Positions 1-64,000 of a DNA stretch of 64,000 bases are shown here, piece by piece; positions within the stretch are counted from its first letter, which is position 1; each line of letters begins with the position of its first letter. The stretch covers positions 20,958,001-21,022,000 of the forward strand of contig CM075987.1 in assembly GCA_038087875.1 (NCBI GenBank). The letters run 5' to 3'. Position numbers and translations under genes: made by a program. The DNA comes from Malacoraja senta. Its lineage: Eukaryota. The notes below the pieces were generated by a model. That model searched no databases. It was not told the DNA's origin and worked only from the letters and a program-made list of their open reading frames with translations.

Positions 1-804
1 ATTGTGCTTATCTATAGTATGATTTTACTAGATTGTTCACAAAGCAAAGAATTTCACTGTACCCGGGTACATAGGTGCTAATAAAATATCATCACCATCA
101 AAACAGAGCAAAGTACACCCACTGAAACTGTAATACCAGTGTTAACCACTGTGTGGCGCAACAAGCATGATTTCCCTCCTCCGACATGCTGTTGCTTTCC
201 ACAAGAATGGGCACAGCGATTGGTATGAGCGCTCTGAGCTCAGAGTACTGCTCATCCTGTATATGATTCCTCCCTCTCACTGTGACTTGTATGATGATTC
301 ACTGTCAATTATAGCATCCATTGACCTTGATCACTGTGCAAACAATGGCCACAATATGGCCACAATATCAGTCGCATGTCTTAGTTAAGGATGAGGTTTG
401 CATTAAAGGCCCATTGGAGCCATTTGCTTGGGTTAAAGAGTCAATGAAAAGCAAATAACCTTGAAATTAAACCTTGACCTATTCAGCAGCCAAATCTAGA
501 ATCATTATTTCATTCCTAGCAGAAAGAAAATCTATATCCTTTGCTTTACAGTTCAATTCAAACAGAGCATGAACTAGCCAGGACAACATGGGACTGCAGC
601 AGTTAGTGCTGCTGCCTCACAGCTCCAGTTCAATATTGAACTCAGTTGTTGTCTGTATTCTCCCAGTGAGAATGTGGGGTTCTACCTGGTGCTCTGGCTT
701 CCTCCTTTATCCAAACGATGATCTGGTAGGTTAATGGGCTCCTGTAAATTACCCCTTGGTGTTGATAAGGGACAAAATAATTTGACGGGGAAATCAAGGT
801 ATAA

Positions 805-1160
805 TCAAGGATCACTCATACCCTGGCCATTCCCTTTTCACCCCCTTCTAAAGTCAATATACAAAAGTTTGAAAGCATGTCCCACCAGATTCAAGACCAG
901 CTTCTTCCCCATCGATATCACACACTCCCATAAACTAATGATGTATTCACAATCTACAATCTACATCATTGCAGTCCTTGCATTTTTTTTAAAATCTGCA
1001 CCTTCACTGCAGCTGTTAAATTGTATTCTGCATTCTGTTTCCTGTTTAGTACGTGTCATACTAGCGTATGGTTTGTTTATACACACGTGGTATGATTTCC
1101 CTGGTCAGTACACAAAACAGAGTTTTTCACTGTATCTCGGTCCACGGACAATAATGAACC
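805..1160 (+). mobile_element. Degenerate Rex1/Babar 3' fragment
   Basis: PGHSLF...YKSLKACPTRFKTSFFP followed by a Rex1-type 3' UTR (TTTTCACTGTATCTCGGT...ACAATAA). Confidence 0.6.
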
Positions 1161-1590
1161 AATACCAACGTGAGAGGGAATACACAAGGCAACAAGTTGA
1201 ATCCAACGAGGGGAACCTGGACTGCTCCGTTTGAAGCAAAGCAAGGGCCAACCCTGCCTGTGTGTTGTGATGAGTAGATGAGTAACAGAGAGTATAGTAC
1301 AGGTGATCCCTTCATTACGGGAGTTTACGTTCCAAAAAGCCGTCTATAATCATAATCTTACATCATGTGAAATCACATCATCTGCGAACGAGTCAAGAAA
1401 AAAATGTATGTTTATTTTCACAAATTCTGAGAGGGAATTTTTGTTCTGTATCTTGATTTTTTTATTGTTACTTGTGAATTTGGATGTTTCCAATCCCAGA
1501 ATCCTGTAAAGGCGGGGGGATTGGGAAGAGTCACCTGCGAAGGTGTAACAGGGTGCAAGAACCCAGGCTGAACCCAGAGTCAGAACTTGC

Positions 1591-1676
1591 CTTTCCGCCA
1601 GAGTGCGGGATTCCCGAACCACCCTGGTCCAGTTCTGGGATTCATCGCCGGGAAAGCCACGAATCAGCACGGGCAC
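1591..1676 (-). CDS. LAMC3: LAMC3 exon 20 (coiled coil), ending at a GC donor
   Basis: 86 bp, AAGCAG|GTG ... [39 protein letters not shown](R), resembling the laminin-gamma segment 'W..LA.EAR.LA.(R/S)' that ends in phase 2. Confidence 0.75.
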
Positions 1677-4600
1677 CTGCTTAATCGGAAATAAATATTA
1701 TCACTGCCCTGTAAGGTTGTGTCTGCTACATCATTGCAAAGGCCCGTAAACTTGCCAGTCTGAACTCTTCAAGACTATTCATATTAACAACGCCACATTC
1801 TGCACTGGACATTTAACCAATGAAGGAGCACACGATACCGCGACCCAATGATTGAAGGGGGAATTATTAATTGCCTCTGATCACTGGTCAGTGCCGTGGT
1901 AACTAAAGAAGTGTCAAGGTAGGTGTCGCAGGATAGAACTGCGGAAAAGGCAAGTGGCCTCTTGTTGCTCACTGATCAGGTGGCCCAGGTTTGGGCGAAC
2001 GTGGGTGTGCAGGAAATGCAAGCTCACACTCAGACATAGGAGAGGGATGTGGTCAGTTGCCATGCCTCCTAGTGGTGAATATCCAGACTGTCACAAATAC
2101 AGCAGTCATTTGAACCCATTGCTGCTGTGTATGGGGATGAATTGGAATAGGTCAGGGAGAGAGAAATAAAATCCACTCTGGTTTTTAAAACCCTTGGCCA
2201 ATGTGAAAGAAAATCAGAGGGCAGCTTTGTGGATGAGCATAAAATGGTGGACGGCATGAAGGGAACAAACCGGCCAGTGTTTGGGCCAGCCACTCAGGAG
2301 TACCACCTTGTCCAGGGCTTCTCTGGCTGCTTGGAGCTCCCGGTGGCTGCTGCTGACGACATGGTGGCTGTCGGACACTAGGTGGCAGCGCTTCTCCTCG
2401 CTGCCCTCGCACTCCAAGGCTCGGCTGATGTTGGTCAGTTTCAGGCCAATCCTCTGCAGGGACATCGCCACCTCTCCCACCTGCTGCACAAAGAGCCTTT
2501 GTGGACCTGCGACAGACACAACAGTTCAGCAACAAACAGTCCAGAGCAGCTTCCCTCACCATGTCGATTTTTGCATTTGCACACAGCGCCTTTAACAAAT
2601 CGTGCCACTTTATGGCAACATAAATCAGACACAAGTTTGACACAGAGGACCATGAAGAGAAGGGTGTGACTGAAAGAGAGGAAGAGGAATTGCAGAAGTA
2701 ATGAGACAGGCAGTTGAAAGTGTGGAATGTGAAAGTCAAGATGTTCCAAGGCTGGATGTAGAGACCCTCATGGATGTGGTGACTGATGAATCAAACATTA
2801 GGGGCTGGTAATGTGCATTCCATCCAGCTCGGACAGATCTATATTGGAAGCTTTAAACACCCCAATATCAAAAGCGAAGCGATATCCATTAGGGATCATG
2901 AGCAAAACCTTTATAACAAGAGGAATCAAATAAAGAAGCAAAGAGGTCCTTCTGCAGTTGTACAGAGCCCTAGTGAGACCACACCTGGAGTATTGTGTGC
3001 AGTTTTGGTCCCCTAATTTGAGGAAGGACATTCTTGCTATTGAGGGAGTGCAGCGTAGGTTTACAAGGTTAATTCCCGGGATGGCGGGACTGTCATATGC
3101 TGAGAGAATGGAGCAGCTGGGCTTGTACACTCTGGACTTTAGAAGGATGAGAGGGCATCTCATTGAAACATATAAGATTGTTAAGGGCTTGGACACGCTA
3201 GAGGCAGGAAACATGTTCCCGATGTTGGGGGAGTCCCGAACCAGGGGCCACAGTTTAAGAATAAGGAGTAAACCATTTAGAACGGAGACGAGGAAACACT
3301 TTTTCTCACAGAGAGTGGCAAGTCTGTGGAATTCTCTGCCTCTGGAGGCAGGTTCTCTGGATGCTTTCAAGAGAGAGCTAAATAGGGCTCTTAAAAATAG
3401 CGGAGTCAGGGGATATGGGGAGAAGGCAGGAACGGGGTACTGATTGGGGATGATCAGCCATGATCACATTGAATGGCGGTGTTGCCTTGAAGGGCCGAAT
3501 GGCCTACTCTTGCACCTATTGTCTATTGTCAAAACACAAAGTGCTGGAGGAACTCAGCGGGTCAGGTCAGGCAGTATCAGTGGAGGGAATGGACAGGCAA
3601 TGTTTTGGACCGGGACCTTTCTTCAGACTCTGCAGTTTCTTGTGTCTCCATCAGGGGTCAGCTGGGCTCAGAGAGTTACTTATGTCAAGAGTTGTGGCTT
3701 CAACCCCACTCTGGGAACTTGATGTTCTGATGCTGCTTTTCAGATGACCGGGATCAGGCTTTAAGGTAATGCGACCATCTTAAGTGGATGCATTTCAAAG
3801 GCAAGCTGCCCCATGTCCTGGCCATTATTTATCCTAAATCAACACCAGAGTACCTGCTTGTTATCATATTGGTGTTTGTACCAGTTTCCTTTGTGCATCT
3901 AGTGACCATCTAATTTTGGCCACTTCAACAGAGGTTGGTTGTCAGGTCCTTGGAGCCTTCCCAAGATGGTGAACGATGTCAAGTACAATTTCCAAATATA
4001 ATAAACCAAAATCAAACTCATGAAATATTCCTTGGCTAACTTAGCTGTTTATTAGGAAGAAGGGACTCCACCTGAAACTTCACCCATTCCTTCTCTCCAG
4101 AGATGCTGCCTGTCCCGCTGAGTTACTCCAGCGTTTTGCGTCTTGCAAAGGAAGCTTTTCATGAATTATGCATTCACAGGACGTGTGCTTCACCAGCAGG
4201 AGCAGTATTTATTGCTGATCCTGATTGTTTTAGGGTGCCACTTTTGCACATCTGGTAAAGCCTGCTGCCTCACAGCACCAGAGACCCGGGTTCGATCCTG
4301 ACCTCGAGTGCTGTCTGTGTGGAGTTTGCACGTTCTCACTGTGGCTGCTAAGTTTTCTCCAGAAGCTCCGGTTGCCACCCTCATCCCAAAGACGTGCGGG
4401 TTTGTAGGATAATTGCCCCTGTAAAATTGCCTTGACTGTGTCGGGAGTGGATGAGAAAGTGGAATAACATGGAACTAGTGTGAACAGGTGATCGATGGTT
4501 GGCGTGGACGAGTTTGGCCAAAGGGCTCATTTCCATGTTGTATCAACATGCTTTACAAAATCCCTACTCGCCCATTTTCGCCGTCACTTTCTTGAACCTT

Positions 4601-7600
4601 GAATTTTTCTGATGAAATGCTGCAAGTATCAGTCCGGGAGCAAGACCCAGGGATGATGAAGGACCAGCAAAACAGTTCTAAGCCAGAATTGTGTTGGAGA
4701 AAAACCAGGTGAGGAACTGCAGTGGAGGCAAGCAACAGCATACTGATGGTGCAGCGAGTGGATGTTGCAACCAATGGATGAGTCTACCTTACCTCTCTTA
4801 TCACTCTTTTCCCTACTGCTCACTCACCCTCCTTTGACTGCACCTCCATGTCTTTGAGCGCTGACTGAAGGTGGTTGGTGTAAAGTTCATACAACTGCTC
4901 AGGGTGGCTGCTGAATTTGTCCAGTTCTTGCTTCAGCTCATTCATCCTCTGCTGCAGCCGCTCGACCTGGGGAGGGAAGGATTGTGAGTGCAAGGACCCT
5001 GGGCAAAAGTAAATTCCTGCCCCCTGTGGTCTGCTCAGGAAAATACTGTCAGGGTTGTCACCCAACAGCCACAGAGCAAACATCGTTCCAGAACAGAGCC
5101 AGGGATCCTGAATGGTGAATCTGTGGAATACATTGCCACAGAAGGGTGTGGAGGCCAAGTCAATGGATATTTTGAAGACAGATATAGATAGATTCTTGAT
5201 TAGTACGGGTGTCAGGGGTTGTTGGGAGAAGTCAGGAGAATGGGGTTGAGAGGGAAAGATAGCGAGGCCATGATTGAATGGGCTGTGATGGGCCGAATGG
5301 CCTAATTCTGGTACTGTCCCTTATGAACTGACAGGCTTCATCCTGTCAGGAAGACTGCAGTAAAGGCTGAATCCCTCTGGGATGCAGGATCTCCCTCCCT
5401 CTGCAGACTGTGGCCCCTGCCTCTGCCAAGTAACTAGATTGAGGTCACCCACCCCCCCAGCCATATCACCGGCACCTCCCTCCACCCGCCACCCGCCACC
5501 TTCTCAAACTCCACCCGTCTCTTCCATCACTCTACACTGCTCCACCCCAGCCACATCAACCCACGCTGCCACCTTCCAAAGCCCACCCCCTCCTTCTCTG
5601 TCCCCCCCCTTTGAGAAAGGGCACAACATGTGGGCCATAAAGCGGCAGAGACTGAGGCCAGGAGGGAGCTATAACATGTCAAGAGTATTTTTACGATTAA
5701 CATGCCACTGGACACGATGCCAGCACAGATCAGTGAATAAATCTTTTGGAGAGGGAAGCATAACTGGGAATGGTGGACAGCAGGACCTGGGCAGGTTGGT
5801 GAATTGAAGCTTATTACAGGTAAATAGAGGGATTTCAGCTGTGACTGTTGGAGTAGTTGAGTTGGTGGATAACCAGTGCATGGATGAGGGTTTCAATGGC
5901 GTAACAGCTAGGGCGGCACAGTGGCGCAGTGGTAGAGTTGTTGCCTTACAGCGCCAGAGACCCATGTTCGATCCCAACCACGGGTGCTGTCTGTACAGAG
6001 TTTGTACGTTCTCCCCGTGACCTGCGTGGGTTTGCCCCGGGATCTCCAGTTTCCTCCCACACTCGAAAGACGTACAGGTTTGTAGGTTAGTTGGCTTGGT
6101 ATAAATGCAAATTGTCCCCAGTGTGTATAGGATAGCGTTAAAGTGCGGGGATCATTGGTCAGGCCTCGGTGGGCCAAAGGACCTGTTTCCACGCCGTATA
6201 TCTTTAAACTTAAGGGCCTGTCCCACTTGGCCGTCATTTACGCGACAGGCCGGTAGTGACTGACGCGCGACGTTCGCGCGCGTTATCATGCGTCCTCACA
6301 GCCGTCTGGAGCGTGTGTCGTCATTTGAAGATAGACACAAAATGCAGGAGGAACTCATCGGGACCAGCAGCATCAGGTTCGGGTCGAGACTCTTCAGTCT
6401 GAAGAAGGGTCTCGACCCAAAACGTCACCCATTGCTTATCTCCAGAGATGCTGCCTCACCTGCTGAGTTACTCCTGCATTTTGTGTCTATCTCCAATTGT
6501 CTTGGCCCCGCTCTGGGAGTAGGAGAGGGGGCGGATCCGGATCCGCAACAGCCGAGCTCGGCGATCGCTGAGCCCCAGGCCGAGCTCGGCGATTGCTTGC
6601 CTGCTTCTGCTGCTGTTGGAGGTGAGACGTTGCGCCACGCCAGGGTGTCCCACTTGGCTGTCATTTACGTGAAGATTTCGTGCAGAACGAAATCCTGGAG
6701 CGCTGCGCGATACCGCGCACAACTCCCCACTCCTCCACGCCACTCCATGCGCCCGTCCCGCGCTACCCATACGCTACCCACACGCTACCAGGTCGCGTAA
6801 ATGGCGGCCAAGTGGGACAGGCCCTTAAATCTAAAACTCTGCTCGTCCCCTGTTGCCGATTGTGACTGTCCCAAGAATGTCCCAGACTTCCTCAAGCCAA
6901 AGCCCACTGCCCGGCTACGGGCATCCCCCAGGGTGCTGTGTGTTGCTACTACCTGCAGCTCGAGCAGGTTGAAAGCTTCTTACCTCATCCTGGACCAGGC
7001 CATAGCAGACAGGGCATTGCTGGCAGTGAAAGGAGGTGGCCTGATAGAAATAGTTCTGCTGGCATTGCTCACACTTCCATCCGGTGAAGCCCTCCTTACA
7101 GATGCAGGAGCCGTTCCCCCTGCACTGCATCACAGAGGAACCCAGCGGAGAACAGTCGCAGGCTGTGGGGCAGGAAACAAAGGAGCAACTTAGCAGTGGC
7201 AAGGATCCGGGCGTGCCTTACCATTTAACCACCATGCCCTGATTCCCCGACTCTGTCACAGTCACTTCCCCCGACCTGCTCCTCACACTCTCCTGTCCTC
7301 GCCAATCTTCCCGTTTCTCAACTGAATTACAGGAACGGCAACCAAAAAAATAGAACAATTACTAAAATTGTGAAATAATACACAGCAGGTCAGACAGCCC
7401 TGGTGGGAAGAGAGACATGGGTTGTGAGAGGCCATCCACCTGAAATGCAATCCTCGCTTCCCCTCTCCATCTTTGAGAAGCAGAAGTAGTCACCGCAGCC
7501 CAGTAAGGATAGCACCCGGCTCAGTCCATACACTGTTCTGTCCTCTGCCCCAACAGAGTTGTGAAGGCTTCTCTGCTGCTGGGCTTTGATGCAGCTTAAT

Positions 7601-10600
7601 CAGCCCATAGAACAGTGAACAGTACAGCACAGGAACAGGCCCTTCAGCCCACAATGTCCGTGCCGAACATTATGCCAAGTTACAATGATCGCCTCAGCTT
7701 GCACCATGATCCATGTCCTCCATTCCCTGCGATTCCCCCAGATTCCCCAATCCCGAACACTGCCGGTGAATCCCGCTGCATATGGTTTCAAGTCTGATGC
7801 ACCAACAGGGAAAAATCCCAGCTCCTCCATATTGGAACAAACCTGGAAGCAGTGGTGAAAGTAGCCAAGACATGGAGTGTACTCTGGATGGGGAACGTGA
7901 ATGGTTTGGCAGCATCCAGTGATGAAGGTAGCAGAGTGCTGAAGGAAAACCACCCAGGATGTTTCAGTAGCTGGTAGTGCACAAACCAGAATGAGGGATG
8001 TGATCACAGAGCCCTTAATGAGACAAAGCCCCATATTCACCAAAATGCTGAATGGAATAGATCTGGCAACTCAGTGAAAACTCCACCTTGCTGCAGTGAT
8101 GAGGACTGGCCACTTGACCACGTGAATCATGGAAAAGTAAACAAAATACTCAACATTACCGGCTGAAAAGAAAGGCAGGGTTCTCAGTACCTTGGCAACC
8201 TCGCTCGGAGAGGTCGAAGTAGCCCCGCTTGCATTGGTCGCACAGACTCCCCTGGACGCCAGGCCGGCAGTTACACTGTCCCGTCTCAGTGTGGCAGAAA
8301 CTGTCCCGCGATCCCATCACATGGCAGCCACATCTGGAACAACATTAGTGACTCTCAGGGACAGATGTGGGGCAGCATCAAGCAATTCACACGATCCACT
8401 CTGTTCACAAGTTATAGGAGTAGAATTAGGCCATTTCACCCATCGAGCCCACTCCGCCATTCAATCATGGATGATCTCCACCTCCTCATCCCATTTTCCT
8501 GCCTTCTCCCTAAAACCCTTGACACCCGTTCTAATCAAGAATCTGTCTATCTCTGACCCACTAGGCCAGGTGGGAGCCCTCTCTGAGTCTGATTGTTGGA
8601 TCATGGAAGAACAATGGAAGTGTGCGAAGAATACCCTTTAACCCACGCGCCCTTAGACCAGCTGAACACCCACCTTCTCCTGACCCTTTCCCCACAATCC
8701 ATACTTCTATGCTGCCTCTGTGGGCTTGCTCTCTGTGTCAGGCCCTCTGGACCAGAGGTCCCTCTAGCTATTTTGGAGGCTCCCATTGGGCAAACCATTA
8801 GCGCTCCCATGAAAGGTAATTTAACTGAAATGCAATCCTGGGTTCCCCTCTCCATCTGTGGGGAGCAGTAGTAGTCACCACAGTCTGCTTCTTTCAGAAA
8901 GAATAGTTCCCGGTTTAGTCCCTACTCTGATCCTAGGGAATTTGCTGTCCTCTAGCCAGTCAGATGTGTCTCTACTGCTGCGCTCTGAGGCAACTCACTC
9001 AGCCCACATTCCCCAATCCCCAACACTACTCAGCAAACCCTTTAGACTTTAGAGATACAGCGCAGAAACAGGCCCTTCGGCCCACCAAGTCCGTGTCGCC
9101 CAGCTATCACCCCCGTACACTAGCACTATCCTGCACACTAGGAACGATGCACAATTTTGATGAAGCATATAAACCTACAAACATGTACAGACAGCACCCG
9201 TAGCCAGGATCGAACCCTGCTGCATTGGTGGCGCAGTGGTACCTGCTGCATATGTTGCATCACACTTGAAATCGTATACAGCCGGTTTCACTCAGCAGTG
9301 TTGGGGATTGGGGGAACTACGAAAACCACTCTGATCAATCTCTTTCATTCTCTGATAAATCTCAATAATACTTTCAGCCTCTCAGATGTTTATAGGAGAT
9401 TGACTAACAGTCCTCTCAGTAGATTACCCGAGGCATCCCACGCCAGGCTGTAGATTATAGTAGCCCAGCTCACACCGGCCACAATCCCGACCGGTCACAT
9501 TGGGAAGGCATTCACATTGGCCACTTCCAGCATTGCAGGTCTGAAGCTCATTAGATGAACCAGCTGGATTGCAGTGACATGCTGTAGAGAAAATAACAAG
9601 ACTGAAGCCAAGTCCACTATCAGTAGTGATAAACCAGAGAAATAGAACATAAAACAATCCAGCACAGGAACAGATCCTTTGGCCCACAATATCCGCACGG
9701 ACTTCATGCACACTCCCTGAGTTTCTCCCAGGCACTCCAGTTCTAGTTTCTTCCCATATCCCCAAAATGTGTGGATTGGCAGGTTAATCCCCAGAGTAAA
9801 GGTGAATGATAGAATCCAGAAGAATTGGGAGAATAGGTTGAGGGGAAAATTAGTGGGGGAAGGAGATTGTATGTATGCTATTATGATGGGCCAAAATGTC
9901 CTATATTGTAAATAATTGCTGAATGGCAAGAATAGTGAAATTCACAGATCGGATTTGAAGGTATGAAAGGTCAGAGCAGGTTACAGGGCCAGACAAGGAT
10001 TTCACTGGGAATTCACCAAGGATTGAGTAGACCTAAGCCTGTGTTTATATGGAGTAATTTCTGGTGTGATCCAACACTTCCCATCTGTTCTGCCTCTATT
10101 CTCTCAAGTTATGGAGATGGAGATTGCAATGAAACATGAATGCTGCCTTGGTGGAGCATCAGAGCAAGGCATTGGCTGACTGGGACAGTTAAAACAGAGG
10201 ACTTTTGTCAGAAGGTTACGAATTGTTGGTATTCTCAAAGCTGGAAGGCTATGGTTTTCCATGAGGGAGTACGCTCATGATTGAATTTGAACGATTTTGC
10301 ACAAGAAGAGAATTGAAGGAAACTGAGATCAGATGGAGAACTGGGGCTGAATTAGATCAGATATTTTTTTTAAAGATTTGCAGATCAGGCGGGGTCCCAA
10401 ATGGCTCACATGGAAGTAATGGGCCAAATGGCCTATTTTCATGCTGTAAATTTCTATAATTTTCCTGCCTTCTCCATGTCACATTCCTACCTGCAACATG
10501 CAGTGTGGTGTTAAAGATTAACAAAAGTAGCGTACCTGTTAGTAAGGTTTGTATTATTAGGGATTGGTTTGTTTGTGTTATTCATGCTGGTAAACATGCA

Positions 10601-10951
10601 TTCACTAATGTCATATCCGCAAGACCCATCCAACACCATGCCGCTCTGCGACACACTCCTGTGCGAGCGGAACTTTCTAGTTCTTTGCAAACTCACGTCG
10701 GCACTTGTGTGGGTTGGCAGCCAACGCATTGCCATAGAAACCATCCTCACACCTGTCGCAGTAATGCCCGATTGTGTGGAACAAGCACTTCAGGCATTTC
10801 CCTGTCGAGTGATCACAGTTGCCCACCGCGTTGAGGTCGGTATTCCTGTTACAGAGGCACGGCCTACAGGGCCGGATGAACTCATTTTGTCCCAACGGAT
10901 CGCCAAAGAAACCATCATCACAAATTTCACAATGGTTCCCTGTGTGTGTGT

Positions 10952-10984
<33 letters not shown>

Positions 10985-13900
10985 TCAGAAAGAACTTCTG
11001 CAAAATAAAATCACCATGGGAATGCATAGGAAGTAAACTTTCCTCACTCTCCATAATTTCCCAACAACCTTTACTTTGAAATGTGTGATTTTACAGCTCA
11101 TCACAACTGCAATCTTCCAGGTTAATCTCAGAGTTTCCAGGAATTAAAGTTTGGGTCTCCAGGACATTTCAGCTCCTGGGAGTAAAATACGATTTTCATC
11201 AAAACAAAGAAAATAAGTCAATCTCAAGGCAATCGATTGTTTAAAAATAAATTAATCCAGGCAACGTCTGATCCATGTACCCCTGAGCAGACTGCAGCAG
11301 CTGCAAGCAGCATCGGTGAAAGGTACTAACAACATCTATAGGCCAGGCTGACCCTTGCATCACCAACCCTGTGCTGCTGCCAGAACTACAGGCCTTTAAG
11401 GCCAAGATAAGACTTGATGTGTCTAAGAACTCAATACTTGAAAGCTACCAGATGGTGCCGGTAACATAGAGGCTTTTTGTGTACTGCCTCAGAAAAAAAT
11501 CTACTAATTCTTACATTATAATCTTTGCACTCTTTAACTTACGCGTGATTCTGTATATGCTTGGTATGATTTTACTTGACTGTATGCAAAATAAAGCATT
11601 TTGCTGTATCTAGGTCTCTAGTAGGATCTGTTAAAGAATTAGATTTTTACAAACAGCATATCACATTTGTGCTGATTTCACAGCCAACCACAATCTCCAA
11701 GCTGTTGGTCTAGTCTCATAAAATTCTTCACCAGTGAGCTCTCCACATTATTTCACCACTGCCCTGGGGACTGAGCCGCACGCAATACACATCCACGCAC
11801 GCAATACACATCCACGTGGCAATCCCTTGAGTCTGGGTGACATTGAACAAAGATAAATGATTTGACTGTGGAAGGAAGCCCCAATGTCAATACGATGGTA
11901 ACAAAACACCTTTCTACTGCGGGGGATGAGGATCCGTGAATGGAAACTCCGGATACCAATTCACCTCCTTGTCCAAGCTACAGTGCATTGGTATCAATTA
12001 TTCCTTTTCCACTGTCCGACCCAGCTGACATTATTCATTGCACCCCTGCAGGTGAGGTATCCATGAACCATGTTGCTGTGTGTTACTGATCACTCAATGG
12101 ATAAATAACAGTGATGGGTGTGCGTGTGCTGCGTCAGGGGGACAGCACAATGTAACCAGCATGGAGTCAAGTGGTGGGGCAACTCCTTACCTGTCTGTCC
12201 CTCGGGGCAGCTGATACACACCACCTCTTTTGTCTCTTCTATCATGGCGCAGTTGGACTGATCAGGACACGGGCAAGGCTTGCAGTCGTTGTATCTGCCC
12301 CGAAATGGGTTTCCATAGTAACCATTCGCACACTGCTCACAGGAGGATCCATTGGTGTTGTGCATGCACAGGCATATGCCTACAAATCAAAAGACATCCA
12401 GCTCAGCGGGGAGAAGAACAAGGGAGATACAGCCCACACCCAAGCTCAGAACTTCGGAAGGAACAGGAGAGTCTGGCGAGCAAAACCTTTGGGAAAACGC
12501 AAATTCCCGACGGTAATCAATATTTATCAGTACATGACACATGGATAGCACCGGACCCATCTCAGTACATGTGTCACAATTTGTCGCAGGTGAAACAACG
12601 ATCAACCACACTTTGGGGGGGGGGGTGAGTGGGGAAGGGGGGGGGGGATAAAGTAGATCAATTAACCCCCAACTGACCCAAGGACCTCACTTACAATAAT
12701 CAGCTAAATAGCATACACATTTACCTGAGCAATAAACTTCTAATTGACCTCACCATCTCCTGCAGAGGAGCCATTAACCTCTTAATGGTCTCAGCAAGGC
12801 ATGGAAATGACCACTGGCAGCCTTAAAAGCCGACAGTAGTCGTCACCATAGTGGCAAAATAAAGTTTAATGCTTGGTACGACAAATGCCCAAGTATTATG
12901 AACACTCACGAGCTTTCCAAAGAAATATCCTTCCCCCTCCCCCACTTATTTTTTCAAACATACTTCCCACATTGTTATCAAGAACCTCCAAGTCTTATGC
13001 TTGGCTGAACTCCCCCATGGCTCTAGTTCTCTGATACAATGAGTGAGACCCATTCACTGTTGAAAGATGAAAGCTGTGGCCGGGGCCAGTAATTAAAGGC
13101 ACTCAATTTTAAATTGACATTTCGCAAAACTAAACATAGAAGAGTGAATGAAATAAGTGCTTCCATACACTGAATATGAAGGAGCCCTCGGGGTATCCGA
13201 GATTGGGGGAAATTGCTGACACTATAAAGAAGTGCAAAATAGTGTTAAACCTTTGATCACAGGCAGGCAGACAAAGTGAGCAATGTGGACCTGTGGAAAA
13301 GAACAAGCCAGGAGCCCATTGACTTACAAATGCGAAGGAGAAAATGGAATTGGATTGGACTCGCCCTCAGGAAACTTGTCACAAACATCACCCGGCAAGC
13401 TCTGAAATGGAACCCCCAGGGAAAAAGGAAAAGAGGTCGCCCCAGGAACAGCTGGAGAAGATAGGCTGTGGGCCGAGGAGCTTTTTCGTTCAAGTTCATG
13501 ACCCAACTCACGGAACTACCTGAATTTTTAACATATTGTGTAAAAATATTATATCAATCATACCTGAAACTCGTCAAGACCAAAACCTGCACATTTTTTA
13601 AAAATATGAGAAAAACTTTTAATTTTCCGAGTAGTAATTGTCCAATCAATGCACGTTTGACATTGAGGTCGGACGCAAATTGACCAATCCCACGCTTTGT
13701 TTTATGGTCGCTAGGCAGCGAGGACCCTGGGATCATGGCTGTCTCCTAATTACATCAACACAATAATAAGATTTCCAAGGAATAAAGGTAATGCTAACCT
13801 TGCTGATCATTTTGTTTTTCAATTGATTTATCTTTATAAAGTTATGATGTGAACTGTTAAATAAAAATGATAAATGTACAGCTAGGGTTAGAATTAGGAT

Positions 13901-16900
13901 TAGGGTCAGTCAGTAGGTCAGTCAGTCAGTCAGTCAGTCGGTTGGTCAGTTGGTTATTCAGTCAATCGGTCAGTTATTCGGTCGGTCGGTTGGTTATTCG
14001 GTCGGTCGGTCGGTTATTCGGTCGGTCGGTCGGTTATTCGGTCGGTCGGTCGGTTATTCGGTCGGTCGGTTGGTTATTCGGTCGGTCGGTTGGTTATTCG
14101 GTCGGTCGGTCACTTTTTCGATCTCATTTTCTAATTAGTTTAATTAATTAATGTGCAACTTTTGGCACTGACGAGTTATGACTTCCTTCTCAATTATATT
14201 TTATCTAAATCTGTGCAAAATCTCATGTAATTCCGAGACATGGGTCACAAAAGTTAAATTCTAGACATATTTTCGATGCTCAGCCCGCAGCCTAAGAGGT
14301 ATCCACACATAAATGTCTGAGAGTTAGCTCAACTGTGGAGAGCTCTGGAAAGAACTGACAACAACCGAGTGAGGTGGAGGACATTTGTCAATGGCCTATG
14401 CTCCCGAGAGGAGCAAAGGGCTTAAGAAGAAGAAGAAGAAGGAGGCAGACAGATGAAGCAAGTAATGGTGGCGATCCCGGCATATACTGATCAACATGAA
14501 CATAGAAAATGGGTTTATGGGTCAGCAAGCCCCTACTCCCCTTCCATAGACCACAAAATATGTCATACCGACCTCACTGATTTTCTTTTCCAAGCCTCTA
14601 TCCCTTCACATGCCTTTTCCCATCCAGTATTTTTTCCAGATCAGCAGAAGCATTGGGTCATGGAATTGATAACATGAGAATGTAGGAAAAATAGGAAAAA
14701 AGCTGCAATCCAATTCAACAAGATCAATGCCTGTTCCTGCCCTATTTTGATATCCCTTGATTTCTCCAAAGACCAGAAACACATGAATTTCTGATGTGAA
14801 GGTAATCAGTGACTTGTGCAGAGAATTCTGAACACAGCCCACCCTTTCTTTTGAAGATAGACACAAAAAGCTGGAGTAACTCAGCAGGACAGGCAGCATA
14901 TCTGGAGAGAAGGAATGGGCGATGTTTCGGGTCGAGACCCTTCTTCATGCTGCCTCACCCGCTGAGTTATTCCAGCATTTTGTGTCTACCTTCGATTTAA
15001 ACCAGCATCTGCAGTTCTTTCTTACACATTTTGTCCACCCTTTTCTTTATTTTACTGTGAGGCTGTGATCCCCAGTTGTAGACTCCTCGTCGAAACATCC
15101 TCCCTGCTTTCATCCTGTTGAATCATCGAGCCGTACAGCACAGAAACAGACCCTTCAGCCCAACATTCCACGCCAGCCCAATTCTACAGGGCTAGTACAT
15201 TTGCTTGCACTTCGCCCATAGCCCTCTAAAGTATTCTCTGAATTTTGTGCATTTCAGTGAGATCGACCCATTCTTCTAATCTGTAGAATCCAGGCCTTGT
15301 TAACTCAATAACTTTAGAAAAATCTACCATCTTGGGGACCAATTTGACGCATCTTTGCTGCTCTACTTCTGTAGCAAATGTATCTTTTTTTGGATAAGGA
15401 GACGGGAATTGCACACGATACTCCAGTGCGATCTCACCTGAGCCCTGTATAATGGTGGTAAGACATCTTTACTCTTGTACTCAAATCCTCTGGCAATAAA
15501 CAGCAACATACTATTAATCTTCCGAAATGCTACCTGCATCTGCTTGTTAGCTTTCATTGACACACAAGTTCCTGTGAATATCAATATTTCCTAATTTCTC
15601 ACTATTTAATAAATAGTATTTCTGTTTTTTGTACCAATGTAGATAACCTCACATTTTTCCACAATGTATTCCATTTGCTATGTTGTTGCCCCTGTACTCG
15701 ATGCCAAGGTTTAAAACGGGTTGCTGCACACATGGAGAGGCATGTTCAGGCATTTGTGGAGGCAATGCACAACAGATGTGTAAGATGCATTGATACATGA
15801 CATGTGCACCTAGTGTGGGCTACCCTCACGGAAAAGCAAATTAGTAGAGGAAGCATCAAACTAATGTTAGGCACTCAAACTACAAATGCAAGGACATTAA
15901 ATCAGCCATGGACCATCAATTCCTCTTTAGATCTCTATACCAAAAAGAAGAAAGCTATATTTCTGTGGAGTGTGCAGGTGAACATTTTGGATGTTGCTTC
16001 AAAAAACCTGCGGGGACGTGGACTTACCATCAGAGCCTGCGATCCCTTGCCTGCGGATTCCAACATCGAGGAGCTCGCAGTCTCGTATAGAGGCTGATGT
16101 CGGGAAGCTCCAGTCGCAGAAGGTTTCGACCAGCCCCAACCCGGGGTAGATCGCCCAGCGCGGGGGAGCTGAGATTCTCCCCCCCCCCCCCCTGATACAG
16201 GAGGTTGATCGCCCCGACACGGAGGGCCCGCCGGCGACTACGGGAGTTAAGATCGTCCCGTCAATGGAGGGCCCGAGGCCCCCGACCGCAGGAGAACAAA
16301 GAAGGGAAGAGATTGAACTTTATTTCGCCTTCCATCACAGTGAGGAATGTGGAGGAGTCACTGTGGTGGATGTTTATGTTAAAATGTATTTTGTGTGTTT
16401 TGTTGCTATTTATTGGTATGACTGTACGGCAAATCAAATTCCTCGTATGTTGCAAAACATATTTGGCTAATAAAGTGATTATGATTATCGAGTTGTTCAT
16501 TTGTGGTTTAAATTATAATAATTAAGAACTGGATGTATTGAGCATGTTAAAGTTGAAGAGAAAGACTAAGGCAAATTCCTAGCCTGCACCACTGGATGTA
16601 CTACACAGTCTCTGCCTCCAAAATCATTCCATACAAATCATCAACGTGACCATATATCACCTGGGGATGCATTTTAAGGTCAAAGTGTTCACAATTCAGA
16701 GAGTCTCTGATTGGGTTAAGGAAGGAAGATGACAGGGTATATATGAACTAAAATGTAAATTAATTTTGGAATCAGCAGAGAAGGTTTGAATTCCATGTTC
16801 TCTACATGACAGCATTTTCATGTGAGATTAGTGATGGCGTCAGTCACAATGTTAGGTGAAAAAGTTTTAAAAAGCCATATTTCTTTAACATCTGTACGTC

Positions 16901-19900
16901 CCGGCTGATGAAGTGTTTATCTGAGATGGAGCCACTGTCACAAAGTACGGAAACAATGTGCAGGTCCTCACCAAGTTAAGAATGCCTGATTTACTTGCCA
17001 CTCATACATACAAAAGAGCATTAAGGAGACAAGCGGGGTGGATGAAATGACTGCTGTGGGGCCATAGGCATCTGCCGCCATGTCGGATCTTAGTTTGCAA
17101 CAATATCTGAATGGTTGAGTTAAACGCCTCTGTTTAACCACATGTTGCTCTCATTTGGCCCATGTTTGTACTTAAATATATTGCTGGCTAGTCGACTAAA
17201 TTCTGTTTAGTTTACAAGCAGTTCTCAAGAACGGAACAAAGTCGTAACCTGGGGAGGAACTTAGTTGAGCTAAGAAAATCAACAACAATATATATTGTGG
17301 TGTTAGCTGATGGAGAAAGTTTGGCTGTGGTTGTGGAAAAAACTCCCCCGCTCTTGGTGCAGCTATTATGGGATGTTTTACATCTTTCCTAGGGGCTTTT
17401 GTTCAAGGTCTCATACAAATAAAAAACTATTCTTACAAATTTAGCATCCCTCCTCTTCTTCCTCAGCGCTGGCCTGCTCCATCCCAGTGCCTCAGGAAAA
17501 TTACCGTATAGTGCAAGGCAAATAGGTTACACTAGTATTTCCGATAATCTGATGGATTGTGATTTCTGAAGTTATATTTCTGTAATTCTAAAGAGGGCAG
17601 GAGAGAGACTGCAAGAGGGGTGAATTAGTATCTTTCTCTTCATTCTACCTTTTGTATGTGTTTGGCCTGTATGTATTCATATATAGTGTTATCTAATTTG
17701 ATTGGAGTGCGTGTAAACAGTAGACATGGCAATAAGCTTAAACCTAACTATAGGAATACATACAAAAAGCTGGAGCAACTCAGCGGGTCAGTCAGCAGCT
17801 CTGGAGAAAAGGAACAGCTGACGTTTCGGTTTGCGACCTTTCTTTCGACTGAGAGTCAGGCGAAAGGGAAGCAAGAGATACAGACGGTGATATAGAGAGA
17901 TACGGAGCAACTGAATGAAAGATATGCAAAAAAGTAATGATAATAAAGGCAACATGTAGTTGTGGCCTTGGTGAAAACGAGTTACAGACAATGAAACTCA
18001 ACAGGATAACAGTGAAACAGTATAACAGTACAACGACTAGGATGGGGGAGGGAAGGAGAGAGAGGCTATGCAAGGGTTACTTGAAGTAAGAGAAACCAAT
18101 ATTCATACCGCTGGGTTGTAAGCTGCCCAAGCGAAATATGTGGTGCTGTTCCTCCAACTTGTGTTTGGCCTCACTCTGACAGTGGAGTTGTACATAGTTG
18201 TGAGATACACACCTTTGTCAGGGTTGCAGGTTCCATGGTGGTTGCAGATGCAGGGGACGCAGGGAGCCAGTGGCCCTCCAAAGAGGATTTCCCGCTTGTA
18301 ATCGGGGGCACAGGACTCGCAAAACTGTCCGATATATCCTTCCGGGCAGAAGCACTCCTCCACCCACGCAGCAGGAGGTGAGAGGCCAGCTCGGGCTGTC
18401 ACCAAGGTAACCTCTCTCAGGTGAACTGTGGCAGAGAGCAGAAAGCAGAGATCAATCGGAGATACAGAAAGACAGAAGACAAGGACTTCCCGCCTCGGAT
18501 CTGAATTACCACGCACACCGAGCCTACTTGGCAACTGTTCAGGATTCACCCAGTCTCCAGCAATTCATGATAATGACTTGGTCTTTGGGGCTTGGTTCAT
18601 GCACAAGGGTGCAGACTTCATCTTGTACACACCCGTCCCACCTCACAGGCAAGGCCTCAGGGTGATCCTGGAAGACCACTTCCAGCTCCGTCATCATTGG
18701 CACTGACCCAAGGATAAACGTGTAAAATGCTAGAAACATTCAGCAGGTCAGGCCGGATCCATGGAGGCAGAAACATAATTGCTGTTTCAAACCAACATTT
18801 CATTGATCTGAAACAATTACAGGTTCTCTCTCCATGGATGCTGCCTGACTTGCCGAGTGCTCATTTTCATCATCTGCACTTTTTTGCTCCAAATGCTACC
18901 CACAACTATCCATTAAAGTTGTACACATCTCAGCATACACGCATGCACTCCATTCACACACACGGACTGACAGAACGCACTTTCCAGGATCTCATCCAGA
19001 GTTTTTCCAGTTGGGGTAGTATTGTGCAGAGATGTTGGGCTTGAAGATAATTTTTATTTTCTAGGTGTTTATGGTCAGGCTAATTAGTTCCCATGCTTCA
19101 GGGAATGAATTGAGGAGAAACTGGAGCTTAACATCTACCAATGTGCTCAGACGCACGCACCTCTGTACTGCAGCTCACTATCCAAGTGGGAGTGATATTG
19201 GCTCTGGAGTGGAGGCAGCAAGGATAGAATAGTTTCCTATTCCTCTGGTGGGTTAGCTGCACTCCGTCAGGAAGTCTGTTGGATGGATGAAGAGGAATCT
19301 GGAGTAATGGCAGATTCTTTCTTGACCCCAATTCACACAGAGATGGGAGTCTGTTGAAGGCCCTGTTGGTTGCAGAGTTGTGGCTTGCATGTCATCATGC
19401 GGCAGAGGCAGAATGGAGACAAGTTTCTGAAGCAGCCAAATTTGAGCATGATTTTCCAGTGTCCCGCTGGCCAACCATTGCACATGGCCTTTTCTAGCCA
19501 AGACGTGTCCATTTGTTACAGACACACACGTCGACATGAAAGCACACGTGCAAACAGCTGTTGAGGAGTTTATCATACAGACTGGGTCACAGGCAAGGTC
19601 ACTTACAGGAAGAAGCCCCGAAGCAGCCAAACCTCACAGCGGTGAGATTGGAGAGCAGCTGTTGAAACCGGGAACTGGATGGGGTTGGAGTGAAGGTGCT
19701 GTTCTCTGCTTCATGGAGTCTATTGGGAAAGAAGAACAGAAACAGTTACAAAGTTACAAAGCGATCAGCCCATACAGAATCATTCAAGCAATCCAGGGTT
19801 TTCATCTCAGCTCCATTCCCAAGTTCTCTCCATGTATTTATCACCACAGTGTAAAGATTCAATGCCGGCTTGGCCTGCTGTCCCCTCATCTTACTTTCTG

Positions 19901-22900
19901 AATGTATCTTCAAGTAATGTTCTCAATCTACCTAAACCATCTCATTCACTGTCCACAGCTCAGTAAACCACCTTCATCAAAATGACTGTGAATCTTGCAG
20001 GGATGATTTGACAAGATTGTATCACCAAGTATTCAGGACAGAATGGACAGGAATTATTTGCCACAGAAGGCTGTGGAGGCCATGTCAGTGGATATTTTTT
20101 CTAAGGCAGAGATAGATAGATTCTTGATTAGTACAGGTGTCAGAGGTTATGGGGAGATGGCAGGAGAATGGGATTAGCAGGGAGAGCTAGATTCAGACAT
20201 GATTGAATGGCAGAGTAAACTTGATGGGCCAAATGGCCTAATTCTACTCCTATCCCTTATGATCTTATACCTTAAGAAGTTGGATGGGGTGAGGAGAGGC
20301 CATTAGGGTTTCTGGCTTGATACGGATTATCAAGAGGTGAGGTCAAGTGCACAACATCTGACCTGAGGTCATCCCCTGTGGCTGAAGGTGAATTGTATAG
20401 TTTGAGAAGGGAAAATAAATTATTTGGGGAATCTGGGGAATATGGGGTTGTTTTACTTTAGACTTTAGCCCACTGAGTCTGCGCCGACCAGCAATCCCCG
20501 TACACTAGCACTATCCTACACACTAGGAACAATTTACAATTTTACCGAAGCCAATTTAAGCTAAAAACCTGAATGTCTTTGGATTGCGGGAGGAAACCGG
20601 AGTGCCTGGAGAAAACCCACGTGATTACAGGCAGAATCTACAAGCTCTGTACAGACAGCACCTGTAATCAGGTTCGAACCCGGGACTCTGGCTCTAAGGC
20701 CACAACTCTACCGCTGCGCCACTGTGCTGCCCCTGTTCAACAATACCAAGAGGAGGTTACGAGAAGTTTTGTTACAGGTTTTAAAAAATTGTATGTGGGT
20801 TGGAAAAAAGTTAATAGGAAAAAGAGTTTTCAAAACCAAGGGGCTTAGTAATCAGTAATTGGTTAAGGAACCAGGAGGGAGATGAAAAGATTTTTTTTTA
20901 AATCCAACTGAGTTGCTGAAACCTAGAATGCAATGTCTGATAGGGTGAAGCAAGCAGATTTAGCTGCAAATTTCTAAAGGGAAATAATAACATGTTTGAA
21001 AAGGAGAGATTTGTAGCACCAGGGGAAGGAACTGGGGCTAAGACTGGAATTGGACAGCTCTTTGCAAGACTGCTGCAGGCATGATGGACTGAATCATCTC
21101 AGCTAGGCTATTTCATTCTATAAATCCATAAATGGTATCAGCAAAAGTGCCCTATCCTACCACAAATTGAACTTGCAGTGAATCATTTGACAAAATCCCA
21201 CCGCCAGCTAAGCACTCCAATAGACGTGAAGATCATTGAATTAATTTTCTTCTGAGGATAAATTGCAGACCCGCTGATTGGGAAATTAAACTATTCGACT
21301 GGTGACTCACATGAAGGTGACTTCCCACTGCCGAGCTAATGCTTCCTTCTGCACCACTGCAGGAAGGGAGGTCGATGCTTGGCTTCCGGAACCTTCCAGA
21401 ATCAGGCTGAAGGACTGTACTTCGTCACTTTCCACATCAAGAATGAAGGTGAGATTCTGCCCGTAGCTGAGGAGCTGGTTACCCCGGAACTTCACTGAAA
21501 TGAAAGGGGATCATTCAGATCAGAATGTGTGGATTAATGAGTCTTGAGTCAAGGCCGAATCCACAGTGCGCACTTCCTCTGAACAGCTCTCTGCAGCAAG
21601 AGTCAAGAGTGTTTTATGTCCCAGATAGGACTCAGGGGTTGACATACAGTATATAAATGCGTTGTTATATTGGCTTAAATATGACCTTCACAGAACTGCA
21701 AGAAAATTCACCTCACAAGAATTTGTAAATACAGAAATAAAATGAAAATGAAAACGAATTACTCGATTCTGAGGCCTGGCTTCTAAGGGGATTTATGAAG
21801 AGCCTTTACTCTAAAGATCAATTTTCCTGTACCACAGCAAGTTGTCTTCAATCAAACCAACAGTCATGCGCTGGAAGACCTGAGCCTTGCTCACTAGGGG
21901 ACCGTACATCATAGAAATGCTCATCTCTGCTGGATATTAATGAGCACCACGGCAGTAGGTGATCAAGCAGCTGCAGAACGTATACTGAGCACTGCAAATT
22001 CAGAACGTGACTGCCTTTGCACAATTTTCTGCATTCTTACCTGGAGCAATGAAATATTCCCATTTCCCAATCTCTGGGAACAGACTGATCCGATTCTTCT
22101 CCCATTCCACTGGAGATTCCCTGCCATCCATTCTCTGTCTTTGCCAATCATCTGAGTCTACAGAAATATGAATACACAGTTAAGCATTTTATCTGGGCCT
22201 GTGTCCATTTGTGTTTAATTTTGTGAGAGATGGTTTGGATTAATCAAACACATTTCAATACAAATTAAAAAAAAAAAAATGCTGCAAACACTCAGCAGGT
22301 CAAGCAGCATCTGTGGAAAGGGAAACATGTGAACGTTTCATCGGAACACAAACTGCAAAGGGTCTTCCATGTTAAATATTAACACTGTTTCTCTTTGCAC
22401 AGATTCCGCCTGACCTGCAGAGTGATTCCAATGTGTTCTGTTTTTATTTCATATTTCCAGCATCTGCGGTTCTTTGATGTTCAGAATTCAACGTATCTCC
22501 AGCTGGTGGTCTTGGCTGCCCTCAAATCCCACAGGAGTCATCTGCGACTATTGACAGTAATCTGGCCTTGGGGTCTGAAGGTCATATTCAAGTCTCTTTG
22601 TGAAGGGCTATCTAGAATACCCTGCCGGCACTTCGAGCTCTGAAGAAATACATTACTTTTGGACTGATGCTGAAGCAAGGTCAGAGGGCAGAGTGTTACC
22701 AACTGAGTCACGACCGCTGTCTTATAGGAGAGCATAGCCTGGACATGGAACATTGGGATACCTTGTTGGAAGGTCGACGCAACACGATGCTCACTGAACT
22801 GCAAGGCCGAGGTACAAGCCACCGAGTGTCCGTAGCAGAAGCAATTGATGCAGCCGTGTGGGTTGTGAGGTCGGAGGTTAAAGGTTCCTGACTTGCAGCT

Positions 22901-25900
22901 GAATAAAGCAAAACAATTTATCAATTTATTAGATAGTACACCAAACCAGGCCAATGTCAAGAGTTTCCCCAGAAGACCAAACAAAGAGTCACTACTCACC
23001 TTGTTGTAAATAAAACCATAATCGTTTAAGATAAAACTGATCATTAAAACACAACAGGTACTGACGATACAGGCAAACGAAGCACCAACACCAACACCAA
23101 TGTCGTGTTGTGCCTCCAGCAACACCCAACACCAGAGTTCAAACATCAATTCCAGCAGGTGGTATAAACCATCATCTCTTTAGGTTTAAAGTGTTGGAGA
23201 TACAGTCATTGTTTATGTTGTGGAACTGCAGATGCTCGTTTACATAAAAAGAACAAAGTGTTGGAGTAACTCAGCAGGTCAGGCAGCATCACTGGAGAAG
23301 GGTCCTGACCCAAAACATCACCTATCCATGGTTTATGTTGCATTAGATTTGGTTTAACTCTGTGCTGTGAGTGGAGTGAAGGTGAAAGTGAATTTCATCA
23401 TCGTGGTCAGTCTTTGCTGAGAAGTGGGACGTGGATTGGAGAGTGCTTCAAATTTCCAGGGTCTCACCTTCAACCGTACTTGTCAAGAGGGTGGAGGTGT
23501 ACAGAGGTGGCAGGTTGATAGATAATGTTTATTTTGTAAATGTTACGTGTACGTCCCATTCTGACATATGCTTCAGTGAGCGTGCGGACAATGACTTGCG
23601 GCTAGGCTTGGGAACGTGAGCATTGAACACTGCAGCTAAATGACCTTGGTTGTGGAGTGAAATAGCAGTCTTAGTCCTCTTGTCCAAGACTTGGACTACC
23701 TACAGCAGGCATCTGGCCCTGGAGAGATCCACCAACCCTTTCTGCAAATCCACAGATGGAATAGGCAAACCAAAGTTGGCAACCTCTCCCAAACTATCGA
23801 TCAGCCAATTCTAATGGTCAGGTCATGTGTCCAACACCAGACCATCCAAACAGACACCCGAATCCAAGCTCTGCCACAGAATGAAGTTACCCAACCAAAG
23901 GAGAAGGAGATTCAAGGGTGTTCTCGGAGCTTGCTTGAAAAGCATTTCTACTGACTTTGAGAATGCCTTGTCTATGACCGTTCAAAATGGGGAAGGAGAA
24001 TTCAGAATGGCACGAGTGCCTCATGCCCAGTCAATGGAAACACATGTAAGTCCAGCAAGTGGCAGAAGGAGTAATAAGGTACACTGCCCACCTGCCCTCT
24101 CCTGCCCCACCCTCGCAGTGCCTGCAGATCCCACATTAGCCTCATGGGAAAAGAATGGAAACAAGTCAGCATCCATTTTTAGAGTCTGCCCAGGGAAAAC
24201 GTATGGAGTGCTAGAACAGTTGCCCTTTGTGTGGACTGTACACTTCAACTATTATATAAATGAGAAACTCTAACTAAACATCAATGGCAACAAATGAAAG
24301 AATTGACTTGCCTTGGAATGGAAATAATTAGTGTTAAAAGGACTAGTTGAGAGGTTCAGCGGATATTTAACAGATCCCCAAATACCACGGGCCCCAGTGA
24401 ATCCACACATGAAACCCATCAAGAACACATTGCAAACACGCTGCATTTACACACAACACAAACTTTAACTCTTGAGCGTTTTCTGACAGAACGAATACAA
24501 AGTTCAGCAAAATGACAAACAGTGTGACTGACCTGTGGCACAGGGCTCCCTCCACATTGTGTTTGCAGGTACAATCTCCATTGAGTGGATTGCAGACACC
24601 GATACTACCCTCAGAGCGGCACGCACATTGTCTGAAAGGAAGCAAGTTCCTCAGAGCCTGTCAACACATTGATTGTAATGACGAACATCACAGAGGTGGT
24701 TCCCTCCTCCAGAATATTCCCCTCTACAAAGCCACACCACCTTTACACCATCCTGTAACTGCAAATGAGTGCAGGACAGGACAGGACAACTCACAGAATG
24801 CAACTTTAAAAGAAAGGTACCAATGTTCCTCAGCCTGCACAGGAAAGGGATGGGGGTGTCGGAGAAGGGGAAGGGTGAAGGTTGCACCAATGACAGGATG
24901 GTAAGAGTTGCGATTGTTTCAAGAGGCACCACAGACGCAGGGAGGGGGAGGGGGGGGGGGTTGGTGTTGTTAACTGAAGGCTGTGACACTGATAGTGGAA
25001 CAGGAGTGGGAAATGGCTGCAAGCTGAACCATTGGAGCCAAAGGGCAATGGGAAACGGCTCTATGCTGTGCCCTTGATGATGTTGGAGGTGTGGTGCAGG
25101 TTTCAGACTGCACAACTGGTGGGAGGAGGTTGTGTTATTTACCGCAGAAATAGGAGTGACTGATGGCTGGATTTTGATAGCAGAGGGTTATTGATGACTG
25201 GAGGCGGAACCATTGATCGCAGTTACTCCAGCATATTGTGTCTATCTTGAATTGATAGCAGGGGTTGTTGTCGTGAATGGAATCAAAGCTGCAGGACTGA
25301 GCATTGATGGTGGGAGTGGGGGATGGCAGAGCATGCGATACAAGGCTGGATGAGCTTTTCACCCACTCAGCTAATCCAATGCCTCCTTCGGAAGGCAAAT
25401 TCCAGGGAAGGATTTGTAACTGAGCGGGAGGACATGGGTTTCGATGGACCGGGTTGGTGGCAGGATGGAGGCCAGAATTGGAAACCTACAGTGCTCAGAA
25501 AGCACATGATTATTTGGCAAAGGTCTCTGAGAGTCCAATAAAAGAACTAACCCATGAGGCAACTGTGTCAGAATGCATGTACACTGTGCTGAGAACTCAG
25601 AAATACTTCTGGCTGCAATGGAGATCAAACCTGTAATCGGAAATCAGTTTAGGCTTTTGCTGCTCCTTTTCGTAGCGATTAATTGAGTTCAGACGCAAGT
25701 TGACGTGTGATGGAATGCTGGGAGCACCTGCGATCCCAGGCAGCGAATCGTCCGATCAGCAGAGAAGGTTATTGGATGCAACCTTCCCTCCATTGATGAA
25801 CTGTACACTGCAAGGGCCAGGAAGCGAGCGGGCAAGATCATCTCTGACCCCTCTCAACCTGGCCACAAACTCTTTGAATCACTTCCCTCTGGAAGGCGAC

Positions 25901-28900
25901 TCCGGATTGTCAAAGCTGCCACAGCCAGACATAAAAACTGTTTTTATCCACGAGTAGTTGCTCTACTCAACAGCCAAAAATCTGTAGCCTCCCTTTGATC
26001 TGGTATTTTGTTGGTTCACATGCTTGATCAATGGTGTTTTATCAGTAATGTTTTATTATTATTAATGTTTAGTGTTTTCTGAGTCATTCGTAACTGTCAC
26101 TGTATGTCATGTTGTTACTTGTGTGCGGAGCACCAAGGCAAATTCCTTGTATGTGAATACTTGGCCAATAAACTTACTTACTTCCTTAAAGAGGCATACA
26201 GTACAAAGGTGAGAACGTTATGCGACACTTATGTGAAGGAAGCTCTCACCAAGTTGCAACTGGAGTTCTGCAGTCGATGCTGGGGGGCAAGCTCTGATCG
26301 GCATGTGAAGTATTTGGAGAAGCTGGGGTTGTTCTTATGTCAGGGAAATTTTGCCAGAGATTTAAAGAAACCCTTCAGAATCATGGAGAGCTTTACTAGG
26401 GTAAATAAGGGCCAACCGGCAGAACAGTTGTGACAGAACGGTGACAAAAACATGAAATGTTAAACGAAGCAAGTCATGGAGCTATTCAGCATAAAAACAT
26501 GCTGACCAAGGTGCCGGTGTAAATCTGCCGGAGTATACAGTGAATGAGGGTAATAGTGAGCTGGGAGTACTGAGGTAGTTCTTTCCAAGGGCCAGCACAG
26601 ACAGGCACGAAGGGCTGCACAGTGTTGTTCGGGATATTGATTCTGAGACTACACCCTGTCCCACAACCCCAATACCTGCACCCTCCCTCGGAGAGCGAGT
26701 GATAGCCCGACTGGCACTGGTCGCACTTCCCTCCTGTCACGGTCGCTTTGCAAATGCAGTCTCCGTTTTGGTCACATTGCAAACTCAGTGAGCCTGCGGA
26801 ACGAGGAGAGAAGCCTTGAAACCACACGGCACCAAGCACACTGCTGCAGCCTCCCTACTCAGTGTCATTGTCAGGCCTGCAGCTTAAACTCTACAATGCA
26901 CCCACTCCCTCACACAAGAACAAACTGGGGCACTCTGCACCCACACTCCCCGTCACTGGGATTGGGATACACCGCACCCACCACTCCCTGTCACTGGGAT
27001 ATTCCCCGTCACTGGGATACCCATCACTGGGATACTCCCCACTCATTGTCACTGAGATATTCCACTCCCAGAGACTCACGACGCCATTGGGATACTCAAT
27101 ATCCTCATGGCCCTATCCCACGGTACGAGTTCATTCCAAGAGCTCTCCCGAGTTTGCCCTGATTCAAACTCGGAGATTTACGGTAATGGCCGCTCGTCGG
27201 TACTCGTGGCTCTCGTGAACATTTTTCAACATGTTGAAAAATCTTTACGAGTCTTCCCGTGCTTACCTGCCATTAGCGAGTCTTCCCGAGTACCTGCCGT
27301 TAGCGTTACGAGCCGCTAAGAGACGTCCCCGAGCTCCGACGTACCTGCTACGTTCATTCTCCGTGCTTACCACGAGTTTGATTTTTTTAAAACTCAGGAG
27401 AGCTCTTGGAATGAACTCGTACCGTGGGACAGGGCCATTATACGCAAAAGATGAGCTAGACTGTAGACATGCTTGTTGATACACGTGCAGATATACGAAC
27501 ATAATGTACATGAACCCTTACATTTACTTATATTTACCTCCGGTACATAGATGGAAACACACAAGTGTACACAGGGCGGGCACCTTTCACTCACCCGTGA
27601 GGCTGCAGTTGCAGGCTTGGCAGGAATCAGCATCATGTTTCCTGTAAAAGTTCTCTTCACACCTCTCACAGCGCGGCCCTGCAGTGTGGTCCCTACAGTT
27701 CAGGCACTGCCCTCCATGTTCGGTCCTGCGATACAGCTCCCCGTTAAAGCTACATTGCTCCGATCTCCCACTGCAGTTGCAGGCTAGAGCAGGGTAATGG
27801 GAAGGAACCATTAGGCCTTGTTTCATTATGAATGATTGTCAATCTCGTGTACTACCAAACAGCCAGATCAAATTCCTGGGGCGTATCCAAACCTGCTCCT
27901 GTTCTTGGAGAGACCTTTGACATTACATAGAAAATAGGTGCAGGAGGAGGCCATTCGGCCCTGCGTGCCAGCACCGCCATTCATTGTGATCTTGGCTGAT
28001 CATCCACAATCAGTAACCCGTGCCTGCCTTCTCCCCATCCCAAAGAGGAGACTAGTTTAAACCCTCAGACTACACTCGGATTGTCTGTTCCTCAGACACT
28101 TACGCAGACACTCATTCGCAGTCTGTGAGGATCCACGTGCCCAAGGTCTGTCGTGGAAAAACGGACGACACTTGTCACAGTCCACGCCGGTCGTGTTGTG
28201 CTGACAATCACACACAAGCCTGCCCTGGTCATTGGTTACGCACTCACTGGCATGGCCATTGCACTTGCACCTGCAAACACAAGCAGAGAAAAATATGTTT
28301 TTGTTTTTTGTGCCTTAGCATTTTATTGCCATATTAGTGTAGTCCATGTTTAATGCTGGAAACATAATTACAATATAATCTGGTCCTACAAACAAATAAT
28401 GTGATAAATGTATCCCCTGACTCTCAGTCTGAAGATGGGACATCTCCTATTCCTTCTCTATATAATGTTTCTATATAATGACAATGGTCGCCTGTCTGTC
28501 CCGCTGAGCTACTCCAGCAATTGTGTCTATCTTCTGTGTGATCTAGCATCTGCAGTTCCTTCAATGTTTCCAGTGTTTGTTTACTCTTGCTTCCTTTCTG
28601 TTCGTCACTTTATTCTGCTTTACTTCTCGTTATCCACCCACCCTCCCTTTATCGCTTCATCTCTATTTTTCGTTTTCTACTCTTTTTTATAGTCGTTCCT
28701 ATTTCCAAATCTCTGCATCTCCTCTCTATCTTGTGAGATAAATGAATAAGGAAGGTGATTTTTAATGATGCTAGTTGAGGGTACATGATCTTCAGGACAA
28801 TGGCAGCCTGTGGTATTAATCAAAACAGTTCCTTAGGATCGAACATGTTCACTTTAGTTGGCATTCAGGCCCCTGGACAGTGTAGTGTTCTCCCATAATG

Positions 28901-31900
28901 CACTGGGAGTGAGTGCTGCTCCAGTTAATCGTTCACATCCATTGGTAATGGAGAAATGGTCATATTTCAAGGAAAAATTAGAGAAGGCAAAGGACATTCA
29001 GTACCTTGAGCCCGTCATTCAAACTGATTATGACTGATCATCTATCCCAATACCATATTGGTTGCCTTGCCAACAATCTGTCTCGTCCATTTCTTCTTTG
29101 TTGTTTTATAGTATGTGTTAAATGTATGTTTTTTGTTCTTTAACCTGTTTTATGTGGGGGGTTGGGGGAAACTTTTTTAAATCTCTTACTACGACGGAGA
29201 TGTGATTTTTTTTCCGTATCGTATCTCTGTCCGCACTGCGGCCTAACATCGAGGAGCTGGTGCCTCTGCTGGAGATCGACTTCGGGAGCTCCAGCCGCGG
29301 GAGCCTGTGGACTTAACATCGTGGAGCTCACGGTCCCTGGTTAGAGACCGGCTTTGGGAGCTCCAAGTCGCATGAGCTTCGACCGCCCCGACCCGGGAGT
29401 TTCGATCACCCTGACGCGGGAGTTTCGATCGCCCTGACACAGGAGTTTCGATCGCCCTGACGCGGGAGTTTCGATCGCCCTGACGCGGGAGTTTCGACCG
29501 CCCCAACCCGGGAGTTTCGACCGCCCTGACGCAGGGGCTTCAACCGCCGGCTGCGGGAGCTTCGATTGCCCCGACTCGGATGGTTTGACTGCCCCGACCA
29601 CGGGAAAATAAAGAGGGAAGAAGATTGGACTTTATTGCGGACTTCAGTGAGGAATGTGGGGAATCCGCTGTGGTGGAACGGTATGTTAATTTTTATGTAG
29701 TTGTGTGTCTTGTTGCTTTTTTTAATATGGCTGTATGGTAAATCGAATCTCACTTACCTCAATTGGTACATGTGACAATCAAAGACCTTGAACCTTGATA
29801 TTGAATTCTTGATCTCCCATTTTAGCCCCAGCACTTTTTTTATCTGCACTTTCTCTTTACCAGTAACACTATATTCAGCATTCTGCTTTTTTTCTCTGTT
29901 GTATCTGATGTACTTATGCATGTTATGGTTTACCTAGATGGCACACAAACAACATTTTTCACTGTATCTCACAATATTGAGTGACTAAAAATAAAAATTG
30001 AGAACATGTGTTTCTTTTGTACGAGCCTAATCTATCCCCCAATTCTAATGTTGGCCTTAGCTGTTAAACAATGATGGTGGGTCACTTTGTCATTGCCATT
30101 ATAATGGCTTAGCTTGAAAGAAAAACATCCTGTAACATCGCTTCTAACACAGGATTGAAATGGAAATTCTACAAATTTGGCATTATACAAAATCACAATA
30201 CGTATGGTTTTCCAGTATCACATCCCCTGCTACTTCCGCTATAGGCTGTATTATGAATAGGGGATCAACAAGCACTGATCCCCACAGACTCCTGTCTGAT
30301 ATCTCAAAAAGTCTCAATTAATCCTATGTGTAAGAAGGAACTGCAGATGCTAGTTTAAACCAAAGATAGACACAAAAAGCTGGAGTAACTCAGTTGATCA
30401 GGCAGCATCTCTGGTGAGAATGAATGGGTGACTTCCTTATCTCTTTATCTCCCTCTCCCCTGACTCTCAGTCTGAAGAAGGGTCTCGACCCAAAACGTCA
30501 CCCATTCCTTCTCTCCAGAGATTCAATTCAATTCCTTTATTGTCATCTTGCAAGCAACAGTTGTGCAGTGCAAAACGAAAAGACGTTTCACAGGGAATAC
30601 TGGAGCATCGCACATGACGTTTAAAACATTTCACACATAATAATAACAACACTAAAACAATCCAGTCCCTGATGGAACAGTATAAGTTAAAATAGATACA
30701 AACAACGTTAAAGTACAGTAAGACCAATCATAAACATGTCCGGGGTGGCTGATTTGAGTGGCCAGTGCCAGTTATTGAACTGGCCAGTGCCAGTTATTAC
30801 AGTGTCCGTGCCAAGCCGCAGAATCAGGTGACTGTGAGTACAGAGTGGCTGTTTAGCAGCCTCACAGCATATGGCAGGAAGCTGTTTAGCAGTCTTGTAG
30901 TCCGGGCTTTGATGCTGCGATATCTCTTGCCTGATGGCAGGAGATCCAGGTGTATGTGGAGGGGGTGCATTTTGTCCTTGGCAATTTTTTTAGTTTTTTT
31001 CTGACAGCGGCTCAGGAACAGTTCTTGTACCGAGGGTAGGGAGATGCTGCCTGTCCTGCTGAGTTACTCCAGCTTTTTGTGTCTATCTCCAATTAATCAT
31101 ATTCTCTGTTTCCTGTATATCAAGCAATGTTCACTCCTTACCAATGCAATGGTCCCAATACCATGTACTGTCATTTACACACTTAACTTTTGAAGCAGGA
31201 CTTCAACAAAGAATTTCTGAAACTCCAGGTACTTCACTTCCAATGGTTTTCCTTTACTTATTCTACCAATTTCATCCTCAAAGAAACTCCAGTGGGTTCA
31301 TCAAATACATTCCCTTTTCATAAATCCCATTGATACCTTCCAATGTTCCGTTACCATTTTCCAATTGCCGATGCTAATGTATCCAGTCTATAGTTTTCTG
31401 TTTGCATTTCTCTCTCCTTATTTAGTGGGGATACACCTACCACCCTCCAATCTCTGGGAACAATTTAACTTATAGAATTGGGGAAAGTGATAGCTATGTT
31501 CCTGACCACCTCCTTTAGTACTCTGGGTTGTTTTCAAGCTTGTGGATTTAGTGGCTTTTAGTGTCATTAATTTCTCCAATACTTTGTTTGATTAATATTT
31601 CCTTTGACTCACCTTATACACTTAGTTAGCTAACATTTCCGAACTTGTGAACTCTTTGCACACTCTTCGTGGAGACAGAACCAAAGTAGTTGTTTAATTT
31701 ATCCGTCATTTCCCTATTCCACATGATGAGTCCTAGTTTCCAGTTCTAGTGGGCTTGCCCTTCACTAATCGTTATCTATTTACATACTTACGTGAGCTTG
31801 GACGTTCCAATTTTATGTTCCATCCAAATTTATTTTTTCGTAGTTTATTTTTGCTCCCTTAATCGATTTATTTGACCTTCTTTGCTGAAATCTAAATTGC

Positions 31901-34900
31901 TCCCAATACTCAGGATTGCTGACAATTTGTTATGACCTCTTTGATGTAATGCCATGCTTAACATCCAATTAGCTATAGTTGGGTTGCTTTCCTTTTTGTA
32001 TTTTATGCCAGGCAGGAATAATAACCATTAAGCTCCCATTATTTGTTCCTTAAATGTTAGTCATGGTCTATGGACAACTCCTACCAATGCCTTTTACTCC
32101 TTGGTCTTCCTCAGATTGATTCTGTATCGTCATTCTCTGAACTAATATTCTCTCTCACTATTATGCTGACATAATTCTTCACTAACACTGCCGCCCTGCC
32201 CCCACCTTCCTTTTCCTTTTAGATTGTCCTTACTGCTGAATAGCCTTGGATGTTTGATTTCCAGCCTTGGTCACCTTCCAACGGAGGCTCCGTAACGGCA
32301 ATCACATCACAACTGTTAAAACCCAATGGCATTGTTAATTCATCCACCTCGTTATGATGTTTTGCACATTTACCTACACCACTGTTATCTTTGAAATGTA
32401 AACAAAAATCGCAGCAGCTTCATTTGTGTTCTACCTGACGTAATCGTATCCTTGTCTCACTATATTCAATGCTGTTCCTCTCTATAGTGCCAGGGGGGAA
32501 TTTGTCAAATGTGTTCGGGAAAGCTGCCTGGGGATCTACAAGGGAGAGGGCAAAGATACAGCTACTCTCAGGAGACAGGAAAGGGCAAGTGTCTGAAGTG
32601 TCGGTGGGAAAACATTTTTGGAACCAGTGACCACTGTTCTACAAGCTTCAAAATAGTTATGGATAAAGGCAAGTTGGGCCCACAATTTAAAGTTCTGAAT
32701 TAGGACAAGGCCAACTTTGATGGTATTAGACATGAAGGTTGATTGGAGTAGGATGTTTGCGGGCAAAGGGACATCAGGGGCGCCGAACGATTGGCAGCCC
32801 CGCCGACAGTCTGTCTTTTTTTCCGTCTTTTTAACATTTTTTAGTGTGTATTAAAAGTCTGTGTATATGTTCTCCGGTTTGTTTTATGTGGGGGGAAGGG
32901 GAGGGGGCCGGAGGAAACCTTTTTTCAGTTTCTTACCTTGCCGGAGATGCACTCCGATCGCTATGCGGCCTAACATCAATGGAGCTGGAGGCCTCCTCAG
33001 ACTGACTTGAGCCCCACCGCTGGGCGTGGACTTAACATTGGAGTCGATCCCTTGCCTAGGATCACTCCAACCGTGGCCTGCGGACTTTACATCGGGAGCT
33101 CGCAGTCTCGGGAGAGGCTAGTCGGGAGCTCCAACAATGCAAAGGCTCGACCAGCCATGAAGCGGGGTTCGATTACCCGGCGCGGGGGAGCTGACATCCC
33201 CCCGATGCATGAGCTGATCGCCCCGATGCAGAGGGCCCGAACTCTGCCGGCTACAGGAGTCAAGATCGTCCCGTCAATGGAGGGCTCGAGGCCCCCGACC
33301 GCGGGAGAGCATAGAAGGGAAGAGATTTGAACTTTTTTTCACCTTCCATCACAGAGAGGAATGTGGAGGAGTCACTGTGGTGGATGTTAATGTTAAAATG
33401 TATTTTGTGTGTTCCGTTGCTTTTTATTTGTATGACTGACTTGGCAAAATAAATTCCTCATATGTTGCAAAACATACTTGGCTAATAAAGTATTATTGTG
33501 ATTTTGATTGAAAGTGGGATGTTTTTAAATCAGTGATGATGAGAGTTCAAGGTTTGCATCTTCCTGTTAGAGTGAAGGGCAAAGGGAGGTCAGAGTAAGG
33601 AACTCTGGTTGATGAGAGAAATTCAAGCCCTGATCAGGAGGAAGGAGGAGACATGGGCCAGGTATAGGCGGCTGGTACTTAATCCAAATACGGCAAACCT
33701 CCTACTGGAGCAAATTGATTGATTGAAATTGATTCTCATCCACTCGCTACACAATTGGGAGGCATTTTACAGAGGCCAATTGGCCTACTAACCCACACGT
33801 CTTTTGGATGTGGGAGGAAACCAGAGCATCCAGAGGAAATCCACGAGATTACAGGGAAAAGTGCAAACTCCACACAGACCACCCAAGGGCAGGATCGAGC
33901 CTGGGTCTCTCGCGCTGTGAGGCAGCAGCTCTACCAGCTCTGCCATCCACATCACTTTCTCCCTCTCTGTTTAAAGGAGTGAATGACCTCCTATTCCTGT
34001 ATATACCCCCAAACTCTTTACAGCTCAGTTCCTATGATTTCCTGTACAACTTCTGAGAACCCACCCTCAAGAAGGGATGTTGATTTTGCCTCCATACATG
34101 CTCATTATCCTCGTATGGGTTGCACGGAAAATAAAATGGGGAGAGCAAAACCAGGAACTTTTGACAGGCCAGAGAATGACAGATTGCATGATTCAGAGCA
34201 AGAATGGAAAGGCTCCAACACTCATAAACGGCAGACATTTCAAACTTGAGTTCAGGCTTCCAAGAACCAGATGTTCAACAGCTGTCCTGCAATCAAGCTG
34301 ATCCTTTGATATATGAAAAATATTTGGCAGTGACGTACAGAAGAGGTCAGCTTTATAATACGCTGCCCTTTGTTGAACAGGACTTTCACTTATGATAGCA
34401 TTTTTTCCAACCTCAGATATCACAAAGCACTTTATACTGAGCGTGGACCAGCAGGATTCTGGAAAGTAAAGATACAAATTGGTATTTATGAGCGACATTG
34501 TTTCAGGAATATACTGTATACTGCGGGATTTCCATTGTTCTTCTTCTACATAGTGACCAGGTGCTCTTTTACATCCAACAGAGGGGCAGATGAAGCCTCC
34601 ACAGTGTCTAATTTACAAATCCGTACTTCTGATAACGTAGAACTCTCTCAGTGACGATAAGGGTCAGCCTAGATTTTTATGCTCAAGTACAATGAAGTTA
34701 TGGAGCAAAACACAAAGTGCTGGAGGAACTCAGCGGGTTAGCCAGCATCTGAGGAGGGAATGGACAGGCAATGAGTCAGATCAGGACCTTTCTTACCTCC
34801 AAAGGTCCCAACCCAAAATGTCATCTATAGAAAATAGGTGCAGGAGTAGGCCATTCGGCCCTTCGAGCCATCTATTCCCTCCACAGATGCTGCCTGACCT

Positions 34901-37900
34901 GCTGAGTCCCTCTCGCACTTTGAGTTTTGTTCAAGATTACAGTATCAGTAATTTCCTGTCTCCAACAAATGCATTGATTTGATGGGACAATGAATGTAAA
35001 GAAAGACATGTTTTGATTCCGTTTACTTTTTCTATCTTTTATGAATAAAATATAGTTTTTTAATAAAAAAAAGATTTTAGTGCTCAAATCTGTGAAGTGA
35101 AAGTTGAAGTCACAGCCTACTGAGGGAACAATCGCTACCTAGCCAGGGCCAACACATCTACGCACGATGTGTACCAAAATAGTGAACAGACCGATTTCAC
35201 CCAGAGGTGGCATTTGACAGGAAAACCTTGTGAAATTGTAACGACAAAGAGAAAAGCATGTTTCTCAAGGGGCACATTTTGAGAGGCAAAAGTCAAAAGG
35301 AGCAAGAATAGAAGAATTGTTTTTGAGTATCTTGGCCAGTGAGATAGATCATAGCGGCAGTACTGGGACATTTTCGGTAGCACCTGGACATTTCACCAGG
35401 GGCTCCCAGTTGCCATGACAACAATCGCCAGCTTCTCATCTGAGGTGGACTGGGCTATGAGCAGTATATCTAACCGTAACACGGCCTGCAATGCAGAACA
35501 TGGAGCAGCTGTTATCACTGCAAAGCAGCCAGATTAATCCGCAGCCCCTCACTCCGCCATCATGTACTCACCTCACCATCCTCTCTGCTTCAGTCAGATT
35601 TATGGGCCTGGCCTGGGATTTAATCTGTTTTGTTTATTCCATTGCCTGCAGCCGAGGGGGTGGAGGCATCAAAGGAAGTTTGTGGCAGCAGATTGGATCA
35701 CAGAATGGTTTAATGTGGTAAATATGTCTGTCTGTCTGAGACCAAGAAAGTACGAATGGGAAAGAAAGAGAGAGGAAGTGGAAGAGAGAGTGAGTTGGGA
35801 GGGAAAGAGTGAAGGAAAAGGGAGAAAAAATAAAGGCAAAGACAAAGAAACAAACGTTGTCACAGAAAGACAGAACTAGGCAAAAAGAAAGCAAGAGATA
35901 GAGACTCGAGCAACACAGTGAAGAAGGGAGCAAAATTGAGAATGAAGGACATAGAGAGGCAGACAATGTAGAGAAGGAATGAGAGCATGTGTTGAAAAGC
36001 AGAGCGAGCATGAAAGGCAGATTATGAAAGAATGGATGACTATCCCTCCAAGTATCCAGAACGAGCTGGCCTTCTGGTTCTAATTGCTTTCCACATGTTC
36101 CTCTCTTACATCTGCTTCTCATTTGGACAGATGAGCGGTTGCCAGATGTCCATTCATCATTTAGCAACTTCCAGGTGATACATCAAGTCAGCCTTGCTCA
36201 CTAGAAACTGGTCAAAATACCTTCCAACAGTTTTGAGCCTCAACTCACAAGAATATTATCTCCAAATATAAGGAACTAAAACATTGAAGATGCAAGGTAG
36301 CTTGCAAGGTACCATCCCAAGATGACATTGAAGAGAGAATACAGAATAGGCCCTTCGGCTCATAATGTCTGTTCCGAACATGATGCCAAGGCCAGTTCTT
36401 ATCCGTTGCACATAATCCCTCCATTCCCTAAATATTCATACGCCTATCCAAAAGTCTCTTAAATGCACTATCAAATCTGCCTCAACCACCATCCCCGGCC
36501 ATGCATTCCAGGCACTCACCACCCTCAGTGCAAAAATCTTGCCCTGAACATCTGCTCTTTACTGCTTCCCTCACCGTAAAGGGATGCCTGCTAGCATTTG
36601 ATTTTTCAGTCCTGAGAAAGAGGTTCTGACTGTCTTCCCCATCTATGCCTCTGATAATTTCATATACATCACTCAGGTTTCTCTGCAATCTCCAGCTCTG
36701 CAGAGTAAACAATCCAAGTCTGTCCACCCTCTTCCTGTGGCTAATACCCACTAATCCAGGCATCATTCTGGTAGATATCCTCTGCACCCTTTCCAAAGCC
36801 TTCACATCCTTCTTGTACTGGGGCAACCATAACTGCATGCAATACTCCAAATGCGGCATAACCAAAGTCTTATAAAGCTGCATCATGACTTCCTGACTCT
36901 TATACCCTGACCTATGAAACCAAGCATACCATATCCTTTCTTTACCACTCTTGTGTTGCCGCATTCATGGAGCTATGGACTTGGATCCCTTGAATTCTCT
37001 GCACATCAATGCTGCTAGTGATCATGCCATTAATTGTATATTTTCCCCTTACATTTGACCTCCCAAGGTGCAACCCTTGGACTTGCTCAGACTGCCATTT
37101 CTCCACCCACCCGTTGTAAACTTTGACAACCTTCCTCACAGTCTGCGACCCCACCACTCGTCACCTGCAAACTTACTAACCAACCTATTTACGTTTACGT
37201 CCAAGTCATATATATAAGGATAATTGATAGAAGTTGGATGGGAAATAGGAATGAAGAGCCTGTTAAAGTGCATTATCCCTGTAATTATCCAGCTTTAAAG
37301 TCAGTCAAGATTTTCATTCTGGATGGTGATGAGTTCCACGCACCATTGACGGAGTTCCTCCTGAACTCTCTCTTGGCCTTATTGGTGATCATCTTATATT
37401 TATGGTCGCAAACTAACAGTTCCCCACCATCGCAAATGCCTGCACTAATAAACACTCCAATAATCTCACATCAAACATCAGGCAGTCCCCAGCTTCCCCT
37501 TTCCGCAGAAAACATGACTGACCTTGCTAATAGATTAGCCTCTTGGTTCTGGCAACTTTTGAACTTATGTAACAGCAACATTGTTGAAAGAGTGGATTGA
37601 CAAGTGGATGAACTGATGTTGTAAGGAAGATGTGTAGGAAGAAACTGCAGATGCTGGTTTAAACTGAAGATAGACACAAAAATGCTGGAGTAGCTCAGCT
37701 CAGCGGGACAGGCAGAGATGCTGGCTGTCCCACTGAGTTTCTCCAACATTTTGGGTCCATCTTTGTTGTAAGGAAGGTGCTCAGTTTAGATCATTCAACC
37801 AACCTGAAGATTAGATCAACGCTCTGTGGAGAAATGGCTGAAGGGGCAATGGATAATTACCTGCCGCCCACAGACAGATCAGATATGGCATAATAATAGG

Positions 37901-40900
37901 AGCGCAGGACCTGGGGATCCTTGAAGAGATCGTCGCCAAAGGTGTTCAGTCGGTTTAAGGAGATGAGCAGATCAGTGGCCGTCACCCATTCCTGCAATGA
38001 AAGAAACACACCTGGTCAGAAAGTAAAGGCAGGAAGGATTGGGAGTGGGGGGAGGGTAGTGCAAAGCGGACGAGGGGGGTGCAAGGAGGAGGAGGGGTCA
38101 GGGTAGAAGAGGGGCAGGGTAGGAAAGGAGGGAGCAGGGGAGGAGTAGGAAGGAGTCATAATTGGGGATGTTGGAGGGGGGAATTGGAGAGGTTACGTAG
38201 GAGAGGGAGTGAGCAGAGGGAGTGAGCAGAGGGGGTGCAGAAGAGGTTAAAGGGTGGATTGGAGAAATTTGGAGCGAAGGTTTGGAGAGGGGAGGTAGGC
38301 GAGGATTTTGGAGAGGGAGTTGGAAATGGGGGCATGAAGGGGTAGGAGAGGTGGATAGGAATGGAGGTTGGAGATGGGTAGTAGGAGGGGGATAGGTGAA
38401 GAGGGTGGAGGATGGATATGTGAGCAGGTTGGAGGGGTTGTAGGACAAGGGAGGGGGAGAAGGAGAGGAGTGGGGGAGGGAAAGAGTGGGAAGAAAGAAT
38501 GAGGGGGAGGAGAAGGGAGGGAAAGGTAAGGAGGGGAGATAAGGTGGCTGGGAGAGTGGGGGCTAGGAGAGGGGGAGGAGAGAGTGGGCAGAAGAGGGAG
38601 TGTAGGAGAGGCAGCTACAGCCCCCTCTGTACCCAGATGTGTGGGCAGCAATGGACTGAATTTCCCCGCGATCGGTAAGCACCTTCTGAATGGATGCTTC
38701 CATGCATCCTGCCTGTTGTTTCAGGAGTGTTGACTGAAGTGCAGAGGGTGGGCTAGTGGTGGGCAACTACTGACAAACCATGGTCCCGTGAGGATGGGGA
38801 TCGGGAGCTGCTTATCTGCATGAATGATGGACAGGCAGGCAGTAACGTGACCTGCAGAAGCACTCAGACTGTCTGATCCTCCCAGAAGGGTTCAGTACAT
38901 TGTGTAACTACTACACAGCCAATGAAAACAAATCATGACGTGAAGCATTTATTGCACGAGGCCAGGAGAGCAGGGCACAACCTCATGTCCGACTTTAAGT
39001 TCACTCACGGGACACAAACAAGCTGACCTTCCGTGACTGCCTCTTGTTGCCAGGGATGATAGGTTAATGGACAATGAGTCTATAAAAAGTAATTAGAGCA
39101 CTAAAAGTGCTTGTGTCCTCTGTAAGTTATTAAAAGTACTCGAAAGGACAGAACAAGCAAAAATGATCCGATTCTGCATGAAAGATAGACACAAAATGCT
39201 GGAGTAACTCAGAGAGGCAGGCAGCATCTCTGGAGAGAAGGAATGGGTGACGTTTCGGAGATGCTGCCTGCCTCTCTGAGTTACTCCAGCATTTTGTGTC
39301 TATCTTTCATGCAGAATCGGATCATTTTTGCTTGTTCTGTCCTTCTTCAGACTGAGTCAGGGGGGAGGTAGATACAGAGATAAGGAAGGGTGAGGTGTGA
39401 AAAAATCCGATGGAAGACGGAAGTTCGATTCTGCATACTTGTTTCACGACTGGCTTTAATGCTATTGTAAAGGGTGAAAAAGTGGGGGGAAAAAGGAGCC
39501 AAGAGCGGCACGGTGGCGCAGCGGTAGAGTTGCTGCCTTACCGCGCCAGAGGCCCCGGTTCAATCCTCCTGACTACAGGTGCTGTCTGTACAGAGTTTGT
39601 TCGTTCTCCCTGTGACTGCATGGGTTTTCCTCAGTTGCTCCAGTTTCCTCCCACACGCCAAAGATATACAGGTTTGTATATCTTGTTAATTGGCTTCGGT
39701 AAAAATTGTAAATTGGCACTAGAATGTAGGATGGTGCTAGTATACGGGGATCACAGGTCAGCGTGGACCCGGCATGCCGAATGGCCTGTTTCCACGCTGT
39801 ATCTCTAAACTAAACTAAACTAAAATAAAGCTCATACAATAAAACCCCCAGCATTGTGCCAGCAGAGTTGTGGCCATCACTGTTGTGTAGCAAAGCCAAA
39901 CCCCAATGAGGTGAATTATAAGTACAAGACATCTGACAGTAAATGTTCTCTCCCTAAAAAAACGTCTAACAATAAAAGCAGAGTTGCTGTATCCAGAAGA
40001 AAAGAGGAAGATTCCAAGTTCTTCAGTTTCATTTTGAGTATTTGCCACTGGCATGGACAGGTTGGAGGGAAGGGGCATCAGACTAAGCCAGATCGCAAGG
40101 CCACAACATTCTTCTCGTAACGTAACAAAAGCAATCATCTATACAGTGCCTCCAATGTAGCAACAGACCCCAAGGCACTACAGAGGAACAATATCAAAGG
40201 AAAATGTTCAGTCGCAAAATATAAACACTGGAACAGATGTCGAAATGTTTGGCCAGAGTGGTGGGTTTTCAGGAACATCTTGAAGGAGAAATAGAGGTTG
40301 CACTGTTTTGGGAAGTGTTTCTGGAGATTCGGTCAGGGAATGAACAACGAACGGCTATTCCACCCTGGAGCCTCCAACATTGCAATGAGGGATTTGCTCC
40401 ATCTATCATTATTTTTACACAAGTGTGAATCTCCTACTCCTCAGTCAATTTATAAATAGACTCACAATCAGTGACATGTCTTTTATCTTTTTGTAATTTG
40501 GTAAGTGTGTCAGGCAAACAGATTGATGATCTCTCAGCATAGGGTCCAAGACTGAAAAGATCTCTCTCGATAGAGGCAGCCAGACTTTCTATTTTCTTGT
40601 TATCTTTTGTTTTATTTGAGATTTCGAACACCACGGTAATTAACCTGTAATTATGGCTGAGATGACTGCACCAAGTCTAGCGGGGATATTATGGACACCA
40701 CACAAACAGGTAAACAGAAATTCTGGAAGTTTTGATTTATTCAGTATCTGGAACCGTGAAAAAGCGTACTGGTTTCTTGGTGGTCTGACGTGACGAAACT
40801 AAAATGAAACAAGGCAGATTAGCAAATTTCTTGAACTATTTCCTTTCCCTTTCAGAAAATCTGCCTTTAACTTGAAAACATGTTCTGGTTCATAAAAATT

Positions 40901-43900
40901 AATGCCTGCACTTGTAGATAACTTTCAGCACATATAAATTATATAGGGGTTGTGACTGCAGTTTCTTTGAAGATGCGCAAAGAAAAGTTGATGGAGAGGG
41001 AACCTGCAGATGTAACGTTATTTAGATTTCGAAAAAGAATTTGGCAAGAGTCCAGTGCATAAATTAGGAGGTCAAGATACTGGAGGAAGTGTGTTAACAT
41101 AGATCAAAAATTATATCACATAGTTATCAGTAAAAGGAACCAGATAGTGGATTATTATCTACATGGAGAGAGACTGCAAATGTGCAACGTTCAGAGGGAT
41201 CTCGGTTCTTCGTACATGAATCACAACAAGTTGGCTGGCAGATCCAGCAAGTAGATAAGGCAGCAAACAATCTGTTGGTTTTATTACAAAGGGGCTGGAG
41301 ATGAAGAATAGTTTCAATTACATAGGAGGTTGGTATGGGCACGCAGGGAATAACATGCACAGTTTTAGTCCCCTTATCAAAAAAGGGTCTAGTGACATTA
41401 AAGGCAGTCCAAAGAAGATTCACCAGGTTAATTCCTCAGATGAGATGGTTGTCCTTTCAAGAGAGGTTGGACAATTTGAATCTATATTCCTTGGAGTTTA
41501 GTAGAATGAGTGATGACCTTATTCAAAGAGGCTTGACATGGGAGATGTTGAGATGTTTTCCAAGTGGGAGTCACAAACAAGGGACCAAAGCTACTAAAAT
41601 AAGGGGCCGGTCATTTCAAACAGAGGTTTGTCGACATTTCTTCTCTCAGGGGATAATGGCTCTCTGGAATTCTCTGCTCCCAAGGGTGGTGGAGGTCAGG
41701 TCATTACATATTATTTCAGCTGGAGAAAGATAAATATTTGAAAAATCAAGGGATTGAGGGTTATGGGGAACTGGCAGAGATGAAGAGTTGGGGGTAGCAG
41801 AGATCAGCCATGATCTGAAGAAGGGTCTCGACCCGAAACGTCACCCATTCCTTCTCTCCAGAGATGCTGCATGTCCCGCTGAGTTACTCCAGCATTTTGT
41901 GTCTATCTTCAGCCATGATCATATTGAATGAAGGGGCAGGGTTCAGGGGCAAGTGGGTACACCTGGTCCTGTTTTCTTGCATTCTTGTGACGGTGAAACC
42001 TGAAAAGAGGAAGGCTATTTTCTATCCATGGAAGTGTTTTGCATTTCACTGGCCTTTGCAGATTTTTTCCCCCCATTTATAATTGCAAATATGTGAAATA
42101 GAGGTCAATTTATTCCCTTTTTTTAATTTTATTTTTTTAAATTTTTATTTTTATTAGAAGTACAATTGTATACAATCATATTTTCATAATACCTTTTATG
42201 TACAGCTTCTTATTTAAAAAAAAAATTTGAAATAAAGAAGAAAAAGAAAAAAGTTAGGTAATGAAAAATAGAAAAATGTGAGATATATAGTGTGTGAAAA
42301 AGAAAAATAAAGAATGAAAAAAGAAAGTTGAGACATAGAAAATAGAAGAAAGAGAAGAAAAGAAGAGAAGAGAAGAAAAGAAAATAGAAGGAGATCATTT
42401 ATAATCTTGACCATCCGCAGTCACGGATTAGCTTTTACACCTGTTTTGCACCATACGTTTCCAAAAAGACGACAAATGGAGACCAACTCGTTATGAATTG
42501 GTCAAATTTATCTATTAGGAGGAATCGCATTTCCTCAAGATGTGCGGTATCCAACATACTTGCAATCCACATTTTGAGCGTTGGTATTGGTGTATTTTTC
42601 CAAAATTTCAATATTATTTTTTTTGCTATTATTAAACCATAATTAAAAATTGACTTTTCAGATGAGCTCAATTTGTTCCCGTCTTCCATTACCCCAAATA
42701 TAATCAATTCATTATTTGGTTCCATTTTTGTCTTAAATAATTTTGTAAATATTTCGAAAATATCACTCCAAAATCCATGAAGTTTTATACAAGAAACAAA
42801 AGAGTGTGTTATAGTTGCGTCTTGGGTTAAACATTTATCGCAAATGGGCGATATATTTGGATCAATTTATTCCCAACTGTGAAATGATTAATTAATGAAG
42901 TATAAACATATGAACAAGTGACAAAACACAAATTGTGGAAGAGGTAAAGAGAGAAACTGGAAAAAAAGCATTGAAAAAAGTTAGAGTAAAAAATACATCT
43001 TAACAAGTACATGTTGTAACAAAGTGTTTCATTAGTAAAACAGTGAATATCTATCTCAAAGCTGATAATGAGAAACAGCTAGGATCCAGAACCCAGTGAG
43101 TCCACAGAATTTTGATCATGTCTTTATGTACATGAGTAGAAATATTAAAATATGTTTACGTGAGGCTGAAATTAAACATCCCATGTGAGAAATGATTAGG
43201 ATATTTTATTTGGACCTCTCCTCAAAAGACTTTTGTGTACATGGGTTGAAGTAGCGGAAGGCACTGCTGCCAATGGTGCAGTGATTAAATTCAAGGGGGA
43301 GCTAAAGGCCACAGTTAGAGAACAAGACTGTCTAAGAGAATTATAGTGCTGGGAAAGATGGCAGTGATAGGGTGAGACAAGACGTAATAAGAAGGATAAA
43401 GGATATTTCAGAACGCAGTAAGTTCCAAAGCACTTCATAACCACTGATCTACCGATATAATGTAGGAAACGTGGCAGCCAATTTATGCACAGCTAGGTTT
43501 TGCAAGCTTAAATGTGCTAATGACCAACAATCTAGTTTAGTAAGAAGATAGACACAAAATGCTGGAGTATCTCAACGGGACAGGCAGCATCTCTGGAGAA
43601 AGGAATGGGTGATGTTTCGGGTCATGACCCTTCTTCAGACCCGAAACACATCACCTGTTCCTTTTTTCCAGAGATGTCTACTTTCGATTTACCAGCATCT
43701 GCAGTTCTTTCTGAAACATAGTAATGGATGGATAGTGGCCATTTGACTTTAGGGAGAGCTCTCATGCATCTTCATGATGCACTGACAATATGTTAATTTA
43801 CAACCACCAAGAAGGGCAGGTTTAGCCTCAGGTTAAGGGCAGCATTTGCAAGACATAGCCAGTTCTGGCACTGGGAGTCTCGGACTGGACTACGTGCTGA

Positions 43901-45657
43901 AGTATCCAGCGTGGGAGTTGATCACACACCAGATACTTGCTAACTCAGATGTAAGAAAAGCAATCAATCAATTGCACTGTCCCTTCAGCGGTGAGGAAAC
44001 ATTGCTCGGGGTTGCTCTAGGTTTAGACATCACAAGTTGCCCATCAGCAGGAAGCTAGTTTCCCACATTCTGGAGCACAGCACAGTGCTGGGGATACAAT
44101 TCCCTCTGTCACAAACACTGTGGCACTGGAGGAAATACCACGTCTGGTTATCTTTCACAATTTACCCACGTTTGTCATTAAGTAATTGGAGCGGCAGATG
44201 TAGGGAGGAGTGTGCGGGTCGTCCCTGACTGATCAGCCACTGTGTATTGGTCGGCCAAGTTCTGGAAGGGAGCCAGTGCTGTGATATTTAAGTAGGGGAA
44301 GGGAGGTCGAGGCAGTGAGAAACCCTGACCTTAATTACCAGCCAGCTCTCCTGTCTGAAGCATGTCTTTAAAAGTAATCAGCATCTCATCTTGGGCAAAG
44401 AGCCTTAATGTGGTAGCCGTATCTTGAGGCAATCTCGAAAACTATTCCCACACAAGTCTGCAGGAAGAATTACCCTGAATCTCCCTTTAATTGGCAAACT
44501 TCAATCAGAGAGGCCGAGGAAATGAGAGGGCTTATAGTGTGGTTTACAGGATGCTATCCGATGCTGCTTTATTAAGGGTGAAAGGGTCAGTCAGGGGAAA
44601 TCAACCCATCAACTCTCTCTTACAAAAAATCTTTGTCTCCGTGCCTGTGTCCGTGCCCACACGCATCCATAGTAAACCTATACTATTGGCAGTATTCAAT
44701 TGAACAATGTTGAACAAGTTTGACCCTGCATCCCTGCTGTGCCTCTCCTGTAAATTGCAGTATCTACGGAGAAGTATACTTCGATCAATGATATCACAAG
44801 CAAGCAAGGAGTGTATGACGCTGACAATGGCCTCTCAAAATAGCAGCTGCCCCAATCGCCAGTGTTGTTGTTTCCTCATAGCCTGGTGTGCAGTCTGCAG
44901 GAAAAAGTAAAAGGCTTGCTTTTCTTTCAAATCCAAATAAATATCGAGCCAATGAAGCCCTTTTTATGTGTTGTAATGGTGGAAACATGGCCACCAATTT
45001 CCACATTACAAGCATAAAGGCGATAAATTACAAGGTTGATTCCTCCCTTTTGTGGAAGGATACATTTTGTCACTGGGAAGAGGTTTATCTTCCTTATTTC
45101 ACTGTGAGATCTTTTATATCTGCTTGGTGGTTTGATCTTGGTCTCACACAAAAGTCTGCAAAGCCAACAATGCAGTGGTTCCTTCAGCACTCGTTTGGTC
45201 GGGTCAACCTCATTTAGTGTCAGCCAGGATAACAGGACTGAGATGTCTTGAATGGGACATGGACCAGTTTCCCATCAAGCCACAGCCAACACTTAAGTTA
45301 GCAAGAGATTTTACAGCAGAAATCTCCCTCGCGATCAAGGATATGTTGTTACCTGCAGCACGGGGCTGGTGTCAAAACTGTAAGCGCTGGGTCTCCCTTC
45401 CAAGGTGGAGAAGGCCACGTTCCCCCCGGTCAGAGGGGAGATGTCGCTGAACTCCTCGGTGCAGAAGGCCACTCGCTCTTCATCCTCGGGACGGAGAAAG
45501 GTCCCGGCGGAAGCGCGGTAGGTTTGACGGCATGAAGCACTGTAATACTGGTAGGGAATCCATGGGGCATCCTCCCTTGTGCTCTTATAGATGGAAAAGC
45601 TCTCCGGCCGGCTGGTGTGAAACTTCAGTCGGACGTAGGTGATCTCAAATGACTTTC
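1591..45657 (-). CDS. LAMC3: Laminin subunit gamma-3, partial multi-exon gene (19 coding exons, homologous exons 2-20; exon 1 and 3' exons outside the window or not found)
   Basis: The 19 exons have AG acceptors and GT donors (one GC) and chain in consistent phase (3109 nt, no stops) into LN-LE-L4-LE-coiled coil. Features that are gamma3-like rather than gamma1-like: YYSASC..TY...[35 protein letters not shown], and a Cys pair in the early coiled coil. Confidence 0.9.
2304..2506 (-). CDS. LAMC3: LAMC3 exon 19 (coiled coil); donor could be at 2304 or 2307
   Basis: CGCAG|GT acceptor; (G)[66 protein letters not shown](V); tandem donor AAG|GTG|GTA. Confidence 0.82.
2890..3530 (+). mobile_element. 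CR1 LINE 3' fragment (young)
   Basis: [21 protein letters not shown]...RTRGHSLRI...FFSQRV..LWNSLP; 3' UTR with (CTATTGT)n tail; closely similar to 61091-62122. Confidence 0.9.
4261..4545 (+). mobile_element. HE1/V-type SINE (5'-eroded)
   Basis: B box GGTTCGATCC, V-domain and 3' tail. Confidence 0.75.
4828..4966 (-). CDS. LAMC3: LAMC3 exon 18 (coiled coil)
   Basis: 139 bp, CCCAG|GTC ... [53 protein letters not shown]; heptad pattern, phase 0 in and phase 1 out. Confidence 0.88.
5911..6210 (+). mobile_element. tRNA-derived SINE (HE1/V-SINE type)
   Basis: A box TGGCGCAGTGG, B box GTTCGATCC (5966-5974), V-domain-like GAGTTTGTACGTTCTCCCCGTG...TTTCCTCCCACA, and a CR1-like 3' end. Confidence 0.85.
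6210..6828. mobile_element. MITE with about 33-bp TIRs, flanked by TTAA; carries a nested PLE palindrome
   Basis: GGGCCTGTCCCACTTGGCCGTCATTTACGCGAC at 6214 and its near-perfect reverse complement ending at 6824; TTAA at 6210-6213 and 6825-6828. Confidence 0.85.
6327..6492. mobile_element. Palindromic PLE-derived element nested in the MITE
   Basis: Inverted arms AGATAGACACAAAATGCAGGAG...; central CTGAAGAAGGGTCTCGACCCAAAACGTC (hammerhead with a G12-to-A change). Confidence 0.8.
6984..7162 (-). CDS. LAMC3: LAMC3 exon 17 (last LE repeat / hinge)
   Basis: 179 bp, CACAG|CC ... GAG|GTAAGA; (A)[59 protein letters not shown]. Confidence 0.95.
8191..8333 (-). CDS. LAMC3: LAMC3 exon 16 (LE repeat)
   Basis: 143 bp, TCCAG|A ... 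[54 protein letters not shown]. Not in the ORF track. Confidence 0.93.
9428..9581 (-). CDS. LAMC3: LAMC3 exon 15 (LE repeat)
   Basis: 154 bp, TACAG|CA ... GG|GTAATC; (P)[50 protein letters not shown]. Confidence 0.94.
10697..10939 (-). CDS. LAMC3: LAMC3 exon 14 (LE repeats including the nidogen-binding-type module)
   Basis: 243 bp, ACAG|GG ... C|GTGAGT; (G)[16 protein letters not shown]...[52 protein letters not shown]. Confidence 0.95.
10953..10982. repeat. (AG)15 microsatellite at the exon 14 splice acceptor
   Basis: Directly visible, next to (TG)5 at 10941-10950. Confidence 0.95.
12191..12379 (-). CDS. LAMC3: LAMC3 exon 13 (LE repeats)
   Basis: 189 bp, TGTAG|GC ... G|GTAAGG; (G)[62 protein letters not shown]. 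Confidence 0.95.
13462..14294. mobile_element. Non-autonomous DNA transposon (about 830 bp) with short imperfect TIRs and an internal minisatellite
   Basis: Termini TAGGCTGTGGGCCGAG / CTCAGCCCGCAGCCTA; AGA on both sides; splits an RTE ORF. Confidence 0.7.
13904..14111. repeat. Minisatellite: (GTCA)n grading into a 20-bp unit GGTCGGTCGGTYGGTTATTC
   Basis: Directly visible tandem array of about 7-8 20-bp units. Confidence 0.9.
14853..15030. mobile_element. Palindromic PLE-derived element
   Basis: Same repeat family; minus-strand GAAGAAGGGTCTCGACCCGAAACATC; flanked by a CCACCCTTT duplication. Confidence 0.75.
15190..15690 (-). mobile_element. Old CR1 LINE fragment
   Basis: [45 protein letters not shown]. 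Confidence 0.7.
16010..16490 (+). mobile_element. 5'-truncated copy of the GC-rich retroposon family
   Basis: Shares ...CTTCCATCACAGTGAGGAATGTGGAGGAGTCACTGTGGTGGATG... and the 3' tail with the 33 kb and 51 kb copies. Confidence 0.75.
17755..18186 (-). mobile_element. Penelope-like element 3' fragment (GIY-YIG C-terminus, 3' UTR and hammerhead-type repeat)
   Basis: Minus strand reads [36 protein letters not shown], followed by a degenerate hammerhead (about 17818-17852) and the GCTGC..GACCCGCTGAGTT.CTCCAGC repeat. Confidence 0.8.
18213..18425 (-). CDS. LAMC3: LAMC3 exon 12 (end of L4 / LE)
   Basis: 213 bp, CCACAG|TT ... G|GTGTGT; (F)[70 protein letters not shown]. Confidence 0.9.
19607..19719 (-). 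CDS. LAMC3: LAMC3 exon 11 (L4 domain)
   Basis: 113 bp, ATAG|A ... T|GTAAGT; (I)[37 protein letters not shown]. Confidence 0.9.
20455..20733 (-). mobile_element. HE1/V-type SINE
   Basis: Reverse complement of the family. Confidence 0.78.
21311..21494 (-). CDS. LAMC3: LAMC3 exon 10 (L4 domain)
   Basis: 184 bp, TTCAG|TG ... AT|GTGAGT; (V)[36 protein letters not shown]...WEVTF. Confidence 0.92.
22041..22157 (-). CDS. LAMC3: LAMC3 exon 9 (L4 domain)
   Basis: 117 bp, TGTAG|AC ... G|GTAAGA; (D)[43 protein letters not shown] is typical of the laminin gamma L4 domain. Confidence 0.9.
22762..22898 (-). CDS. LAMC3: LAMC3 exon 8 (LE / start of L4)
   Basis: 137 bp, TTCAG|C ... [52 protein letters not shown]. 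Confidence 0.93.
24533..24631 (-). CDS. LAMC3: LAMC3 exon 7 (LE repeat)
   Basis: 99 bp, TTCAG|A ... [40 protein letters not shown]. Confidence 0.94.
25768..26185 (+). mobile_element. Rex1/Babar-clade LINE 3' fragment
   Basis: Translates [45 protein letters not shown]...[18 protein letters not shown] followed by a (CTTA)n tail. Confidence 0.8.
26676..26793 (-). CDS. LAMC3: LAMC3 exon 6 (LE repeat)
   Basis: 118 bp, GCAG|GC ... AG|GTATTG; (G)[38 protein letters not shown](R). Confidence 0.94.
26925..27100. repeat. Degenerate minisatellite with a TCACTGGGATA core
   Basis: Five to six variants of (G/A)TCACTG(G/A)GATA with C-rich spacers. Confidence 0.7.
27107..27438. mobile_element. MITE with about 45-bp TIRs (GGCCCTGTCCCAC type, PIF/Harbinger-like termini)
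   Basis: ATGGCCCTATCCCACGGTACGAGTTCATTCCAAGAGCTCTCC on the left, with the reverse complement ending at 27438; flanks TCA/TTA. Confidence 0.82.
27595..27783 (-). CDS. LAMC3: LAMC3 exon 5 (LE repeat)
   Basis: 189 bp, CTAG|CC ... G|GTGAGT; (P)[62 protein letters not shown]. Confidence 0.95.
28104..28270 (-). CDS. LAMC3: LAMC3 exon 4 (LE repeat)
   Basis: 167 bp, TGCAG|G ... [62 protein letters not shown]. Confidence 0.95.
29060..29800 (+). mobile_element. Related GC-rich retroposon subfamily containing a 23-bp tandem array
   Basis: Similar 5' portion (GCCAACAATCTGTC, TTTTATGTGGGGGG, GCGGCCTAACATC) and GTGAGGAATGTGG block; (CCTTGAA)n tail. Confidence 0.65.
29372..29601 (+). repeat. CpG-rich 23-bp minisatellite (GGGAGTTTCGATCGCCCTGACGC, about 10 units)
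   Basis: Directly visible adjacent units with no spacers. Confidence 0.88.
30324..31089. mobile_element. Palindromic PLE-derived element split by Rex1
   Basis: CAATTAATC duplicated at 30315-30323 and 31090-31098; hammerhead-like CTGAAGAAGGGTCTCGACCCAAAACGTC at about 30472-30499. Confidence 0.75.
30521..31045 (-). mobile_element. Rex1/Babar-clade LINE 3' fragment inserted inside a PLE-derived repeat
   Basis: Minus strand reads [31 protein letters not shown]; (TTGAA)n tail at about 30522-30533; the PLE repeat resumes at about 31041. Confidence 0.8.
32776..33510 (+). mobile_element. GC-rich non-autonomous retroposon (about 730 bp), full-length copy inserted in an old CR1
   Basis: Collinear with 51262-51994 (minus) and, over its 3' half, with 16010-16490; 3' end AAATTCCTCATATGTTGCAAAACATACTTGGCTAATAAA. 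Confidence 0.75.
33745..33946 (-). mobile_element. HE1/V-type SINE (partial)
   Basis: Head and V-domain on the minus strand. Confidence 0.65.
36340..37205 (-). mobile_element. CR1 LINE 3' fragment
   Basis: [26 protein letters not shown]...LERVQR...LGLF.L...RL. Confidence 0.82.
37617..37776. mobile_element. Palindromic PLE-derived element with a 13-bp target duplication, 85 bp from the exon 3 donor
   Basis: TGTTGTAAGGAAG at 37617-37629 and 37764-37776; inverted AGATAGACACAAAAATGCTGGAG arms. Confidence 0.78.
37861..37991 (-). CDS. LAMC3: LAMC3 exon 3 (end of LN domain)
   Basis: TGCAG|GAA acceptor, AG|GTAATT donor, 131 bp; [43 protein letters not shown](R). Not in the supplied ORF track. Confidence 0.95.
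38030..38612. repeat. Low-complexity G/A-rich tract of about 580 bp (C/T-rich on the LAMC3 transcript)
   Basis: Strongly strand-asymmetric, with many GG/GGG runs on the plus strand. Confidence 0.85.
39169..39436. mobile_element. PLE-derived element with an 11-bp target duplication and an internal inverted duplication
   Basis: CGATTCTGCAT at 39169-39179 and 39426-39436; perfect 87-bp inverted arms at 39144-39230 and 39258-39344. Confidence 0.85.
39505..39825 (+). mobile_element. HE1/V-type SINE
   Basis: Same architecture; (TAAAC)n tail. Confidence 0.82.
40960..41965 (+). mobile_element. Degenerate CR1 LINE fragment
   Basis: [13 protein letters not shown]...[11 protein letters not shown]...FFSQ....LWNSL, followed by a 3' UTR. 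Confidence 0.7.
41816..41908 (+). mobile_element. PLE-derived short insertion with an intact minimal hammerhead core, in a CR1 3' UTR
   Basis: CTGAAGA-A-GGGTC-TC-GACCC-GAAA-CG-TC at 41815-41842; 12-bp duplication TCAGCCATGATC at 41804-41815 and 41909-41920. Confidence 0.8.
42117..42880 (-). mobile_element. L1-clade LINE 3' fragment
   Basis: Minus strand reads [22 protein letters not shown] (CCHC-type motif)...[14 protein letters not shown]...W.....D..HLEEMRF...W.PF; pyrimidine-rich 3' UTR and A-rich tail near 42118-42152. Confidence 0.8.
43607..43642 (-). ncRNA. Candidate minimal type I hammerhead ribozyme motif (PLE-derived), in LAMC3 sense orientation
   Basis: Minus strand GGGT-CTGAAGA-A-GGGTC-AT-GACCC-GAAA-CA-TC-ACCC: core, helix II and a 4-bp helix I. 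Activity is not shown. Confidence 0.55.
45353..45657 (-). CDS. LAMC3: LAMC3 exon 2 (LN domain)
   Basis: TAG|GAAAG acceptor, CAG|GTAACA donor, 305 bp; (G)[24 protein letters not shown]...[33 protein letters not shown]. Confidence 0.95.
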
Positions 45658-47484
45658 CTATAATAAAAAAGAAGAGAAGAAAAAAAACTTCCATCTCTGC
45701 TCGGTAACATTTGTAAACTGCACCACCTTTCTTGTGGCCAGTCTTTGGTGATGCATTGCCTGGACACAGCAGCCAGCTTTGTGTTGATGGGAGGAGGCAG
45801 GTTCAGAAGAATTTAAAATGATGGATATTTAAACATATAATCATATAACAATTACAGCATGGAAACAGGCCATCTCGGCCCTTCTAGTCCGTGCCGAACA
45901 CTTACTCTCACCTAGACCCATCTGCCTCCACTCAGACCATAACCCTCCATTCCTTTCCCGTTCATATACCTATCCAATTTATTTTTAAATGATAAAATCG
46001 AACCTGCCTCCACCACTTCCACTGGAAGCTCATTCCACACAGCTGAGTAAAGAAGTTCCCCCTCATGTTACCCCTAAACTTTTGTCCCTAAATTCTCAAA
46101 CACTTCACCTCATGTCAAATCCTTCCATTGCCTTCCTCATTCACAAACTCTGCAACCAACTGTAGCCCAACAAATGACCCAGGTATTCGCACTCCTCAAA
46201 TTCAGCCACTTGGGTAGCACTCACTTTCATTGCTCAGCATTGACAGCCGTGCCTTTTGGATGGATAGGCCCTTAGCTCTGGAATTATTCCCTAAACCCCT
46301 ACATGAGCTTACATCATTTTTAGTTTGATTATTTTCAGCTGACGGACCTAGTGCCTTTCTGCTATGGCAAATAGGCTCTGTTAATACGTGTAGACACAAG
46401 GAACTTCAGATGCTGGAATCAGACCTGAAGAAGGAACCCAACCCAAACATCACCTATCTACGTAGTGCAGAGATGCTGCCTGACCCGCTGAGTTACTCCA
46501 GCACTTTGTGTTCTACTCTGTAAATACCTGGTGCCGCCGGAGACGATGGAAGCTGGAGCAAAAAACTCAGTGGGTCAAACAGCATCTGTGGAGACAAAGG
46601 GATGATCCATGTTCTGGATGCACTCCCTGCATTGGGAGTGAAAGACTGAAAGTAGAGAGGGATGATAGACAGTATATAAAAAATAAATGATAAGGAGAGA
46701 CAGGTGGTGGGAGGGAGGGAACGATAATGCCTCCGCATCTGCTTCCATTTATCACCTACCTCACCCCTCCCTCTCATGTCTGAGTACTGGCTGTCTTCTC
46801 TCTCAGTCCTGAAACAGGCTCTCAATCCTAGGCTTGGACCATCCTGTTGTCTCCACAGATTCTGCGTGACCTGCTGAGTTTGTCTAGCAGTTTGTTTTTC
46901 GCTACATTACTCATTCCACTCAGGGCATGGAACCTGCAGAACCCTGTTCCAATTTGGGCCGTGGCAGAATCCCACAACTGGCAGGACGTTTGCTTCCCCA
47001 GCACCGCTTAAAGGGATCAGTCATGAGTCAGCTGGTCGATGATCACTTCCAGCTGTTGGATAGTGTACTCATGTGTTCGATCAGAAGTGCAAAATGCAGC
47101 TTAGAAACTTGTTGGTGTTGTCTCTTACGTTAGTGGCCTCGACAACAAGCTGCACCCTTCGTGGGTGGGTGATAAATCTGTATTGGGATGGAAACTGAGA
47201 GGGGCAGCAAGGAAGAGAGCCGGAGCAGCTGTGGTGCCCTACTGAATAGAAGGTCTGCAGTGTTGCTCCACAAACCTCACCAAGGGATGACCTTCACGTT
47301 ACCAAGCAAGGTGTTCTCACGCTAAGCCTTCTGCTAGAGCAACGCGAGACTAACACAAGGGCAAGAAACTGTCTCCTTGAGACTGCCAAAGTCAACGTCA
47401 CCCTGAACCTTTACAACAAAGGGTCCTCGCAAACCACCACAGGAATGTCCGCAGTTCCATGTTATCCTTGGCCAAGATATCAAG

Positions 47485-47990
47485 CCCCAAATCTGAGGAA
47501 GGATGTGCTGGCACTGGAGAGGGTCCAGAGGAGGTTCACGTGAATGATCCTAGGAATTAGTGGGTTAACATATGATGAGTGTTTGACGGCACTGGAGTTT
47601 AGAAAGATGAGGGGGAACCTCATTGAAACTTACCGAATAGTGAAAGGCTTGGATAGGGTGGATGTGGAGAGGATGTTTCTACGAGTGGGAAAGTCTAGGA
47701 TCAGAGGTCATAGCCTCAGAATTAAAGGACGTTCCTTTAGGAGGACGTGGAGGAATTTCTTTAGTCAGATGGTGGTGAATCTGTGGAATTCATTGCCAGA
47801 GAAGGCTGTGGAAGCCAAGTCAATGGATATTTTTAAGGCAGAGATAGATAGATTCATGATTAGTGCGGGTATCAGGGGTTATGGGGAGAAGGCAGGAGAA
47901 TAGGGTTAAGAGGGAAAGATAGATGTTACGATTGAATGGCAGAGTAGACTTGATGGGCCGAATTGCCTAACTCTGCTCTTAATACTAATG
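47485..47990 (+). mobile_element. CR1 LINE 3' fragment
   Basis: LEFRKMRGNLIETYRIVKGLDRVD...RGHSLRI...FFSQMVVNLWNSLP. Confidence 0.82.
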
Positions 47991-48186
47991 GACATAAGAA
48001 ATACTTGTGAAAGAGAGTGCAGCAAAGACTTACAAAATTGATTCCCGGGAAGATGAGTTTGTCAGATGAAAAGAGATTAAGTACACTTGCCAATACTCAG
48101 CAGGGTTTAGATCAATGAGTAGTGATCCCATTGAATTGTACAACATTTTAATTGATCTTGACAGGGTTGTAACTCCTCTGAAAAAT

Positions 48187-48485
48187 AGGCGCAGTGGTAG
48201 AGTTGCTGCCTTACAACGCCTGAGACACAGGTCCAACCCGACTACAGGTGCTGTCTGTACGGAGTTTGTACATTCTTCCCGTGACCGCATGGGTTTTCTC
48301 CGGGTGCTCCGGTTTAATCCCACACTGTCCAAGATGTACAGGTTCGTAGGTTAATTGGCTTCGGTAAAATTGTAAAAATGGCCCTAATGTGTAGGATAGT
48401 TCTGGTGTATTGGGTGATTGCTGGTCGGCGCAGACTCGGTGGACTGAAGGACCTGTTTCCGCACTGTATCTCTAAAGTTAAGTAA
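48187..48485 (+). mobile_element. HE1/V-type SINE
   Basis: Same architecture. Confidence 0.8.
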
Positions 48486-49951
48486 ATGCCTGGAAAATGT
48501 CTGGAACTGGGGGACCGGTATCAGAGCAAGGGATCAGTCATTCAGGGCAGGAAAAAAATGCTAGACCCCGAGGGCAGTGATTCTTCATCTAATTAATCTG
48601 GAGAAGGGCCCCAACCCGAAGCGTCACCTATCCATTCCCTCCACAGATGCTGCCTGACCCGCTGAATTACTCCAGCACTTTGTGTTTTAATTTAATCCTG
48701 TTGATTCTAACAGCTCGACTTGACAGCCTTAATACTTAAAATACAACTGTTGCTCCATCATAACCTTTTTTATTATTAATGGTACAGGGATATTCTGATC
48801 AAATAAGAAAGGTTCCCAAATTAATATTAATAACAGCGCAGCAGCAATCAAAGAAAGCAACTTGAAGGAAATGAGCAGATGATCAATCGACCACTGGCCA
48901 CAGAGTCAGGGGGATCGCAGCCTAGACAATCAGTGGGCCACCACACTGATCTTCAGAGTCCAGACAGCAACAGACGTGGTTTAAAAGGCGTGGGTGTAAG
49001 TTTTATTTACTTTGTGTTTAAAATTTCAAAAGGCACAATTCCAGATAGAATTCTCCGAATATTTTTGGCACACAGTCGATCTATCCAAACCTCCTACACA
49101 GTTTGCTTATTTAATTGTAAATGCAATATGTCAGCGTGAGTGTTAGTGGAACTCTGTACTATGTTTAAACAAGTGAAACATCGTCAAATCGAAAAATCAT
49201 TCAACAGTTACAACCCCAAAGAAGGCCATTCGACCCATCACATCTGCGTTGGTTCTACTCCAGCAATTGCCTAGTTCCACACATTGGTGCCGTTAATTTC
49301 CACCTCCCCTGTAATTCTCTTGCATTTACAACCCACCATGGCATATGCTGTCTTTTTCCTTGCTTTTGCCTTCTACTGTTGATATTTTGTTATTCAGGGA
49401 GATCTGGATTTGTTAGATATTCATTTGCACCTCATTGGCAGGTGCTTCAGCTGCACCAAAACCATCTTGTCCTTCAAGACAGCTCACTGTTCACCTACCC
49501 CATTAAGCCTGTCAACTCTTGGTTTCTTATCTGAGCCAGAGCCAGGCTCATCACAATAACTGTTAAGGCATTAAAAGCCACATAGCCCTTTGAGTCCATG
49601 CCAGCGATTTGAAGAGCAACACCATCTGCCCCATTCGCCTGTTTTCCCCACAGATCTGCTATTCACTTTTCAGTGCCCATTCAATTCTCTTTTGAAAGAA
49701 AGACACAAAGTGCTGGAGTAACTCAGTTCTCAACATGTTCTCCAGAGATACGCCTGACTTGCTGCACTACTTTGTGGGTTTTTTTTGTAAACCAGCATCT
49801 GCAGTTCCATGTTTCTCCCTTTTGAAAAACCTCATTAGTTCCGGCCATCATCCATCCCTGCAGCAAGTGAGTTCTGAATTTTAACAAATTTACTGCATTA
49901 CAAAAAAAAAAATTCTTTACAACTCAGTATCATTTAACCATCTCTACAAAT

Positions 49952-50148
49952 ATGTCGGAAGCAACTGCAGATGCTGGTTTAAACCGAAGATAGACACAAA
50001 AATCTGGAGTAACTCAGCGGGACAGGCAGCATCTCTGGAGAGAAGGAATGGGTGACGTTTCGAGAGAAGGAATGGGAAACGTCACCCTTTCCTTCTCTCC
50101 AGAGATGCTGCTTGTCCTGCTGTTACTCCTGCTTTTTGTGTCCATCTA
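49952..50148. mobile_element. Palindromic PLE-derived element
   Basis: Same family, inverted arms with a rearranged centre. Confidence 0.75.
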
Positions 50149-50654
50149 CAAACGTGTCCACTGGTCCTTGAACCATTCAGAAATGGATATAACTCCGACC
50201 TGGGTTTTGTAAAGACTCAACATACAGTAATCTCTTTGCTTTTGAACCCTGTGCTTCCATTGATATACCACAAGACGTCACATTTTTCACTAGCCACTCT
50301 CTCAACCATTCATGCTACATTCAAAGATGTATGTTCATGTACACCCAGGTCCCCTTGTTACTTCATATCTTTGGAATTATGTCGTCCACATTTTTTTTAT
50401 ATCCTCTTTCTGCTAAAATATATCACTTCACTCTTCTCCCTATTAAATTTCACCTGCGACATACATGACCAATCTGCCAACATACCTTTGCCCTTTTGTT
50501 GTCTGTTCCTGTCCTTCTCTCCTCAGTTTGGTATTATCTGCAATTTTTTTATTGCTCCCTAGTACGGTCGTAGCCGGTCAGTAACAAATATCAAAAAAGT
50601 GGTGATTGTGAGGAACCCAATCAGAACACTATGCGTACCATCCTTCAGAAGATT

Positions 50655-51012
50655 AGTATAGTTTAGTTAAGAGATACAGCGTGGAATCAGGTCCTTCAGC
50701 CCTCTGAATCCAGGCCGACCAGCGAGGAGAGCACCTTCGATCGCAGTGAGGAATGTGGAGGAGTCACTGTGCCGACCAGGCACACTTCAACTAGGGACAC
50801 ACTAGGGACAATTTACAATTATACCAAGCCAATTAGCCGACAAACCTGTACGTCTTTGGAGTGTGGGAGGAAACTGGAGATCCTGGGGAAAACCCACGCA
50901 GGTTACATGGAGAACATACGAACTCCGTACAGATAAGCACCTGTAGTCAGGGTCGAACCTGGGTCTCTGGCACTGTCAGGCAGCAACTCTACTGCAGTGC
51001 CACTGTACCACC
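50655..51012 (-). mobile_element. HE1/V-type SINE with a small templated insert
   Basis: Reverse complement of the family; insert at 50723-50770. Confidence 0.8.
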
Positions 51013-51261
51013 CTATGACTAGATACATAGAAAATAGGTGCAGGAGTAGGCCATTCGGCCCTTCGAGCCTGCACCGCCATTCAATAACTCTTCTGCAACC
51101 TCCAACCTCCATTTCCCTCAGGTCTGATGAATTAACTTGTTTAAACCAAGCTAGTCTTTCTTGTATTTTCTCCTCTTCTGTCCATTAGCTCAATTGCCTC
51201 CCCCTGCATTTAGATTTTAGCAGTGTTCTCTTTCAATGTCCTCTTTTTGACGAATTTCACA

Positions 51262-51994
51262 CAACAATAATATATTAGCCAAGTATGTGTTGCAACATAC
51301 GAGGAATTTCATTTGCCAAGTCAGTCATACAATAAAAAGCAAAAGAACACACAAAATACATTTTAACATAAACATCCACCACAGTGACTCCTCCACATTC
51401 CTCACTGTGATGGAAGGTGAAAAAAAAGGTTAAAATCTCTTCCCTTCTATGCTCTCCCCGCGGTCAGGGGCCTCGAGCCCTCTGTTGACGGGACAATCTT
51501 GACTTCCTCAGCCGGGGCATTTGGGCCCTCCGCATCGGGGCGATCAACTCCTGCATCGGGGGGATGTCAGCTCCCCCGCGCCGGGTAATCGAACCCCGCG
51601 TCGGGGCTGGTCGAGCCTCTGCATCGTTGGAACTCCCGACTAGCCTCTCCCGAGACTGCGGGCTCCCGATGTAAAGTCCGCAGGCCGCGGTTGAAGCGAT
51701 CCCAGGCAAGGGATCGACTCCAATGTTAAGTCCATGCTCCGCAGTGGGGCTCAAGTCAGCCCAAGGAGGCCTCCAGCTCTACCGATGGTAGGCCGCAGAG
51801 CCAGAAAAAAAATCGCATCCCCGGCAAAGTAAGAAACTGAAAAAAAGTTTCCCCCGTCTCCCTCCCCCCCCCCCCCCCACATAAAACAAACCGGAGAACA
51901 TTTACACAGACTTTTAATACACACTAAAAAAAATTTAAACAAGACGAAAAAACAGACAGACTGTTGGCGGGGCTGCCAATCGTTCGGCGCCCCT
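51262..51994 (-). mobile_element. GC-rich non-autonomous retroposon, second full-length copy
   Basis: Reverse-complement match to 32776-33510 from the GGGGCGCCGAACGATTGGCAGCC start through the tail. Confidence 0.75.
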
Positions 51995-54470
51995 GGTGGT
52001 CTAGTACTTATCAAGTATTCCCACAGGCCCTTCACCTCTCTATGTGGATGATGTTGTTGGTTTTAACTGTCCACTCCTCACCTTACTAATGTTTATAATC
52101 TACCTGCCTAACAAATATTATGCATTCTTTGTTACCTAAACTGTACTTTTGATATTGTCTCTTTGCCTTGCTTGTTTTACCTTTTCATTTCCTCATTGTA
52201 TTCAGTCTGCATCTCACTTGAATTATTCATCTGACATGTGTCATTTGCTTTAAGTTTTGTTTGATTCATCATATTCTCTGTCTCTCTTTTCATCCATGGA
52301 GCACTGGCTTTGGTTTGCATCTTTCCCCTTTTGGGGATACCCTAGAATGTGTGTGATACATCTGCTCTTTAAAAGTCACCGTCGGTGCATTTCAATTTTA
52401 CCCGACACTATCTGGCTATCCTAGCCAGATCTTTTTTCATCAAAATGATCCTCCTCAGATGAAGGTCTTTCACTTCTGATTTGACCTTGACTTTATCCGT
52501 TACTAATGTAAAGCATGTGCTGCAATGAACTACTATTCATAGAAAATATAAACATAGAAAATAGGTACAGGAGGAGGCCATTTGGCCCTTCGAGCCAGCA
52601 CCGCCATTCATTGTGATCATGGCTGATCAATTACAATCAGTAACCCGTGCCTGCCTTCTCCCCATATCCCTTGATTCCGCTAGCCCCTAGAGCTCTAACT
52701 CTCTTTTAAATTCATCCACTGAATTGGCCTCCACTGCCTTCTGTGTCAGAGAATTCCACAAATTCACAACTCTCTGGGTGAAAACGTTTTTTCTCATCTG
52801 TTTTAAATGGCCTCCCCTTTATTCTTAGACCTTGGCCGCTGGTTCTGGACTACCCCAACATTGGGAACATTTTTCCTGCATCTAGCTTGTCCAGTCCTTT
52901 TATAACTTTATACGCTTCTATAAGATCCCCACTCATCCTTCTAGATTCCAGTGAATACAAGCCCAGTCGTTCCAATCTTTCCTCATATGACAGTCCCGCC
53001 ATCCCGGGGATTAACCTCGTGAACCTACGCTGCACTGCCTCAATAGCAAGGATGTCCTTCCTCAAATTAGGAGACCAAAACTGCAGATGTGGTCTCGCCA
53101 GGGCCCTGTACAACTGCAGAAGGACCTTTTTACTTCTATACTCAAATTCTCTCGTTAAGAAGGCCAACATGCCATTAGCTTTCTTCACTGCCTGCTGTAC
53201 CTGCATGTTTACTTTCAGTGACTGGTGTACAGGTCACCCAGGTCTCATTGCACTTCCCTCTTTCCTAATCGGACACCATTGAGATAATAATCTGCCTCCT
53301 TGTTCTTGCCACCAAAGTGGATAACCTCACATTTATCTACATTATACTGCATCTGCCATGCATCTGCCTACTCACTCAACCTGACCAAGTCACCCTGCAA
53401 CCTCCTAGCATCCTCTTTGCAGTTCACAATGCCACCCAGCTTTGTGTCATCAGCAAATTTGCTCGTGTTACTTTTAATTCCATCATCTAAATCATTAATA
53501 TATATTGTAAATAGTTGCGGCCAGCACCGAGCCTTGCGTCACTCCATTCGCCACTGCCTGCCATTCTGACAGTGACTCGTTCATTCCTACTCTTTGTTTC
53601 CTGTCTGCCAACCAATTCCCTATCCATGTCAATACCCTACCCCCAATACCATGTGCTTTAATTTTGCCCACTAATCTCCTGTGTGGGACCTTATCAAAGG
53701 CTTTCTGAAAGTCCAGATACACTACATCCACTGGTTCTCGTTCATCCATTTTACTTGGCACATCCTCAAAAAATTCCAGAAGATTAGTCAAGCAGGATTT
53801 CCCCTTCATAAATCCATGCTGACTTGGACCAATCCTTTTACTGCTATCCAAATGTGCCATTATTACTTATTTTATAATTGACTCCAACATCTTCCCCACC
53901 ACCGATGTCAGGCTAACTGGTCTATAATTCCCCATTTTCTCTCTTGTTCCTTTCTTGAAAAGTGGGATAACATTAGCTACCCTCCAATCCACAGGAACTG
54001 ATCCTGAATCTATCGAACATTGGAAAATAATCACCAATGCGTCCACGATTTCTAGAGCCACCTCCTGGAGTACCCTGGGTTTCAGACCATCAGGCCCTGG
54101 GGATTTATCAGCCTCCAGTCCCATCAGTCTACCCGATACTATTTGTCACCAAATGCAAATTTCTTTCAGTTCCTCTGGCTCCCTAGATCCTCTGTCCTCT
54201 AGTACATCTGGGAGATTGTTTGTGTCTTCCTTAGTGAAGACAGAACCAAAGTACCTGTCCAACTCTTCTGCCATTTCCTTGTTCCCCATAATAATTTCAC
54301 CTGTTTCTGCCTTCAAGGGACCCACATTTGTCTTTACAAATCTTTTTCTCTTAACATACCTAAAGAAGCTTTTACTATCCTTCTTTATATTCTTGGCCAG
54401 CTTACCCTCGTACTTCATCTTTTCACCCCGTATTTCCCTTTTTGTTACCTTTTGTTGGACTTTGAAAGTT

Positions 54471-54612
54471 TCAATAGACAATAGACAATAGGTGCAGGAG
54501 TAGGCCATTCGGCCATTCGGCCCTTCAATGTGATCATGGCTGATCATCCCCAATCAGTACCCCCGTTCCTGCCTTTTCCCCATATCCCCTGACTCCGCTA
54601 TCTTTAAGGATT
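54471..54612 (-). mobile_element. Short 5'-truncated CR1 3' end nested inside ORF2 of the large CR1
   Basis: (CTATTGT)n tail and 3' UTR matching the copy at 3400-3530; it interrupts the host ORF2. Confidence 0.8.
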
Positions 54613-55261
54613 TCCTAATCCTCTGGCTTCCCGCTACTCTTTGCTATGTTATACACCTTTTCTTTTAGTTTTATTCCATCCCTAACTTCCCTTGTCAGCC
54701 ACAGTTGCCCCTTACCCCCCTTTACTCCCTCTTTCTTCCTCTTTGGAATGAAATGATCCTGCATCTTCTGGATTATGCCCAGAAATTCCTCCCATTGCTG
54801 TTCCAACGTCATTCCTGCTGGGATTCTTTCCCAATCTTCCTGCAGCCATGCCTCTGTAATCCCCACAATATCATATCTACCAATCTCTAACTGAGCCTCA
54901 AGCTCATCCACTTTACTTCTCATACTTTGCGCATTCATATATAATACTTTTAATCCATTACTCACCTCACCTTTCATATCGATTCCTATTTCACTTGGCC
55001 ATACTCTATCCCTTCGTGAGCTTTAATTCTATTAATTTCCCTTTAATTCTGGTGTCTGCCTTTCTTAACTTTTCCTATAGTCTCTTTCCCTTTAACTCCA
55101 TCCTTGTATTTCCAATTTGTTTGCTCCCCCCCCCCCCCCCACTACTTAGTTTAAACCCACCAGTGTAACAGTGGCAGACCTGCCTACCAGCATGCTGGTC
55201 CCCCGCTTGTTAATGCGCAACCCGTCCCTTTTGTACAATTCACCCTTACCCCAAAACAGTA

Positions 55262-55690
55262 GTCTAAAACTAAAAATAGGTTGCCATTTTAAAAATCGGT
55301 AATTTTCTAGTCGAAGACGGTTGCGATGCTAGTTGAAGGTGGTTGCCGGAGGTTGCAGGTAGTGGAAGGTAAGACCTTTTTTTCACCCAGTTTTATTCCA
55401 CCAGAGAGGTCTTACCTTCCACTACCTGCAACCTCCGGCAACCACCTTCAACTAGCATCGCAACCGGCTTCGACTAAAAAATCACAGATTTTTTAAACGG
55501 CAACCTATTTTTAGTCGCGGCCGGTTTTGAATTTTTTGAAATAATCGCTGGAACATAGAAGAAGCGGAAACCACTTTCGACCATTAGGGAGACTGACAAA
55601 AACCTCCGGGAACCGCACGGAAACCTTGGGTGGGGGCGCAAAGTCTCCAGAGGTTTCCGTTCAGGTTTCCTAAGTGGGACAGGGGCATAA
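55262..55690. mobile_element. Truncated and rearranged MITE (GTGGGACAGG-type terminus) inside CR1 ORF1, with a long internal inverted repeat
   Basis: Right end AAGTGGGACAGGGGCA-TAA resembles the TIRs at 6824 and 27437; about 109-bp inverted arms at 55269-55377 and 55407-55515. Confidence 0.65.
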
Positions 55691-57319
55691 GAATCTAAAT
55701 CCCTGCCACCTGCACCAGCTCCTCAGCCACACATTTAGATCCCCTATCTCCCTGTTCCTGCCCTCACCAGCACAAGCAACTGGAAGCAAACTGGAGACAA
55801 CCACCCTGGAGGTCCTGCTTTTCAGCCTTCTTCCGAGCTCTCTAAAATCACGCGGCAGAATCTATTTCCTCTTCTTCCTGACGTCATTTGTGCTGACATG
55901 CACGACCACTTCCGGCTGCTCACCTTCACCCTTGAGGATGCCCTGCAATGGTCCATGACGCCATGGATCCTGGCACCAGGGAGGCAACACACCATCCTTG
56001 ATTCCCGCCTGTTGCCGCAGAAACCCCTGTCTGTACCTCTCACTATGGAGTCCCATACTACCACTTCTCTGCCTGACATGTCTCTTCGGCTTTGCTTCAG
56101 CGCCACGTTTTGACTCACAGACCTGTCCGCCGCTCAGAAAGGCAGTGTCTTCTGCGTCTTCTGTCCCGACAGCTTCCAAGAGGGTGAACCTGTTTTCAAG
56201 AGGTACATCCCCCGGGGTCTCCTGTACTCCAAGCTTCCTTCCCTTCCTCATCGTCACCCACCTTCTCTCTTTCGGTATCTTCAGTGTAACAATCTCACTT
56301 GTAGGTCCTGTCCAGGAAACACTTGGATGATCCTGAGGTCCTCCAGTTGCCTCTCCAGGGCCCCAACACGGTCCTTCAGGAGCTGAACCTAGACACACTT
56401 TCCGCAGTTGTAGCAGCCAGAGGCACCAGCAATGTCCCTGACCTCCCACATCCTGCAATCATCACACTGACTCAGCTTACCTGTCTTTTCTTCACAGCGT
56501 CTCACCCTCTCCAACTTTTGACGTAGTCTCCTCCCTCAGCCTCCTCGCCGAAGACTCTTAGGCCAAAGACTCGCACTTTTCTCACAGGACTCGAGCCAAA
56601 GACTCGGACTTTTCTCACAAGGCACTTCCCTCGACAAGGCCGCTCCCCGACAGGCCCCTCCCCTAGAGCAAACCTTGCTTATATTAGCTGATAAATTGAC
56701 TAATTTGCTAACTTACCGATTTGCTAATTAAATTCCTCAGCCAATCCCTGCACTCACTCCTTCACCTGCCGCTCTTCTGCCGACCTTGAAGAGAAGTGTT
56801 GCAGGATGGCAATTCCCCACAGTCCTCCCACTTGGTGCAGCTCATTCTCCCACATTAGACACAGCAATGCCCCCATCCATGATGGATCAAAATACATTTC
56901 ATTACCCTTCTTCACACTTTACTACAACTTTATTCCTACCAACGTTGGAGTAACTGAAGTCTTCAATATAATATGTTCTGCCTATTTCCTCAAACATGGT
57001 TGCCTTTGCAACAAAGCCAAGAAACCTCATTGATATTTACGACAAGTCCAGGAACTCACAAAAACGTAATCTCTTCCTACCATGCATTTGACATTGAGCC
57101 TTATCTCTTTCTTTCAGTTTCTCCATCTGCATTGTATCCGAGGCCACCTTCAACTCCACTGCTTCCACTATGACTTCCCTTTACCTCAACAATGGTTCCA
57201 GGCTGTGAAGCAAGGATGCATGTTCCCCTTGCAATTGGCTTGGAATCTCTTCTTCAGTCTCCTAAACCCTGTGTTTAAAGACATGAAAGGAGGAATGTAC
57301 TGATAGACAAGATCAAGAT

Positions 57320-57785
57320 TAAGAAAGTGGAGAAGATTTACGAGGATGCTGCCATCTGCCCTTGCCAGGACTTGAGGGGATGAGCTACAGGGAGAGATTG
57401 GGAAGGCTAGGACTATATTGCCTGGAGCGCAGGGGTGATAGAGAGGTTATAGAGGTGAGAGGATTAGATAGGGTAAATGCACAGAGCCTTTTACAAAGAG
57501 TAGGGGAATCGAGAACCAGAGGCCATAGGTTTAATGTGAGAGAGGTCAAATTTAATAGGAACCTGAATGGCAACGTTTTCCACACAGAGGGTGGTGGGTA
57601 TATGGAACGAGCTGCCAAAGGAGGTCGTTGAGGCGGGTACTATAACACACATTGTGATAGTTACATGGATAGGAAAGATTTAGAGGGATACGGGCCAAAC
57701 GCAGGCACATGGGACAAGTGTAGATGGGGCATCTTGGTCGGCTTGGGCAAGTTGAACCGAAGGGCCTGTTTCCACACTATATGAC
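57320..57785 (+). mobile_element. CR1 3' fragment nested in an old RTE fragment (about 57150-57900)
   Basis: PGLEGMSYRERLGRLGLYCLERR...RTRGH; the flanking RTE remnants read AVKQGC...LFFSL and RSDGKLFNLSQFK...LLF; GATCA on both sides. Confidence 0.65.
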
Positions 57786-57914
57786 GATCAGATGGGAAGC
57801 TGTTCAACTTATCACAATTCAAGGTGGAGGTGACAATCAGGAAGATGTGTATCCACTAGCTTTTATTTCCTAATAAATTGCCTTTCAAGAGTTGTCCGTC
57901 TGCTAACATGACTG

Positions 57915-58465
57915 AGATTTCAGTTGCCTGTCGATTTTTTTCCCACTTCACTGCACTCTCTGTTTGTGTGATCCAACACAGCCCAATGCAAGCTCAAGGA
58001 ACAAGATCTCATCTTCTGACTAGGCACTTTAAAGCCTTCTGGAATTAACACTGAGTTCAACAATTTTGGATAATGCACAAATCTCAGATTTGCAGGAGCT
58101 TTCCCATCACTTTCCTGGCAGTAATTTGCATGTTTTCCATCTCCTATTTATTCTCCTCCAGATCTACCACTTGTCTTCACTAAAGCCTTTGCAACTAATC
58201 TTTCATCTGTCTGCCCATCCCTTTAGTCAATTCATCTTTTCATGTGTTTCACTCTGTCACAGATGTTCCCTTTTAGTTTCTCCTCCATTCTGCATTTTCT
58301 TAACAACATGAGGATTGTTTTGAATCAAACGTTTCCCAGGCCTGACGAAACCTCATTGGCCTGAAACATTGCTCTGTTTCTCCCCCAACAGACACTGCCT
58401 GGTGAGCATCTCCAGCTTTTCATGTTTTATTTAAGATTTCCAGCATCTGCCGTTTTTAGCTTTTG
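57915..58465 (+). mobile_element. Older Penelope-like element 3' fragment
   Basis: QCKLKEQDLIF*LGTLKPSGINTEFNNF, then a CTGACGAA...CTGAAACATT hammerhead-like relic at about 58341-58370 and a CCAGCATCTGC tail. Confidence 0.65.
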
Positions 58466-60094
58466 GAAGAACATAAAACATAGATGACAGGACGCAGAAC
58501 AGTACAGCAGCGAAACAGGCCACTCGGCCCACAATGTCCATGCTGCACATAATCCCAAGTTGAACTAGTCGCCTCTGCTCCACATCCTTCCATTCCCTAC
58601 ATACCTATGTGCCCATCTAAAGCCTTCTCTGTTTCCACCACCCCCCCTGGAATTTGAAATGATTGAATCTTCATAGTCAGAAAATGAATAAAACGATAGC
58701 CTGATGAAGCTAGAATTCATGTAAGTTAACTACTAATAAATCCACAAAGAAATTCAGGAGTATTTACCAAGGGAATGGTTAGGTGGTGGAACTTTCTACA
58801 TCAAGTAGTTGAGGTGAATAGAAAAGATGATTTTGATGATAAGCTTAGCGAGTGTAGGATTAGATTATGTTGATGGTTCATTGAAGAGAGTGAGAGAAGG
58901 ATTGTGTGGAGATAACATAAGTGGGTTGAAAAGAATAACCTAAGTATCATGTACTCTTAGTATCATGTACTAACCCAATGTACATTTCCATCTGTATCCA
59001 GGTTGGAGGGGTGGGGGTGGGCTTGGGTCCAGGGACTTACAGTGAAGGAAGAGATGATGGGAGATTTGCACTGTCCTGTCAAAGGCCCTGCCATGGGGTC
59101 AGAGGTCATAGATGCAGTGAGAGACCACCCTGTCAGCTTCCTCTCTGGGACATTGCTGTCCCATTTCTTCGGTGATTTACTGTTCCCTCAGGATGTTGAT
59201 GTAAACAACAGTAGTCCCCACACAGTCCTAATGTGATCTTGCCCAGTGCAAGAGCCATCATTCATTTCAAGCTGGGCCAGGAAGGAGACAACAGTTCAGG
59301 GTTGAGATGAAGGACAGAAAAAGTTGCTGGATTCTCAATACTTATATCCTTCCTCACCCTGACACCCTGAGGCCCTCTCCCCAATTCACCTCTACCGCCC
59401 ACACAAAGTTCCCCTACTTTCCTTTGCACCGATGAAGGTAACCTTTCTCTTCCTCTCCCTCTCTCTTCTCTCTAACTTCTCTGTCGGCTCCATGATGTCT
59501 GGCTGTATCATTCCATCCCTTGCTGTCTCACAAAGTCACCACTCTAACCCCCAACATCCACCATTGTATGAATCTGCCTGACCGATTACCCTGCTTTGAG
59601 ATTAAAAAGCCCTCAGACATCAGCACGTTCTCTGTGCAACAAACAACACATTTCTACGGCATCTTCAACATTCCCATTCAATCCGGCGTAATGATTGTTA
59701 AGCAAAGGATCACAACAGCCAAGATTTACCCCTTCCTCCTGTTCCATTTTATATATATTCATTCTCAGGATGTTGCCAGCAACCTTGAAAAGATGGTGTT
59801 AACTGATGGGTGGTAAAGCGAGTAAAGATGGCAAGTAAGTTTCAACCCTGTTCATTTGAAGGGAAGTCAAGGCCTAGAATGGGTGAGGAATGTGTTGTGT
59901 GTGTGTTCCAAACATCTAACTGGTTCCTTAATGCACCTTTAGCCAGAGAAACCCGCTGTACTTACATGCTCAGTCACAAGTAATAACAACACCTTCACAC
60001 AGAGACTCACGTCCTACGCTAGAACGAAAAAGGGATGATTAATAAATGCCGGCAGCAACGCCCATATCCTGAGAACTTAAGTGAAATGATTGCT

Positions 60095-60325
60095 TAAAGT
60101 TAAGGTAGACAAAAGTGCTGGAGAAACTCAGCGGGTGCAGCAGCATCTATGGAGCGAAGGAAATAGGCAACGTTTCGGGCCGAAACCCTTCTTCGGCCCG
60201 AAACGTTGCCTATTTCCTTCGCTCCATAGATGCTGCTGCACCCGCTGAGTTTCTCCAGCACTTTTGTCTACCTTCGATTTTCCAGCATCTACAGTTCCTT
60301 CTTAAACAAACGCAATAAAGTTAAG
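60095..60325. mobile_element. Palindromic PLE-derived element
   Basis: Perfect 83-bp arms at 60102-60184 and 60192-60274; TAAAGTTAAG duplicated at 60095-60104 and 60316-60325. Confidence 0.85.
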
Positions 60326-61090
60326 ATGGTTTGTAACTTTGACCAATTGCACTGTGCTGTCTTGCTCAGAGCCCTCCTCTCCCGCTCATTGTACCCCTCA
60401 TACTGAGCTCCTTCTGAGAACTTCAGCCTTCAGGCTTCATATTCCAGCTGCTCCTCTTCAATAGAATTTTTTTTCTGCTGGCTCAGAAAACAGACGCAGA
60501 AAATAACAAGATTCGTATTCACAAGAGGAGCAAATTTTTAATCCACTGCACACTCTGTTTTCAACTTTCCACTCCAACTGGAGCTTTCAAATGACAAATT
60601 CCCAAATTCTCAGGGGACACTTCAGAGCAACTTGGTTCAAGATTAAAGGCAGGAACTTCTGCATCAGCAAATATATGTTATTTGGCGATCTCACCTCCGC
60701 ATAAAGAGGTGATGAGATTAAGTTCCATTTCAGAGACTTTAGCACAAATTCCAAGCAGATACTCCGAGGGCCATTAATGAAAGGGTCGTACTCTGCCTGA
60801 GGTGCTGTTTTTTAGATGAAACGTTTGCCCTCTCAGGGGAAAGATTCCATGACACTAATTTTAAGAATGGCTGGGGCAATCTTTTCTGGTCAATTGTAAG
60901 CTCAAAGCAACATCGCTAAATAATCACATACTGTTGTGGGTTCCTGCTGTGCACAAATATGGCTGTCAGTTCCCTGAAGCAATGACCATCAATTGAAAGT
61001 GATTCAACGGCTGTCAAGCTTGGCAGTGGTGGGGAGAGTCTCCACAATGATCAGATCTCTTTAGACATGACTTCCTGACATGGGAACAAA

Positions 61091-62122
61091 CGTACAAGGT
61101 TAATTCCCGGGATGGCGGGACTGTCATATGCTGAGAGAATGGAGCAGCTGGGCTTGTACACTCTGGAGTTCAGAAGGATGAGAGGGAATCTCAAGTCAAG
61201 TCAAGTCAAGTGAGTTTATTGTCATGTGTCCCTGGTAGGACAATGAAATTCTTGCTTTGCTTGAGCACAACAGAACATAGTAGGCATTTACTACAAGGCA
61301 TTCTATAAATATATACACAATGGTCAATATACTGATAAAGTGCAAATAACAGTATTGGCTAGTAAAGTTCAGTGTTATGTCCGAGCCAGGTTTAATAGCC
61401 TGATGGCTGTGGGGAAGTAGCTGTTCCTGAACCTGGTCATTGCAGTCTTCACGCTCCTGTACCTTCTACCTGAAGGTAGTAGGGAGATGAGTGTGTGGCC
61501 AGGATGGTGTGGGTCCTTGATGATGCTGCCAGCCTTTTTGAGGCAGCAACTGTGGTAGATCCCCTCGATGGAAGGGAGGTCAGAGCCGATGATGGACTGG
61601 GCAGTGTTTACTACTTTTTGTAGTCTTTTCCTCTCCAGGGCACTCAAGTTGCCGAACCAAGCCACGATGCAACCCGGTCAGCATGCTCTCTACTGTGCAC
61701 CTGTAGAAGTTAGAGAGAGTCCTCCTTGACAAACCGACTCTCATTGAAACATATAAGATTGTTAAGGGTTTGGACATGCTAGAGGCAGGAAACATGTTCC
61801 CGATGTTGGGGGAGTCCAGAACCAGGGGCCACAGTTTAAGAATAAGGAGTAAGCCATTTAGAACGGAGACAAGGAAACACTTTTTCTCAGAGAGAGTGGT
61901 GAGTCTGTGGAATTCTCTGCCTCAGAGGGCGGTGGAGGCAGGTTCTCTGAATGCTTTCAAATGCGAGCTAGATAGGTTCTTAAAAATAGCGGAGTCAGGG
62001 GATAAGGGGAGAAGGTAGGAACGGGGTACTGATTGGGGATGATCAGCCATGATCACATTGAATGCCGGTGCTGGCTCGAAGGGCCGAATGGCCTACTCCT
62101 GCACCTATTGTCTATTGTCTAT
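61091..62122 (+). mobile_element. CR1 LINE 3' fragment split by a Rex1/Babar insertion
   Basis: Collinear with 3061-3530 on both sides of the 61194-61738 insert. Confidence 0.88.
61194..61738 (-). mobile_element. Rex1/Babar-clade LINE 3' fragment
   Basis: C-terminal ORF WFGN...RKRLQKVVNTAQSIIG..LPSI...DPHHPGH.L..LLPSGRRYRS...RF.NSYFP.AIRLLN; (CTTGA)n tail; TCTCA duplicated at 61189-61193 and 61739-61743. Confidence 0.85.
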
Positions 62123-62162
62123 AATCCATGTTAATTCCCTGGGGTGAAAGGACTAAATTAAA

Positions 62163-62545
62163 GTGGGACAGTGGCCCAGCGCATGATACTGTAATCTCAC
62201 AATTCAATCCTGGTCTCATTGTGGAGACTCTCGCCACCACTGCCAAGCTGTACAGCCGTTGACTCACGTTCAATTGATGGCCATTGTCTGTGTGGAGTTT
62301 GCATGTTCTGCGTTTCTGCGGTTGTTTGGGTTTCCTCTGGCTGCTCCAGTTCCCTCCTACATTCCAAAAACGTTTTGTAGGCGGGTTAATCGGCTACCAT
62401 GAACAATCCTTCAGTGCAAGTAGATGGTAGGTTGTTCATGGTGGAGTTGTGGGGCTTGTGACAGAGAGGGGATTACATGGAAATAAGTTGAGGAATGGGT
62501 TGGATGGAATTCTTCTGAGAGCTAGCATGGACTAAATGGGCTGAA
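62163..62545 (+). mobile_element. Old V-type SINE carrying a 71-bp inverted templated insertion
   Basis: TGTCTGTGTGGAGTTTGCATGTTCT V-domain; insert at 62216-62286. Confidence 0.6.
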
Positions 62546-63639
62546 TGTCCTCTGTCATGAAAGAGGATGGTGACATTTTTTTGCTTACACAAGTTACCAA
62601 CTCTGAATGGTCACAGTCCTGGAGGTTTTATTACACGACTCCCCCCGTCTACATTAGACTTCTCAATGCCCTGTCTTCCCAAGCCAATTTTATATCCAAT
62701 TTGATGTTACAGTCAGTCAAAAGGACCTTTGTCCCCATCTTTAATATTTTACCACGAGTAAACAAAGAAAAAAAATTAAATCACAGATTTATTTTTGAAT
62801 ATCTAACTTTTCCTTCGGGAATTTTATCCACCGTAATGTCTTAGCAATTTCTGGAGAACCCTGGGGAGTCCATAAAGACTGGCAATCCGAACAGTATCAA
62901 AATATGGCTGACCTCCATTATGCCAATATCTTGCCTCCAGGATCATTCTAGGGCATGGGAGACAAACACGGCCATGTGGGAACTCAAGGCATACAGGAAA
63001 GCCAAGGGAGTAAAGGGTAACAGCGATTGTGAGAAAGAGCAGGAAAATGAGAGAGACACAAACACTCAAGTTGAAAGGTCGTTACAATAATGAAAAAGGA
63101 TGAACATGAGCAGAGTTCAAAATAAATGGGATAAATCAGAAAATTATATCAAATATTATAGATGATCATAAACCGGCATAGACAGTAGCTGGATCAGAGC
63201 TTAGGCCAAGTTAGTTTTCCTTCATGTGGAGCCACAGGAAGAGTAGGATTATGTTCAGCAGAAAAATCAGAGACCAGGAAAATAAAACGTCCATTCTGCT
63301 TTTCACATCCTCAGGCCATCCCAAAATACTTTACAACCAAAGAATTACTTTCTGAAGTGTGGACTTTGTAGTAATGTAAGAAGCAAAGTAGCCAGTTTGT
63401 GCACAGCAAGCCCCGACAAGTAAAATGATGATGGCTGGATCAATTATATACTGACGTCGATTCAAAGATAAATATTGCTCAGATACAGCGGAGAACTGCT
63501 TGCTCCAGTTTGAAACATTACCCACAGGTACTTTTCCATCCACTTGAGAGAACAGATCGTGGTAACTGTGTGGAATGAGCAGCCAGAGAATGGGTCGAGA
63601 CCCAATCCTTCTCTCCAGAGATGCTGCCTGACCTGCTGA

Positions 63640-63941
63640 GTTTAGTTTAGTTTAGAGATACAGCGCTGAAACAGGCCCTTCAGCCCACCGGGTCCGCGTC
63701 GACTAACGATCCCCGCACATTAACACCATCCTGCACCCACTAGGGACAATTTACCATGCCATTAACCTGCAAACCTGTACGTCTTTGGAATGTGGGAGGA
63801 AACCAAAGATCTCGGAGAAAATCCACGCAGGTCACGGGGAGAACGTACAAACCCCGTACAGACAGCACCCGTAGTCGGGATCGAACCCGGGACCCCGGCG
63901 CTACACTCGCTGTAAGGCAGCAACTCTACCGCTGCGCCACC
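63640..63941 (-). mobile_element. HE1/V-type SINE inserted into a PLE-derived repeat
   Basis: (GTTTA)n tail at about 63640-63655; PLE repeat on both sides (about 63590-63640 and 63945-64000). Confidence 0.82.
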
Positions 63942-64000
63942 TTTACACCAGCATTTTGTGTCTATCTTCGGTGTAAACCAGCATCTGCAGTGCCTTCCTG

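What the first reader, a model, noticed from the sequence alone, without database searches (positions are those of the whole stretch)
41804..41920. Dispersed minimal hammerhead-ribozyme motifs carried by Penelope-like repeats throughout the LAMC3 introns
Seen: about 20 copies of a short repeat contain all or part of CTGAAGA-A-GGGTC-TC-GACCC-GAAA-CG-TC. It is intact at 41815-41842, with variants near 3600, 4065, 6400, 14930, 17830, 23300, 30475, 43620, 46430, 48605, 58345 and 60180. This matches the hammerhead core CUGANGA / helix II / GAAA / NUH, with helix III reduced to a palindromic A-CG-U (AACGUU in the 60 kb subfamily). Established: Penelope-like retroelements carry such minimal type I hammerheads in their pseudo-LTRs, and these have been proposed to cleave as dimers. 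Inference: this genome has amplified a ribozyme-bearing non-autonomous PLE derivative to roughly one copy every 3 kb. Gene annotation would not show it, and repeat tools could mislabel it as a MITE.
Basis: partly seen in the sequence, partly recalled or inferred. Interest (0 to 1): 0.78.

Follow-up and report, generated by a model that had tools for sequence, protein, structure and literature searches.

The report
Penelope-element repeats carrying minimal hammerhead motif
The short repeat is the terminal piece of a Penelope-like retrotransposon that carries a minimal hammerhead-ribozyme motif, a known kind of element that is extremely abundant in this genome and mostly decayed in this window.

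Summary
CTGAAGAAGGGTCTCGACCCGAAACGTC lies at 41815-41842 and is flanked, with a 66-nt tail, by a 12-nt target-site duplication. It occurs 18,728 times exactly in the 1.94-Gb genome, against 0 for the backwards control. A three-change variant occurs 19,101 times.

The Penelope-like element (PLE) reading also holds. Longer copies have a reverse-transcriptase and GIY-YIG endonuclease frame upstream. One 3.9-kb copy carries the motif in both direct terminal repeats. The copies show 5' truncation, head-to-head inverted partners and two 3'-end classes about 35 nt apart, all PLE hallmarks.

The motif fits the published PLE "min-HHR" in core, helix II, extra nucleotide and palindromic helix III. Helix I is only 2 bp. 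No Rfam hammerhead model matches. Covariation is absent, and core conservation is only modestly above that of neighbouring sequence.

Copies do not start at the predicted cleavage site. They start about 3 nt before the motif. Only 1 window copy is intact. Catalysis is untested. Verdict: a known kind, new member, low to moderate interest.

The parts
41804..41815 (.). Left copy of the 12-nt target-site duplication TCAGCCATGATC. Its last C can also be read as C3 of the motif.
   Evidence: Read directly. The same 12 nt recur at 41909-41920.
41815..41842 (+). Intact minimal hammerhead motif. It reads CUGAAGA (C3-A9), an unpaired A, helix II GGGU/ACCC with loop CUCG, GAA (G12-A14), then A-CG-U (15.1, 15.2, 16.2, 16.1) and C17. 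The predicted cut is after 41842.
   Evidence: It is the only window hit of the strict descriptor. The exact string occurs 18,728 times in the genome, against 0 for the control.
41843..41908 (+). Variable linker (41843-41863) and conserved tail block with the AUGCUG...CAGCAU inverted repeat. It ends at the short-tail 3' end.
   Evidence: 3' end classes come.
41909..41920 (.). Right copy of the target-site duplication.
6320..6499 (.). Head-to-head inverted pair. The sense copy has its motif at 6399-6426 (G12 changed to A). The antisense arm is 6320-6404.
14831..15030 (.). Head-to-head pair. The motif is at 14921-14948 (-), 2 mismatches, and the inverted arm is 14947-15030.
17753..18187 (-). 5'-truncated PLE 3' end. 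It holds the endonuclease C-terminus (18187-18089, ending ...[19 protein letters not shown]), about 225 nt of 3' UTR, a decayed motif (17847-17820) and the tail.
   Evidence: tblastn; sequence and translation; alignment.
30323..30522 (.). Inverted arm (30323-30432) followed by a sense copy. The sense copy has PLE 3' UTR upstream and its motif at 30472-30499 (G12 changed to A).
39144..39344 (.). Perfect 87-nt inverted repeat (arms 39144-39230 and 39258-39344). It is made of tail plus 41 nt of non-PLE flank and interrupts a minus-strand motif.
43528..43677 (.). Head-to-head pair. The motif is at 43611-43638 (-), 3 mismatches.
49939..50160 (.). Head-to-head pair. Both arms are truncated inside the motif, and one arm has the long tail.
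60080..60320 (.). Head-to-head pair of the second variant (GGGTTTCGGCCC ... GAAACGTT). The motif is at 60169-60196 (-), with U4 changed to C.
57981..58440 (+). Old, diverged PLE 3' end. It holds the endonuclease C-terminus (57981-58064), a motif-like stretch around 58330-58370, then a tail-like sequence.
   Evidence: tblastn; sequence read. The profile did not detect it.
3532..3632 (-). Diverged copy starting at the motif (3599-3626).
4056..4153 (+). Solo copy starting at G5 of the motif.
46424..46525 (+). Diverged copy starting at the motif, preceded by an inverted piece of the long tail.
48592..48694 (+). Diverged solo copy starting at the motif (48598-48625).

Best explanation
The repeat is the terminal repeat (pseudo-LTR plus 'tail') of Penelope-like retrotransposons. 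These look Neptune-like, judging from a CxxxxCxxC linker before the GIY-YIG domain.

The unit begins about 3 nt (AGU) before a minimal type I hammerhead motif. It runs through a variable linker and a conserved hairpin block. It ends at one of two fixed points about 35 nt apart.

Copies were made by target-primed reverse transcription that starts at those internal sites. This left variable-length target duplications, 5' truncations, and head-to-head pairs made by a second, inverted, truncated copy. These features are shown from the sequence.

The following steps are inferred. The motif is the PLE hammerhead. If it cleaves at all, it does so after GUC (41842), only when two copies pair through the ACGU palindrome, and probably only with protein help, as published for other PLEs. 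In this lineage cleaved RNA was not the usual template. Most short copies are solo terminal repeats, made when reverse transcription started at the 5'-proximal start site and ran to the RNA's 5' end.

In this window the copies are neutral, decaying relics in laminin-gene introns and flanks. Only one is intact. I put about 0.9 on the PLE identity and about 0.45 on real self-cleavage of intact copies.
For: Abundance: the exact 28-mer occurs 9,309 + 9,419 times in G000, against 0 for the control. A second variant occurs 9,770 + 9,331 times.

PLE coding context:
- L013 has a GIY-YIG match of 22.7 bits (cutoff 22.6), and L006 has RVT_1 at 26.2 bits, E 7.8e-6.
- Homologous frames lie upstream of the motif in many of the loci searched.
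- Two of these are inside the window, at 18187-18089 and 57981-58064.
- L052 has the motif plus tail at 330-467 and at 4260-4369 in direct orientation. The repeats are 92% identical over 104 nt. RVT_1-like (26.9 bits) and GIY-YIG-like (21.0 bits) frames lie between them.
- The RT query has 22,954 first-look candidates in the genome.

PLE insertion hallmarks, as listed by Craig et al. 2021 (passages) and Frangieh et al. 2024 (parts 1-2):
- 5' truncation: 46 of 85 de-duplicated fragments start inside the unit.
- Adjacent inverted 5'-truncated copy: 14 of 43 in the unbiased sample and 6 of 30 exact-motif loci.
- Two 3'-end classes about 30-35 nt apart: 42 short and 31 long of 85.
- Variable-length target duplications: 12 nt at 41804/41909 and 10-11 nt at L020.

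[quoted passage not shown] All are present.

Constraint:
- The two amplified variants differ at three positions (loop 2; 11.4, turning U-A into U.G; and position 17, C to U). All three are positions the hammerhead rules tolerate.
- At non-CpG sites, core plus stem columns are 8.8% non-consensus, against 18.8% in the adjacent linker (one-sided Mann-Whitney p = 0.002) and 13.4% in the tail block (p = 0.055).

Other organisms: contigs from runs of four coded organisms hold exactly 41810-41920 thousands of times (13,156, 4,943, 21,314 and 96 contigs laid), with head-to-tail and opposite-strand joints.
Against: No Rfam hammerhead family matches at gathering score on the whole window. None matches at E up to 10 on 41700-42000 or on L052:250-520.

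Helix I is only 2 bp (U2.1 with A/G1.1, G2.2 with C1.2), whereas the published min-HHR families have 4-5 bp.

Covariation is absent. 83.7% of cells are paired, against a shuffled mean of 85.0%, and there is 1 both-sided change, in helix I only.

Genome-wide, A-to-G variants of the exact 28-mer are nearly as common at four core positions as at three free or compatible positions. The core count is (19,715 - 18,728)/4 = 247 per site. The free count is (19,608 - 18,728)/3 = 293 per site. Most variation is therefore post-insertion decay.

Thermodynamic folding does not favour the active fold. The monomer minimum free energy is -7.2 to -10.1 kcal/mol and uses a competing pairing of GAAGAAGGGU with the linker. 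The hammerhead fold scores -3.9. The designed dimer scores -12.7, against -21.1 for a helix-II-swapped duplex.

Only 2 of 85 fragments start within 1 nt of the predicted cleavage site, while 39 reach the motif's 5' edge.

Three of the four Pfam scores are below the curated cutoffs.

The conservation test uses copies that are not independent, and a profile seeded on exact-motif loci. One search suggests little bias from this.
Confidence: 0.85

Rival explanations
1. The short copies descend from a dedicated non-autonomous, retrozyme-like element. This would be tandem motif-plus-tail units that are transcribed, self-cleaved, circularised and copied by PLE enzymes. It is the first reader's reading, as opposed to solo terminal repeats or truncated ends of autonomous PLEs.
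For: Of 43 motif-bearing copies in the unbiased sample, 20 end at the motif's 5' edge and 14 meet an inverted arm there. Only 9 continue into PLE 3' UTR, so the short unit has sharp ends of its own. Contigs of other organisms show head-to-tail joints from 41909 to 41814: 5 contigs in X1 and 2 in X11. A 2026 preprint argues that vertebrate non-LTR retrozymes derive from PLE pLTRs and reports them in its one chondrichthyan genome (Results section read).
Against: No tandem array of the unit is in the window. None of 73 examined copies has a direct tail adjacent upstream. The two same-strand close pairs inspected are internal duplications, not unit tandems. The unit's ends coincide with the ends of the direct repeat of a 3.9-kb coding copy. 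No excess of copy starts is seen at the cleavage site.
Confidence: 0.15
2. The motif is a non-catalytic or vestigial module of the PLE RNA 5' end. It might be a dimerisation or protein-loading site, or a hitch-hiking 'parasite' motif, and the hammerhead resemblance no longer implies cleavage.
For: Helix I is 2 bp, and the unit starts only about 3 nt before C3. No excess of copies starts at the cut site. The predicted dimer is strong through the self-complementary helix II: -21.1 kcal/mol, against 2 x -7.2 for monomers. Frangieh et al. 2024 report that ribozyme mutants do not affect insertion in vitro, that no RNA-seq reads end at the cut site, and that their PLE protein is predicted to be a dimer. 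Craig et al. 2021 raise the possibility that HHRs simply parasitise PLEs.
Against: All core nucleotides are kept in both amplified variants, and their three differences fall only on tolerated positions. Core and stems are more conserved than the linker. The same Frangieh paper shows protein-assisted cleavage with the expected C3/G8 mutant and rescue behaviour in another PLE.
Confidence: 0.2
3. The repeat is a foldback or MITE-type DNA transposon whose arms happen to contain a hammerhead-like string.
For: Many copies are inverted pairs, some nearly perfect: 87 nt at 100% at 39144-39344, and 60080-60320.
Against: The arms are unequal and their junctions vary. Solo arms have target duplications of 10-12 nt. 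3' ends are fixed while 5' ends are graded. The same module ends RT/GIY-YIG-coding elements, in direct orientation in L052. No tRNA-like part was found.
Confidence: 0.02

Closest known systems
Minimal hammerhead motifs (min-HHR) in the pseudo-LTRs of metazoan Penelope-like elements (Cervera & de la Pena 2014, PMC4209133, parts 1-2 read; Lunse, Weinberg & Breaker 2017, seen only as a citation in PMC6765202)
   Same: Same core boxes, G10.1-C11.1, unpaired nucleotide after A9, helix III reduced to a palindrome (ACGU) that could pair only between two copies, position in both terminal repeats of a PLE, thousands of dispersed solitary copies, and pairs on opposite strands.
   Different: Helix I is 2 bp here, against 4-5 bp in their consensus families (2 bp in their D. 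virilis variant). Helix II is 4 bp with a tetraloop, against 6-8 bp. Sequence variety is very low: two 28-mers of about 19,000 exact copies each, whereas they stress extreme variability. The motif lies within about 3 nt of the unit's 5' end.
Poseidon PLE of Anolis carolinensis (PAc; Frangieh et al. 2024, PMC11167929, parts 1-2 read)
   Same: pLTR-ORF-pLTR layout with a hammerhead motif. 3' ends fall at two nearby internal sites, giving an optional 30-40-nt tail. No evidence that cleaved RNA is the template.
   Different: In PAc the ORF start codon lies in stem II. Here the open frame begins after the tail (L052:464). The linker motif here suggests the Neptune clade rather than Poseidon, but that assignment was not tested by phylogeny.
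Non-LTR retrozymes of animals (Cervera & de la Pena 2020, listing only; Li, Clavereau & Pollet 2026 preprint, abstract and Results read)
   Same: A short non-coding unit with a type I hammerhead, related to PLE pLTRs.
   Different: Retrozymes are tandem arrays giving circular RNAs. Here the copies are dispersed, solitary or head-to-head, and no unit tandem was found in the 300 kb examined.
Rfam hammerhead families
   Same: Same catalytic core nucleotides.
   Different: No match even at E up to 10. The curated models expect real helices I and III.

Membership tests
PLE minimal hammerhead (min-HHR) | Core boxes CUGANGA ... GAAA ... UH in type I order | tested here: met
   41815-41842. The strict descriptor gives 7 hits in 264 kb, against 0 in reversed sequence and 0 in 5 shuffles.
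PLE minimal hammerhead (min-HHR) | Helix II of at least 4 bp closed by G10.1-C11.1 | tested here: met
   GGGU/ACCC with loop CUCG. The second variant has GGGU/GCCC with loop UUCG.
PLE minimal hammerhead (min-HHR) | Unpaired nucleotide between A9 and G10.1 | tested here: met
   The A at 41822. It is A in 56 of 59 covering copies at that column of the raw 102-hit alignment. The feature is named in the paper.
PLE minimal hammerhead (min-HHR) | Helix III absent or minimal, with palindromic 15.2-16.2 allowing dimers | tested here: met
   A-CG-U, and AACGUU in the second variant. Dimer formation itself was not tested. The designed dimer gains only about 3 kcal/mol.
PLE minimal hammerhead (min-HHR) | Helix I of about 4-5 bp between the 5' flank and the sequence after the cut | tested here: not met
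   Only U2.1-A/G1.1 and G2.2-C1.2 pair. 2.3 and 1.3 are A and C. The unit begins about 3 nt before C3.
PLE minimal hammerhead (min-HHR) | Compensatory changes and covariation among families | tested here: inconclusive
   One search shows no excess over shuffles. The two amplified variants differ only at tolerated positions, a rough chance of about 0.04 by my own count of tolerated transitions.
PLE minimal hammerhead (min-HHR) | Lies in the terminal repeats of a PLE | tested here: met
   L052: 330-467 and 4260-4369 flank RT-like and GIY-YIG-like frames.
PLE minimal hammerhead (min-HHR) | Self-cleavage after H17 | not testable with these tools
   No raw RNA reads were offered. Contigs cannot show ends. 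The genomic copies give no sign of it.
Rfam hammerhead models | Score at or above gathering threshold | tested here: not met
   no hammerhead hit even at E up to 10.
Penelope-like elements | One coding region with a reverse transcriptase followed by a C-terminal GIY-YIG endonuclease | tested here: met
   RVT_1 scores 26.2 and 26.9 bits (both below the 29.6 cutoff). GIY-YIG scores 22.7 bits (above the 22.6 cutoff) and 21.0 bits (below it). In L052 both lie in one copy, in that order, across frameshifted frames. All E-values are between 4e-4 and 5e-6.
Penelope-like elements | Pseudo-LTRs, frequent 5' truncation, adjacent inverted 5'-truncated copy, and an optional 30-40-bp tail | tested here: met
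   The features are as listed in Craig et al. 2021.
Animal non-LTR retrozymes | Tandem head-to-tail arrays of a hammerhead-bearing unit | tested here: not met
   None in the window, and 0 of 73 copies has a direct tail adjacent upstream. Head-to-tail joints do exist in contigs of other organisms.

The most novel reading that the evidence does not exclude
The 100-135-nt unit is exactly the terminal redundancy of the PLE RNA, from its 5' end (3 nt before the hammerhead core) to the internal reverse-transcription start sites. Most of the short copies would then arise because the enzyme starts at the 5'-proximal start site and runs off the RNA end, not by random truncation or from a separate non-autonomous master. 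In this lineage the hammerhead module would not process the template. It would instead serve as a self-complementary dimerisation or loading site for a dimeric RT-EN.
Probability: 0.2. Interest if true: 0.55.

Novelty: new member of a known kind. Interest (0 to 1): 0.3.

Why it matters
PLE hammerheads have been known since 2014, and their role is still open. This genome adds a very large and unusually uniform family: two 28-mers with about 19,000 exact copies each.

Its fossil record bears on that open question. Copy starts pile up 0-3 nt before the motif and not at the predicted cut. That agrees with the in vitro finding that uncleaved RNA is the template.

For annotation, it explains a large class of palindromic, MITE-looking repeats in gene introns as PLE ends. 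For the laminin gene in this window it has no evident functional meaning.

Tried and rejected
Rfam scans found no hammerhead and no HDV-like or other ribozyme family.

The whole-genome DNA search with the 93-nt unit returned nothing because very common words are skipped. I used pattern searches instead.

For RNA evidence, no RNA holder was listed and no raw-read run was offered. The four runs I laid are contigs whose RNA label is a guess, so nothing can be said about expression, ends or strand.

The covariation count showed no signal.

ViennaRNA folding of monomer and dimer does not recover the active fold.

I considered a tRNA-derived SINE and dropped it, because ARAGORN finds no tRNA-like gene in the window.

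I considered a MITE or foldback reading and rejected it (see rivals).

I considered cleavage at the unit's 5' boundary by a type III-like or HDV-like arrangement. I dropped it because only 3 nt separate the boundary from C3 and no such Rfam match exists.

The 484-aa open frame next to an inverted motif in L051 proved to be low-complexity repeat, not PLE.

Earlier-findings look-ups returned nothing.

Literature: Lunse et al. 2017 is not held. A text search for the 28-mer and a 20-mer of it, as DNA and as RNA, found 0 papers. A search combining Penelope, hammerhead ribozyme and cartilaginous-fish terms gave nothing relevant among the 15 listed. I did not establish the organism.

Supplementary figures of Cervera & de la Pena 2014 (their descriptor and family logos) were not seen and could bear on the helix I comparison.
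Full report
**What is there**

At 41815-41842 (+) the window reads CTGAAGAAGGGTCTCGACCCGAAACGTC. A 66-nt tail follows it. The whole 93-94-nt insert is bracketed by a 12-nt direct duplication, TCAGCCATGATC, at 41804-41815 and 41909-41920. The insert sits inside another interspersed repeat.

With up to 3 mismatches the 28-mer occurs 5 times in the window, against 0 in 100 shuffles. A blastn of the 93-nt unit gives 35 matches. A profile built from 30 genomic copies gives 37 fragments in the window. By my count, 22 of them hold all or part of the motif.

The one near 58345 is very diverged and was seen by eye only. Only the 41815 copy passes a strict minimal-hammerhead descriptor. In the 264 kb scanned, 7 copies pass, against 0 in the reversed sequence and 0 in 5 shuffles.

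**Scale**

The window is C11:20958001-21022000 of a 1.94-Gb assembly. The exact 28-mer occurs 9,309 + 9,419 times there, and the backwards control occurs 0 times. A second form, CTGAAGAAGGGTTTCGGCCCGAAACGTT, occurs 9,770 + 9,331 times.

I de-duplicated the 200-kb flank, because it contains a 56.5-kb stretch repeated at 99.8% identity. The window plus the remaining flank, about 207 kb, holds 85 fragments, or one per 2.4 kb.

**It belongs to Penelope-like elements**

In the 30 loci cut around exact motifs, 14 continue upstream into a few families of conserved sequence. In one family this is the end of an open frame about 100 nt upstream, ending ...[25 protein letters not shown].
- Pfam finds GIY-YIG in L013 (22.7 bits, cutoff 22.6) and RVT_1 in L006 (26.2 bits, E 7.8e-6, below the 29.6 cutoff).
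- tblastn with these frames finds relatives upstream of motifs in many loci. Two are in the window: 18187-18089 (-), followed by about 225 nt of 3' UTR and a decayed motif, and 57981-58064 (+).
- The RT query has 22,954 first-look candidates in the genome.
- In L052 the motif plus tail occurs twice in direct orientation, 3.93 kb apart (330-467 and 4260-4369). The repeats are 92% identical over 104 nt.
- Between those repeats lie RVT_1-like (26.9 bits) and GIY-YIG-like (21.0 bits) frames.

An RT followed by a GIY-YIG endonuclease between pseudo-LTRs defines PLEs; this rests on established knowledge and on the passages. A CxxxxCxxC stretch before the endonuclease in L013 suggests the Neptune/Nematis type described. 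I did not test this by phylogeny.

**Insertion anatomy**

The copies show the PLE hallmarks listed by Craig et al. 2021.
- 5' truncation: 46 of 85 fragments start inside the unit, spread evenly along it.
- An adjacent inverted 5'-truncated copy: 14 of 43 in the unbiased sample and 6 of 30 exact-motif loci. Window examples are 6320-6499, 14831-15030, 30323-30522, 43528-43677, 49939-50160 and 60080-60320.
- Two 3'-end classes about 30-35 nt apart: 42 short, 31 long and 12 other, of 85.

The last feature matches the optional 30-40-bp tail that Frangieh et al. 2024 trace to two internal reverse-transcription start sites. In L052 the long tail is simply the continuation of the element's 5' region.

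The 5' edge is sharp. Of 43 motif-bearing copies in the unbiased sample, only 9 run on into 3' UTR. Twenty end at the motif, and 14 meet an inverted arm there. A few of the 20 keep a short stretch of 3' UTR and are misfiled. About half keep AGT before C3.

The direct repeat of the 3.9-kb copy starts at the same place, within about 10 nt. The short unit therefore equals the element's terminal redundancy.

I infer that many short copies are solo terminal repeats, made when synthesis began at the 5'-proximal start site. Recombination between the two repeats, or a separate short master, cannot be excluded. The head-to-head pairs may reflect the priming from both target strands that was reported for another PLE. 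That too is inference.

**Is it a hammerhead?**

Reading the motif by standard numbering:
- CUGAAGA is C3-A9, followed by one unpaired A.
- GGGU/ACCC is helix II, with loop CUCG.
- GAA is G12-A14.
- A-CG-U is 15.1, 15.2, 16.2 and 16.1, and C is position 17.

Cervera & de la Pena 2014 give four features of PLE min-HHRs that their search did not impose. [quoted passage not shown] The last three are met here. The motif's place in both terminal repeats also matches their description.

Results against the hammerhead reading:
- Helix I is only 2 bp, because both flanks are pyrimidine-rich and the unit starts 3 nt before C3. Their D. virilis variant also has 2 bp.
- No Rfam hammerhead model matches, even at E up to 10.
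- The covariation count on 34 copies shows nothing above shuffles: 83.7% paired against 85.0%, with one both-sided change.
- Folding favours a competing pairing of GAAGAAGGGU with the linker, and a helix-II-swapped duplex.

Evidence for constraint is modest.
- At non-CpG columns, core plus stems are 8.8% non-consensus. The linker is 18.8% (p = 0.002) and the tail block 13.4% (p = 0.055). The copies are related to one another, and the profile was seeded on exact motifs. One search shows that truncated copies, not diverged ones, account for the missing motifs.
- The two amplified forms differ only in loop 2, at 11.4 (U-A becomes U.G, which pairs only on the sense strand) and at position 17 (C to U). 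All three changes are tolerated.
- Against that, A-to-G variants of the exact 28-mer are almost as frequent at core sites (247 per site) as at free sites (293 per site). This is what decay after insertion would give.
- CpG decay has hit G12 and the 15.2-16.2 pair in many copies.

**Does cleavage feed retrotransposition?**

If cleaved RNA were the template, copies should begin at the base after GUC. Only 2 of 85 begin within 1 nt of it, while 39 reach the motif's 5' edge.

The two close same-strand motif pairs I inspected are internal duplications. Their joints lie 7 and 3 nt after the cut site, not at it.

This agrees with Frangieh et al. They report that ribozyme mutants did not affect insertion, that no RNA-seq reads ended at the site, and that cleavage needed the element's protein.

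**Other organisms**

Contigs from runs of four coded organisms cover just 41810-41920, thousands of times each, with head-to-tail and opposite-strand joints. The family is therefore shared beyond this assembly. Whether those runs are RNA is only a guess, so they say nothing about expression.

**Verdict**

The interpretation as a PLE-borne minimal hammerhead motif is supported. A dedicated non-autonomous derivative, helix covariation and catalysis are not shown.

This is a new, very abundant and unusually uniform member of a known kind. In this window the copies are decaying relics lying in and around a laminin-type gene, whose EGF exons are on the minus strand. The LAMC3 identity was not tested.

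Noticed in passing
window 39144-39344: A perfect 87-nt inverted repeat with a 27-nt spacer. Its arms contain PLE tail plus 41 nt of non-PLE flank, and it interrupts a minus-strand hammerhead motif between CTGAAGAAGG and CGAAACGTC. It looks like a template-switch or fold-back event at insertion.
   Followed up: partly
L031-L036 vs L041-L046 (C11:20758530-20815085 vs 20858001-20914532): 56.5 kb repeated at 99.8% identity about 100 kb apart, just upstream of the window. This is either a recent segmental duplication or an assembly artefact.
   Followed up: no
window 6918-28314, minus strand: Seven open stretches match Pfam laminin EGF domains, so a laminin-family gene runs on the minus strand. Which laminin it is was not tested.
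   Followed up: partly
window 41500-41810 and 41921-41970: The intact copy is nested in another interspersed repeat. Parts of that repeat (41744-41776, 41920-41941) are also held at depth by contigs of other organisms.
   Followed up: no
L053 and L054 (C1:3601600-3602250, C1:3997250-3997600): Two hammerhead motifs lie 173 nt apart in L053 and 38 nt apart in L054, on one strand each. These are internal duplications whose joints lie 7 and 3 nt after the predicted cleavage site.
   Followed up: partly
G000:C1:5164104-5164160 and C1:8231934-8231990: Exact copies of the second motif variant lie head-to-head with a single base between them, forming perfect palindromes centred on the motif's 5' edge.
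   Followed up: no
window 13938-14111 and 29374-29579: Minisatellites with 20-nt and 23-nt units (8.7 and 9 copies), unrelated to the PLE repeat.
   Followed up: no
L051:1207-2658: A long open frame next to an inverted motif copy is a low-complexity tandem repeat (Cornifin-like Pfam hit), not part of a PLE.
   Followed up: partly
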